Shown: positions 1 to 64,000 of the stretch, in pieces
How positions within the stretch are numbered: the first letter of the stretch is position 1
Layout: each line of letters starts with the position of its first letter
From: Massalongia carnosa
Lineage: Eukaryota
NCBI GenBank assembly: GCA_965645245.1
Contig: OZ287085.1
Location: 868,001-932,000 of the forward strand
DNA: 64,000 nt
Direction of reading: 5' to 3'
Translations under genes and position numbers: made by a program
The notes under the pieces: model-generated
The model's input: the letters and a program-made list of their open reading frames with translations, nothing else
Database searches by the model: none
Told to the model about the DNA's origin: nothing

Positions 1-1370
1 CGATCGCCGATTAGCTGTCTAATCGTCGCGATGAATTGATAATATTGTCGGTGAGCCCGAGATGGAGCTGAAACAAAGAGGAGACTAAGTGCATCTCGCA
101 TCAATCAATGCTATGACATGTCCGAGGATCGACACAAAGGAGGCTTGAATTCGAGCCCAGACCCAACGAAATACGATGAGTTGAGACAAGTGAAGAAGGC
201 GAAGTGCATTACACAGGCGTTAACAACAGCCCGGTCTCGTCGGCGGATTCAGACATTATTGAAGCGCATCAGACCAGACATTGTTAATATATGATTGGTC
301 CGTAGAGAAGACACTCGACTATCATACAAGCTAGCGAAAGGCCCGAATAGAACGGCTGAGACACGGCGTAGAGGAACTGGAGGATCAGGCAGCAGTCAAG
401 GAGAAGCGGTCCGAGCTGAACAGATGAGATAGAGGTTGAACGAAGTTGAAAAAACAGCGAGGAGAGGGAGCCTACTTAAATATTCGAGAGGTGATGTTGG
501 ACTCAAGCGGCAAGCGCATCACGCTCGGGCGCGATCCCCGATATCGTAATTCACTGCTATTCGGAACACCCGCTTATTCGGAACTAACAAATTTGATACC
601 AACCTTCGTAATCTTTTATCACCGCCGCATCCGCAAAATTTCTAGCACATGTACTCGGGAATTGATGAACAGGTTCTAGTGAATAAATATAGCTAGGCAT
701 AAGCTTATAGAGCTACATTTTACGAGTGTTACAGATGACACGACCGCGCGAGCTAATCCGAAGCTCTAAAACTTCCTACTTCTCCCCCTTTCCTACTATT
801 TCCACATCACCTTGTACCAACCTAGTGATATTTTTCTTTCTTGGTATACCTTTTCCTTTATTTCGAGCAGTTTTTTTAAATCCTAGGTCACCCTCAACTG
901 TCTCCTTAAAAATATGAGGTGTAATCTGAATAAGGTCGTGAAAAGCGTTTTAAAAGATAGAATCGTCTCGTTTCTTATTTTTAAGTAAAGATCAAGATAT
1001 TACAAGATCAGGCACGTATATTAGGTCGGGCTCAAATCGCATTAGGTCTTTAGATACCTGAAAAAATAGTCGATCGTTCTGGTTTTCTTTCCTTACCTGT
1101 GATCTAGCCTCTTTCTCCTTTTTCTTATTTCAGCTAGTTGTCTTCTTTTCTCCACATCTTCTAACTCAATACACGATCCCCTTGAACATCATATTGAGTG
1201 CCCGTACGTTGAGCTCGTTGTTTTTTTCGTGTATTGGCTGCTAAAAGCTCCGTATTAGTACGATTCAAGACAATATGATCAGTCATAGCAAGCCTAGCTG
1301 CTTTAAAGGTTTTTTGTAGAAGAGTAAGCTTAGAGGAATCAAGTGTCTGATAGCGAAATAGTATATAAAC

Positions 1371-1908
1371 TGTCAGGGCATAGAAGGAATAAGGGCTAAG
1401 CTAACTAAGCGGGGCTTAGTTCTACGGCTAGGCTTAGTCATATGGAAAGCAGTTGGTCTGCGTTACGCGGTTGGTATCTACTGCCGAGAGTATAGTACGA
1501 GCGATCGAGATATACGAGGATGCTCGTACGATTAGTGAGCGGATGGTACGATACAGTCAGCACAGTGTCCACGATACAGTCAGCACAGTGTCTACGATAC
1601 AGTCAGCACAGTGTCTACGATACAGTCAGCACAGTGTCCACGATGCAGTCAGCAGAGTGTTTAGCCGGCTTATCCGGTAGGAGTAATGGGCGGTCAAGAT
1701 AGTTACAGTATCAAGGGCCCAGAGGGTCAAGGGCTTCGGTCCGGGTATATAAGGAGGCTGCTCGAGGGAGATGCAATCTTCAACGATTAGTCTTCCGCTT
1801 TACCTACATACTTCTTTTAGTATATTAGTATAGCAAATCATTAGTGTCTTCACATTGTCACATATCCCTAGGCCTGGTGTCTGATAATCGCCAGGTCTGA
1901 CTCTTACA
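1371..1908 (+). repeat. 5' LTR of G1, containing a 23-bp tandem array (4 units plus 1 diverged, 1548-1662) and TATATAA at 1746-1752
   Basis: Direct repeat of 7457-7994. The array unit is ACGATACAGTCAGCACAGTGTC(C/T). Confidence 0.95.
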
Positions 1909-1985
1909 ATTCTAATCGTTCTATCCTTCAAGGAGTGACGATCCGTTGACACATTTATACACCTTCTATACACTATCGTCCCGCC

Positions 1986-3227
1986 ATGTCCGCGCAAGAA
2001 GTTGCCTCTGATACCATGATGCCGGAGGAGCGGATCGAAGAACTTTCGGATTCTGAGGGCCCTGGAAGAGGAGCCCTGACCCCAATGGAAAAAGTAGTCG
2101 AACCCATTCAACCCCTGACGTTGGACGAACAGATAGCGCAAGCTGAGCGCAGGCGTAGCGAACTTAAGAAGGAAGTACGTCTGAGGAATTTGAAAGCCAG
2201 TATTGAGCAACTGCAAGAACAAACTCAAAAGCCTTCGAAACCTCCAAACCCTACCGGATCATCCAAGGAACCGGTAATGAGAGGAGCCATTAACCCTCGT
2301 TCTGACGACGATGTAGAGATGACGAGTAGCCAGTCAGTACCTGTAGTTGTTTACAGGAGACGCGCTGCTAGACCCGAGAAAGTCAGTCCCTATCATGGAA
2401 AAACGGTCAAGGAACATCTGGATTATGAGCGGAACTGCAGAGTGGCGTTTCGCGTGGCAAAAGAGGACTTCCCAGATGATGAATCCAAGATCGCTTTCGC
2501 AATGCAATCGCTGGAAGGGGAGCCTAAGGAAGCTTGGCATCGATATGAGGCAGACGGTGAAATGCAAAATTATACCTTCGAAGAGTACTTGAAATTCTTG
2601 TTAAATATTGTCGAGGACCCAGTTAATCGAGGTCTGCATATGGCCCAATTATTTGCCGAAGCCAAGCAAGGAGAGAAGCAAACGGTAAGAGCTTTCGAGG
2701 CGCACTTGAGTAGCCTCGAGGACCAGTTGCCCTCCTATACCGAAGAACAAAGAGCGACTCATCTGTTTACTAAGTTGCGGCCGTCTATTAGAGCAGCTAT
2801 AGGCAACTATCAGAATATTCCAAGGACTAGAGAAGCTCTGGTGACTCTGGCCAGTAGGCTGGAAAATAATCAGAAAAGAGAAAACGATGTCTTAACGACG
2901 TCGAAGCATGAGCGTCCAAATGGTTCTCACCCCCCTCGCACTAAATCACATAGAGATAAGAGGAACGAGGAGATAAAGGACACTGACAAACCAAAACCTA
3001 CGAAAGACGGTAAAAGGGGTCAGAAAAGAAAGCATGCTGAGACAAAGGAAAGTACCGACGAGGTGACATGTTATCGCTGCGGAGAACAGGGTCACTACGC
3101 CAACAAGTGTCCCAACCCTCCTAAAGACGACAAGGAGCCGAAGCACGGTGTGAACGCCGTCGCAAAGTCGGGAAAAGCCAAACCTCCACGAAAAGCTCGC
3201 CAGCCGATGGAGGGAAAAGATCAGTAG
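1986..3227 (+). CDS. gag: Gag of G1 (retrotransposon gag domain plus CCHC zinc knuckle)
   Basis: 413-aa ORF with a Q(GEKQ)TVRAF capsid-type motif and a CYRCGEQGHYANKC knuckle. Confidence 0.93.
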   Translation: MSAQEVASDTMMPEERIEELSDSEGPGRGALTPMEKVVEPIQPLTLDEQIAQAERRRSELKKEVRLRNLKASIEQLQEQTQKPSKPPNPTGSSKEPVMRGAINPRSDDDVEMTSSQSVPVVVYRRRAARPEKVSPYHGKTVKEHLDYERNCRVAFRVAKEDFPDDESKIAFAMQSLEGEPKEAWHRYEADGEMQNYTFEEYLKFLLNIVEDPVNRGLHMAQLFAEAKQGEKQTVRAFEAHLSSLEDQLPSYTEEQRATHLFTKLRPSIRAAIGNYQNIPRTREALVTLASRLENNQKRENDVLTTSKHERPNGSHPPRTKSHRDKRNEEIKDTDKPKPTKDGKRGQKRKHAETKESTDEVTCYRCGEQGHYANKCPNPPKDDKEPKHGVNAVAKSGKAKPPRKARQPMEGKDQ

Positions 3228-6200
3228 AAAGCGAGCCAAGCCTAATCCCTAAGGGGACTATAACGAGCGGAGGCCAAAAATACCCGGCGACAGTGTTGCT
3301 TGATGGAGCAGCCGAGATTAATGTGATTAATCAGGGATTCGCCGTCGCTTCAGATCTTAGACCTATTGAAAGCGAACTACCTGCTCCTCAATTCATGGAT
3401 GGTAAAGAGGTTTACTGCTATGGAGCTTATGAGGTAGTAATGGCTCTCGAGGATACTTGGGAACGACAGCGCACCTTTACCAGCGTGTTTTACGCAATTG
3501 ACAAACAGGGCCCTGACTTGGTGTTGGGTCTCCCTGGTCTCAAACAGCTGGGTATCGTAATCGATTATGGAGCGAAGCGCTGGCGTTATGGCTTTCAGTC
3601 TGATATGTTCGAGTTGTGCAAGCCTAAACAGTTTGCGAAGACCCTGGATTCCGGGGCACCACTCTATGCTATAGTGGCTCAACCCATTGCACCTTCTTCC
3701 GAAAGACAACCTGTTAATGTTGGCGCTGTTGATGAGAACAACAGCCGGAACACCAACGAAACGCAGGGGATACCTGTGGAATTTGCTGAATTCCAGGATG
3801 TTTTTTCTAAGGACAGAGCCAATCAATTAGCTACGCACAAGGACTGTGACCACGCTATCGATTTAGAAGGCGGTGATCCACCTTATGGTCCTTTATACAA
3901 CTTATCGAATACGGAGCTTAAGACTCTTCGGGAATATCTTGACGACGCCCTGGCGAAGGGTTGGATCCGGCACTCCACCAGTTCTGCAGGTGCACCAATA
4001 CTATTTGTGCCTAAGAAGGACGGTACTCTGCGCCTCTGCGTTGACTATCGAGGATTGAATAAGGTGACCAAAAAGAATCGTCATCCGCTCCCTCTTATCA
4101 CGCAGATACTGGATCAGTTAAACGGGTGTTCCTATTTTACCAAAATGGATTTGCGAGATGCTTATCATCGTCTCCGAATCCGCAAGGGCGACGAGTGGAA
4201 GACGGCATTTCGATCCCGTTACGGACACTACGAGTATATGGTTATGCCTTTTGGATTAGCCAACGCCCCTGCAACTTTTCAAGCTTACATCAATAAAGTT
4301 TTATCTGGGATCGTGGATGTTTTCTGCGTAGTCTATCTGGACGATATATTGGTATTTTCCAAAGATAGAACCAGCCATGTGGAGCATGTTAAAGAGGTGT
4401 TACGTCGTCTAAGGAAACACGATCTCTATGCAAATCTTAAAAAGTGCGAGTTCTTTGCTCCGGCCGTGGAATATCTAGGGTTTATCATTAGCAGCGATGG
4501 TATCTCCATGGATCCACGCCGGGTTGAAACCGTGCGGGATTGGCCTGCACTTCAGTCCTTTCGAGACATTCAGGTCTTTCTAGGATTCGCCAATTTCTAT
4601 CGACGTTTCATACGTCATTATTCTCAAATCACTAGGCCATTGACTGACATGCTGAAAGGCATGCAGGCTGGGATAAAAAGGGGTACTTTTTATCTTACGG
4701 CCGAAGGAGCGGAAGCGTTTAGCAAGCTGAAAGAAGCCTTTCAGGGCGCGCCCATCTTGGTTCACTTCGATCCAGAACTGCTCATTCGCCTAGAGACCGA
4801 TGCATCGGATTTCGGAATCTCTGGCATTATCTCCCAGTTGCAGAAGGATGGGCAATGGCATCCCGTCGCTTTCTACTCGCGGAAGATGATACCGGCCGAG
4901 CGCAACTATGAAACCCATGATCAAGAGTTGCTGGCCATTGTGATGTGTTTTAAACACTGGAGGCATTACCTGGAGGGTAGCCTGCACCCCGTTGAGGTCC
5001 TGACAGACCACAACAATTTGAGGGGTTTTATGAATATTAAGGTGTTGAGTGGTCCGCAAGCGCGATGGGCTATGAAGTTAGCCGCTTATGATTTCGTAAT
5101 CATGCATCGCTCGGGAAAGACCAATCCTGCCGATGCACCGTCTAGGCGCCCTGATTATCAGAGCATCAACACCGAGGTGACGAGATTGTTGCCTACTCTT
5201 CAAAAGAAGCTGAGCAAAATAGATTCCTTATGCGTAGGTTATACGCCGGGAATTCGTACGGTGCTTGCCGCACTTAGGTATGATCTTCGCTCAAAGATAG
5301 CTTCGTCCGGGATTGAACCCCTGGAGAATTTAGAGGGTGAAACCTCTAAATCAATTACTTCTCTTGACGAAGAGAGTGATACTTTTGAAGTCGGCTTGAC
5401 GCAATGTATTCCCCGGGCTGTAGCTGTTGCCTTATCAGATGAAGAAAAGCCTTTGGAAAGTGCTTCCAAGTCAGTGCTTGAACTCATCAAGGCGCTACAG
5501 GGGAAAGACGCATTCGTGTCTAGCAGGCGAGAGACCGTTGCTAAGTCTTTGAAGCGCAAGGGTGGTCGCTCCCCCGAAGCAATTTGGACTATAGATAGCA
5601 ATGATCTTCTCAATCATCGTGGCAGAATTTACGTGCCCGATGAAGAATCTATTCGTGCGGAGCTGTTGCGGCGTCATCATGACGACGAGCTCGCGGGTCA
5701 TTTTGGTGCGGAGAAAACAGCTGAGTTGCTTACCCGCAAATACTATTGGAAAGGACTTAACAAGACTGTGAAGAAGTACACGGAATCCTGCGACATTTGT
5801 CAAAGGACGAAGGCGCCTAGGCACCGACCTTACGGGGTTATGCAATCGCTTCCACGTCCTTCCGGTCCTTGGAAAGAAATCACTATGGATTTCATAACTG
5901 GGTTTCCACCTAGCAAGCGTTTCGGCCGGGTTTATGACTCGTGCCTAGTAATTGTGGATAGATATACCAAAATGGCGCTATACATCCCGGTTACGAAAAA
6001 AATCAATGCAGTGGACCTTGCAGAAATTCTGTTTGGATCGGTAGTATTACAGTTCGGCGCTCCTGAGGGCATAGTATCGGATAGAGGGTCGGTCTTTACC
6101 AGTGAGTACTGGTCAGAAATTTGTTTTCATTTAAAGACGAAACGCCGGCTTAGCACGGCCTTTCACCCTCAAACTGATGGCCAAACCGAACGACAAAACC

Positions 6201-6976
6201 AGACCCTTGAACACTATTTGAGAGTTTACTGCACTGACAATCAATCCAACTGGGTGGCACTATTGCCCCTAGCACAATTTGTCTACCAAGTCAGTTATCA
6301 AAGGACGCTTGGGTGCAGCCCCTTTTATTGTATGTACGGCTATAACCCGGAGATTCGCTACGAAGTCGGGGACGACATCGCTGTGGAGAGGGTGCCCGCT
6401 GCGAAAGAACGAGTAAAGCAATTACACGAGTTCAGATATTCTTTAGAAGCACGCTGGAAAAGCGTATCCGAAGCGCAGGCCAAGTACTACAACAAGAAAC
6501 ATCTTGAGAAAGATTTCAATGAAGGGGACTTGGTAATGTTATCTGCCAAGAATCTAAAACAAAAAAGGCCTAGTAAGAAACTTTCACATAAGTTTTTAGG
6601 TCCTTTTCGCATTCTAGAAGCAGTCGGCAAGCAGGCATATCGTCTTGCTCTTCCTACGACTTATAGAATTCACCCGGTCTTTCATGTCTCTTACCTAGAA
6701 CCTTACAAGCGAAGAGATGGTCAAGAGCATATACCGTTTCTACCCCCACCTGAAATTATTAACGATGAACAGGAATGGGAAGTGGAAGAAATTATAGGTA
6801 GAAGGTCTGAGAAAGGGGAAATATTCTATAAGGTAAAATGGGTAGGATACCCTGAAGAATATGATGAGTGGGTACCAGAGAAAGATCTGGATGGAGCCTT
6901 AGAACTGAAGCAGGATTTCGATGCAAAGCCGAAAGCAAAGCGCAGGCGAATCAAGAAACTACAGGTTACTCGCTGA
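3170..6976 (+). CDS. pol: Pol of G1 (PR-RT-RNaseH-IN-chromodomain), probably expressed by -1 frameshift
   Basis: The pol frame is -1 to gag and open from the G GGA AAA heptamer at 3170-3176. Motifs: LLDGAAEIN (PR), YLDD (RT), ETDASD (RH), HH..GH..C..C and MDF..SDRG..DGQTE (IN), GPF, and WEVEEII..YKVKWVGY (chromodomain). Confidence 0.93.
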   Translation, partial: GKSQTSTKSSPADGGKRSVESEPSLIPKGTITSGGQKYPATVLLDGAAEINVINQGFAVASDLRPIESELPAPQFMDGKEVYCYGAYEVVMALEDTWERQRTFTSVFYAIDKQGPDLVLGLPGLKQLGIVIDYGAKRWRYGFQSDMFELCKPKQFAKTLDSGAPLYAIVAQPIAPSSERQPVNVGAVDENNSRNTNETQGIPVEFAEFQDVFSKDRANQLATHKDCDHAIDLEGGDPPYGPLYNLSNTELKTLREYLDDALAKGWIRHSTSSAGAPILFVPKKDGTLRLCVDYRGLNKVTKKNRHPLPLITQILDQLNGCSYFTKMDLRDAYHRLRIRKGDEWKTAFRSRYGHYEYMVMPFGLANAPATFQAYINKVLSGIVDVFCVVYLDDILVFSKDRTSHVEHVKEVLRRLRKHDLYANLKKCEFFAPAVEYLGFIISSDGISMDPRRVETVRDWPALQSFRDIQVFLGFANFYRRFIRHYSQITRPLTDMLKGMQAGIKRGTFYLTAEGAEAFSKLKEAFQGAPILVHFDPELLIRLETDASDFGISGIISQLQKDGQWHPVAFYSRKMIPAERNYETHDQELLAIVMCFKHWRHYLEGSLHPVEVLTDHNNLRGFMNIKVLSGPQARWAMKLAAYDFVIMHRSGKTNPADAPSRRPDYQSINTEVTRLLPTLQKKLSKIDSLCVGYTPGIRTVLAALRYDLRSKIASSGIEPLENLEGETSKSITSLDEESDTFEVGLTQCIPRAVAVALSDEEKPLESASKSVLELIKALQGKDAFVSSRRETVAKSLKRKGGRSPEAIWTIDSNDLLNHRGRIYVPDEESIRAELLRRHHDDELAGHFGAEKTAELLTRKYYWKGLNKTVKKYTESCDICQRTKAPRHRPYGVMQSLPRPSGPWKEITMDFITGFPPSKRFGRVYDSCLVIVDRYTKMALYIPVTKKINAVDLAEILFGSVVLQFGAPEGIVSDRGSVFTSEYWSEICFHLKTKRRLSTAFHPQTDGQTERQNQTLEHYLRVYCTDNQSNWVALLPLAQFVYQVSYQRTLGCSPFYCMYGYNPEIRYEVGDDIAVERVPAAKERVKQLHEFRYSLEARWKSVSEAQAKYYNKKHLEKDFNEGDLVMLSAKNLKQKRPSKKLSHKFLGPFRILEAVGKQAYRLALPTTYRIHPVFHVSYLEPYKRRDGQEHIPFLPPPEIINDEQEWEVEEIIGRRSEKGEIFYKVKWVGYPEEYDEWVPEKDLDGALELKQDFDAKPKAKRRRIKKLQVTR

Positions 6977-7456
6977 ATCCAGCGAAACCCTTCTTATTCG
7001 CCATCTCATCACCATCGGAACCTTCTGCTTCCTCGTCCGGCACCTCGTCATCACCATCAGTAGCTTCTACTTCCTCGTCCGACACCTCCTCATCACCCTT
7101 TTCTTCCTCGAGACTCTCGCAAGAGGAGCTTTCGGAGACAGCAGTCTCGTACTCCTCACCGTCTTCACCTAAATCAACAAACCACCAACGCTAGCGTTAC
7201 CGAGCTCGGATCTCTGCTGATAATCGCCATCGTCCCCTTCTCCGCTACTTCTAGCGCTTGGAGCGGCATCGGCGACCCAGCATTACCGAGAAGCTAGTGA
7301 TATTTACATCTACCTACGTCAAGCGCCAGGTATTCGCGCTTTCTACACAACAAACTTGCTATCTACGCGACATCTTCTATCACGTCCCTACACACTCCCT
7401 TCCACGTTCGAGTACTGTACGTGCTGGAGGACCAGCACTATAGGAGAGGAGGCAAT

Positions 7457-7994
7457 TGTCAGGGCATAGAAGGAATAAGGGCTAAGCTAACTAAGCGGGG
7501 CTTAGTTCTACGGCTAGGCTTAGTCATATGGAAAGCAGTTGGTCTGCGTTACGCGGTTGGTATCTACTGCCGAGAGTATAGTACGAGCGATCGAGATATA
7601 CGAGGATGCTCGTACGATTAGTGAGCGGATGGTACGATACAGTCAGCACAGTGTCCACGATACAGTCAGCACAGTGTCTACGATACAGTCAGCACAGTGT
7701 CTACGATACAGTCAGCACAGTGTCCACGATGCAGTCAGCAGAGTGTTTAGCCGGCTTATCCGGTAGGAGTAATGGGCGGTCAAGATAGTTACAGTATCAA
7801 GGGCCCAGAGGGTCAAGGGCTTCGGTCCGGGTATATAAGGAGGCTGCTCGAGGGAGATGCAATCTTCAACGATTAGTCTTCCGCTTTACCTACATACTTC
7901 TTTTAGTATATTAGTATAGCAAATCATTAGTGTCTTCACATTGTCACATATCCCTAGGCCTGGTGTCTGATAATCGCCAGGTCTGACTCTTACA
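7457..7994 (+). repeat. 3' LTR of G1
   Basis: Direct repeat of 1371-1908, preceded by the PPT and followed by TSD TAAAC. Confidence 0.95.
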
Positions 7995-8744
7995 TAAACT
8001 CCTCAACCTTTGAGACTTATTCTATGTTTCCTGATATTGGTGATATTTGGCCTGAAAGATAACGCGTTTGAATAAGAGTACTAGCGCTAGGTAGAGTATC
8101 ATCGTCCGTATAGGGCTTAGCTGATATATTTTCAAGGCGGAGTCTACTCCGTAGTAGCTCTAGTTAACCTAGCTCTGAAGAGATCCTCGAGCATTAGCCT
8201 CTGCTTTGAAGTAACGTACGATACCTGGTCCTAGCGACTGTTTATCCTGTGATACAATGTTGTTTTCGGTACCGCATGAAGTCAAGCAGCTAGCGTAATA
8301 GATTACAACCCTTCTGCCTTCTCATATACCTTAACTGCCTATTTTAAACGTTCTCTAACCTCGTCATTCAAGGTAGTACGCAATCCCGGTTTTGTAACTC
8401 GAAACTGCCGGGAAGAAGCCATTTCAGCGGTGTAATTAATTTATAATACCCTTTACCTTATTAAATCAGTTTTAGGGTTTTCTTCAATAAGTTGTAGATG
8501 AGATGGTTCTATGTCACGTGAGGCCCCTGAGTCAAAGTAAATTAAGAATCACCCTCTGAAAATTCTTTCCTCATCCACTTCTTCTCACTCGGCCTCATCC
8601 ATCTCACTGACTCGTCGTCGACCCCACGTTGTCTCGGTGCCCCTACCTCGCTGTCAGTGCTTGCTGCTTTTCCCATCTCACTGACTCGTCGTCGACCTCA
8701 CGTTGTCCTCGGTGCCCCTACCTCGCTGTCGGTGCTTTTTCCCA

Positions 8745-9758
8745 ATGACGAACACCCGTTCCCAAAGCACCCCGATGGACGACATAGTCCCCGACTCCCA
8801 GGAGATTGTCGGATTGACGCAGGCCCAGTCCAATCAAATCTTCGCCCTACAAAAGAAGAAAGCCGAGGCAGAAGCGAAGGCGGCCGAGGCTGAGGCCAGA
8901 ATTGCCGAGTCCAAGGCATTGGTCGCCGAGAAGGAGGTGGAAAAAATGCAGCTAGAAATCGACTGCATGCGCCGAGAATCTGACGCCCGAATAGCGGCCG
9001 TCATTCCTGCTGGCAAGCCGAGTCGTGTCGTCGGCGATGACGACGAGGACCTAGGTGAGATCCCTCTCGAAGTAAGAAGTATAGCACCCCGTTTCGCGGG
9101 CCTACCACAGGACGAGATCATCAAGATCTTTTCAAATAAATTCAAAGCCATCAACCTCTCCCGCCTCCGACACATGCACGGCATGCAATACGAGTCCTAC
9201 AAGGATCAGGACCGCATCGGCATCGAAGACGGCGCCTTGAGGTTGAGAAAGGCATCCGGGACCTACAAAGATTTCGGAAAGACAGTTCATGACGTCTGGA
9301 CCGAGAGCTTCATCAACTACACCTCGATCATGGTCAGTCTTTTCGGGAAATCGAGTCAACAGCTTCACGCCACCATGTCGGCATTCCACGGAAAAATCCT
9401 CACGCTGGCCAAGGTGTACGAGTGGCAGGAAGCAGTCCTCCCCCTCGCCATCGAAACCCACACTCACATCATCGCGTCTCAGCCATCCGACGCATCCCAA
9501 TGGAAAATGCCCGACGAATTCCAAGCTCGATTCTGCACCCCCCTCACAGTCCTACGCCGTCGCCGCTCACGATCCCCGCCGTCCCGGCGACCGACCCCGA
9601 GAGGAGACAGGGCCGATAGGGCCGAGAAGGCAGCGGGGGAAATCTGCGACAAGTACAACAGCGGCACCTGCACCTGGCCGTCGTGCTACCGACAGCACAA
9701 ATGTAAATCGTGCGGCGCGGCTGGGCATGGCCAGAAGACATGCCCAACGAAGAAATAG
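8745..9758 (+). CDS. Gag-like ORF1 of the YR retrotransposon
   Basis: First ATG at 8745 (MTNTRSQ). Coiled-coil N-terminus and a C-terminal Cys/His cluster ICDKYNSGTCTWPSCYRQHKCKSCGAAGHGQKTC typical of Ngaro ORF1. Confidence 0.8.
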   Translation: MTNTRSQSTPMDDIVPDSQEIVGLTQAQSNQIFALQKKKAEAEAKAAEAEARIAESKALVAEKEVEKMQLEIDCMRRESDARIAAVIPAGKPSRVVGDDDEDLGEIPLEVRSIAPRFAGLPQDEIIKIFSNKFKAINLSRLRHMHGMQYESYKDQDRIGIEDGALRLRKASGTYKDFGKTVHDVWTESFINYTSIMVSLFGKSSQQLHATMSAFHGKILTLAKVYEWQEAVLPLAIETHTHIIASQPSDASQWKMPDEFQARFCTPLTVLRRRRSRSPPSRRPTPRGDRADRAEKAAGEICDKYNSGTCTWPSCYRQHKCKSCGAAGHGQKTCPTKK

Positions 9759-9803
9759 GGGGTTGGTGCAGGAGGCAGTAGAATAGCTTCAATAGCTGAA
9801 TTC

Positions 9804-11507
9804 ATGACGTCCCATCCCTGCTTACCTGCACCAATCAGACCAAATACAATCCCTTCGTTTCAACTCGTAGACGCATCTCGTCAGCGTTTGAAAGACAGCC
9901 CATCTCCCCTCGTACCGTCCGCATGGGCAACTCTACTTCAAGAGTATCCGGGCCCCCTCCGAGTCCATCTGCCCATGATCCTTCGTTTCGGAGTACAAAT
10001 CGGATACGAAGGCCCCACAGACATCCTTCGGATCGAAAAAAATCTGACATCAGCGAATGAGGACCCGGAAACGATCGAGAATAAGCTCCAAGAGGACCTC
10101 AGGAAGGGCCGAGTCAGACGAATAGCCGCCCCGAGTCAGCCATTTGTGGCCTCCCCCCTCGGCTTGGTCCCGAAACATGACGGAGGATGGCGAAGCATTC
10201 ATCATCTGTCTCATCCCAATCAAACATCAGTCAACGACAACATTCCAGAAGAGGCATCCAAATTACAATACGCCAGACTCGACGACATTATTCAATTGAT
10301 TCTGTCAGCGGGCAAAGGTGCTGTCATAGTGAAAAGAGACGTCAAAGACGCCTTTCGAAACGTTCCCGTCGCACCTCATCATCAATGGCTTCTGGGTTTC
10401 GGATGGAATGACGAATTCTACACCGAGACATGCCTTTCGTTCGGACTGTCGACGGCCCCGTTCATCTTCAATCTTTTTGCGGAAGGCTTTCATTGGATTT
10501 TGGAATCCTTTCTACAATGGAGATTACATCACTATCTAGACGACTTCGTTGCAATTTTCCCATCCGAGACATCGTCAGAACGATTGCACCAAGAAACAAA
10601 AGCCTACAACATTCTCACCGACATTCTTGGCATCCCGAGAAACGACTCAAAAGACGCCGAGGGAACGACAGCGACAGTCTTCGGACTCGAGGTCGACACC
10701 ATCAACAGTCTTATTCGTCTGCCAGCGGACAAGCTGGAAAAAGCGAGAATCATCACTACAAAGGCACTAAACGAGACGACAATCAGCCTCGGCGACATGC
10801 AGTCAATAGCGGGCTTCCTAAGCTTCTGCGCACAGGCAGTCAAATTGGGCCGAGTCTTCTTACGATTATTCTGGAATTTTATAGCCTCATTTCCCTCGGG
10901 CAGTCATCGTCGGGTCAAAAGAAGAATTCCCACATGGGTCAGACAGGATCTCATCTGGTGGAACAAACTTCTAGTGGACTTCAACGGTATTGTCTTCTTC
11001 GAGACGTCAACACGAGACACGATCAAGGTGCATACGGATGCATGCCTCACGGGTCTCGGAGGCTATTTTCAACAAGACAACGAGCTCGTGAATCAAAAAA
11101 ACGCATGTAGGGCCCGAGTCCTAGTCCTCAATCAGGAAGGATCACCGAGCATAAACGTCCGAGAAGTCGAAGCTATCCTTCTAATCCTTCAGAAATGGGC
11201 GCCGACATGGCGACATCGACAGATCCTTGTCTTTACCGACAGCAACACAGCATACACAGGATTCACGAATCTAACCCTCAAGGGACCGGCCAACGCGCCT
11301 CTACGAGAAATACTGTCCATAGCTGCAAAGTGGGACATCGTACTACGTTGTCAATGGATCAGTGGCACTTCCAATGGACTAGCAGATGCCCTGTCACGTT
11401 TTGATGATGAAAGATTGGCTAACTTTTGCCCTCATTGGCAGAACCCATACAATTCGATGAACCTCCCTCCACCTACCTATCCTCCACACCAGGGTCAGCC
11501 CTGGTAA
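9804..11507 (+). CDS. Reverse transcriptase / RNase H of DIRS-Ngaro type
   Basis: RT motifs SPLGLVPK..GWRSIHHLSHP, KRDVKDAFR, LSFGLSTAPFIF and HYLDDF. RNase H motifs HTDAC, INVREVEA, FTDSN and NGLADALSR. Confidence 0.93.
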   Translation: MTSHPCLPAPIRPNTIPSFQLVDASRQRLKDSPSPLVPSAWATLLQEYPGPLRVHLPMILRFGVQIGYEGPTDILRIEKNLTSANEDPETIENKLQEDLRKGRVRRIAAPSQPFVASPLGLVPKHDGGWRSIHHLSHPNQTSVNDNIPEEASKLQYARLDDIIQLILSAGKGAVIVKRDVKDAFRNVPVAPHHQWLLGFGWNDEFYTETCLSFGLSTAPFIFNLFAEGFHWILESFLQWRLHHYLDDFVAIFPSETSSERLHQETKAYNILTDILGIPRNDSKDAEGTTATVFGLEVDTINSLIRLPADKLEKARIITTKALNETTISLGDMQSIAGFLSFCAQAVKLGRVFLRLFWNFIASFPSGSHRRVKRRIPTWVRQDLIWWNKLLVDFNGIVFFETSTRDTIKVHTDACLTGLGGYFQQDNELVNQKNACRARVLVLNQEGSPSINVREVEAILLILQKWAPTWRHRQILVFTDSNTAYTGFTNLTLKGPANAPLREILSIAAKWDIVLRCQWISGTSNGLADALSRFDDERLANFCPHWQNPYNSMNLPPPTYPPHQGQPW

Positions 11508-12589
11508 AACGTCTCGTCTGGCACGGACACTCGGCGGACACGAGAAAAGGGTACGGGACGGCGATCGACTCATACGAGGCATTCTGCGCGACGACGGGAC
11601 GCACGTCGTGGCCTGCAACAACCGAGTCCCTCGAGGAATGGCTAGCCGGTCGACTATACGGGGGCGGCACACCCAAGCAGGGAAAGATAAAACCAGAGAC
11701 GGCAGCGAGCTACCTCGCCGGCCTCAGATCATACCATGTAGACCGAGGATACGGCCTCACCCCATTCGAGGGGCCGAGACTTCAATTGATGCTGAAAGGG
11801 GGAAAAAGGATCTTTTCTCAGACAAAAAGAAGACGCCTACCCATTTCAAAAGAATTACTGACAAAAATCACCAGTATTCCCGCTCATTCGGCCGAAGACC
11901 TCAACATCGACGCGACATTCAAAGTTGCATGGGCAGGGTTCCTCAGACTCGGGGAAATCACCTACACTGTCGCTGATCGTAAGAAGACATCTTTTCAGAG
12001 ATTGAAACCTACACGAGGTGACATCTCATTCGCCGAGAACGATCAATACGCGACATTACGTCTCAAAAGAAGCAAAACAGACACAAATCACTCAGGAGTT
12101 CAGATAGTGCTGGCAGCGACCAATGAGAGCACTTGCCCCGTGACAGCACTACGGCGTCTTTTCAGAAATGATCCTCAGCCATCTACATCCCCGCTTTTTC
12201 GTCTCGGCACCGCATTCACCAGAGCCTCCGTCATAGCATCCCTGAAAAAGAGACTGATAGCCGTCGGCATCAACGACTCGGCATACTCGGGACACAGCTT
12301 CAGAAAAGGAGCAGCACAACACGCCGCCGACCACGGGATGCTGGATGAGAGTATTCAGAGACTCGGAAGATGGTCATCAAACGCGTTTCAGCTATACTTT
12401 CAGACGTCCCAGGCCTCACTATTCAATTTGAACCTCAGTTTTCAAAAAGGCATCCCTCTAGCAGTCCCACGTGCTGTCGTCGCCGAGACGAATCCTACAA
12501 ACTCCTACCCCTACTCAATTGGGCATTCCATTGGGCGTACAGGTCAACCAGGGCATCGATCCGGAGCGCCGCCGGGCACCTCCATCTAG
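11426..12589 (+). CDS. Tyrosine recombinase (lambda integrase-like), overlapping the end of RT/RH
   Basis: Catalytic residues visible: FLRLGE (R), SKTD (K), GHSFRKGAA (H-x-x-R) and GRWSS..FQLY (W, Y). There is no ATG near the start of the frame, so the true start is uncertain. Confidence 0.9.
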   Translation: MPSLAEPIQFDEPPSTYLSSTPGSALVKRLVWHGHSADTRKGYGTAIDSYEAFCATTGRTSWPATTESLEEWLAGRLYGGGTPKQGKIKPETAASYLAGLRSYHVDRGYGLTPFEGPRLQLMLKGGKRIFSQTKRRRLPISKELLTKITSIPAHSAEDLNIDATFKVAWAGFLRLGEITYTVADRKKTSFQRLKPTRGDISFAENDQYATLRLKRSKTDTNHSGVQIVLAATNESTCPVTALRRLFRNDPQPSTSPLFRLGTAFTRASVIASLKKRLIAVGINDSAYSGHSFRKGAAQHAADHGMLDESIQRLGRWSSNAFQLYFQTSQASLFNLNLSFQKGIPLAVPRAVVAETNPTNSYPYSIGHSIGRTGQPGHRSGAPPGTSI

Positions 12590-13014
12590 ATCATCGCCGT
12601 CGGGCACTGCCGTCGGGCATCATCTATCGGATCGTTGAGCGTCAGCAGACGCCTCGGGCCTAGAAGATGAGGTTCTCACCTCAGCACCGACCCCGAGTCA
12701 CGTGCCTAGGCCTGCCCGGGCTGACCTGTGTCGTTCCCATGCCCAATCAAATTCAAGCATTCAAATCAATTCATCCAATTAAAAGCCCCCCCAGCGCAAG
12801 CGAAGGTAACGGCACTGATAAGGGTCATAGAAGAGATAATAGTTGAAAGTAAGTTTCGTGGTTTTGTTAGTTCCCAATAAGCGGGTGTTCCGAATAGTGG
12901 TAAATTACGTTAGAGCCACGCTAAATCGTGTTCGGCGGCCACTAAACCCGAAGTCGAAAGCAGCGCCGTCCGCTCGTTTATAAATAGAGTACGGATACGT
13001 GGACACCGCTTTGG

Positions 13015-14165
13015 CACGCGGCTGACAAAATAACCGGGAATTGGCCAAAATTTTACCCCACCAAATTCTCTCCCCTATTTACCATTCAACATCTAAACAT
13101 TATGGCTTTACAACGCTCAACCACCCCTAACTTGGAGCTCCGGGCTGCTAAAGCTCATTATTCTACTCCTACCAAAGCTGCAGTTCGAAGTGCCGTTTAT
13201 TTCGCTGAGCGAATGAATTTATCCTACAGAAAACAGGACGTTTTCATAACATTCAACGTTAGTACAACGCGTGGCTATGAGATGCTTCGAAATTAATCTT
13301 ATTCTTTTTTTTCTCGTCAATTTCATCATAATCCTGATGAAGAAGAAATTCGAGGAAGAAAACAGCTTATTTCTTCCGTCAAAATTCGGAAGATGGAACG
13401 AATTCTAGAAGAAGAAGGAATTGAAGCTCGCTCCCTGACTTGGCAACAATAGGGCTACGAAGTGGGATTGGATTGTAGTAGTAATAGGGTAGGCCTAGTA
13501 TGCGTTCGTTGAACGTAAGACTGACCTATGTGGCTATGTGGGATACGTACAGCCAAAACAACCACCAAGACAATAAGGTCCCGCCTAACCCAGTTAGGCA
13601 TAGTGTGGGGACTTAACTTATAATAGAGGTGTTTTCGTAGTACACGAAGTATCCCCGCGCCTCGCCTCACCTCCCCTAGCTCGCCTGCCTAGTCTCATCT
13701 ACCCGTGTCTTTCGGTGACCGAAGTGTTTCGGTGACCGAAAATACCAGGTAGTATGGGCAAGGTACGGAAGAAGAGCTTAGGTTGTGGATTGTCCTATTC
13801 TATATAGATCAATAATCAAGCACTTCAAAAGGGTAGCATTTAGTCTACCCTTTGACCCGACCCTACCTATTTGTACCTCTATTGTGACAATCACGTTGTG
13901 TAGCCCCTGTGGATCCCCTCTTCCAGTAGTGAATGCCTGCTGGGAGACGGTCTCCCCGTTTCAGTAGTGGTCGTACGGTGCAAAGAGCTATGGGGACAAT
14001 TGATTATCATAAATGCGTGTCTTGCAAGAACTTGATTTATGAGAGGTGGGAGCACGTGTCTCAGTCATTCATAGATGAAAAAGTAGCTAGCATGCCAGAA
14101 AGGCTAAAAGCGGTCATTGATTGTTATTGATTGCGTAGCAATGCGGTTATTTTGTCAGCCGCGTG
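13015..14165 (+). mobile_element. Internally deleted Tc1-like element inserted in the MULE terminus
   Basis: Perfect 22-bp TIR CACGCGGCTGACAAAATAACCG at 13015-13036 and 14144-14165. The relic reads RGRKQLIS..MERIL..LTWQQ..SGRTVQRAMG and ends SMPERLKAVID, which is Tc1 C-terminus-like. Confidence 0.75.
13480..13963. repeat. Solo LTR nested in the Tc1-like element; a second copy lies at 46470-46936
   Basis: TSD GTAGT (13475-13479 and 13964-13968), CA end, and homology to 46470-46936. Confidence 0.85.
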
Positions 14166-14543
14166 CCTGGACACCCCAGTAATACACGGACACCCCCTTC
14201 CTAGATTAGGTAAGAATCAAGGGTTCAGACCCCTCACTTACCTACTTCGGGGTAAGCTCCCGAGGGTGCACACGGGAATTTTTTTTCAACCGTAAACACC
14301 AACATTTTGGCATTTCGTAAACTTCAACATCACAAGCATTTTGACACTTCATCATGTCTGCACCACCTCCTGACCCCCCACCTCCTGATGGACTTGCATC
14401 CCTCGAAGATGGACCAGCTACTCCACCCCGACCACCTGGCCCGCTACCCCCCGGCGGAATTGCACCCCCCGAGGATGGACAAAGGTTTGAAAGTCTGGTA
14501 GACCTGGTTCTACGAGTCAATGAGCATGCTGGTCGTCAAGGAT

Positions 14544-14784
14544 TGTCAGGGTCTCGACACGGGGACGAGGATCCTCGCCTCGATCGGGGACAGAACGTCT
14601 AAACCCTGACAACGCGTCATCGGAGTTATCAGGATAGGAATTTCTTAGGAGTAGGACATCGGAGAGGGGTATATATTAGTCGTTTCGGTTCTTATGGATA
14701 GCTAGTTGTCAGTTTATCCATTCTATCCTCGCATGCCATAGCCCTATAGGGCTCCCTCCCATCGCCTGTCACAATAACCTTACA
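14544..14784. repeat. Solo LTR (241 bp) in the MULE transposase
   Basis: TG..CA ends and TSD AGGAT. Removing it restores ...GRQG YAVVLG... Confidence 0.9.
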
Positions 14785-15329
14785 AGGATACGCAGTCGTT
14801 TTGGGTCGAACCAAGAAGTCGAAACTTAATGTAACGAGAAAGGCATGGCTGATATGTGATCGAGGAAGAAGAATCGACGGACCAAGAGGTCAGAATCGGC
14901 GACATACGGGCAGCCGACGAATTGAATGCCCTTTCTCTTTTATTGCCACACGAGAAAACGACATTGGTATCTGGTTTTTGGAGGTGGTCAAATCTACTCA
15001 TAATCATGCTTCTACCCTCGCTGGTTCTTATCCATCGTTGAGGAAATTGGCGATGACGAAAGAGGTTAAAAGCGAGATTTTCCGAGCTCTGATCGTGCAA
15101 ACAGCGCCGTTCCAAGATTTAATCTAGTCTTCGTGTTGCTGATCCGACGACGGGAATCAATTTTGACGATTCAGAAAATACCTACATCATCAATCCCTTA
15201 TTCAAACCTCAGGATATCTACAACGTCAAAGCATAGCTTCGTCGCGAGATACTCGGCCCATTGACTCCGGTTCAGGCATTAACCCGAGAGCTAGATCAAG
15301 GAGATTGGACGTATCAGATGCAAAAGGAT

Positions 15330-15519
15330 TATAATGATGATTATGATAATTCTTATTCCGATATGGTACCGGCAGAAGGCCGGCCTATGCGGGCAAGTCT
15401 ATGGGATTATATAATACATGGAAAACCTTTTGAGGAAGAAAAACCAAGTAATCTGATATTTCTACGAATACTCTCCGAGTCTCTGTCGAGAGATCTTTCT
15501 AAAGAACAGTTGACCGATA
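15330..15519 (-). mobile_element. Short retroposed insertion (probable 5'-truncated LINE or SINE)
   Basis: 14-bp direct repeat AGATGCAAAAGGAT at 15316-15329 and 15520-15533, with an ATC/ATT-type tail at one end. Confidence 0.55.
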
Positions 15520-16824
15520 AGATGCAAAAGGATGATCTTAATAGAATAACTCATTTATTCTTTATTAAGGGCTGTTCTCCACGACTATTAAAGACGAATT
15601 ACGAGGTGTTGGTGATAGACGCCACTTATAAAACCAACAGATTTAAGATGCCCCTTATTGATTATCAGTGGTCAAACCGCCCTACATACCAACTTCTATG
15701 TGGCATTTTGCTTCATGACCAAGGAAGCCATGTCTGATTATACCTAGATATTGCAGCAATTGCGAGGTGTATATGATCGGATGATGCTTCCTAACCCGAT
15801 CGTCATAGTCACGGACATGGAAAAGAGTCTGAAAGCTGGAATTGAGGATGTTTTCCCCGTAACCAATCATCTGCTTTGCTTATGGCATATCAATAATAAC
15901 GTCCTGACCAATTGCAAGAAGAGCTTTGATACCAAAGAGGCGTGGGAATCCTTCTTCGCTGACTGGAAAACGGTCGTTTATGCCTCGTCAGAACCGGAGT
16001 TTTTGGAGTCATAGGAGCGATTCAGGATTCAGTATCAGGGTCAGGATAAATTTGTGGAATAGCTGAACGACATCTATATACCCTTCCGACATTATTTTGT
16101 CAAGTGCTATACCAGTATGATTACTCATTTCGAAACCACCACTACCTCTCGAGATGAAGGCGGGCATGCAGAACTTAAGCGACAGCTAGGGTCATCATCG
16201 GGAGATCTTAAGACGGTTGTGGACGGAATCAATCTTCTATTGATCAATAAACTTTACAATCATCTGATTCGTCTTGATGAAGCGAAGGTACGACTACCTA
16301 TGGATATTCGCAAACCTATCTTTCAGGAAATCAGTCCATACGTCACTCCCTACGCTTTGAGAAAGATAATGCCTCAATACAAACGTTTGGTTGGTCAACC
16401 AACAGCTATTCCGGCCTGTACTGGAACGTTCAGCTTTACCATGGGTCTTCCGTGCAGTCATAAGATTCAGGAACCATTGTATGGGGATAGGGGGGAAAAG
16501 TTGCTATTAGAAGATATTCATCCTCATGGGATGTTTGATAGGACAGTAGCCCGATCACTCGATTAAATGAGAAGCACGAGAATAAGTGATTAGATACTTA
16601 TACAAAAACATGCGAAAAATTTTACAATAAATTATCATGATCTTATTTTTCATTCTCGAACTGTCATATTTCGATATGTTATTTCTTTATCAAAAATATC
16701 GTCTTCGAAGAAGTGACATATAAAACATTACTAGTCGACAGATACTCTGTTACTTCATGACAAAATCCACGATTGCTTATTCTTTCTCTCTGTAAAAATA
16801 ATCTCTAGATTTATTTGTTGAATC

Positions 16825-17072
16825 TGTTATGATCTACCTAGAGACAAGTCATAGGGACACTAGAAACGAATACAATAAAGATGTAGAAGGAAAAAGACAA
16901 TCGACAACCAGAACCTGCCCCTATATATCCTCTACTGCGCTAGTACCCATGTAGTATAGTGGTCATAGAACCTTCTAGTAGCTGCGGGAACGAAATCGAA
17001 ACTGCCTGCGTGTTCCATCTACGATTAATTGCTCTAGGTCGTGCCGAGGTCGTGCCGAGTAGAATCATGACA
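16825..17072. repeat. Solo LTR (248 bp); an inverted relative lies at about 50034-50270
   Basis: TG..CA ends and TSD GAATC (16820-16824 and 17073-17077). Confidence 0.85.
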
Positions 17073-17618
17073 GAATCGACTTTGTTCCTTAACTTTTTCG
17101 TTTTCAAGAAGATGACTTGTTTATTAAGTCAGTCAATAACACTTTTTTAGAGTTTTTTAAAGCTGTCTTCGTTAAACTGACATGTTTTATATGTAAAGTT
17201 TCTTGCGCTTTCACAATAAATTTCAATATTTGTTCAGATTTAGATTTACGTTGTGAAATCAGTGTTCGATCACGTTCTTTATCTTTTTCTAATATGCTTC
17301 AAATTTGCTTCTTCATTATTATAAATCTTTTTGTCGCTTTTTCGTTCTTGTATTCTCGAATTTCTTTCTTTCTTTCGATAATGCATCGTCTTTTTCGAAC
17401 GAAAAATTATCAGAATTATAACTCACTGATATTCTTTCTTCTTTGAAAGATATGACGAAGCGAGATAGTAAATAGATTCTACCATTGCGCCACTTGTCCT
17501 CCCGACCAAAAGGCACAATACTAAGTCCGCAGACCAAGCTCTATTCTACTATAACTGGGACTCCTGCTATATTCGTTGTAGGTACTGCCGTCCGCATCAC
17601 GCACGGTCGAACCTACGC

Positions 17619-20600
17619 TGTGAGAGTGACTCTGGACTAGGAGTAGTGTAGTGGGTTAAGAGTAGAACAATTTATTACGGAGTAGTTAAATTATAAGATG
17701 ATCTATCTAGGTGGGCCTAACACCATATTATATAGATCAGTGGGAATAGTCGAGGTCGAGTTTCTTCAATACTCTGCCAACTATGCCAACTAAGGGCGGA
17801 CGTTCCTCCGTGGGCTCAGACCTTCTGTCCGTCCCATTAGTCATCGCTTGACCTGACTATAGTATGAGAAAAGGCATGGACCCGAAAAGCATTCTGAAGG
17901 TAGAAAGCAGATGATATTTATCCCAGGCCAAAAGGCCTGGTTTTACCAGCACTAGTCTAAGCTAAATAAATAAAATAGGAAGGTGCCAGCCTTGGAAGGT
18001 GCAGACCATCTGGTCTCTCTAGACGCCATACTACCACTGTATGATTGTGTTCAGCACCGCTGAGTCATCAGGCTTAGTAATAATCAGCCTTATACGGCTG
18101 CGCTGTAACAATAGGCCTCCCCTTAGGGCTACTGTCCTCAGGAGCCGCATTATCGCGAGTTGGGAATAACCTCACTCTTGGAAGACTAAAATCCTAACTC
18201 TCGTAACAACTCCGCTTTTTTTGAGCCGGACTGTGCGCCATTTCGCGCCAGACGTACAAGTGTTGTTACCCCGCTTCCCCGTAGAATCTTCTTCCAAGTA
18301 ACATCAACAATCTTACTTTCCATCATTGCTCGCTTTAAGCTTGATTGATTGTGACCTGAAGTGAGTCTGCATCTTAGTTGAGTCGTCGTCGTTTCTTGGG
18401 TGGCCCACCACTTGGTGGTTTATTTGGATACCTCTCATGAAACGACGAGGTCAATTCTCTTGCTCCCTCCATTTCCCCGGCCGGTAGCCACTGGTTATCC
18501 GTATCTGGGTAACCCAACCACTTTACTAAGTATTGTATTTTCCCATAATAGAAGCGGCTGTATAGTACATCTTCTATTTCCCATTGTTCTTCGCCGTCAA
18601 CTTCCATTGGCGGCGGCTGAGGCTCTTCTCTATCGGCGGATACCTTATAAGGTTCCAATAGAGACACATGGAAAACATCATGTATGCCTTTCGCTATGGT
18701 GGGAAGCTGGAACCTGTACGCCTGCTTACCTATGGGTTCTATGATTTCACAAGGTCCAAAGAATTTGAAGTCCAACTTCTTGGAAGGTCTAATGGTGCGG
18801 ATGTTCTTTCCATTCAACCATACCTTTTCTCCTTTGTTGAAGTTGTGAGGGACATGTTTTTTGTCATAATTCTTGGCTTGTTTCTCCATGATGGATTTCC
18901 ATCTTGCTTCGAGCATGCGTCTCATCTCTGTGAGTCCCTCTGCCCGCACCCTGGCCGCCGGGATGTCTGTATTTACGTCCTTGATTTCTTTTTCCCATCT
19001 GGGATGACGGCCATAGGCGGCGAAGAATGGACTCACCCCGGTAGTCGTGTGAACGCTATTATTGTAAGCAAATGCAGCAACAATTAACCATTGTGCCCAG
19101 TCATCTTGCTGATAATTGACAAAGGTACGAAGATATTGTTCCAAGGTCTGATTTTGTCTTTCTGTCTGCCCGTCAGTTTGCGGGTGAAACGCGCTGCTGT
19201 AGCGGCACAGTATCGACAGGTGTGCGCAAAAAGTTTCCCAGAAATGAGAGGTAAACAGACTGCCTCTGTCAGTGACCCAATTCTCAGGCACTCCATGCTG
19301 ACCATAGACTAGGTCAAACACAGCATCGGCCATTATTTCGGCTGACCAGTCCATTCTTGAGGGAATATAAATGGCGAACTTTGTATAACGATCGACGGCC
19401 ACAAGTATCGAGTCTGATACGAGGCCTCTCCGCATGCTGGGCGGAAGATCGGTGATAAAGTCCATTGTCATATCACTGAATGGGGCTCTAGGAAGGGGAA
19501 GGGAAGATAATTGTCCCCAGGGCTTGTGCCTTACGGCTTTTGCCCGATGACATTTTGCGCACGTCTCGACATAATGCTTTACGTCTTTGTACATACCTGG
19601 CCAATAATACTTTCTTCTTATCAAGTCAAGAGTTCTATCAAATCCGAAATGGCCCGCAAAGGGATCGTCATGATTACGTTCAAGTAAGCGTCTTCTCAAA
19701 AGACCAGCAGGAACATACCATTTCTCATTAAAACATAAGAGTTCTCCATCCATATGCCACTTTCTTTTGGTCATGGAGTTAACATATTATTGCCTAGCCG
19801 TCTCTGCACCTTCGGGTTGCCTGAGCTGGGCCGGCGGTGTGTCGCTTTGCACAGAGTCTCTTCTTACCAGTCTATCGTCCGTACTCTCTCTGTCCTCACG
19901 CTCCCACAACTCCGACTGTGCGGTGAGGGGCCGTTTTTCCTGCACAAGGTGATCAGCCTCCTGTAAGATTTGTAAAACGGTGCGCAATTCTAAAGAGGGC
20001 ACAGCATAGGCCGTTTCATACTGAGTTACTTCTTTCACAGTATCTTTTGACGCCAGGGTCTGCGGTCCTGCAACGTCCGCGAGCTGGAACGACCACGCTT
20101 CCTCAGCGGGCTCGCGAAGATCAGTCAGGGTAGTGGAATTTTCTCCCTTAAGACTGGAATCTCTTCTCGTTGTGAGTTCGGAAGGACTCCGTGTAGTGCC
20201 CGCAGAAGGCACAGAAGATCCTTCCTTCGGAACTAACGAGGCAAATGCGCTTCGGGATATATCCCACGGTGTTTGAGCACCGTTCCTAAGCAGTTCCTCC
20301 GATACGATGCTGGGCTTAGGATGGGGCCTGCTTGTTGCGGTCAGCAAGGCTCCTCCCCCTGTATTAAGGGATGGAATAATTATTGTTTGACTGCTTCCTG
20401 ACAGCGTGGCCAGAAGCGTCTCTGCCTCACCGAGAGGGGCGTAGTCGCTCCGTCGGGAGGGCGCATCCGCAGGATTGAGTTTCCCCGGGCGGTATATTAT
20501 TTGAAGATCTAGGCCGGAGAGTCTCTCCCACCACCTAGCCTCTCTTCTATTGAGATTTTGCTAGTAAGAAAAGTTCTCAAGTTTGCATGGTCGGTAATGA

Positions 20601-23600
20601 CTTCAATAGGATGAGCCGCGCCTTCTACGTAGTGTCTCCACTGCCGGCACGCTCCTACGATGGCCAGCATTTCGGCTTCGCCGATGCCATAATTTCTCTC
20701 AGGATCAGTCATTTTCCTAGACCAGTATGCAATAGGATGCCATTGTCCTGTCTCTGGATTTAATTGAGTAATGATCGCAGAGACAGCAAATCCCGATGCG
20801 TCCGTTTCAATCCTTATCTTTAGACTGGGATCGAAATGACGAAGCATGGGTGCCGTCATAAACGCGGCCTTTAGACGGTGAAAAGCCTTTCGACCCTCTT
20901 CTGTTAGGGTAAATTTGGTTGTAAATTTTCCTTTCGTACTTCCTTTCAATAGATCGGAGAGTGCGGATACTATGCGGGCAAACGCCTCAACGAATCTGCG
21001 ATAGAAATTGGCAAAGCCTAAAAATACCTGCACGTCTCTATGTGTTCCCGGTTCAGGCCAGCTCCGAATAGTCTCGACGCGGCTGGGGTCCATAGAAATT
21101 CCATCCGCGCCTACTAAGAACCCAAGAAACAGGGTTTCTAACACATGAAACTCGCACTTTGATAACTTCGCGAAGAGTTTGAACTTCCGCAGCCTCCCGA
21201 GTACTTTTCGTATGTGTTCCACATGTTCATCGAACGTCTCCGAGAAGATGAGAATATCATCTAGGAATGCAATTGCGAACAGATCAAGAAACTCGGGCAG
21301 CGTTTTATTAATATATGCTTGAAATGTCGCTGGGGCATTTGCTAGTCCGAATGGCATGACCTTATATTCGAAGTGTCCATAACGGGTTCTAAACGCCGTC
21401 TTCCATTCGTCACCTGCCCGGATGCGTATCAGATTGTATGCGGCACGCAGGTCTATCTTTGTAAAGAACTTTGCTCCCACCAGTCGATCTAATACTTCTG
21501 CGATTAAAGGCAGAGGATGTCGATTCTTAATGGTGCTGGAGTTTAGTCCTCGATAGTCTACGCATAAACGCAACTCTCCATCGCTCTTCTTTACAAAGAG
21601 TATGGGTGCTCCCGCTGGAGACACGGATGGGGTGATGAAGCCTTTCGCGAGGTGCTCGTCTATGTACTTTCTCAAGACCTCTAATTCTACAATGGAAAGA
21701 GGATAGATAGGCCCGTACGGGGGTTGACTACCTTCCGTTTCTATTGCATGATCATGAGATGCATGAGCGGGAAGCTTGTTTGCTTTCTCTTCAGAAAAGA
21801 CATCGAGGAAGTCTTGATACTCCTCAGGAAGAATGACTTCAACGGTCGCACCGAGTACGGGACTATCACGGGTCACATCCGTTACTTCGATGGCTAAGAG
21901 ATAAGCACCAACTTCTGTGATACATTCATCAAACTCCTCTGCACTAAGTAATGCTATGTTTATAGATACGGGTTAGTCACGCGCATTATACGGTTCTTTC
22001 CTAGTAGAAGAACTCATCAAGATATCTTCCGAAGTAAGACTTCTCTTGGTCTCATGTGCATTATTCGGGTTCACGAAAGAAGACTCCGATGACAACTGTA
22101 CATTCTTTGCAACGATCGATGTCGCTGATTTCTTCTCTGGGCTCACAGAGCGTCCGACTGAACTTCTACGGCTCCTAAGCGGAGCAGGTATGGGCAGTTG
22201 CTTTCTTCTTTTTGCCAAGGCTCTTTGCCTCACGAGCTTGTACCGCCCTTTCGGTAGCGTGGGTCCATTCATTAAATGATTTCCAGGTACCGGTGGCAAC
22301 TCTGTGGGTTTATGAACCTGTATTTTTTGCAACGGTGGAAGTGGGATCGGTGGCGACGCAGGCCCTAGCCGATACCACCACTTCCGCTGACCCCATGCTA
22401 TCTCGGGATCTTCCCGTATTAGCCATGGTAGGCCCAGAATAACATCGAATCCAGCGAAGTCTGCTGCGATGAAGTCCGCCTTGGTAACACGCTCATTCTC
22501 TATCGAGTCCACAACTTTGGCGTACAAAGTATGAAGTTGATAGGTCCTGAGCGCAGTACCGTCAATGGTCCGAACCCCATGCGGGAGATCAATGCCAGGC
22601 TCACAGCCCAACCTCTTAATTAGGATCTGGGTGATAAAGTTCAAAGTTGCACCACAATCTATGAGACCTCTTACCGTCAACTTGAACTTACCGCATATCA
22701 TAGTAACCGGCGTCACTATGTGGTTGACATTTTGCCCCCTAGCAGAACGGGTCAATAGAAGGGTTGCGATGTCTACTGGCCCCTGCCGTTTCCCTCCATC
22801 TTTGGATTATTGGGTTTGAGACAAGTCTTTGCCATGTGGCCGTAATCGCCGCAGTTATAGCACTTGATGGTACTGTCGTTGTTACCATTGTTGCCACGGC
22901 GTTCCCGCTGACGGCCCGGATCTGTCCTGTCTCGATTGAAGGACCTCATTGGCTCCTTACCGTTTGATCCGTGTCGATTATACTTTCCTCCCTCGTTATA
23001 TGTGCGATGGGAAGATACGGACCTCTTGCGACGCTGACCTTGATGGAAACCGTCCTTGTTCCTCTTGTCATAAGTAGGGGTTTGATGAAAGCCAGATCAG
23101 TAATCATTCCCCGAGTCCGATTTCCAGACGTTCCATCCAGATGTGGCGTCGCTGTCCCGTGTGGGTCGCGATGGTGCCTCTCTTCGGCCATTCGCCTTGG
23201 TACGGTTATAGTTGTTGTCAATGGCCTCGAGCTTCTGAGCTAAGGGTTCAAGGAGTTCCCGGGTGGTTACCGAAGAGTTGTGCTTGATTATTTCTTCCCG
23301 GAGGGTAGGCTTCAGAGCTCCTAGGAGTGTGTTCATTCTCATGGATGACTCTTGTGGGGGTAGGATGTCTTCTATGCTCCTGATGTACGCGATTAGCGGG
23401 CAACGGTTTGTCCTTCCCGTTGTCGCATTGAGCGGTACTTCAAGAATCCGTCATGAATTCGGAGGTGTGGCGGCCATACATCGTCTCTCAACCAGGTAAC
23501 GTATGTTTCCCAGGTAATATTATCGAGACCTACCGCTTCCTCGTGGGTCTGCCACTTGATAACGACGTCTCCTCGCTTGAAGGCTTTGGCGAAAAGGATC

Positions 23601-24440
23601 TGTCCCTTGGCCGTATCATATGTGGCAGGCTTTTGCTGAAAAGCCTGGAGACACTGGGCTATAAAGATGACACATTTAGCATACGTGTCAGCTGTGTACA
23701 GATCTACCTTGATGACGTTCAGCCGAGCCTCAACCTTTCGATTGTTCTCTAGATTCTTCTCGAGTATCTCTTCGCTGGACGGCAACCTGCTGCTGCGGCC
23801 CCGGTGAGACAACGTCATTGGACTGGTATCAGCGAGAGGAAAACCGTCCTGTTCTTCTTGCTCCATGCTGGCAAGCTGTTGGCTAAGGTGAGCCTCAGCT
23901 TTCTTTGCCATGATGGTATCTATACGCGCTTGCATCTGTTCCTTGGTTAACCTTACCCCAGGAGAAGGACTGCTTAGGCTTGAGTCAGTTAAGCCCGACA
24001 CGGTGCCGATGTCTGGCCCGATGTCCATCTGGCTGTCTACCACAATCCCTATACTAGGATGTTGGGCCTCTGGCTCCAGTTCAGACTCCAAGGGTTGGGC
24101 GCCTACGGAACGACTTCGGAGGGTGTAAGAGGTCATAATAGAGGATAAATGTCGTTGAGACGACAGGATAGGGTAGAGTTCCCACTGGACCACTCGTCGT
24201 AATGGATCTTACAATATGTGAGAGTGACTCTGGACTAGGAGTAGTGTAGTGGGTTAAGAGTAGAACAATTTAGTACGGAGTAGTTAAATTGTAAGATGAT
24301 CTATCTAGATGGGCCTAACACCATATTATATAGATCAGTGGGAATAGTCGAGGTCGAGTTTCTTCAGTACTCTGCCAACTAGGGCGGACGTTCCTCAGAC
24401 CTTCTGTCCCGTCCCATTAGTCATCGCTTGACCTGACTAC
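17619..24440 (-). mobile_element. Decayed Ty3/Gypsy chromovirus (element G2) with a truncated 5' LTR
   Basis: 3' LTR at 17619-18110 with the adjacent PPT (AAGGGGAGGCCTAT on minus). Partial 5' LTR at 24217-24440. Gag and pol are fragmented. Confidence 0.92.
18374..24136 (-). pseudogene. gag-pol of G2, broken by stops and frameshifts
   Basis: Gag starts MTSYTLRSR at 24136 and has a CYNCGDYGHMAKTC knuckle. Pol motifs: LIDCGAT (PR), FLDD (RT), ETDAS (RH), integrase and chromodomain. Breaks at about 23400, 21973, 20550 and 19787. Confidence 0.9.
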
Positions 24441-24468
24441 TGTGTACAGGTAAACGGATATCATTATA

Positions 24469-24765
24469 CTATCCCCCCACTAAACAATCTTGAAAACATG
24501 GGATTTTGCAAGGGCGGTACGGGGGTATGTGCTAGGGTGAAAACGGGCGTGGATACAGGCTTGTCGCCAATCAGACAGTCGAATCTTCTGGATATTTGTG
24601 GAAGGTAAAATCACTAAGGGATTCGCTGTAGGGCTGTACATTAAAAAGTTTTTACATGTCCTGATTGGCTCGAAGCCCTGGTTTCCACCCATGTGCTGTC
24701 AAGTCATCACTCCCATCCTCCCCTTGCAAAAAACCCATGTTTTCAAGATTGTTCAGGGGGGATAG
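24469..24765. mobile_element. MITE of about 297 bp with TA target duplication
   Basis: Imperfect TIR of about 45 bp, CTATCCCCCC..AACAATCTTGAAAACATGGG..TTGCAAGGG, with TA on both sides. Confidence 0.8.
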
Positions 24766-25049
24766 TATGTGAGGTTTGACATACTGAACCTTTTACAGAG
24801 ATGCTCTACGGTAAGCTAACATCAACTAACCCTAATCTAACAGATAACAGGATTTTCTTGATCTAACAGGGTTTTCTTGATCTAACAGGAACCGTTAGCA
24901 TATCATAACAAAGTCAACGATCCTAACACGCTAGATTTGGTTGCAATGGCAAACTTTGTCATTTTACTTTTCGCGTCGATCTCTTCTACTTTGCTCGTTT
25001 CCCAAATCCACAGGTATTGCATATTCCTTGTTGCTTCTTTTATTTCACT

Positions 25050-27468
25050 ATGTCAACATCAAAGGCAACCACTATCAACAACCCACAAAGAATCACAATG
25101 GTACGAACCTCCCCAGGATGTATAGAAACCAACGCGTATCGCTGACTTTGTTTTTCCTTCGAGAACTCTCAGGATTTTGATGATTCGCCTTCCGAGGAAG
25201 ACTTGCCTACATTGACACAACTAAAACGCTCTCGTGCACAATTTGATGGAAATAACACTTACGGAGACAACAAACGCTCACATCGCCTGTCTTGTGTGGA
25301 CGAGTTGGCTGAATCTAGTACTGGCAACGACTCAAGCGATGCGAGTTTCCAGCCGAGTGTAAATAGTACAGTCATGAATGCATGTATCGGGTTCTGACTT
25401 AGAACAGAAAACGCCGATAACTAAGTATGTGGCGAGGACATTACGGGCCGGCGTAGGCCGCGGTATTCAATACAGCTCAAGTTCTCCATCTCGAAGGAGC
25501 TCCTTACGAAGGGAAACCTTCCCCTCGTCTCCACCAAGAAACCCTTCCCGCGCGCTGGATAATATCTTGTCGCCTTCACAAATACGCACTCGTCGGGGTT
25601 TGCCTGCGACACTGTCCTCGCAAACTCTCGAGATCTCAAAGGTCCTCCCGATCAAGTCTACTTCCGGCACAAGGGCTGGCATAACGGAGGACAGAACAGT
25701 CTCCGAAATCAAAAAAATATATATGCTTATCGTTTACTCTGGGGTGACATATCAAGGCGAACCAAGTTCAACTCTAACCCTACTCATCAACTAATACTAC
25801 GTGCCATGATTCCTCCTTTCAACGGTCTGATAACGTCCGGCCACGCGGTTGAATTATGTTCGGCTTGGGCGAACACACAGAAGCCTCGATTGAGCAAATT
25901 AATGAGTCGTACTTGGTAGGACCTTGCGAAGCGTCTCGGTGACCTTCCTGGCAACCGGAACGTCGACGTAGCAGAACTTCCACCGCCAAAGAGGCTCGCA
26001 GGGTAGGTGAGGTCTTGCTTACAACGGATTTGTACATATAAAAACTAATCTGAGACTAGATTTATGATTCGAAACGGATTTTCGCTCTCAAATGTTGAGC
26101 AAAGTGAGATTGCTTGTGACTAACGAATACCCGTTCTCAGTTCAGAGCGACTGTCGAATATTCGTGTCCACTTTGCTAGACGATCTTCATTTTCTGTGCG
26201 AAGATTTATCAACGGTTAATATGTCCTAGTTATCTTGATATAAAGTTTAACTAACTCGCGAGTAGGCTCCGAAAAAGCGGGTTCTCGCGCCTATCTTGAT
26301 AAAGGCAATTACTCTGATATTCTTCAATAACGACAATGACTGCAGTTATGGACGCAATACCGACATTGCGCATTTGTTCAATCCACTTCGAGGAGAAGTG
26401 ATCGTATTGATAGCAACTCTGATTCAACATGCTATTGGAGAGTACGAATACGGGCCAAAAAAGGTACAGGCTTTTGATGGGTCACAGCGAGAGAGTAAGT
26501 TTGTATCAATATAATCTTTGCTGAGTTGAGGCATTGATGCTGAAAAGCAATCCATACTCGAATGACGAACACTTGGAATCAACAGTCCTCGGAGAGAAAG
26601 ATGTTGTTACAAAGAATCATTCATCGGCGGGTTATGCGTCAGGCTGGACAAAGAGATGGGGACTTTTCGGCGGTCACAAAAGCTGTCCACAATCCATTTG
26701 CCACTTCTATTGACGATCTTGTAGATCTTGATGCGGGAGATGAAATGACAAAGTCGGTCAGGTCGACAGCGCGGCTTTCTTCCTTGACATCTTCGTGTAG
26801 AACTTCGATCGTTCGTTGCGAGAAGGTGGATTCGGGTTTTTCCGTATGTCATGATTGGTATTATGCTTTGGAATTATCAGTAACAACAATAGAAGGAAAC
26901 CTCTTCACCTAGACCGCCGCAGTTGACGAGCCACGAGGTATGTAATCTTATTAACCGCGTTCTAACGTGGTATTAACATCTCTCCTAGAATTCTTCGCAA
27001 CGTGGACCCTCACAATTAAAGCACAGCGCATCAAGTTCATCCTTCGTAAGTATTCGCTTTGTTATAAAATATCTGTTAGTCTAACAATTGCGTTGGAAAC
27101 AGATTAACGACAAGATATCGTCAACTCCAACTCCACTCGCGCAAGACGCAATCGTGACGACAGATTCGGGTCAAGAAGTTGCGGTAGATTATGATTTACG
27201 CATGGGGAAAGACTGGCGGATTCGGATGAGGTATGATGCAACGTGGAAGGAGTGGTAGACTGCTGTGGGAATGAAAGATGGAGAGTCATTCTGGTATACT
27301 GTACCAACATTTCCTGAGGCCGTATTGAGCTTTGAGGAGGAATATAGTTCGTTTTTGGATCGGGTGGAACAGGTGCATAGAGTAATGATACGAAGAGGAA
27401 ACTGGGCGCAATCTCAAGCAGATGAAGACTCTGCGAGGGAGGACGACAATATGGGAGAACTCACATAA
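25050..27468 (+). pseudogene. Multi-exon gene relic, possibly containing a DUF6532-like domain
   Basis: Short GT..CTAAC..AG introns join the ORF pieces. The segment LFNPLRGEVIVLIATLIQHAIGEYEYG resembles the DUF6532 core as recalled, not searched. In-frame TAG codons at about 26910 and 27256. Confidence 0.5.
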
Positions 27469-27953
27469 CATTATTTAAACCAAATCTTGATAATATACTC
27501 GACTGGTGTGTCTTTATTGTCGTATCTGGCAGCATCAAGCGCTCGAAAAGGAAATAAAAGCAGTGCATTTTGACATACGCAAGATTTGTTACAATCGTTA
27601 CTGAAAAAACAAGTTAATTAATGAAATTATTGGATTCAAATGCTTACAATAACACAAAAGAGTCAATATAACAATTATCATCATTGGATAAAGAAAGGTA
27701 AAGGTAATCAATATTCAAAGAGCAGCTGTTTACAGGTCAAGCGCCCATGTCAAACGTGGGCGCAATCGGCAGTACCTAGAACATTTCGGCTAATTGACTA
27801 ATATAGCCTATTAGTCGACCAATTCGCGGGTCGACAGATCAATCATCAGCTCTACCCCTAGAACTCTGTTGAGAGAACTTACCTGGACACGCGCTGGACC
27901 AAAATAATCCGTTCAGCCGAAGCAATGAAATTCAGCGAAACACCAAATCTGTA

Positions 27954-30900
27954 ACGTAACCCACCACTAGTTCGTCACCCACCACTACTTTAAACACCAG
28001 AATATCTAAATACCCTCATCGTCATCATCAATGACAGCGACAATAATGATGAATTAAATAAATCTGAATAGCCTCGTCGCTCGAAAACAGTCTGATCATC
28101 ACCCGAGAGTAATTACATCCCCCACCCCCCTTCCATTACCATCCGAAAAACCTCGTCGTCGAACTTCAACTCTCAAGATTTATGTCTTCATAAATCAGGA
28201 CTTCCCTCCCTCACCACCGGCCTGATAAAATAAGGCGCGTTCAAACTCGACCCGTAAAGACTCGGAGATGCTTCCAAAGAACGAGCTTGCGGGGTAGGCG
28301 AATCCCATACAAAATTCAATTTTGTTTGGGTGGAATCCCAGTTAAACTCCATCTGACTTTGAGAGGTAAATGGATCATTTGTAGGCAAATTACATCGTCT
28401 TCTTTTCGATGGCCCTTGATTTAACATCTTCAACCTCTTTTCATCCTCCTTCTGCATGGCCTTTGCCACTCGTTCACGCTTACGTTCAGCCTTCATTTCA
28501 TCCTCTTTCTCTTTCTTCTCAGCCTGAGCGGCCAATCGTTTGATCATCTCATCTTTCTTTCTTTCAGCCTCCTTCTTCTTTTCAGCAGCGTTCACCTTTC
28601 TAGTCTCAACGGCCTCCTTTCTCAGACGAGTGACCTCTGCTTTCTCCTCCTCTTCTATGCGATATGCCTCGGCCTGAGCCTCGGTGAGAACACGTCCGAA
28701 AGCGCTACCATAAGTAGCCCTTTCCCCTGCCTCTTTTCTCTTTTTCTTTCTCTCCTCCTTGGCCAGATTCGCTTTTAATAATGACTGAGTAGAGTCTTGA
28801 AGAAGTGTTCGATCTGCGAAGGCGATAGCAGTTGCTCTTTTGAGACGCCGAAGCCGGTCTTGATGTGATTTGAGTATGAACATTTCTAATGAGTTCAACA
28901 TAGCAGAGTAATCGCGCTTGTTAGGAGTTCTATCGAAAGAATTGTTCGAAAATGAACTGTTGATGGAGGTGGAGGTGGAGGTGGAGGTCAAGGGAAATAC
29001 GATTGAACTCGAAGGGGCCGAAGGAACCGATTGAAGAAATTGAGGTAATTTCTCAATTACTCGCTGCGGGTCAAAAGGATAAATACCTGAACTTGTTAGC
29101 AAAACATTAAGAAAAGAATGTTACTTTTACTCACCAGTTGCAGCCCAAGCTGACATGATTACATCGGAAGTCATGACCTTTTCCCTTGCCCTCTTTAGAA
29201 ACTTCAGATAGTCCAATTTATTCACGTACATCTCTCCGAATTTATATCGCCCCTCCAGCTGTTTTTTGTATGCTTTGTCCAGAGGTCCGAAACATTCTAC
29301 GTCCAAAGGCTGTAGAAAATGAGTAGTATGAGGTGGAAGACAAAACGGAACTATATCCACTGACCAGCAGTACTCGATAAAATCAACAGAGACATGAAAC
29401 GCATGCCCGTCAATCAGAAGAAGTCGTCGGCCTCCCAAATGAACTGTCTGAGGATTGAAACACTCTCTCACCCAGGTCAGTCCATGACTGTTGTCAGTCC
29501 AGCCATTCTTGCTAACGGCAAAGGTTGCCTCGGGAAATTCCCCCTTCCAGGCTTTTACTATTCGTTTACCTTCGAAGATAATCATGGGCTTGAACACGCA
29601 TCCTCGAGTAGAAACGAACTCTATGCAGGTGCTCCATTTCCTGTCTCCAGAATGAACGGGAAAGGCGTTTTTGTCGCATCGTCGCACGATGACCTTTCTA
29701 CAAAATAATAAAAATTTTAGCGTAAACATCAAACCTTAAACGATGAGGCTTAAAACTTTAAATCAAGATTAAATTATCAACCAATCGATGATCTGAAATG
29801 TAGCCCCGCTCAAGCTTGTTAACCGTAAAACATCTAGTCTCAGATATTTTCTAACCGAAAGTGACTTAGCTGAAAATATGATCACTTACCGAATATTTCC
29901 CGCAACTCCCATCAGATGTCCTTTTCATCTATGTTATAAACATCACCTGTCGCAATGCCATACTTGTCCATTGTTCTTCGAACAAGCGAGAACCAATCCT
30001 CGAACACTTTGCGATCAGTGTTCCAGTGTCGTTCCTGATCCAAGTGACGAGGAAATCGAGAACGATAGTCCGGATATCGATCAAGAAAGCGCTTCGTCCA
30101 ATTAATTCCCAAAGGTGCAGGAGAATCAACGCGAAGTCTCAACAACTTCATGGCCTTTTCACGAACCATATCAAAGCGAGCGGGAAACCTCAAAGCAGCG
30201 CTCGAATCAATGTAATTAAGAATGGATTGCTCCTCGCTGTCATCCAAAAGGCGACGAGTCAGACCATACTCCGCGGCATTTCGACTTCCTTTCATTCGAC
30301 GGGCCACAGTTCCCCTGTTTACCCCGTAAATAAGAGCGACTTCGTTCGCTGTTTTTCTTTTGCTCTTTGCAGCTATGACAGCTAAACCTACACGATCTCC
30401 TCTGGAAAGCGGCGCAATCACCCGCCTGGCCAAAGGCGATGACATGGGCGAGGAAGACAGGGAAGAACATACCGAGTTCATGCGAAGTGGAGAGGGCGAT
30501 GATGCATAAAAAGCCTCCAACTATTCTTTCACTTCTCCGCGAATTTCTTTGCGCACATGGTCCATGGTCATGTCCGGTACGCGTGCGAGACCTGTCCAAT
30601 AGCCCTCCCGTTCTAAGACCTGACAATATGCCAGTTGACGCAGTAGATCAAGCTCCTTGTCGGGGTCATTATCCTTCAAAGCGGCCTCGAGCTCCGTGTT
30701 CAATTGTCGATGCATTCGCTCTCTCCACTCCTTTCCAGATATGCCATCTACAAAAGGTTCTTCGACAAGTTCTTCGAACTGTCGTCGGATGGCGACAGCC
30801 TGAAACACCGGATTGACTGAACGTTGCGGGAGGGGGGGGGAAGAATAAAACAATGGATGATGACTGGTATCGGGAGTCTCGGAGACCTCGACAAGATCAG

Positions 30901-31519
30901 AGCATGGAACCTGTACGTTCTCCTGATTGGAAGAGATGGAAGGGCGCGCGCCGGATGGGAATTTTTCAATTGAACTGGCCATGTCGAAAGGTCTTTGAAG
31001 AGGCAGGAAAAAGATGGAAGATTGTCCAGAAATTCGACAATTATACGACTATTTTACATACAAAAGACAACGAAGATTGGGAGAAATATCCGATGAAAAA
31101 AGAGCTTTTATGTTCATTTGGGCCTCTGATGATTTCTACTGGGCCTCTGATAATTCTAACCCCTTTGATTTTGATCTTGTTTGTAGCTAATCGAACTACT
31201 TTCATTCAAAATCACACCCGTCATCTCACTATAATTAATACTGTCGATCATGAAGCTATTACGAAGAGATTTTTCGCCTGGGGAGACTCGGAAGGCATGG
31301 GGAAGTCGGATCAAAAAGGGTGGTTGGTTTGGGCTCTGGGCGGCCAATTGTAGCAATTCCTTCGGTCCGGGGTTAGATTAATGGCTGAATAAGAGGCGCC
31401 TTTACTTAGATTCATGAAGTTATTCATATCGACGACGTTGCAGCTGGCGACAGCAAGGTAAATGAAGCAATTCTGGTGTTTAAAGTAGTGGTGGGTGACG
31501 AACTAGTGGTGGGTTACGT
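27954..31519 (-). mobile_element. Full-length pogo/Fot1-like DNA transposon (3566 bp)
   Basis: Perfect 50-bp TIRs ACGTAACCCACCACTAGTTCGTCACCCACCACTACTTTAAACACCAGAAT at 27954-28003 and 31470-31519, with a TA TSD. Confidence 0.95.
28188..30982 (-). pseudogene. Intron-containing pogo transposase (HTH-psq, CENP-B HTH, DDE_1)
   Basis: Motifs YGVNRGTVARR, GINWTKRFLDRYP, YNIDEK, SKNGWTD, LLIDGH and HFLQPLDV. Introns start GTAAGT (about 29889) and GTGAGT (about 29134). There is an in-frame TAG at 30521-30523 and a frameshift near 29915. Confidence 0.85.
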
Positions 31520-31815
31520 TATGTGGTTAAAATTTTTTAAAATAGAAGATAGTAAAAGAAAATGAGCCTGTAAAGTGATTGTTTGCGCCTGACCTTGGAT
31601 ATGAGCGTTGAGTTCACGGAAGGATTACTCAAGAGTCGTCCTTCCCAATCAACACTTAGCAAGATGATGCAGCCGAATAACTGGCAGCATATGACATTTT
31701 CCATAGTTTCTATTATACTATGCTACAGTGGTTTGCGAGCGCACTAATTCTTCTTCATCCGCTACCAAAGGAAGCCAATATTCTTAGTTCTAAGGCACAA
31801 AGGCGACTGCCTGAT

Positions 31816-34476
31816 CTATCTCGAATCTCCCTCTGCTCTGGCTATCTCAGCGATAGTTTCATCGTATGCCTCAAGGATAGGCCCGTAAAGCTTCTCCGGA
31901 TCCGGTTTGGTGCCAGTAAACAACAACAACCCATGCGTGAAAGGGAAGAGGATACCCCGTATTGTTCGACACAAATCCTTAAGGCAATCGAGTATTGAAG
32001 GAAATTCCTCCAAAATGTCCTCAAATCCATCAACACCCATATCGCCTCGTTTTCTTCGAGCGATATCATCGAAATCGCCCGTGTACCACATCGTCAAAAT
32101 GCTTTTCCTGGGTCTATCCACCAACTTACACTCAAACTCCCTTTCCCACGCACGACGAGCGCAGATCCATAGAAGCACATAAAAGAACGATTCGAGATCA
32201 TGTCGATAAGTATGATCGATTTTGCGTAGCACTTCAATCGCCATGAACTCCATTGTGCCTGTCTGTTGCCGTGCGCCGGTTCGCCCACCATCGACTATTT
32301 TCGCAAGGTCTGCGTCGATCAGCATCCCCGTGAAGCCGTTGGCTTGCTTTGGATTTGTTATTATGATGTTGTTTTCCGAGATGTCTCTGTGCAGAATGGT
32401 TCCTTCCAAATACAAGGATCTGTGCGCCTTGATCGCATCACGAAGTGCCATTAACAGCTCCGAGATCGAGCAGAAGTTCTTGAGTGCTCGTCCTGCCGGC
32501 GAGATGATTAAGCAGCCGAACACGCGATTGTCGAATGATGTGTCGCTTGAGTCACAGAAACTCGAGGCTTGAGCATTATCAAAGGCGTGTGACAATTCGC
32601 ATTCCTGAGATGATGAGTGGGATCTTTGACTGTTGGATCCCAACCGCTTCAAAGACTTTTCTTTGCTTTCCTCCGACTTTGGTTTCCTTGTACCGGCATT
32701 TTCCGGGGCTTGCAATGCTTCCTGCTCCTTGCATGACTTCGACTTGTGACTGATGGATGCGGGCTCCATGAACAACCTTCCTTCGTGATCCACAGACTTT
32801 CCGTCCATTGGCTGTGCAGTCCTCAGGGACTCCGTAGCATTGTGTCCCTCAGGTAGCCTTGATCTTTGACTGTTGGACCTTGACCTTTTTAAAGGTTTTG
32901 CTTCGTTATCTGCAGATTTTCGTTTCTTCGAGGAGGTCCTCGAAGAATTCTGGACGATGCTCAAGCGTCGAAACGGTCCGAAAGACTGAGAAAGTGGCGG
33001 CTGTAATTGAAAGCACGAGAAAGATGCTGGGGTGTTTGGCGAGGTACTGCGGAATCGGTGAGGAGCAGGAAAGGTCAAGCCACTGCGCATTTCCTGAATA
33101 CTAGTTATGCGGTGGTAGCCCAACAATCTTGCAACTCCTTTTACACCCTTCTGATGTGCCAATCTCAGGATATTTGCCTCCGGTGGCCGCTTCGCGGATG
33201 TCCATGAGAACTTTGCTACATCTTCTAGATCTTTGGTAAGATAGCAAGTTGTTCCCCGACAAACAATGGCTCGTTGCACGACCAGCGGAGCATGCTCCAG
33301 CCGAAATCTCTTTTCTTTTGCAGTAGCATCTTCCATAATGGTTATGAATAAATCTCCACCGTTTCGCTCAACGAATGTGTCCATGCCTAGCTCTTCGTCG
33401 TTCATCATGGCGTATCCCGCAACGGCTCGAATGAATTGCTCGGGTTCCTCGTGAATATCGAATTCACCAGAGCTGTAAGGACCAGATCGATCGAACACCC
33501 AAAGTTCCATGGTAGTTCCGTGGAGGAAAAATCCATGAATGAAACGGCGGGTCGGCTGGGCGGTAAACACATCGCGCATGTACCTGCCGAGTTGGAGGAG
33601 CAGAGTTTTGAAGTCATCCTTTGATTGCTTGTGCTCACCAATGACCCGGACGTCTTTCCACATGTGTGTCGTTTCTACCGTGTCGCTTCTCGGCTTGATG
33701 AAGAGGTCGAGCTGACGCAGGGCTTCAGCACCAGTAAGGTCCTTGGTACTTCTGGTTGTGAAGTAGACACCTTGAGTGTCGGATAGAAACTCATCCTGAA
33801 AACGGACTAACCATTCCCATACAGCATTCTGCACCGACGGATTGGGAAAGTCAGTCCACCAGCCGTCGACATGTCGGTGCTTCACGGCATTGTAGATCTC
33901 TTTGCCCCGCTCCGTCCACACCTTGCCCTCGAAATATTTCGAGAAGAATCCGCCAACCCCCCGGTATGTGCATCTCTTGAATTCATGGAAAAGCGGTCCA
34001 TTCAACAACTCTTTGGTCTGCTCATCACCTTGCTGTGAGGCGGAGGAGCGCGTGATGGGTGTGCCATCGAACGTGAGGGGGACGCTTGTGGGAGAAGTTG
34101 ATCGGGAGACAGTAACGATGAGATCAAAAACGGCGTCCCAAATGTCGACTTCCGGTGCATTTCGGACGACAAGTCGTACAAGCGCACGGTAGTGTTCGTA
34201 GATAAAATTACGATTCTGAACACGTCTGAACAGTGTCGAGAGTTCAGAGGCGATATTCTCGTTGCTAATTTTGGAGCAAAGATCAAAAGCCACTTCGTGG
34301 CCCAGTAAGACAGAGAGAAGTCTCGATATTGCCTTTTGAGCTCCTTGCCCTGAGTCATTGACGGCCGCATCATAAGATTGCTCCGCTTCTCGAAGTGGAC
34401 GTTGTAGATGATCTAGAGCGTTGCCCAAAGGATACTTCTCGATAATATCGCGCTCATCTTGCGAGAGCCTGGCCAT
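31816..34476 (-). CDS. Fungal-type protein kinase (FunK1 / Pkinase_fungal family), intronless, about 886 aa
   Basis: Motifs VIGEHK, QPTRRFIHGF, WVFDRSG, IVCRGTTCY, AKFSW, LHRDISENN, LIDADLA, TGTMEFMAIEVL and HTYRHDLESFFYV. First ATG at 34476. Confidence 0.92.
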   Translation of the reverse strand: MARLSQDERDIIEKYPLGNALDHLQRPLREAEQSYDAAVNDSGQGAQKAISRLLSVLLGHEVAFDLCSKISNENIASELSTLFRRVQNRNFIYEHYRALVRLVVRNAPEVDIWDAVFDLIVTVSRSTSPTSVPLTFDGTPITRSSASQQGDEQTKELLNGPLFHEFKRCTYRGVGGFFSKYFEGKVWTERGKEIYNAVKHRHVDGWWTDFPNPSVQNAVWEWLVRFQDEFLSDTQGVYFTTRSTKDLTGAEALRQLDLFIKPRSDTVETTHMWKDVRVIGEHKQSKDDFKTLLLQLGRYMRDVFTAQPTRRFIHGFFLHGTTMELWVFDRSGPYSSGEFDIHEEPEQFIRAVAGYAMMNDEELGMDTFVERNGGDLFITIMEDATAKEKRFRLEHAPLVVQRAIVCRGTTCYLTKDLEDVAKFSWTSAKRPPEANILRLAHQKGVKGVARLLGYHRITSIQEMRSGLTFPAPHRFRSTSPNTPASFSCFQLQPPLSQSFGPFRRLSIVQNSSRTSSKKRKSADNEAKPLKRSRSNSQRSRLPEGHNATESLRTAQPMDGKSVDHEGRLFMEPASISHKSKSCKEQEALQAPENAGTRKPKSEESKEKSLKRLGSNSQRSHSSSQECELSHAFDNAQASSFCDSSDTSFDNRVFGCLIISPAGRALKNFCSISELLMALRDAIKAHRSLYLEGTILHRDISENNIIITNPKQANGFTGMLIDADLAKIVDGGRTGARQQTGTMEFMAIEVLRKIDHTYRHDLESFFYVLLWICARRAWEREFECKLVDRPRKSILTMWYTGDFDDIARRKRGDMGVDGFEDILEEFPSILDCLKDLCRTIRGILFPFTHGLLLFTGTKPDPEKLYGPILEAYDETIAEIARAEGDSR

Positions 34477-34724
34477 GTTGCGAAAACAGGTATTCAACTG
34501 CGTGCATCGGTCATGGCAACTGATCGAAAAGAGGCTATCCCGTCTATTATGTTCCTGAGAGGCTCATCGCATGGTCTTGTATTACTCAAGGTATGATATT
34601 GACGTGACACGCGAGAACAGAGCACTATTTGCCTCAGTATGTACAATCGGGTACCGGAAGTCACCGTCCGATTTCGCTAATTAGCTAATCATCAAAACTT
34701 TCAACTTTTTTCAAATTGATACTA

Positions 34725-35370
34725 CAGTCAGATCGGGTTATAAGAAACTCCAAAATCGTAGCATCTAGGTTTCTTATTAGGCGAGGTTTCTAATATCAAA
34801 ATTCTTAGCATATTTTCAAGACTATACCTATCGACTATCTAATGACAAAGAAATCCGTCATTACAGCTTGCCTAGAGCTTATCGCCATTGAGGTTTTGAT
34901 ATCCCACTCTTTACGATTCAGACGACGTATCAAATCATCGTCACCGACCTCTCGTTGCTCCTCATATAACCGTAACGTTTTAAGAGCTCGTAGAGTATCC
35001 TTGTCTTGGAACGTGATACAATGACCTCCTCCTCCTCCGTCTCGTATTCCCTTTCATGGCCATCATAAATAGCAACCATGTGATCCTCTAAATCCTCTTC
35101 GGTATCCTCTACCACCTCTTCAACAGGGTTCAGAAATTCGCCAATACGCATGGCGGTTTGTATATGACCACGGTCTTCCAAACGCCGTATTGTAGCTTGT
35201 ATCTGTAGTCGTTGCTCCGTTTCTTGCTCTTGCGCCCGAGTCTCATTGAGATAGCCATATTTCTTTGCCTCTTCTCGAGGCATTGGCCCATGTTTTGCCC
35301 CGATTACACGAGATTTCAGTCAACCTTACGACTTACGTTGTCATTAAACCAGCGTAAATACTCCCGAAAT
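34725..35370 (-). mobile_element. 3' fragment of a pogo/Tigger-like DNA transposon
   Basis: TA followed by a CAGTCAGATCGGGTTATAAGAAAC terminus. The C-terminal relic reads AMRIGEFLNPVEEVV. The other end was not found. Confidence 0.5.
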
Positions 35371-36713
35371 ATATCGCCCGACATCCAAGCTCTGCTGTTA
35401 CTGCGTCATCTCATATGCAGGTTACAAGCGTGAACATCCTGTGTGTTGAGGATAGCCGAGATGTCTGCTTATAGAAAATGGCACTAACCCCAATGCGCAC
35501 TAGCTATTGGAAGTATTTGGATTGGACACCTTGGGATTTATCATCAACATCCCGCGTCTGATATTCTAGGAGACATTCGAACATTCTACAGTGGATTGAT
35601 AATGAGGCAAATATGTCAGCTCTGGAACTCCGACAATGACGAGCTTACATATCAGCATTTGACTGACCGATCACATAGAAAGTGGGAGAATCGTGCTGAA
35701 GGCAGGCAGCGGTATATAATGGGCTATATGTCCCCATAGATAGCCTCAGTCATTTTCAATCAATCATTAGTAGCCTGCCATTGGATCAGCTTGATCATCG
35801 CACGTGCTTTTTGCTGTTGTTTTCTACTTCCACCCCTATGATCCGTAGCCTCCGCAACAAATACTACATAAGAAAATAGACGAAAAGAAGAAGAAAGATT
35901 ATCACAACTTTCGATCAACGGTTTTTACAGACAATTGACTCAAGAGATTGAGTTTTCGGTCAATCGAAATTGAAGAAACATTACAGGCACACTGCTTGAG
36001 GCCGTCATACTTCACGATAAGCTAGACAAAGTGAGGCTTCCTGTTCTTGATAGGACGAGAAGGCGGTCTTACTGTTTCGTTGTTCCGGTTATTCCTTTGC
36101 GGTAATTAAATCAATTCATGTTAAAGCGCTGAGACTGGTCGGGACTGTTGCTCCTATCGGTAAAAGATATTTATTATTTCATTTGATTATCAAGCTTATT
36201 CGATCGGTCCTCCTCCTTCTACACTATAGGTCCTTCTTCTTCTATAACATCGGACCTTCTCTTTCTACAGCATTGGTCCTTCTCTGTCAGGGTCCTGGCC
36301 TGACCCGATATACTCTGGTAGTCACCGGACAGCGTGACTCACCTAAGCATTAGCGCGCGTCGCTTGACTAGCTAGCGCGCCATGGTAGATTATGTTAGGA
36401 GTTTAGCGATGATTATTATTTTCTTTCCTTTATTGTAGTAAAATTCTAGTTCATAGCTACTGAATAAAATCAGGGCAAGCTGCCTGACATCGTCCCTCTA
36501 TACTATCGGTCCTTACTACTGAGACGTCAAAGTCCTTACCTGTGAGGGATAAAACGAGTTCAATTTCAATAGCCTAGTTCTACACCAAAATCTTCAGACG
36601 AAGTCTAAAAGCTTTACTCGGGTGGAGTTCTATATAACCCCTGAAAAGTCGGTTCCTCGGCACATTACCTAATCGATGCTAGTCTGATGTCAGGTGACCT
36701 CAGGACCCTGACA

Positions 36714-39700
36714 CTACCCCTCCTCTGAGACCGCGGCTCCGGACGTCGATGGTTGACTGTTATTCATGAATAGGACATCCTTTGGGGCGTTGGGTTTTCC
36801 TTTATTGTCTGTATGAAATTTTCTGATTTCTTCTTTGGCGCGAATGAAATCAGTCCATGGCTGCCAAGGTGGGTTTGCGTTCCAGTCATCCCATGAGCCG
36901 ATATAGGTTGCTTTATACTGAGTGCCGTATTTCTTAGTTTCACGGCAGTCGACGATTTCGAGGACTTCATATTCTTCATGAGGACTGGATTCGGCGTCTT
37001 CTTGAATCAGTATCGGGGGACTCGGTTCAATAAGTTGACCGGGGAATGGGTTCGTAGGAGCCAGATGAAGTTTCCATGGATGAAATATGGGTGTGAGCCC
37101 CACTCTTTTCAAGTGTTCGGGAATTTCCAATTCATAGGCCTTGTTATCTATGTTTCGGATGATTTTCCATGGCCCCGCGTTTTTGGAACTCAGGGAGCGA
37201 CTCTGCTTGTCGACGGAGAAATCTTTGGTGTTGACATATACCATGTCTCCTATCTTGTAGTCTGGATGTGGGGCCCGCGACTCATTGGCATATCTCATCT
37301 GATCTGCCTGTGCCCAGGTTAGGTGCTCGATAAGCCATTTGGTCATGGCTTCTTGTCGGGCGGTTATTTTGTCTGCCGACATCAGTTCCGCGCGTCCGGT
37401 GACATTTGAGTCAAAAGGCTGAGGCGGCTCCGAGCCACTACGAGGGTGATAACCGTGATCAGCGAAGAAGGGGGACATTCCGGTTGAAGCGTTCGTATGA
37501 TTACTGACTGCAAATTCGGCATCTGGTAAGTAGTCCACCCAGTCGTCTTGAGCATGTCTGACGTATGCTCTCAGGTAGTTCTTCATAACCTTATTCGCAT
37601 TTTCGTTTTGACCATCTGTTTCTGGATGATGCGCGGAGGACGGTTTCGATTTGACTCCTAATCGCTGACAAATTCGCTTCCACAGATGGGCTGTCAATTG
37701 CGTCCCGCGATCGTGGACGATGGAGTTTGGCAAGCCGTATGTTGAAAAGACCCGACGTTTGAGGACTTCTAGTACGTCCTTCGTGCCTATATCCACCATA
37801 GGTTCGTACAACCTACGTTTGGTCAATCTGTCCACGATAACCAAGATATTTTCGTACGTCCGGCCCCGTCTGTGACATTTGGGCAGTTTGACTACAAAGT
37901 CCAGAGATAAGTCTGTCCATTTTCTTTGAGGTATGGGTAGTGGGGCTAATAGTCCCTGTTTCTGATCGTTGTACGCCTTGGACCTTCGGCATGTAGAGCA
38001 GTTAGTAGCGTATCTTCGACAATCATCCTTCATGGACATCCAGAAATAGTTCTCCAGCATTTTGGCATACATGCCTCGATACCCGGGGTGTCCTTGCATC
38101 GGGGGATTATGATGATCCGATAAAAGACGCAGCTTCAGCTTGTCGAAATTCGGAATGAAGAGGCGTGTTTTGTAGTATAGTCTTTCGTGACGGACTTCCA
38201 AGTCACCCATCGCCAGTCTCAGCCCGTTGCTTAGAATTTTATCGGGCAATTTCTTCAGATTTTCCAACTTAGCCTTCATGACTTCCTGAATCATTGCGTC
38301 TTCTTGATATGCCTCCGCTAAAAGATTTTCTAATAATTCATCAGGCTTTTCTGCATCCGAATCATCATTCGAATTGATTGTGAACTCCTCTACCGTCAAG
38401 TCCTCTACTTCCTCATCCCTGATTTGATCGGATGAGTCAGTAGTAATGTTGTCTTCAACCCGTTCTCGATTGGCCATGGATCTGGTTGTCACGTACAGCT
38501 TCAGGTCCTGTTTCACTTCATCGTCCAGCTGATTTTCTTTTAGCAGCACCTGATATTGATATCTGGTGCGATCATCCTCCGCGTCCATCGGCAGATCTTG
38601 CTCTCTTCTGGTGAGGGCGTCCGGTTTGCCCCCTTGCTTGCCTGGTCTATACATAATGCGAAAATTATATTCCGCCAGCATCTCAGCCCAACGCACTTGA
38701 CGGCGATTTAGTTGTTTCAAAGTCATGAAGGTCTCCAGATTCTTATGATCTGAGTAGACCTTTGTTGATTGCTCCACTCCCGCTAGCTCCGGTCTCCAGA
38801 TGACGAAACTTTCTACGATGGCTAGGAGTTCTTTATCGTAGATTTCATAATTGCATTCGGCGGGGCTCATCTTCTTCGAGAAATAAGCCACGGGTTTCAG
38901 AACGCCTTCATGCATCTGAGAGAGTATCCCCGATACTACGAAGTCAGATGCGTCTGTCTCCACCCAGGTCTCTAGCCTTGGGTCGTAATGAGCAAGAATC
39001 GGCGCAGAGGTAAAAGAAATCTTCATGTCTTCGAAAGCTTGCTGACATTCAGTGGTCCACACGAAGTCTTGATACTTGGTGCGTCTCTTTCCGCCTTTCG
39101 TGACATATTGCTCTCCGCGGGTTAGCTCGGTCAGACACTTCACCTTTTCGGAGAATCGCTCAATGAAGCGACGATAGAAGTTAGCGAATCCAAGAAAGGA
39201 CTGCACCTCTTTTACTGACGCGGGCGTCTTCCATTCTAGTATGGCCGTCACCTTTTCTGGGTCCATTCTAACGCCATTCACCCCCACGAACATTCCGAGG
39301 TACTTGACTTCGGAGACAGAGAATTCACACTTGTCTATGTCCAGTTGAAGTTCTCTTTCTTTCAGACGACGAAGTACCTTCAGTACCTGCTCGATGTGCT
39401 CCGTTTCTGTTTCACTGAACACCAGTAGGTCGTCCAGATAGGCGGTGACGAAATAATCTAAGTATTCTCGCAGGGAGTTATTGATATAGCTCTGAAATGT
39501 TGATGGAGCGTTGCATAGTCCGAAGGGCATCACAAGATATTCAAATTGACCGTATCGAGTATTGAACGCCGTGAGCCACTCTTGTCCCTCTTTAATCCTC
39601 ATCCTATTGAATGCATGAATGACGTCCAATTTAGTAAACCACTTTGCTTTGGCGAGTTTCGCCAATGTCTCGCTGATCAATGGAATGGGGTATCGACTTT

Positions 39701-40784
39701 TCTCCGTGATATTATTCAGATCTCGATAATCTACGCAAAAGCGAAGACCCCCGCCTGGTTTCCTGACCAATAGTACTGGCGCGGCCGCCTTTGACGAGCT
39801 CGGACGAATAAACCCTTTTGCTAAGTGCTCATCTAGATATTTTCTTACCGCGGTCAATTCCTGTTCGGACATGGGCCGATAATTCTTGATGAACGGGGGC
39901 TCGATCCCGGGTATCAAATTGATTTCGTGATCCTCTTTTCGATGAGGTGCCGACTCGTCTGCCTTAGCCCTCATGAAGACTTCAATCTCGCCATGATAGG
40001 CCTCGGGTACTCGTTTTTTCAATTCTTCCAGAGTATATTCGACTTTGTCTTTCATGAACTTCTCATGATCGTCGCTGGTGACTGCGTTGATACTTGAAGC
40101 AGTCAGAAGCTTCTTCTCGTACCTATCTAACTTCTTGTTGAGCTTTTCCCTCGGATAGAAACAGTAAGTCTGATGACCCGATCTTCGAAGAAGTTTCATA
40201 AATCGCTTCGGGGTGAGGGACTGAATATCGAAATTTTCAAAGGCCTCGTTCTTTGCTGAGGCAGTCGTTTCCTTCTCCAAGATTGTGGATTCAAATTTTG
40301 AGACTGAATGAGATCGAGGTGCGCATCCCTTACTGACGCACCGATTAGAGAACGTCATGGTGCGTTCAACCCAATCAATGTGAGGGTTATGCTCCTGCAG
40401 CCATCCATCACCGATGATCAAGGTATGATTACCTATGTCGGCCAGATAGCAGAATAACTTTTCCTCATGATCTCCGATTCTGACGGGAACGATAACGGCC
40501 TTATCAATGATTTGATGGACTTTTCCATCCCCAAGTTCCAGTCTGACCCTGTCTCTTTTTTTTAGTCTAATGGTCTCTAGTTTTCTTTTGCGCGCAAAGG
40601 ATTCATGAAGAAATTGAACTTCACTTCCGTTATCGATCATCAACTGATTTTCATTAGAGGCTATACTACATCTAAATAAAAGATGCTTGCCCGGAACGAG
40701 ATGATCGACAGAAAGAACAGATGCTCTAACAACCCTTAATGAAACTTCTCGACATTCCTGATGGCGACTATCATCAGGAATCAT
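36714..40784 (-). CDS. pol: Pol of G3 (PR-RT-RH-IN-chromodomain-like)
   Basis: 1356-aa ORF with MIDNGSE (PR), YLDD, ETDASD, HH..GH..C..C, LDF..HDRG..DGQNE, GPW and YEVLEIVDCR. The stop codon abuts the LTR. Confidence 0.93.
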   Translation of the reverse strand: MIPDDSRHQECREVSLRVVRASVLSVDHLVPGKHLLFRCSIASNENQLMIDNGSEVQFLHESFARKRKLETIRLKKRDRVRLELGDGKVHQIIDKAVIVPVRIGDHEEKLFCYLADIGNHTLIIGDGWLQEHNPHIDWVERTMTFSNRCVSKGCAPRSHSVSKFESTILEKETTASAKNEAFENFDIQSLTPKRFMKLLRRSGHQTYCFYPREKLNKKLDRYEKKLLTASSINAVTSDDHEKFMKDKVEYTLEELKKRVPEAYHGEIEVFMRAKADESAPHRKEDHEINLIPGIEPPFIKNYRPMSEQELTAVRKYLDEHLAKGFIRPSSSKAAAPVLLVRKPGGGLRFCVDYRDLNNITEKSRYPIPLISETLAKLAKAKWFTKLDVIHAFNRMRIKEGQEWLTAFNTRYGQFEYLVMPFGLCNAPSTFQSYINNSLREYLDYFVTAYLDDLLVFSETETEHIEQVLKVLRRLKERELQLDIDKCEFSVSEVKYLGMFVGVNGVRMDPEKVTAILEWKTPASVKEVQSFLGFANFYRRFIERFSEKVKCLTELTRGEQYVTKGGKRRTKYQDFVWTTECQQAFEDMKISFTSAPILAHYDPRLETWVETDASDFVVSGILSQMHEGVLKPVAYFSKKMSPAECNYEIYDKELLAIVESFVIWRPELAGVEQSTKVYSDHKNLETFMTLKQLNRRQVRWAEMLAEYNFRIMYRPGKQGGKPDALTRREQDLPMDAEDDRTRYQYQVLLKENQLDDEVKQDLKLYVTTRSMANRERVEDNITTDSSDQIRDEEVEDLTVEEFTINSNDDSDAEKPDELLENLLAEAYQEDAMIQEVMKAKLENLKKLPDKILSNGLRLAMGDLEVRHERLYYKTRLFIPNFDKLKLRLLSDHHNPPMQGHPGYRGMYAKMLENYFWMSMKDDCRRYATNCSTCRRSKAYNDQKQGLLAPLPIPQRKWTDLSLDFVVKLPKCHRRGRTYENILVIVDRLTKRRLYEPMVDIGTKDVLEVLKRRVFSTYGLPNSIVHDRGTQLTAHLWKRICQRLGVKSKPSSAHHPETDGQNENANKVMKNYLRAYVRHAQDDWVDYLPDAEFAVSNHTNASTGMSPFFADHGYHPRSGSEPPQPFDSNVTGRAELMSADKITARQEAMTKWLIEHLTWAQADQMRYANESRAPHPDYKIGDMVYVNTKDFSVDKQSRSLSSKNAGPWKIIRNIDNKAYELEIPEHLKRVGLTPIFHPWKLHLAPTNPFPGQLIEPSPPILIQEDAESSPHEEYEVLEIVDCRETKKYGTQYKATYIGSWDDWNANPPWQPWTDFIRAKEEIRKFHTDNKGKPNAPKDVLFMNNSQPSTSGAAVSEEG

Positions 40785-41390
40785 TCTTTTTCCGAGTCCT
40801 CGGACTCGGATGAGTCTTCTCGAATGGCGACTCTACTGAGATTCACTGCTTGCCTAATGCAACAGGGGTCTCGGCCCCTATGCCCTGATCCTCTGCACGA
40901 CCAACATCGGCCCTGTCGTGACAGAGTCTCTCGTTCCCCGTCCTCCAACTTGGGCGGGTGAAGCGTCCCCTCGTACCAAGCTCCTACCCATCCTTCCGGT
41001 TTGGTCGAGACCTGTCCGAATTTCGAGTTCGGGTTGGCGGAGATGGCGGAGTTGGTCGTAGTCGCTTTTGGTTTGACTGTGATCGAGGTACTGGAGGTGG
41101 CGGTCGTGGTTTTGTTTAAACCACGACCGACGGAAGAAGAAGGAGAAGTCGTCGTTTTCGCGGGCTTCTGAGATTCCGACTTCGCGTACTTCTGATTCAT
41201 CTCCTTTCTTCCCTGTTCGATTTTCCTGGCTTCATGCAAGAGGGTTTCTAGACTGATGAAGTCCCGTCCCAATAGAGACAGCGCGATGTTCGGCCGCAGG
41301 GTGTCCTTGAACGTCTCAATTCTCTCATCCGCGGGGGTTTTTGCACGTTGCCAGAGTTTGAACATTCGATGATAGTATTCAGTCGACGTC
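40781..41390 (-). pseudogene. gag: C-terminal part of G3 gag
   Basis: CWSCRGSGHRGRDPCC knuckle. The gag stop overlaps the pol ATG (ATGA), and the 5' part is missing. Confidence 0.75.
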
Positions 41391-41399
41391 CGGGCGGGT

Positions 41400-41921
41400 T
41401 ATTACTGCAGCGAAATTGATGGATCTATAAGAGGGACAGTAGACACTAGTCTTTATGGGTTATAATGCTTAGTGTGACTGCTAATAGATTGGTAGGTGCT
41501 AAAGCTAAAAGCTGATTCCCTGAAGATAGGAATCGAGCTTTCTATATACCCCTTGGGGTCCTATTTACTAACTACTTAGCTGGTTACCTGTCTGCCTTGT
41601 TGCCTTCAGCTGAGGTCTAGTAGATAGCCTTGCTGCCTTCAGCTGAGGTCTAGCAGATAACCTTGTTGCCTTCAGCTGAGGTCTAGAAGATAGCCTTGTT
41701 GCCTTCAGCTGAGGTCTCCTAGGCGTCCCAGGCCTCCCATGAGATCGAGGCTTATCTGAATAGCTTCAGTTGCTGCCTAACAAACTGGTAAGGCTGATTG
41801 CTGATGGCTTAGTATTGCTATCAGCCTTATCATGACTATGCATCCGGATTATCAGTTACCCGGTCTTCTTGGGTGAGTCATCCCAGGAGCTAGCGCAGTC
41901 CTGTATTGCCGCGCTATTACA
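41400..41921. repeat. Probable solo LTR with a 33-bp tandem array (about 4 units, 41594-41718)
   Basis: Array unit GCCTTGTTGCCTTCAGCTGAGGTCTAGNAGATA and a CA end at 41921. No matching TSD. Confidence 0.55.
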
Positions 41922-44900
41922 GGATCCAACTATTTGCTGGTAGGCATGGATTTCCTGATTTGTTGCCTGACCAGAGTTTCTGACCAATTGCATTCCTGAT
42001 CCGTATGGTAAAGGTGTCGCCGGTCCCTTATTTTCCAGATTAATGCTGACATTGAATTTTGAAATTATCTTTTCAATGTAGGACTGCTGAGACAGCCATA
42101 AAAGTCCGGTTTCGCGTTTCCTAGAGATCTGAATTCCTAGGAATCATTAAAATTCTCCTAAATGTCGCTTTTCAAAACGGTCAAATAGCTGCATCTGAAA
42201 AACCTCAGCTTGATTGATTTAACGACGATCGTATAGAAGAACGATGTCTTCTACGAAGAAGAAAAGAAGCAAATGCTTGTCCCGACTAATGAAGAGATAA
42301 TCTGCTCCTGGTATCGGCTCAAAATTCATTCCGATTAGTGCTTCCGATAAAAGACGATACCATAAGGCTGGAGATTGTTTTAGTCTATACAGAGCCATTT
42401 GTAGAAGCAGCAAAATGCCGTTATCTTTTAGCCATCCCTCAGGTGGCTTACAATAGATGGGCTCATCTGTAGGACTATTAGCAAATGCATTTATGTCGTC
42501 ATACTGTCGCGTCTCCAAATCGAATATTACTACAATTGCCATTAATGATCGGAAAATGCGAGCTGCCAAAGTGGCGGCGTAGGTGTCTTGGTCAGTCTTC
42601 TGAAAATCACCCCTAGCCACTAAGCGAGCTTTGTATTTGGTCAAATATCCCTCTTCGTCGAATTTATATTTGAAAATCCACATAGCAGGCAAGAATAATG
42701 ACATTATCTTTCGAAATAACCTCATTTGTAGGAATTTCCTTCCAAGTGCCCTTTGCTTCCAAAGCTTTTATTTCCGTTTTGATTGCTTCCTGAAATCCGG
42801 CGGAATGAGAACGTTTCAGCATTTGACCAAAATGCTTTGGTTCCGCAGGTAAGTAATCACTATGTAGGCGATACTGAGAAAATTTAGAAAAGAATGATGA
42901 TTTTGCAAATGCTGCAAATGAGGAATGAATGGAGATAACTTCTCCATTTTCGGTATCTTTCAAGGCAGCGAAATAAGCCTGTTTTCTGCCTTTTCTTTCC
43001 CGTCTCACCCCCTCAGGCAAGATATTTGCCTGGTCCAATTCAAGACCAATCACTTTCTTCTCTTTTTGAGAAGGTTTAGGGTCAGGTGGCGGTGTTGCTT
43101 CAGATGGTAAGGGAGAGGGCAAATATTCGAATGTTTTGCCTTTTGCTGAGTCATGTGATACGGAGTCATTTGCGGAGTCATTTGGGGAATTGCCAGATGC
43201 TGGCATTTGCCATTTTTCTATAGATTGCTGGTTTTGCTCCGCATGCAGATTTATCTCATCTTCTAAATCTGATTCCACCTCGGTAATTCGCGCCAAATTA
43301 GTAAGAAGATTCGGAATTTCAAACATCTCTGGTAATGGCAGTAGTGGCTCGGAAATTGCCTGCATGACATCTATGTCATGAGGATCGTATCTAGTGCTGT
43401 CATCGAAAATAATGTCTCTAGTCCGAATTACCTTCCGCTAAGATGGTATCCAAATGCGAAAAAATGTTGCGAGCATCATAACCAACCAAATGTCCGATGT
43501 GAGCTCTTTCTTTCACCGAAATTTGCTTATTTAAGGCATAAGCTTTGCAGCCCTAAACATGTAAATGTGCTAAGTTTGAACGGGTCTTGTGGACCATCTG
43601 GTATGACGTTTTCCATTGATGTTTTCCCATAGGAGTCCGATTTGCTATATAGCCGGCAGTCCCAAAATTTTCCGGCTAAAGAAATGTAGGAAGATTTGCA
43701 TCCATCCGCATAGCACGTGCTTTTAGGGTCAAAATTCCCCCTTTTCTTTCTGAGTGCCCATTCTGCTCCGGCGAATGAGGTGCAGATGGTTCGTAAGTAA
43801 TCCTCTTTTCTATAAGTAATTCTCGAAAATCACCTCTCAAAGATTTCTCGCCGTCAGTCCGAAAGAAGACTACTTTTCCATTGAATCTAGTCTCGATCAA
43901 ATTAAGTGGCTCTTTTACTATCCGCGTCGCATCTGATTTCTTTGGATGAGTAAAAACCATGTTAAAATCGGTCCAATGGCAGGCGAAATGAGAGATCCAT
44001 TCATCATTGTTATAGGCAGGGTTCAATGGGATTAAGTCCTATGTGATTCGATGAAAAGGTAGGGCTGCCGTTTCGGCATTTTCCGCTAACCTAGAGATGA
44101 TTCGGTGCATTTTTTTGAAAGTGCGCATATTTCGCACTCATTGGTTTTGGGAATTGTAGGGGCAGCTGCTGAATCAGCAATCTTCACCCCCTCAGCTGAT
44201 ACATGTAAATGCTAAATGGCGTCATTTGACGCATGTGCCAACATCTGATGCCATTGATAGGAAGGTGCAGATTTGGTATTTTCTTTCTCTTTAGCTGCAG
44301 CGGAATTTTGCTCTGTTGCAAATGACTGATTGAACACCCCCTCAGTGTTGTCTTCCAGTAAGAAGTGCCCATTTAGTGGTTTAACCTATGCGACAGTCTT
44401 TCCTTCCCTATGCAGGTGCATTTTCCAATTGTCAAAGTGTACCACTTTTTATATTGAATAAATGCTGAGCGACGACATTTGTCATGAATCTAGGGACGTA
44501 GGCGACGTCGACTAATGTAATTATCCATGGTCCAGATAGGGCAGGAATGTTGATTCTGATAGTTCCGTAGAATTCAACTTTTAGGTAGTTGGCACCTGCT
44601 GCCAAATAGTCATCTTTTGATGCGTCTCGCGTCTTCACTTTACGCGATTTCATGGTCTCATTGGAAATTTGCCGATTGGATCCATTATCTAGAATCCATG
44701 ACCACTTGATGACTAAGCTATTTGCCGCTGAAAAGGAAGTGCTGCAAAAAGCTGCAAAGGTGGCATTTCTACCCTCCGGTATCGTGTTATTTTTCTGCCC
44801 TTTCTGATCCTGATTCATTTGCCCCTGATTATTCTGACTAGTCCTAGCTTTTTCTTTGCAGGTTTGTATGGATTTTTCCACCTTCTCCCGGAATGCCTTA

Positions 44901-46231
44901 TCCTTCATAGCGTCATCGATTTGGGATTGGATTTCGGGACTCGTTTTGAAATTGTGCGGTCGGCGGGGATGGTCAGGCACTAGGTACCAGCAATGACCGA
45001 GGGCATGATCTTTGCCGCAAATGCAAGGTGGTCAAACCGGTCGCTGACCATTGAATGTAGGTCCCTGATTAGATGAGGAAGACTGGTTGGAATTAGCAGA
45101 AAAGGCGGAATAGGACTCCCCTTTTTCAGCTTTTTGATACCGGACGAATTGTCGGAATTCTTCCAGCAATTTATAGAAGTCCATGTCCGGCTCCCTATTT
45201 AGATTGAACGGCATGGTATAGGTAAAGTTAGTCTCCTTTTCCCGAATGGCCATCAGAAAGTATCGATGAGCTCATTGCCCCTCTGCAACAAAAAGCTTAT
45301 TATTGATGGCGTCAGTGTATGTCCTCTGCTACTGCTCGATGTATGTCTCTAAATTTTGATTTCCTGGTCCCTTTTTCAGCTTCTCGTATTTGGTCTCAAT
45401 GTCCCGAATTTGGGCGGTATCAGATGGAGCAATTCTTTGCTTCAGTACCGTCAGTATTTTCCATAGATTTCCTCTTTTTTGGTTTATATCTTCCAAATAA
45501 ACGCCGTATTCGGTCGACAGACTTTCTAGAATGTTGGATGTCAGCTCAGTTAGTGCTGCTTTTCGAACTTTGTATTCGTCCAATTTTAATCTGTATAGCT
45601 GAGTTTCCAGTTGAAACATTTGATACTTTCCTGCCTCAACTTCATCATCATCATTTTCCGAGATTGGAAAATTTGGTATCTCTGGCCGTTTTAACGACTC
45701 CTTAAATGGCTCATTCGGGTTAACCTCATCCCAAATTTCTAGACTTTCTGCCTTTATCTGGATAAAGGAAAACCATGTTCTCTAGTCGGCCGATTTTGCC
45801 AAGACGATTTTTCTGGGCGGTGCCGACATTGCTGATATTGTATTTCGAAAAAGGGCTGATTTCGAAAAATGCTGAAGGTGCCAAGTGATGGCTTTCAATA
45901 AGTGCCAAAAGGTGGCTTTTTTAAAGATTCAAGAAGTGGTCAAGACGATTGAAGAGAGAATCCGGGCTCATAACTCTGAGGCTATTTACCCTGATGATCA
46001 GTTGAGATAATTTACGTCTTGACCAGATGAGGTGAAATGAATGGCATTGATCTATAGATGATTTTCTAGCTAGGTATGCCGCCAGGGGATAGATCAAGAG
46101 ATGTCTCCGAAGGAAGAAAGAATAGGGGATGAAGAATTTTTACCTGTGCCGCGGTGGCAATGTCATGTGACGGGCATGAGACGGGCCCGTTGACCAATGT
46201 TGGTTAATGCCAGTATAGCTGACATTTGACA
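41922..46231 (-). mobile_element. Decayed, 3'-truncated Ty1/Copia element
   Basis: 5' LTR at about 45977-46231 followed on minus by GAGTTATGAGCCC, a fungal Copia-type PBS. Fragments: gag, WILDNGS (PR), FFRTDGE..PEQNGHSERK (IN) and WIFKYK..YKARLVARG..LKQSPALW (RT), with many stops and frameshifts. Confidence 0.88.
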
Positions 46232-46469
46232 GATGGTTAGCCACGGGGGGTCGAATGCACACGTTCCTGCATCTGATAAATTTCATAAAAGTAGATGTAA
46301 CCTGTTATGTGTACTGGAAGAAAAGGATTTGTGTGAATGTTATTGAGAGAAAAAGAAAGAAAACATGACGCATCTTTTTGTGAGTATTAAACCCCTAATG
46401 TGCCGATTATCAATAATTTCAACACATTTCTTGAGATAATTTTCATTTCAAAATTACCTCGTCATAATT

Positions 46470-46936
46470 TGTAATAGGGTAGTCCTACTATGCGTTCGTT
46501 AAACGCAAGACTAGCTTATGTGGCTATGTGGGATACGTACAGCAAAAACAACTACCAAGACAATAAGGTCCCGCCTAACCCAGTTAGGTTTAGTGTAGGG
46601 ACTTAACTTATTATAGAGGTGTTTTCGTAGTATACGAAGTATCCCCTCGCCTCGCCTAACCTCCCCTAGATCGCCTGCCTAGTCTTATCTACCCAAGTGT
46701 TTCGGTGGTCGAAAATACCAGGTTGTATAGGCAAGATATAGAAGAAGAGCTTAGGTTATAGATTATCCTATCCTATATAGATCAATAATCAATACTTCAA
46801 AAGTGTAGCATTTAGTCTACCCATTGACCCGACCCTACCTATTTTGTACCTCTATTTTCACAATCACGTTGTGTAGCCTCTGTAGATACCGTCTTCAAGT
46901 AGTGAATGCTTGCTAGGAGAAGATCTCCCCGTTTTA
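46470..46936. repeat. Solo LTR, same family as 13480-13963, with many CpA/TpG->TpA changes
   Basis: Colinear similarity to 13480-13963, with TAATT/CAATT flanks. Confidence 0.85.
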
Positions 46937-47505
46937 CAATTGATTTCTATGATTCTTAATCATTCGAATTTCTCGATTCTTTACGATTCTTGATCCTGCG
47001 ATATCAAGCCTTCGAACTATTGATTGAAGAGGGGTAGTGGGAGGAGGGTGGAGCTGCTCTTGATAGATCAATGGCGCTGATACTAGGCCAGGTCTGGGGC
47101 GAAGAATGTGAAAACTAAAGAGTAATACGAAACGGAGGACGGTCATATCATGACAGCTAGGTGTACGACGACTGCATTGACTCTTTGGCTGTCTAGCTGA
47201 CAGAGGGGCTAACTAGAAAACCAATGGCTGGAAGATAGAGAAGGTGAACAGATAACGATGAAATAAATTTATATTGCTCTTTTATGTATCGACAGATGAG
47301 CGACCGAGAATATAAGCTCAGTAATTAGGGGTATCATATGAATCGAAAGTTCTCGGCGCGTGCAGAGGCACTAGAAACAGCCCTATATCCAATCATCTCA
47401 GGGTAGTCTACCCCGCCCCACAATAGCATTAACAGTTAATTTAAAGGAATATAAAATCGATATTGTTAAGATAGGAAATGACTCATATTTTGTGATCTGT
47501 ATAAC

Positions 47506-47655
47506 TACGTTGCGCAACGGGTTGGGTTTTCGCCACAAAATTGCTTTTTCGCCACCGGATTTTTCTCTAAACTCAACCAGGACACCAAAAATCATAGGGT
47601 TCGCCACAAACGGGTTGAGTTTTCAGTAGAGAAACCCGACCCGTTGCGCGGCGTA
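47506..47655. mobile_element. Non-autonomous hAT MITE (150 bp)
   Basis: TIR TACG..GCGCAACGGGT.GG resembles the hAT at 59126. It is an inverted copy of 53510-53661, and the TSD is not preserved. Confidence 0.75.
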
Positions 47656-48168
47656 GGTGAGACACAATTTTATGTCACGTTTATCTTATTCTTATCATTC
47701 TGCTTTATTTAGAATCGCAATATATTAGTTCCTTTTTAAGCGTCGAATTCTCGTATTGAAGAATACAATAACGCTGTTTTCTCGTTTCACGAATTACGTC
47801 TTTTAGTGACAACAGAATAGCTACTTTCTTTAGTTTACAAATGAAAAATTCGATGATTTTACTTTCTGACGTTTCAGATTTCAATTAAACTCGTGTTTAA
47901 ACGCAGAATCGTAATCAATCTAGATTTTATGTTGCTGAAGAGCTTCTTCTCTTTTTATCTCATTCAAGAAATCATCTTTATCTTTTACGTCAGTCAGTTG
48001 ATCCAATCTCTCAAAATTTACAATTGTTAGCACTTTTGTAAGGTCGTCTGCCGTCATTTTTTTGTTGATATTTATCGTAGTTGAATTGTTATTCGTTAAA
48101 TTTCTTGCCGCAATCTACGTGAATAAATATCGAAGTGTCGTAATTTGATTTGAAGTTTTGTGAATTAT

Positions 48169-48820
48169 TGTCAGGGCGTAGAAGGAATAAGGACTAAGCT
48201 AACTAAGCGGGGCTTAGTTCTACGGCTAGGCTTAGTCATATGGAAAGCAGGTAGTCTGCGTTATGCGGCTGATATCTACTGCCGAGAGTATAGTACGAGG
48301 GATCGAGATATACGAGGATGCTCGTACGATTAGTGAGCGGATGGTACGATACAGTCAGCACAGTGTCCACGATACAGTCAGCACAGTGTCCACGATACAG
48401 TCAGCACAGTGTCCACGATACAGTCAGCACAGTGTCCACGATACAGTCAGCACAGTATCCACGATACAGTCAGCACAGTGTCCACGATACAGTCAGCACA
48501 GTGTCCACGATACAGTCAGCACAGTGTCCACGATACAGTCAGCACAGTGTCCACGATACAGTCAGCAGAGTTTTAAGCCGGCTTATCCGGTAGGAGTAAT
48601 GGGCGGTCAAGATAGTTACAGTATCTGGGGCCCAGAGGTCAAGGGCTTCGGTCCGGGTATATAAGTAGGCTGCTCGAGGGAGATGCAATCTTCAACGATT
48701 AGTCTTCCGCTTTACCTACATACTTCTTTTAGTATATCAGTATAGCAAATCATTAGTCTCTTCACATTGTCATATATCCCTAGGCCTGGTGTCTGCTAAT
48801 CGCCAGGTCTGACTCTTACA
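48169..48820 (+). repeat. Solo LTR of the G1 family with an expanded 23-bp array (9 units plus 1 diverged)
   Basis: Near identity to 1371-1908 and TSD ATTAT (48164-48168 and 48821-48825). Confidence 0.95.
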
Positions 48821-49569
48821 ATTATTCAATCAAGATTTATATCGTTTGCGCATTGTCGCATTCAATTGTCAAAGTTTCGAGAAAATATAACGTGAGTTTC
48901 TTTATCAGTCGAGAGAGGTATATTGTTTCTATATATTACTATCTACATGCAGAGGTCCTATCTATGTAGTTCAAAGTGCTTTATTATAAAGTTTGCTACA
49001 TGATAGCTAGACAAGACTTTGACGGTTTAACCAGGATTTGGAAATGGCTATCTACTGGAAAGCTATGCACTAGAAAATATCAAAGATGCGGAAAGGAAAC
49101 AAGTAAAAGGTGCCCTCTCTAGCATTCTATACAGATAATCGCTTGGCCCGATCCAGCTGCTTATATCTTATCCATAAGTGAAAAGTTTGGTCAAACAATC
49201 TTTCTGCCCTTTTTCCCTTTTATCTATTTTGTTTTTGCTTTAAAAGGTCGTTTCGATAAGTCCCTTTCAGTCTATTCAGACCTCCGTTAATTTCCCCTAT
49301 AGTTGTTAAAACGGTAGAGTAACGGAGGCAGTTAGAGCGTGGGTAGATGCCGTACTTTTTATTGTTTGGCCTTGGGTAGATATGGTTAAACTTTGACTAA
49401 TACGAACTCGAAGAGAAAAGCATTGCTTGCTTGCAGAGATTTCCTAAATGCCTCCTGAATAATATCCTAAGTCTTATGCTGTTAGACCGCAGCAGTACGG
49501 AAGAGGCAACAAACGAGCTGGTCCGTGCGACCGAGCTAAACCTTAATTGTAGATGGAAGTTCAATAAAA

Positions 49570-50033
49570 CTTCTGATGTTCAGTTCACACAATAATATTT
49601 TGGTTGCTTGAGAAATTACAAGAAGCTCGACTTCAATAGACGATATAATAATAGTATTTTATTTGTTAAATTGTCATAATACTATATCTTCAAAAAACTT
49701 CATGATATATTTCTAAGAGATTATTCGATTAAGTTTATTATTGACAAATGATATATCACTTTCGCAGACAAATAAAGAAAGATTTCGATCGTTTTTTGTA
49801 TATCGAATACAACAATTTTGAATTCGATAGAAATAATGCAAAACACGGTCGAAAGTATGATGATATTTTTTATCGGATTGATTATTAAAGCATGAAAACC
49901 TTGAAACTGCAAACGTCACATTTAATCGAATAGAAATAATCGCAAATAGAATTGATTTTACATTCTGTTGATAAATAATTCGAGAGATATTTATTATCTT
50001 ATCTTTTTCTGAAGTAGATATCAATTCTGTAAT
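49570..50033 (-). pseudogene. Heavily mutated Copia RT/RNaseH relic
   Basis: YQQNVKSILFAIISIRLNVTFAVSRFS..FVCESDISFVNN matches the Copia pattern YQ..VGS.LFA...TRPD.AFAVSRLS...ASDASFAD with G, P and A codons eroded. Confidence 0.75.
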
Positions 50034-50270
50034 TGTCACGACTCTACCGGCATGACCTCGGTACCGCCTAGGGTAATCGTAGATAGAACACGCAGGCACT
50101 TTCGATTTCGTTCCCGTAGCTACTAGATAATTCTATGACGACTATACTATATAGATACTAGCGCAGTAGAGAATATATAGGAGCAGGTTCTGGTTTTTTT
50201 CCTTCTTTTTCTTTATTGTATTCGTTTCTAGCGTCCCTATGATTTGTCTTTAGGGAGATATAATATTACA
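50034..50270. repeat. Solo LTR, inverted relative of 16825-17072
   Basis: Shared blocks such as GAAACGAATACAATAAAG and GGGAACGAAATCGAAA appear in reverse complement. The right end is approximate. Confidence 0.75.
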
Positions 50271-50346
50271 ATAAAGATCGCCTTTATCTATTATCCTACG
50301 TGAGAGATATAAAAGAACTCACCGAATCGAGGACTGAAGAAAGAAC

Positions 50347-50917
50347 GACTCTTTTACTAGGCAAGTCGTATAAAACAGAACCAGAACCAGAAGGCCGCCA
50401 CCCCTACAGCGTGGTACCCATACCCAGAACCCGAACCTAGAAGAACCATCCACGGTGGCGGATGTAAAAGAAACCCATATCGGAACAACAAAGAATGACC
50501 CTTTCACAAGGCAAGTCGTAAGAACAAGACCCAGACCCAGTACCCAGAAACCAGAAAAACTATCCTCGGTGGCGGATGTAAAAGAAACCCACATTGGAAC
50601 GACAACGAGCGACCCTTTCACTAAGCTAGTTACCTAGAACCAGATCCAGAAGGCCGCCACCCCTATAGCGTAGCATCCAGACCCAGAATCCGAACCCAGA
50701 AGAACCATCCTCGGTGACGGATGAAAAAAGAAACCCACATCGGAACGACAACGAGCGACTATTTCACTAGGCTAGTCACCTAGAACGAGAAGTAGAAGTC
50801 CGCCACCCCTATAGTATGGCATCCAGACCCAGAACCCGAACCCCCAAGAACTATCATCGGTGACGGATATAAAAGAGCCCCATATCGGAACGACAACGGG
50901 CGACCCTTGCACTAGGC
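50347..50917. repeat. Tandem array of about 146-bp units (about 4 copies, one internally deleted)
   Basis: GACCCTTTCACTAGGC-like anchors recur at about 50347, 50497, 50611, 50757 and 50902, each unit carrying CGGTGGCGGATGTAAAAGAAACCCA.ATCGGAAC. Confidence 0.8.
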
Positions 50918-51218
50918 CCCTTATATTGTCGCTCTCGTTGACATGGTTGTTGTCTTTATTGATATTATTTTTATTAACTTCGTTGTGATTAGAGTAAGAG
51001 ACAAAAACAGTTTAAAATCTACTACTTACTTTATTAACAGAAACGTCACGCGTGAAAGATCTAGAGTGATTACATGTACGCCTGATACGCTACAAATTCT
51101 TACAGATTGAGCATCTCATTTTCTGCTTTGATAAATCAAATCGTTTTCTTCTCTCACGTTTAATGTTTGGCTAATCAGCCTTGATTACAAATTTTGATAA
51201 TTTTATATCGGCCGTTAC

Positions 51219-52682
51219 TATCACGGAATAGCTTCGCACCCTCCCGCTTGTCCTGATCGGGTTAGTATTTAACAGGGCCTATTGCTGTGAAATGTAATAC
51301 GGATGGCGCTAGAGGGATACGTGATCGCCTATGGCGGTTGCGGGATTAACTAGCGTGGACCATGCCGTAGTACGAAGTCGCATAAGCCGTCGAGGCTGAC
51401 ACACTGCCATCTTGCCCCGAAACTTCGGAGTTATTGTTATCACGTTCTTGACTACTTACAGATCAAACACCTGTCGAGGCCGTGGTGGTAGATTGCCATG
51501 GAGTGTAAGGCGGACTCCTGTGGAGACGCCGAGGAACTCTATGTGGAATCTACTGGCCTACTCGGAGCTACTAGATCTCTTGATGGTTCAAGAGAGGTAG
51601 CAGGAGGCACGGCTCGCTGGACGCAGCTTGAGCTGGGCTCCCCGGTGTAAACTTCAGCTTTAACCTTTATTACTACGTTGGTAGTGATGTCGGCTGAATG
51701 AACCTACATGACCTCGTTGTCTAGACCTTGTGTCTAGAGGCAGGTCCGCAGTGTAGCGAGGTATTCAGTCGGAGGTAACCTTCCATCACTAGGTAGTGGT
51801 GACGGCGAAATGAAGCTACATAGCCTGAGGCATGGAGTGAGGGATCTAGCCGGGAGTAGAATTGTTCTACCTTGCAAGGGAAGATCTAGAAGGCTGCTCG
51901 AGGCTGACTAGATGATCCAGCGAACGCCGAGTTCGTGGATGGATCCTGAGGGATGGTTGGATGTAATGCGATAAAGTCGGATGTGGATTGCAAGGCTGTA
52001 AGGCTCCCAAGGCTCCCAAGGCTTGCAAGGCTCCTAAGGTTCCAAGGCTCCCAAGGCTATAGGCTTGGGGTGAGTAGGATAAATATCAGAACGAATCTTG
52101 TAGTATTCGTTAGCAATTAGTCTTTATTCTATGAACAACCTACGTTTGGGTCTCGGACGAGATCTCTTGGTCTAAGCAATTCCACTACCTTTAGCTTTGG
52201 ATCACATATACTCTCGGAGACAAGCACGTAGTAGCTATCTTCCTCCTCTCACGCTGAGCATTTCCCCTTTCGAGATCAGTGTCGCTCGTGATAAGCTTAC
52301 TGGTCTCGTAGCCCATTACATGAAACCTCACCCATCGTGCTCAGGTGTTCTTCTGCCGCCCTCAGCGCACTATCAATCTCCTACAATCCGTATTCAATCT
52401 CAACGTCTCTACTATCCATGCTTATTACTAAGAGTGCTTCAGCACAGATAAAGGCGGGATAGGTCAAATTAATCATGTTAAGGAAATTAGTATAGGAACA
52501 GAGATGGGGCAAGTCGAGAATAGGAGAGTTGAAAGCTATGGCTATAAAGTCTATGTGGTTTCCCAGGTGTTTAGAGCTCTTCATCGGACGTCTTGTGTAT
52601 TATTCTCAACTTCTAGTTTTAGCATATCTAGATATCCGTTCTGCAAGATAGAGTTTTGTATCTCTCCAGCACTCCCCTGACA
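51219..52682 (+). repeat. Solo LTR of about 430 bp (TGTCACGGAATCGC family) split by a nested 1-kb LTR
   Basis: GTTAC/GTTAT flanks and homology to 52867-53296 and 55605-56547. Confidence 0.8.
51293..52320. repeat. Solo LTR (1028 bp); an inverted relative lies at about 63190-64000
   Basis: TG..CA ends, TSD TGAAA (51288-51292 and 52321-52325), and 9-bp AAGGCTCCC repeats at about 51991-52060. Confidence 0.85.
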
Positions 52683-52866
52683 GTTATGAGAATATTGAGA
52701 TCAATAATTTTTAAAATGATCCATATATTGTCTTGTATCTAGCGATTGTAAAGATAAGGTTAACAAAATCTTCTGATTCTCTTTTTTGTTTTATAAACAA
52801 CGCAACGACATAATCACGTGACATTTCATAATTCTGAAAATTATGACAAGTTTCCGTCTCGGATTT

Positions 52867-53296
52867 TGTCACGGAATCGCTTCGCACCCTCCCGCTTGTT
52901 CTGATCGGGTTAGTATTTAAAAGGGCCAATTACTAAGAAACCTCACCTATCGTGCTCAGGTGTTCTTCTGCCGCCCTCAGCGCACTATCAATCTTCGACA
53001 GTCCGTACCCAATCTAACGTCTCTACTATGTAGGCTTATGACTGAGGATGCTTCAGCACAGATAAAGGCGGGATAGGTCAAAGCAATCATGTTAAGGAAA
53101 TTAGTATAGGAACAGAGACGGGGCAAGTCGAGAACAGGAGAGTTGAAAGCTATGGCTATAAATTCTATGTGGTTTCACAGGTGTTTAGAGCACTTCATCG
53201 GACGTCTTGTGTATTATTCACAACTTCTAGTTTCAGCATATGTATATATCCGATCTGCAAGATAGAGTCTTGTATCTCTCCAACCCCCCCAAGAGA
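52867..53296 (+). repeat. Solo LTR of the TGTCACGGAATCGC family
   Basis: Colinear with 51219-52682 once its insert is removed, with GATTT/GTTTT flanks. Confidence 0.78.
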
Positions 53297-53509
53297 GTTT
53301 TCAGGTTCACGATATGATAGAACGAGAATTTTGAAAAGTATACTCGATCGATCGTTTTGTTCATTTTGATGTTTTTTCAGACATAATCGGAGATTTTATC
53401 GGTCTTGTATTTAAGCTTGTGTCGTTTATAAACTAGTTTATGTATTGATTTCAAATCTGATAAAGACAAGACAATAGGAGCCTGTGACATGTTTTTAGTC
53501 AAATATTAT

Positions 53510-53661
53510 TACGACGCGCAACGGGTTGGGTTCCTATACTGAAGACCCAACCTGTTTGTGGCGAACCCTATGATTTTCGATATCCTATTTGAGTTTTGAA
53601 AGAAAACCCCGGTGGCGAAAAAGCAACTTTGTGGCGAAAACCCAACCCGTTGCGCGGCGTA
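53510..53661. mobile_element. Non-autonomous hAT MITE (152 bp)
   Basis: TIR TACG.CGCGCAACGGGTTGGGTT and a perfect 8-bp TSD AATATTAT. Confidence 0.9.
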
Positions 53662-54654
53662 AATATTATTTTGCGATTCTTAAACATGAGATGATAATTG
53701 ATCATATCGAGAACGAGGAAAATCATATACAATTTACTACTCTAAATATATATCTTTGATATAGTTTGCGTAATTAGATTTCGTTGCTCTAATTCTGTTA
53801 TGTATAATGTTGAATTTTACCTGTATTTTAAATTCAACCTCATTTCATAAAAGATTTCGATATGTTTTCTTTCGTTTTTTATCGACCTTTTTTTCGAGAT
53901 GTTTGTAATAATAAATATATAAAACGACAGAAAAATATTTAAATAATGCATATTTAATATCTTTATTTCAATCATTAATAAGCACTTCTTGTCGTCTCGA
54001 GCGAAATTGAACGTATAATATCATTGCTCGTAAAAAAAAGATCCAGTTATTTCTGTTCTCGATTAAGATCAATATCGACGTTATTTTCAATATCTTATTA
54101 TTATCGTCTTGAGTTACAAAACACAAGATTACAAGCGCGTTCGATATCTTGCAAGCGATATCACTATATTGAACTATCGAGCGACAATAAAGAAAAACAC
54201 GTTTAATCGTCTTTGACAGTACTAAAAATCGTTTGAAAGAATTGTTTTTATCTAACTTCAGGTTTGTTTATAAAAATCTTGTATTATTTATTCTTCGTAT
54301 GTTGACAAGAATATAGATATATATTGAAAGCTTTGTTTAGTATTTTCAAATCGTTTTATCATGAGAGACTCTTTTGTGCGTTATATCGTCATATAATTTG
54401 GGTTGTTTTCTCGACTGAAAGTCTGAAGATTATTAAATACCTTAATTTAACTCGATAATCAGATTACACAAGCGTATAATTTGTTTTATTAATGATTGAT
54501 TACTAAACAGGACTGTTATCTGAATGATCGACAAGATTAGCTATTTTACAATTATAAGAAATCCATTAAATGACTATTCTTAATTTAATGTCAGTATTAT
54601 TTTGTCTTAATTCTTATATATTTAAGAATTGTATTTCTCAATTTTATTAAATAA

Positions 54655-55105
54655 GTTTATCCCTGCCGTAACCTTACCAGCCTGCCTATGTAGCTAGCAT
54701 AGATAAACTCCAGAACACGTAATTATATTCTGTAGACTTTTTGGAAATAGAGAACAGATTTTTTGCGCCGCTGGCACGAACAACTATCAACAGCTGACCG
54801 AAAAATTAAAAACTCTAAAGATATTAACTACTTGGCTAATAAAAACAGGTCTACTGATCTAATTCTTACTGGCATCTTTACTATTGTACAATTAACAGTA
54901 GTTTCACCTTTCTTTTCCTTCTTATCTCATAATACGTCACAGTTCTCACATGATTTTGGCTCTGCGTCTCCTGTCCGACGTCGACCCGGTACCATATCGG
55001 ACAGATATCAAGGGATATAGTTTTTACACCTGAAAAAAGATTTCCATATAACATAACTTAGATAGCTTTACCCGCAAGTTCGGCCTACGGCCGGTGAAAT
55101 ATTGG
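54655..55105. repeat. Unclassified repeat of about 450 bp; an inverted, insertion-split copy lies at about 55578-56975
   Basis: Shared blocks in opposite orientation, e.g. AAAGCTATCTAAGTTAT, ATATCCCTT..GTCCGATATG..CGGGTCGAC and CTGGAGTTTATCT. Confidence 0.65.
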
Positions 55106-55604
55106 AGAATGAATAAATTATTATTATTATTGAATAAGTTGATTCGTATTCGAAGGTTACAATGATCGTACTTAAATAAACTTTTTTTTTGATCTTTTCA
55201 ATTCGTGTTAAATATCTAATTCCTACCAGCATAATAAATACCTATCAGTTCAATAAATATAGTACATACGGCTGCACTAGATTAATAGATCATCTACGGA
55301 AACCTTAGATGCCGCATTAGGCTTAGTTCCAAGATAAGATAATATTACCTCGCTTAGAAGGGGTAACCAGTAAAAGGAAAAGATTGCTTGCCTAGCAACT
55401 TTTAATCCTTAACATCACGGTCATAAAAACCTTTTTTATTTTATAGTCATATGACTATAGTTATATACCTATTTTAACATTTCACTAGAACTCGCTTTTG
55501 CTTGCAAGTCAATTAAAAATCATTCGTCTCGTCTTATATTAATCGTTTCATAATTATGTTGATGATGATATATTTATACTCCGATATGTTACCGACCTAG
55601 GCCG

Positions 55605-56547
55605 TATCATGGGAGGGCTGGAGAGATACAAGACTCTATCTTGCAGAACGGATATCTAGATATGCTAAAACTAGAAGTAGAGAATAATACACAAGACGTC
55701 CGATGAAGAGCTCTAAATACCTGTAAGAGTCAGACCTGGCGATTATCAGACACCAGGCCTAGGGATATGTGACAATGTGAAGACACTAATGATTTGCTAT
55801 ACTAATATACTAAAAGAAGTATGTAGGTAAAGCGGAAGACTAATCGTTGAAGATTGCATCTCCCTCGAGCAGCCTCCTTATATACCCGGACCGAAGCCCT
55901 TGACCTCTGGGCCCTTGATACTGTAACTATCTTGACCGCCCATTACTCCTACCGGATAAGCCGGCTAAACACTCTGCTGACTGCATCGTGGACACTGTGC
56001 TGACTGTATCGTAGACACTGTGCTGACTGTATCGTGGACACTGTGCTGACTGTATCGTACGATCCGCTCACTAATCGTACGAGTATCCTCGTATATCTCG
56101 ATCGCTCGTATTATACTCTCGGCAGTAGATACCAGCCGCGTAACGCAGACCAACTGCTTTCCATATGACTAAGCCTAGCCGTAGAACTAAGCCCCGCTTA
56201 GTTAGCTTAGCCCTTATTCCTTCTATGCCCTGACAATACCTGGGAAACCACATAGACTTTATAGCCATGGCTTTCAACTCTCCTATTCTCGACTTGCCCC
56301 GTCTCTGTTCCTGTAATAATTTCCTTAACATAATTGCTTTGACCTATCCCGCCTTTATCTGTGCTGAAGCACTTTCAGTCATAAGCCTAGATAGTGGAGA
56401 CGTTGAGATTGGATACGGATTGTAGGAGATTGATAGTGCGCTGAGGGCGGCAGAAGAACGCCTGAGCACGATAGATGACAGCAATAGGCCCCGTTAAATA
56501 CTAACCCGATCAGGACAAGCGGGAGGGTGCGAAGCGATTCCGTGACA
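55605..56547 (-). repeat. Solo LTR of the TGTCACGGAATCGC family carrying a nested G1 LTR
   Basis: TSD GGCCG (55600-55604 and 56548-56552). Confidence 0.85.
55722..56235 (-). repeat. Solo LTR of the G1 family (3 units plus 1 diverged of the 23-bp array)
   Basis: Reverse complement of 1371-1908 lacking one unit, with TSD ATACC. Confidence 0.95.
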
Positions 56548-57923
56548 GGCCGACCCATACGGGCAAAGCTATCTAAGTTATACTACATGGAAAACCTAGC
56601 ACAGTTGTAAAAACCATATCCCTTAATAACCGTCCGATATGACTACGGGTCGACATCGGGAGGAAGACGCAGTGCAAAGGACGTGGGGAACTGTAATGCC
56701 TTGTGAAAAGAGTAGAAAAAAAGAAAGGTTCAACTATTATTGCTTATACAATAATATTGATGCTAGTGAGAACTGATTCAATAAGCCTGTTTTTATTACC
56801 CAAGCAGTTAGTATCTTCAGAGGCATTGATGATTCGGTAAGCTGCTAATAGTCGCTCGTGCTGGCGGCGCGAAACATCTGTTCTCTATTGTCAATAAGTC
56901 TGCAGAACATGATTACATGTTCTGGAGTTTATCTGTGCCTGCCATATAAGCAGTCCGGTGAGGTAATAGAGGGTACCCGTCGCTTGTAGAGGAAGTCAGC
57001 TAACCCGATCTTGCCAGTGCGGATTTGTGATGTTAGAGCGCTTTCTGCCTTTTTTAGCTGCGTGTGTATTTTCAGCCGTTTTTTACTCAGTTTGACTGAT
57101 TGTATTATAGAGGGTTCAATGACGCGATTTTGATATGCGCACTACGAGTCGTTCTAGACTTTTATTTGTCGTGCATTAATTGTTTGCATCTGCTTGTGTC
57201 GGGCCGTTACCGCAACGATAGCTTCGCGGTGCCACACCGTTATCATTTTATTCTTGATCAATAACAAGTAATTTTTTGATAAGTCGATTATAATAAGATT
57301 AAACGAGATATTGTGGTGGGGCGACATGTGTCATCTATGGTCAGGTGACATGGCAGGCCTGTGTGGGGATAAAACGGGTTTTTTGCTGGCGTTTTCTTCA
57401 TCATCTCCGGACATCATCTTCTATCATCTACGCTGTCATAATAATTGTCGTGTCACGTAGTCATCGACACACGTTTATTTCGTGGATCAACTAGTCGTTC
57501 AGTCGTTCAGTCGTCGAGTTCTTTTCATCCCTATGCAGTCGTATGTCGATTAAGACGTTTGTGTGTGTGTGTATGTTTACTGCTCAGTTCGCCATCTATC
57601 ATCACGTACCACTACCTTCTATTAGCACGCACGACTACCCTTCTTCAACATAAGTATGTGGAACTGATAGACGAAGATATGCATAAATCTGTCCCGAATT
57701 AACGCTAAAACTCGAATATTACGTAGTTCAGATATCTCATTCAAGTATTTATAAAGTTTTAATGATTTTTAATACTTAAAGCAGAAAATTATAAAACTCT
57801 AATTGATAGATTCAGTCATTTCATTTATGATTTACTTTTGGATATCGCACGATTATCGAACTATGGATATCTAATCACTCGTTTTTATCGTAGTAATTAT
57901 ATCTTCTTTCTTGAAGTAACAAG

Positions 57924-58297
57924 TACATCGTGTAACGGGTTAGGTTAAACTCGTCGGGTTTGGGTTGGGTTCGGGTTTTATATGCGGATTTCCGGATTAA
58001 ACTATTAAACCCCGTCAGTTTTTTTCTGCAAATTTGATATGAAAATTCAACGAAAATATTACTTTTAAAGTAATAAAAAACTTGCTTACTTATTATTATT
58101 TCTTGATAACTACTTTTCAGGATTTTCAGGATTTTTAAATGTGTTTAAAACGTCTAAGAAACATGTTTAAAATTGATAAAAAAATTAAACGGGTCGACCA
58201 GGTCAAACGAGTTTACCCGGGAACGGTTCTCTAACCCAGTAGCGGGTCGGGTTTAACTAGTCAAAACACAACCTAACCTGATCCGTTGTGTAGCGTA
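57924..58297. mobile_element. Non-autonomous hAT element (374 bp)
   Basis: Degenerate TAC..GTAACGGGTT / ..CCGTTGTGTAGCGTA ends, GGGTT subterminal repeats and an 8-bp TSD GTAACAAG. Confidence 0.8.
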
Positions 58298-58829
58298 GTA
58301 ACAAGATTTTATCGAGTAATCGATATTCAATGAAATTTTCCTTGTGCGTGTTATTTTACTATTCGATCGCAATATTTCAAATAATCTTCAAATAACTTCA
58401 TTCAATTAATTAAATTTCTTGAAGATTAGCTTGACATCTTTAAAAGCAAAATTACGTGTATATTACGGTAGTTGAATTTGAAATAACCCCCAGGCAAGAT
58501 AAGAGGATTATTTGAGGATAATCTTAGTAATTTATCGTGTTATATTACTTCTATTAACAGATCAAAAAATTTAAGAATATGACATTATCGTTATTCAAGA
58601 ATCCTGATACCAATTCCTTATTTTTATTATATTAAGCTCTCATCAAAGTAGATTTTACTTATTAAATCGTTCGAATAGAGACGCAAGAATATATTTCTTT
58701 ATCAATAACTCAATCGATCTCGATAATTCAGAAGTAAAATTCTCGTCGACGGATATTATCATTCTAATAATCCGCACAAAAATTGAATAAAAATCAGAAG
58801 TGATTCACGTTTATAACGTGTACAATTCT

Positions 58830-59125
58830 TTTATTGAAATAGGTATATAACTATGACTATATTGCTATATAATAACCGACAATTTGTATGACCCTGATGT
58901 ATAAGATAAAAAGTTGCTATTAAGCAGTCTTCTCCTTATAAGTGGTTACCCTCTACTAAGCGAAGTGATAATAATTTATCCGAGCCTAGGTTACTTAAGA
59001 CACCGCTAAAGGTCTTAAGTAACCGATTCGGTTAGACTAGAACTGATCTATCTTATCTGTTGGGCTGGTAGAAGTTGAAAATTCAGCATCTTTTCTCGCT
59101 TTCTATTTATTTATAGATAGTTTAT
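58830..59125. repeat. Unclassified AT-rich repeat; an inverted relative lies at about 55190-55490
   Basis: AATAGGTATATAACTAT, AAAAGTTGCTA and GGTTACCC..CTAAGCGA are shared in opposite orientation. Confidence 0.55.
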
Positions 59126-59695
59126 TACGCCGCGGAATGGGTTGGGTTGGGTTGGGTTCGGGTTGGGTTATTGTTGGGTTGGGTTCGCGTTGGGTTTTCA
59201 TTGGGTTATCCAAATCACATGCTTAGTAATTGTAATCAATAACCTTGACTTATCAACGTGGCGATCGGCGTTAGTATCTTATGTATTCTCAACTATACCA
59301 TCTACTTACCACCAGGCATACTCTTCCTGGTGGTTGGTTTTCTTATCGCACCAGTTCTGGCACCTGGTCCGGGTTTTCTGTCGAGTGTTCGGTTTGGAAT
59401 TCTGCGCGTACGCTTGCGCGGAGTTTTCGGTGCCATATCTAAAGGCAAACAGGCAAGCAGACAGGTTATCAGTAGTCGCGCGTGGCAACTAGGTTAAGTT
59501 GGGTATGGTTAGGTTCAGTATGACTAGGTTGGGTTGGCTAGTTTAGGTAGAATATCTATGCATGCGTTGGATTTGACTGAGTGTTTAGAACGTAAACGTA
59601 GTTATTAATGCTTTATCGCAGCATAATCTAGTCAATGAAGTTACCTTCCTACAGCTACATTCCTACTGCTACATCCTATATATACATTCCTATAT

Positions 59696-62302
59696 ATGCA
59701 ATCCTCGTCATTCGCAACAATGAGCAGCTCGCAGATTATAGATTCAGAGATATACGATCTTCAAGTTGTGGGCAAACCTACCAGATGCTACGCATATGTG
59801 GCCGAGAAGAGCGAGGGGTTTATGGAATGGGGGCGAAGTACGAGATGGCATTTTGCTAATGAAGAGAAGAATAGAAAGGCGATAAAGAAGATCGATTGGG
59901 GATCGACCAAAAGAAAGGCGGCGGAATGGAAAGAGTTTCAGGAAGGCGCCACTGTGGGCGATGGTAATTCCAAAATAATCTGCTCGCGATGCTCCCTGGT
60001 CTTGACTCATCCCTCACTGAGCTCCGGAAATAACTGCATGACTAATCACTTTAATTCCGAGTCCTGTAAAAAGACGTCGACATTGAAAGGAATGAAGCAA
60101 CTTTCCTTAAAGGTTGGATATCGTGCCGAAGTATGACTACCACAATGACTACCACATTACTCTGTACGTGCTTTGCTAATCAATATTAGATTGAAGCAAA
60201 AAGACAAGAGGCATTAACTCTCAACGGGCGTAGACTAAAAAAGGATGATTTCACGCCTCAATTGCTTCTTATGATTATTCCTCTTGGGCTACCGTTACGA
60301 AGTGTCGCAAACGTCGAATTGCAAAGAGCGTTCAACTGTCTGCTCGATAATGTAGAGTTTCCTTCACCATCGACAATCAAGAATCGCTTGATGACCCGAA
60401 GTCAAGAGATTATTCCGCTTTTGCTCGAGAGGCTACCTAGGGGTAGTTCAAAGGTCTCTCTGGCTTTGGATTGTTGGTCGTCATTTAATCGTCAAGGTTA
60501 TCTGGCCATCAATGCTTACTTCATTGACGATAAATAGAATTATCACGAAGTGCTTCTTGCCTTCGAACACGTTGAAGGCTCACACACGGGAATAAAACTT
60601 GCTGAAGTATTGAACAGCGTTTTAATTAGACATTCTATTGAAGATCGTGTTTTGGCATTAACCACGGACAGTGCATCTAATAACACAACGATGGTAGATG
60701 AGTTGCGACGAATGATACGAAGCAATCGAGCCTTGGCACTTCTACACACTGATGCTAATGAGATACAGCGAGTGCCTTGTTTATCGCATGTAATTCAACT
60801 TGCCGTGAAACAGCTACTTGGGTGTATTCACATTAATCCCAAAAATGCCGATTTCAAAACTAGCTGGGATGATAAGTAAGATAGACGGGATTTCGAAAAC
60901 CCGACACCTGGAGTTCCCCTTACGCTAGCTAAGGCAAGATTTATTTTGTGGTAGTCGTTGTGGTAGTCGTTCTAAATTTCGATTAGGTTCGAGCATTAGC
61001 TGTTTACATTAACAGTAGCAATTTACGTAAGGAGAACTTCTACGCTGTTCAACGAGCATTGAATAACGAAGAGAGACGCACTGGAAACTCGGTCAGCGGT
61101 ACAGTACTTAAGCTTTTTCAAGATGTAAATACTCGATGAGACTCCACATGTCACATGTTAATTCGAGCGCTCAAGTTGCGACAAGCGCTGAATAGATATC
61201 ATGATAAACATGAAGCCGAGTATTTGAGATTGCTCGACGTGGAATGGTCACAGATAGAATATCTTATCGATTTAACGAAGCTATTCTGCGTCTTCACAAA
61301 GATGATTGGTCAATCAAAGCAACCGACCATTTATCAGGTGTTCGAGATCTACAATAAGCTGTTCGATCATCTGGATCAAGCTCGCGCAAGATTATCTCGT
61401 AAGCGAGTATCGTGGAAACGGGCGCTATTGAATGGCATCATCGAGGCGGCTGCAACGAAATTACGTCAATACTATTCTAAAACTCAGGGGTCATTAGGTT
61501 ATCTATATGGAAAGGCGGCATTGCTATCTCCCAAGAAGAAGGACCAAATTTTCAAGGGTCCCAATTGGGATGCGCCCTATGGGGAAAGTCGATGGGAAGA
61601 TCAATATTGGCAATCTCTAGAAGCGGAATTCGATATCTACGAGAATTCTCAAACCTCACAAGTACGCGGGCGTAATGTCGCGATCATTCGAGACTTGAAT
61701 AATCTGGATCTTCTTCTGAGTACGAATAATGCTACTCCGCTCGCTCTAGATGACGAGTTCAACTGCTATCGTCAGCGAGGTAGGTTAACTGATACAATAA
61801 ATCAGGTCTTTTCTCATTGTGTTCAACATACACAGCGATGCGTGATCGTTCGGGTCCTATTCTACAACAGTGGAAAGATCTCGAGCCGGAATTTCCACAA
61901 ATGAGTATGGTTGCCAGGGACATCCTTGCTGTACCAGCCGCTGGCGTTGGATGTGAGCGCGTTTTTAGCGTTGCGGGAGCCCTTTACGATCATCGCAAGA
62001 ATTTTCATCTGGATACATTCTCCGCGATGATGATGGTTCGTTTCTACGATCAGAAGGAGAATGCAGATGCAAGTTTACACGTAGATTTGGAAGAAGAAGA
62101 AAGCATGAGTCTTGAGGATTTGACTAATGAGATGCAAAGGCGACATGAAGACCTAACACAGGTTTTTCAGAAGGTCTACATTAGTGATGAAGAAGACAAT
62201 AACAATGACGAGGACCAGTTAACGCAGATCGGGTCATCGCAGGTTGAGCAGGTCTCAGCGCGAGATGTAAGCATCGAGTCACTTACTTTCGTGTCTTCTT
62301 GA
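59696..62302 (+). pseudogene. Intron-containing hAT transposase with premature stops
   Basis: BED finger (CSRC..H..C), LALDCWSS, LTTDSASNN, PCLSHVIQLAV and the dimerisation motif ARDILAVPAAGVGCERVFS. Stops at 60535, 60877 and about 61137. The 3' end is uncertain. Confidence 0.85.
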
Positions 62303-62861
62303 GCTAATTATTCTACAGATAAGTAAGAAACGAACTTACAATAACAGAAACTCCATTTCCGAGCAACGCGCACAAGAAGGGGTAGGCTTCCATCAAGCGA
62401 GGAGGTGAAGGAGGGTATGATAGAGGAGGGTATGGTAGATGAGGCGGAGGAGGAGGAGGAGGAAGAGGGTGTAGTGGATGAGGTGGAGGAGGAGGAGGAG
62501 GAGGGTGCGGTGGAGGATGAGGTAGAGGAGGGGGGTGGAGAGGGTGGGGGTGACAAGAAGGTGGAGAGTAAAGGAAGAGATGGCGAGAGACTTTCTTTAC
62601 GAGTTTTGAGTAGGAAGCGATGAATGGGCGACGACATACTTCGATATTCGATAGAAGATAGCATATGAATTTGTGATAGTCTTTATGGTAGTTCGACGTC
62701 AACGAAATAAATGTTTTATCTATAATCTACATTTTACTTTGTGATAGTCATTAAAATAAATCTACAATTATTGAAAATCCTAACTCATGTGATAATATTG
62801 CATTCGTGTTTTGTGGTAGTCATGCTAGTAGTCATCATTTACACTCGCAGATTTTTTCTGT

Positions 62862-62936
62862 GGGTACTGATATATGGACACCCCATCCGCTACCTAGAGT
62901 CTAAGTAGCGGATGGGGTGTCCATATATTATTACCC
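62862..62936. mobile_element. 75-bp fold-back mini-MITE with MULE-like termini
   Basis: Perfect 24-bp stem (62870-62893 and 62905-62928), GGGTA..TACCC ends, and an 8-bp direct repeat TTTTCTGT on both sides. Confidence 0.8.
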
Positions 62937-63189
62937 TTTTCTGTTGGGTAACCCAACGATAACCCAACCCAACCCAAAACCCATTGGGTTGGGTTCTCAT
63001 TTTAATAACCCAACCCAACCCAACCCATTCCGCGGCGTAGTTCCGATGCTTCCCTTTCAGTCCTCTCAGACCTCCGTTGATTGCCCTTATGATTACTAAA
63101 AGGGTTGAGTAACGGAAGCGGTTAGTGCGCCGGCAGATGCCGTACTTTCCTTTGATTAGCCTTGGGTTAATGTGGTTGCATGGTGACAT

Positions 63190-64000
63190 CGAAAGGGGAA
63201 ATGCTCAGCGTGAGTGGTGGAAGATAGCTACTACGTGCTGGTCTCCGAGAGAATACGTGATCCAAAGAACCAATGGATGTGGAAGTGCTTAGACCAAGTG
63301 ATCTCGTCCGAGACCCAAACGTGGGTTGGTCATAGAATAAAGACTAATTGCTAACGAATACTACAGGATTCGTTCTGGTCGTTATCCTACTTACTCCAAG
63401 CCCATAGCATTTGGAGCCTTGTAACCTTAGGAGCCTTGCAACCCACTTCTGACCTTATCGCCTTGCATCTAACTATCCCTCAGGATCCATCCACGAACTC
63501 GACGTTCGCTGGATCATCTAGTCACCTCGAGCAGCCTTCTAGACGTTCCCTTGCAAGGTAGAATATTTCTACCTCCGGCTAGATCCCTCGCCTCATTGCT
63601 AGCCTGCCTCTAAACATAAAGTCTAGACGCCGAGGCTATGTAACTTCATTTCGCCGTCACCACTACCAACGTAGCGATGGAAGGTTACCTCCGACTGAAT
63701 CTCTATCTACACTGCGGAGCTGCCTCTAGACACTAGGTCTAGACCACAAGTTCATGTAGGTTCATTCAGCCGACATCACTACCAGCGTAGCAATAAAGAT
63801 GGAAGCTGTAGTTTACAGCGTGCGTCCAGCTAGCCGTGCCTCCTGCTACAACTCTTGATCTATCAAGAGATCGAGTAGCTCCGAGTAGGCCTGTAGATTC
63901 CATATAGAGTTCACGGCTAGTGTCCACAGGAGTTCGACTTACTCCCTTGCAATCTACCACCGCGGCCTCGGCAGGTGTTTGATCTTTAAGCAGTCTAGGA
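63190..64000. repeat. Inverted, window-truncated relative of the 1-kb LTR at 51293-52320
   Basis: Reverse-complement blocks such as CATAGAATAAAGACTAATTGCTAACGAATACTAC and CAGGATCCATCCACGAACTCG. The left end is approximate. Confidence 0.8.

Follow-up and report, generated by a model that had tools for sequence, protein, structure and literature searches.

The analyzed window is a transposon-rich, 64,000-nucleotide stretch of the genome of the lichen-forming ascomycete Massalongia carnosa. The feature under study is an AT-rich island that abuts the high-copy repeat R on the left and a LINE 3' fragment on the right, and is poor in CC and GG and rich in CpG (Table 1).

Table 1. Features of the window discussed in the text
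Feature	Coordinates	Strand	Evidence or remarks
Focal AT-rich island, ~26% GC, CC/GG-poor, CpG-rich	53667..54670	.	Composition; younger repeats at both sharp edges
Dead Mutator-like (MULE) transposase gene, 3 frame-shifted pieces, 7 in-frame stops	53668..54559	-	tblastn
Open stretch of 99 codons within the relic, spans the MULE domain	53971..54267	-	phmmer
Strictest CC/GG-poor core	53888..54399	.	~2 CC/GG vs 19 expected, 512 bp
High-copy repeat R, normal composition, truncates the MULE relic	53510..53666	-	Other copy at 47501-47655, + strand
LINE 3' fragment, CC/GG not depleted, right border of the island	54671..55086	+	Copy at 56964-56547
Second island	47656..48165	.	47733-48002 = 272 bp without CC or GG
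Longest CC/GG-free run, 395 bp, 28% GC, 15 CpG	17089..17481	.	Composition
CC/GG-free run, 216 bp	16553..16766	.	Composition
Two CC/GG-free runs, 245 and 148 bp	49604..50046	.	Composition
AT-rich region, canonical-type RIP indices, CC/GG not depleted	57700..58830	.	Shuffles and indices
LINE relic within 57700-58830	58503-58829	+	tblastn with P0130 (E 5e-7) and P0144 (E 3e-7)

The focal island is a former Mutator-like DNA transposon. A tblastn search with the protein P0156 recovered three consecutive matches (54559-54416, 54428-54291, and 54288-53749; E = 1.9e-64), with 145 identical residues among the 274 aligned amino acids, and the match to P0162 extends the relic to its left end. The 99-codon frame produced 13 phmmer matches at E<=1e-3 against 1.84 billion representatives (best E = 1.8e-27), and all 13 of these relatives contain the Pfam domain PF10551 (MULE). 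Searched directly, the read-through frame matched PF10551 with E = 0.015 and 16.1 bits, under the curated cut-off of 27.6. The island is also present in contigs assembled from runs of two studies, one of which (X3 record 14) corresponds to 53700-54734 with no differences and the other (X4 record 23) to 53712-54827 with eight.

Dinucleotide counts were compared with the expectation from base composition, and CC+GG was evaluated with 10,000 mononucleotide shuffles per interval, counting the shuffles as low as observed. Within 53700-54650 (26.1% GC), there are 6 CC (16.4 expected) and 5 GG (15.9 expected), that is, 11 CC+GG against a shuffle mean of 32.1 (0/10,000 as low), along with 35 CG (16.2 expected), 67 TC (50.5 expected), and 56 GA (41.3 expected); the observed/expected ratios of TA, CA, and TG are 0.89, 0.91, and 0.91, respectively. 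The original prediction started from a by-eye count of about 17 CpG, one CC, and one GG in 54001-54300, which proved exact on recount (6.4, 7.1, and 5.9 expected, respectively; CC+GG as low in 0/10,000 shuffles). In the strictest core, CC/GG drops to 0.11 of expectation, and CpG rises to 2.58 times expectation. Over the whole window, these ratios are 1.00 for CC, 1.00 for GG, and 1.01 for CG.

Eight intervals had been proposed to share this texture. In six of these, 0-3 of the 10,000 shuffles were as low in CC+GG as observed, so the loss of CC/GG goes beyond base composition: apart from the two intervals above, these are 17080-17450 and 47700-48160 (0/10,000 each), 16570-16820 (1/10,000), and 49570-50030 (3/10,000). 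The remaining two did not hold up: 52690-52860, with 3 CC+GG against a mean of 6.5 (844/10,000), is too short for significance, and 57700-58830, with 53 against a mean of 49.4 (7504/10,000), shows no depletion. CpG excess was reached by none of the 10,000 shuffles in 53700-54650, 54001-54300, 47700-48160, and 57700-58830, was weaker in 49570-50030 (39/10,000), 17080-17450 (130/10,000), and 16570-16820 (790/10,000), and was not significant in 52690-52860 (2198/10,000). Besides the CC/GG-free runs given in Table 1, of which the 245-bp run occupies 49604-49846, there is a 218-bp run at 54045-54260 in the focal island. Among the CpG of pooled AT-rich segments, 38/115 lie in the TCGA context, and both TCG and TCGA are enriched.

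RIPCAL, as described in PMC2621366, defines a CpC>TpC class of mutation and the corresponding index (CpC+GpG)/(TpC+GpA). This index is 0.02-0.12 in the depleted intervals of the window vs 0.69 for the whole window. The standard RIP indices do not flag these intervals, in which TA/AT is 0.65-0.86; for the focal island, TA/AT is 0.86 and (CA+TG)/(AC+GT) is 0.99. Thus, the pattern that defines canonical RIP, namely, preferred CpA>TpA change with increased TpA/ApT and decreased (CpA+TpG)/(ApC+GpT), was not found in the CC/GG-poor tracts. The AT-rich region 57700-58830 showed canonical-type values of 0.94 and 0.79, respectively.

The polarity of the damage was assessed by comparing the codons of the island with those of a less mutated MULE relative and sorting the replacements by whether they can be reached by C>T/G>A changes. 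This was the case for 75 of the 129 replacements, against 8 in the reverse direction; in a permutation null, the number of forward replacements averaged 23.5, with a maximum of 37. Proline was converted to TCN at 4/5 sites and glycine to GAN at 8/12 sites (AGN at 1/12), and tryptophan codons were also altered as predicted by CpC>TpC/GpG>GpA. The CpG of CGN arginine codons was kept at 11/13 sites, whereas histidine became tyrosine (TAT) at 6/8 sites and cysteine became tyrosine at 5. These codon changes imply that CpC>TpC is saturated, CpA was partly hit, and CpG was spared; the combination accounts for the near absence of CC/GG and the excess of TC/GA and TCGA, and CpG stands at twice the expectation because total C and G dropped while CpG stayed. 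Accordingly, the earlier statement that CA/TG remain common is correct as far as the ratio of about 0.9 goes but misses the partial mutation of CpA. The other 54/129 replacements are not simple transitions, which indicates that the island is old and that the protein used for comparison is not its direct ancestor. Decay of methylated CpG does not fit, as had been argued originally, given the CpG observed/expected ratios of 1.5-2.6 in the window islands together with the retained arginine codons. A UV, oxidative, or APOBEC3A/B-type signature was rejected as well, given that TC/GA is enriched instead of depleted.

We consider it probable that the CC/GG-poor, CpG-rich islands are transposon fossils that were inactivated by a RIP-like hypermutation process in which CpC>TpC is the strongest change. 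The description of the islands as old repeats holds for the focal island, the only one tied to a transposon; of the five window islands, four lack a recognizable ancestor and gave no coding relic. The second island is flanked on the left by repeat R, which ends at 47655, and on the right by a solo LTR (48166-48826), and its six read-through frames (47660-48168) had no Pfam match. No credible Pfam match was detected in the six frames of 16450-17561, where DUF6018 appeared below threshold only. The tract at 49604-50046 adjoins a repeat that recurs at 16719-17072, and six-frame Pfam searches of 49500-50041 found no match. Blastn with word size 7 identified no partners of the island cores within the window, and BLAST of the purine/pyrimidine-recoded window, run without a shuffle control, gave scores clustered at 30-46, none of which stood out. 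Relics of the window's own transposon ORFs were not detected by tblastn in 42-60 kb, no tandem repeats were found in the islands, and comparison of the islands with the metagenome loci described below yielded no tblastx match and one weak blastn match.

The scarcity of identifiable ancestors could be taken to mean that the islands are native AT-rich spacer or centromere-type DNA that avoids CC/GG and into which transposons insert. In agreement with such an origin, transposon ends often adjoin unrelated AT-rich DNA: in run X3, 35 contigs continue past 47655 into unrelated AT-rich sequence, with a consensus agreement of 0.4. However, the focal island encodes a transposase with strongly directional damage, and the stretches 55001-55600 and 57800-58500 are AT-rich yet not depleted of CC/GG, so that we regard native composition as very improbable.

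The repeats of normal composition that surround the islands carry a different mutational record. The two copies of repeat R are 86% identical. The two copies of the LINE 3' fragment differ by 67 C/T changes, distributed as CpA 30, CpT 21, CpG 8, and CpC 8, and 18 polarized transitions in high-copy repeats, a selected sample from the 40 listed of 638 "other letter" rows, comprise CpA 11, CpT 4, CpC 3, and CpG 0. The lack of CpC bias in both sets (8/67 and 3/18) suggests that the process that formed the islands is not acting on these repeats now. A metagenome scan for an exact 22-base pattern of the high-copy repeat produced 0 matches.

A purer form of the signature was observed in metagenome contigs of related fungi (80 loci, none of them from the M. 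carnosa genome). CC/GG-poor tracts are present in 9 of these 80 loci (6 independent), with CC+GG at 0.00-0.11 of expectation, and reach 9.4 kb, spanning several elements; in one of them (L057:2-3987), about 3 CC/GG remain of 251 expected (~1%). Across all such tracts, TA is 0.36-0.85 and CA+TG 0.80-1.66 of expectation. In 300-bp windows of the loci, the CC+GG ratio is bimodal, with 105 windows at 0-0.1 and 90 at 0.1-0.5. When CpC>TpC change of the transposons in the window was simulated until saturation, it gave 36-37% GC and observed/expected ratios of 0.49-0.62 for TA and 1.67-1.87 for TC+GA, reproducing the composition of the related tracts; when CpA at 0.2-0.4 and CpT at 0.1-0.2 were added, the result matched the window islands.

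The LINE in locus L024 could be aligned to an intact relative (P0142) over 821 amino acids without gaps. Of the 246 replacements, 241 require C>T/G>A changes only, and none is in the reverse direction; a control, the unmutated LINE in L077, showed 48 forward vs 37 reverse. Of the 15 tryptophan codons, 13 became TGA and none became TAG; the 35 proline sites are now TCN (24), CTC (4), or TTN (7); and of the 64 glutamine and histidine CAN codons, 63 are retained. G>A changes at the first codon position follow G in 33 cases, C in 19, A in 9, and T in 0, and conserved G at this position is preceded by A 65 times, C 28, T 28, and G 0. A FunK1 gene about 600 bp from this tract is intact. In L008, a Ty3/Gypsy integrase relic has 1 CC/GG vs 48 expected and carries the same Trp>TGA and Pro>TCN changes. 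Taken together, the codon comparisons of the island and of these LINE and Ty3/Gypsy relics support the original proposal of a mutator that causes C>T changes preferentially in CC contexts. Replacements of the C>T type on the coding strand (Pro>Ser, Thr>Ile, and Ala>Val) are about as frequent as those of the G>A type (Gly>Asp/Glu, Glu>Lys, Asp>Asn, and Trp>stop), indicating that both strands were mutated. Pfam searches of the L057 and L024 read-through frames recovered Gti1_Pac2 alone, in 1 of 12 frames. The 23 clusters of related proteins (P0121-P0143) have 0-3 Pro and 0-3 Gly in 8 of the 9 counted; P0121-P0138 combine 0-3 Pro and 0-3 Gly with 16-23 Trp. From the latter set, it seems that TGG>TGA change leads gene callers to translate TGA as Trp in dead elements and thus to report long false ORFs.

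CC is the classic target of APOBEC3G, and the affected elements include LINE and Ty3/Gypsy relics, as would be the case had single-stranded cDNA been edited by an APOBEC3G-like enzyme during retrotransposition. APOBEC3G, however, edits the 3' C of CC on a single strand, whereas here the 5' C is changed, as seen in the Trp and Pro codons of L024, both strands are about equally affected, the tracts cross several elements, and a DNA transposon (MULE) is included. Such editing is therefore extremely improbable, the common CC target notwithstanding.

Slow decay is another conceivable route to the same composition: a non-CpG methyltransferase would mark CC in silenced transposons, and spontaneous deamination would do the rest, with no dedicated mutator. 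The age of the focal island, with its frameshifts, stops, and non-transition replacements, fits this scenario, and the chemistry of RIP itself is unsettled, in that C may be methylated before it is deaminated or may be deaminated directly. The L024 alignment argues against gradual decay, given the near absence of replacements other than transitions over its gap-free 821 codons, and so do the copies in L019 and L024, which align without gaps and are separated by 133 transitions and 3 transversions, and the all-or-none state of CC/GG. Near-exclusive transitions combined with an all-or-none state look like a burst, and we consider slow decay improbable.

The tracts differ in their treatment of CpG, which is kept in the window island, about half lost in L024 (~40-55%, compared with 1/64 of CpA), and almost completely lost in L018. 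CpG is thus reduced in some related tracts, but loss of CC/GG is the constant feature. This variation may mean that more than one process is involved. Alternatively, a single mutator with graded preferences could explain all the changes, including those at CpA, with no separate canonical RIP. The ranking in the related tracts (CpC, then CpG, then CpA/CpT) is compatible with a single mutator, as is the finding that about a quarter of the CpA/CpT sites differ between two copies in some tracts. In the window island, however, the order is CpC, CpA, and then CpG (2/13 lost), unlike L024; 57700-58830 combines canonical indices with normal CC/GG; and three metagenome loci, in which CC+GG stands at 1.5-1.6 times expectation, carry the canonical type of RIP alone. 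On this evidence, a single mutator appears rather unlikely.

RIP, a textbook fungal genome defense whose CpA preference is treated as near-universal, is known from Neurospora crassa and most Pezizomycotina, depends on the RID and/or DIM-2 pathways, and acts before meiosis; in Neurospora, CpC is the least favored context. The process described here resembles RIP in the almost exclusive C:G>T:A transitions on both strands, in the saturation of kilobase-scale transposon tracts with fairly sharp borders and apparently spared neighboring genes, and in that the 3' base sets the preference. It differs in that this preference is inverted, with CpC saturated and CpA nearly untouched in the related tracts. 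Fungal repeat-directed C>T processes with contexts other than CpA have precedents: Horns et al. (2012) reportedly described TCG-targeted hypermutation in Pucciniomycotina (Microbotryum), and some Eurotiales have CpG-biased RIP. These TCG/CpG-type processes remove CpG, whereas the window islands are enriched in TCG/TCGA and largely keep their CGN arginines. Preferential effects of RIP on CpA have been reported (10.1101/344036; PMC2621366), and in the RIPCAL description, CpC>TpC is one of four possible classes, with CpA dominant in the fungi analyzed there (PMC2621366).

Under hypermutation led by CpC>TpC, which we favor, the MULE copy would have undergone a burst of C>T changes on both strands, with the first C of CC as the top target (GpG>GpA on the opposite strand). 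The CC/GG steps of the focal island were converted to TC/GA, which produced replacements of Pro by Ser, Gly by Asp/Glu, and Trp by stop. About half of its CpA sites were hit as well, and CpG was left almost untouched. Younger repeats of normal composition later inserted into the relic and fragmented it. The mutator could be an enzyme that acts on double-stranded DNA and is guided by homology or heterochromatin, perhaps of the RID/DIM-2 kind or an unrecognized deaminase. Like Neurospora RIP, it would recognize the nucleotide 3' of its target, with the ranking of contexts reversed; a canonical CpA-type process has probably also acted, separately, in the M. carnosa genome. No gene of the RID/DIM-2 type is present within the 64-kb window. 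One paralog of the focal island was seen (~81% identity; records 15 and 22), and the island is low-copy today, so that any dependence of the process on repeats is conjectural. Over 47000-56900, the summed depth of contigs from public runs, which differs from copy number and serves as a hint of low-copy islands only, is about 1.3-6 times the depth of exactly matching contigs in island bins and 30-1400 times that depth in the flanking repeats.

In the literature searched, we found no description of a CpC-dominant RIP signature; the string "CpC" in PMC5602860 is a strain name and not a mutation context. A 2025 kingdom-wide screen describes a CpA preference shared by RIP-like defenses (PMC12543289), and the large AT-rich fraction of lichen-fungus genomes has been described as a difficulty for binning (PMC9907504). 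We tentatively propose, at somewhat less than even confidence, that lichen fungi of the Lecanoromycetes possess a second RIP-like defense, enzymatically distinct from the canonical one, which targets the 5' C of CpC and, secondarily and to a varying extent, CpG, saturates kilobases of DNA, and coexists or alternates with CpA-type RIP in the same lineages. It would have been missed because RIP indices and k-mer screens seek TpA gain, and its determinant could be either a divergent methyltransferase of the RID/DIM-2 type or an unrecognized DNA deaminase. Part of the AT-rich fraction of lichen-fungus genomes would then be invisible to RIP indices. Saturating CpC-directed RIP, if true, would mean that the rule on sequence context is open to inversion and would provide a natural contrast for finding the enzyme, or the part of an enzyme, that reads the neighboring base.

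CC, GG, and CG each occur at the expected frequency over the 64-kb window as a whole (44.8% GC), which is crowded with retroelements. Among its repeats is a Ty3/Gypsy chromovirus encoding a gag protein with a zinc knuckle and a pol protein with reverse transcriptase, RNase H, integrase, and chromodomain; given the 99.8% identity of its long terminal repeats (LTRs), this is a very recent insertion, and signs of hypermutation are absent. The closest named relatives of the fungal-type protein kinase (FunK1) encoded in the window all come from lichen-forming Lecanoromycetes (Varicellaria, Xylographa, and Trapelia; 64-69% identity), which identifies the organism as a lichen mycobiont, an ascomycete in which RIP (repeat-induced point mutation, with CpA as the canonical target) is expected. 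A 23-bp tandem array is present within Gypsy LTR copies (48346-48571 and 55969-56058); its unit count is 9.8 in one solo LTR and 3.9 in the other, and the LTRs of the young element show no such expansion. An imperfect 300-bp palindrome (24466-24768, 68% self-complementary) lies next to the second Gypsy element, just beyond its LTR, and a short TGGGT/TTGGGT-type array, G-rich on the plus strand, occupies 59138-59207.

Features of the window and mutated tracts in loci of related fungi
Feature	Location	Strand	Remarks
Ty3/Gypsy chromovirus, apparently intact	1368-7994		LTRs 1368-1908 and 7454-7994
Further reverse-transcriptase ORF set	8.7-12.6 kb
Second Ty3/Gypsy element	~17.6-24.4 kb
FunK1 gene	31816-34563	minus
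Third Ty3/Gypsy element	~36.7-41.4 kb
99-codon open stretch	53971-54267	minus	coincides with sub-threshold MULE match
LINE relic	58503-58829		inside 57700-58830
Canonical RIP tracts	L030:1051-4400, L031, L054		adjoin FunK1 genes; GC down to 16%
CC/GG-free tract	L057:2-3987		GC 35%; CC+GG ~3 observed, 251 expected
CC/GG-free tract	L024:3737-7513		GC 36%; CC+GG ~2-3 observed, 240 expected

The count by eye behind the original prediction (17 CpG, 1 CC, and 1 GG in 54001-54300) proved exact. Across 53700-54650 (26% GC), we found 11 CC+GG vs 32 expected and 35 CpG vs 16 expected, with TC, GA, and TA at 1.33, 1.36, and 0.89 of expectation, respectively. Against 10,000 mononucleotide shuffles per interval, six of the eight intervals said to share this texture were depleted beyond all but 0-3 shuffles, but two were not: depletion was not significant in 52690-52860, which is too short (844 of 10,000 shuffles were as low), and CC+GG was not depleted in 57700-58830 (53 vs a shuffle mean of 49.4). 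The latter interval combines normal CC/GG with canonical RIP indices (TA/AT of 0.94 and (CA+TG)/(AC+GT) of 0.79); thus, one genome carries both signatures less than 4 kb apart. The texture is not common to all AT-rich DNA: CC/GG is also normal in the stretches 55001-55600 and 57800-58500. In 3.1 kb of pooled AT-rich segments (including 58300-58830, later found to be undepleted), surviving C is almost exclusively preceded by A or T and followed by a base other than C. The trinucleotides CCN and NCC fall to 4-17% of their density elsewhere in the window, and WCG is fully retained. TCGA, the expected product of CCGG when its first C and its last G are mutated, holds 38 of the 115 CpG in this pool.

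The focal island, the CC/GG-poor and CpG-rich stretch within 53667-54670, is, by its similarity to known proteins, a dead Mutator-like transposase. A Pfam search with its stop-read-through frames gave a sub-threshold MULE match (E = 0.015) at an open stretch whose length is exceptional in 27%-GC DNA. With these 99 residues as the query, a full phmmer search retrieved 13 proteins at E<=1e-3 (best 1.8e-27), all with the MULE transposase domain. The less mutated relative P0156, a protein of 284 aa with 8 Pro, 13 Gly, and 9 Trp, matches 54559-53749 in three pieces separated by frameshifts (145 identities over 274 aa; E = 1.9e-64), and the alignment of another database protein, P0162, extends to 53668; thus, the relic fills the island. 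A transposon origin is thereby shown for this island; no coding relic was found at the four other CC/GG-free islands (16553-16766, 17089-17481, 47733-48002, and 49604-50046), which, judging from texture alone, could also derive from transposons. A weak match (15658-15975, plus strand; E = 0.001, 22% identity) to P0164, one of the mutated-type proteins with a MULE domain, precedes the 16.5-17.5 kb islands by ~0.6 kb and may represent a second MULE relic.

Compared with P0156, 75 of 129 replacements in the focal island are reachable by C>T/G>A alone (permutation null: mean 23.5, maximum 37), with 8 in the reverse direction. Proline codons became TCN at 4 of 5 sites and glycine codons GAN at 8 of 12 and AGN at 1 of 12; arginine CGN was retained at 11 of 13 sites, His changed to TAT at 6 of 8, Cys to Tyr at 5, and Gln to stop or Tyr at 3 of 10. 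Thus, in this lineage, CpC is saturated, CpA is hit at about half of the sites, and CpG is spared. Together with tracts in related fungi, these changes support the proposed C>T mutator preferring CC contexts.

The islands are flanked by the ends of younger repeats whose composition is normal. Within the window, sensitive blastn found no partners for them, and a transition-blind purine/pyrimidine search, run without a finished control, returned only noise. When 47000-56900 was compared with contigs of four public runs, runs belonging to three studies contained the islands unchanged; because independent runs reproduce them, an assembly artefact is ruled out. The islands look low-copy, the flanking families having hundreds to >1000x more summed depth, itself a rough hint of copy number; 53694-54400 has one diverged paralog (~81% identity) in the same organism. 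The non-coding repeat 51303-52295 (second copy 63184-63998) has a summed contig depth ~1000x that of exactly matching contigs from the same runs, and this repeat is also abundant in one lichen metagenome run. Among repeats of normal composition, 18 polarised transitions in the entries listed (a selected 40 of 638) comprise 11 at CpA, 4 at CpT, 3 at CpC, and 0 at CpG, and the 67 C/T differences of the most diverged pair fall on CpA (30), CpT (21), CpG (8), and CpC (8). CpC bias is absent from these copies in the window; thus, the CC/GG-stripping process is not acting on today's abundant repeats.

The 80 related loci (1.06 Mb) were retrieved from metagenome contigs by means of a FunK1 kinase alignment. 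Their AT-rich parts form two classes, canonical RIP and almost CC/GG-free. The canonical class includes three loci (two from the same place), with TA at 1.4, CA+TG at 0.2, and CC+GG at 1.5-1.6 of expectation. The CC/GG-free class includes nine loci from six independent places, with TC+GA at 1.4-1.9, TA at 0.36-0.6, CA+TG at 1.2-1.5, and CpG at 0 to 1.8 of expectation; in L024, this state spans 9.4 kb. Over all 300-bp windows of the loci, the CC+GG observed/expected ratio is bimodal (105 windows at 0-0.1, 90 at 0.1-0.5, and the bulk at 0.7-1.1). Inside the L057 tract (~147-290, frame 2), we detected a remnant of a Gti1/Pac2 (WOPR regulator) domain (Pfam E = 1e-6); this would place a gene other than a transposon within the mutated DNA.

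In a Ty3/Gypsy integrase relic (L008:1879-2859; E = 7e-18; CC/GG 1 vs 48 expected), TGA is found at 4/5 and 5/10 of the positions where intact integrases have Trp, and TAG at none, with TCN at 8 of 18 Pro and GAN at 5 of 14 Gly positions. A second relic is a LINE ORF2 (L024:3330-5792), for which a protein search returned 23 related clusters (64-86% identity); eight of the nine whose composition was counted, at lengths of 729-1062 residues, contain 0-3 Pro and 0-3 Gly. The make-up of one relative, P0142, is normal (35 Pro, 39 Gly, and 15 Trp), and over 821 gap-free codons, C>T and G>A alone can produce 241 of the 246 replacements separating L024 from it, with 0 in reverse (permuted-codon null: mean 59.5, maximum 77); an unmutated control LINE in L077 gave 48 forward vs 37 reverse. 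Of 15 Trp codons, 13 turned into TGA and none into TAG; Pro (n = 35) became TCN (24), CTC (4), or TTN (7), and Gly (n = 39) GAN (20), AAN (9), or AGN (9). Retention was high for Gln/His (CAN; 63/64), Cys (10/11), and Met (18/20), and ~23 of ~41 CGN arginines lost CpG. First-codon-position G>A changes follow G (33), C (19), A (9), or T (0), and conserved G at this position follows A (65), C (28), T (28), or G (0). Thus, the order in that fungus is CpC (all) > CpG (about half) >> CpT and CpA (near none), with both strands hit about equally. Mutated L019 and L024 copies of another repeat (1027 bp, gap-free) differ by 133 transitions and 3 transversions, including 14 places with CA in one copy and TG in the other, which means that a CpG was mutated on opposite strands. 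A LINE relic from L018 bears the same signature with nearly all CpG lost. Relatives of the L024 ORF among database clusters (P0121-P0138; 729-940 residues with 16-23 Trp but 0-3 Pro and 0-3 Gly) show Trp at the TGA positions of L024, which suggests that gene callers read dead LINE copies with TGA as Trp, yielding long false ORFs.

Change runs in the C>T/G>A direction, affects both strands, and mainly targets the 5' C of CC. Tracts are saturated in an all-or-none manner and extend past the borders of individual elements; a DNA transposon as well as LINE and LTR elements are affected. Simulated saturating CpC>TpC change in the window's own transposons gave 36-37% GC, as in the related tracts; when CpA was also mutated at 0.2-0.4 and CpT at 0.1-0.2, the result was 28-32% GC, with CpG at 2.1-2.6, TA at 0.7-0.8, and CA+TG at 0.7-0.9, compared with 28%, 2.18, 0.74, and 0.93 in the window islands. 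We infer a RIP-like process working on double-stranded DNA, in which the enzyme would sense the 3' neighbour of the target C and the CpA component could be due to a separate canonical process. Native composition and methyl-CpG decay were rejected. APOBEC3G-like editing of cDNA was rejected too, since the C that changes is not the one it targets, hits fall on both strands, and a DNA transposon is among the affected elements. Slow decay through methylation of CpC is improbable: it could apply to the MULE relic of the window, which is old, but fits poorly with the related tracts, from which other substitutions are nearly absent.

The context order in L024 is the reverse of that of RIP in Neurospora. 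There, CpA is described as the preferred target (10.1101/344036; PMC2621366), whereas in the L024 tracts CpC is saturated and CpA nearly untouched. In the consulted portion of the RIPCAL paper, CpC>TpC is defined merely as one of four formal classes (PMC2621366), and section 9 of a kingdom-wide k-mer screen states that RIP-like defences share the CpA preference (PMC12543289), although its supplementary tables might list other Lecanoromycetes k-mers. For the lichen fungi Cladonia, Xanthoria, and Endocarpon, the available portions of the papers report RIP from GC content or standard indices (PMC12542154; 10.1101/2025.11.25.690456; PMC3897900), with two standard index values only in the Endocarpon text (PMC3897900); the word "dinucleotide" is absent from the Cladonia and Xanthoria texts (PMC12542154; 10.1101/2025.11.25.690456). 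No report of CpC-dominant RIP was found in the literature searched. The CC/GG-poor signature is real, and the evidence supports its interpretation as a fossil of RIP-like hypermutation with a CpC preference.
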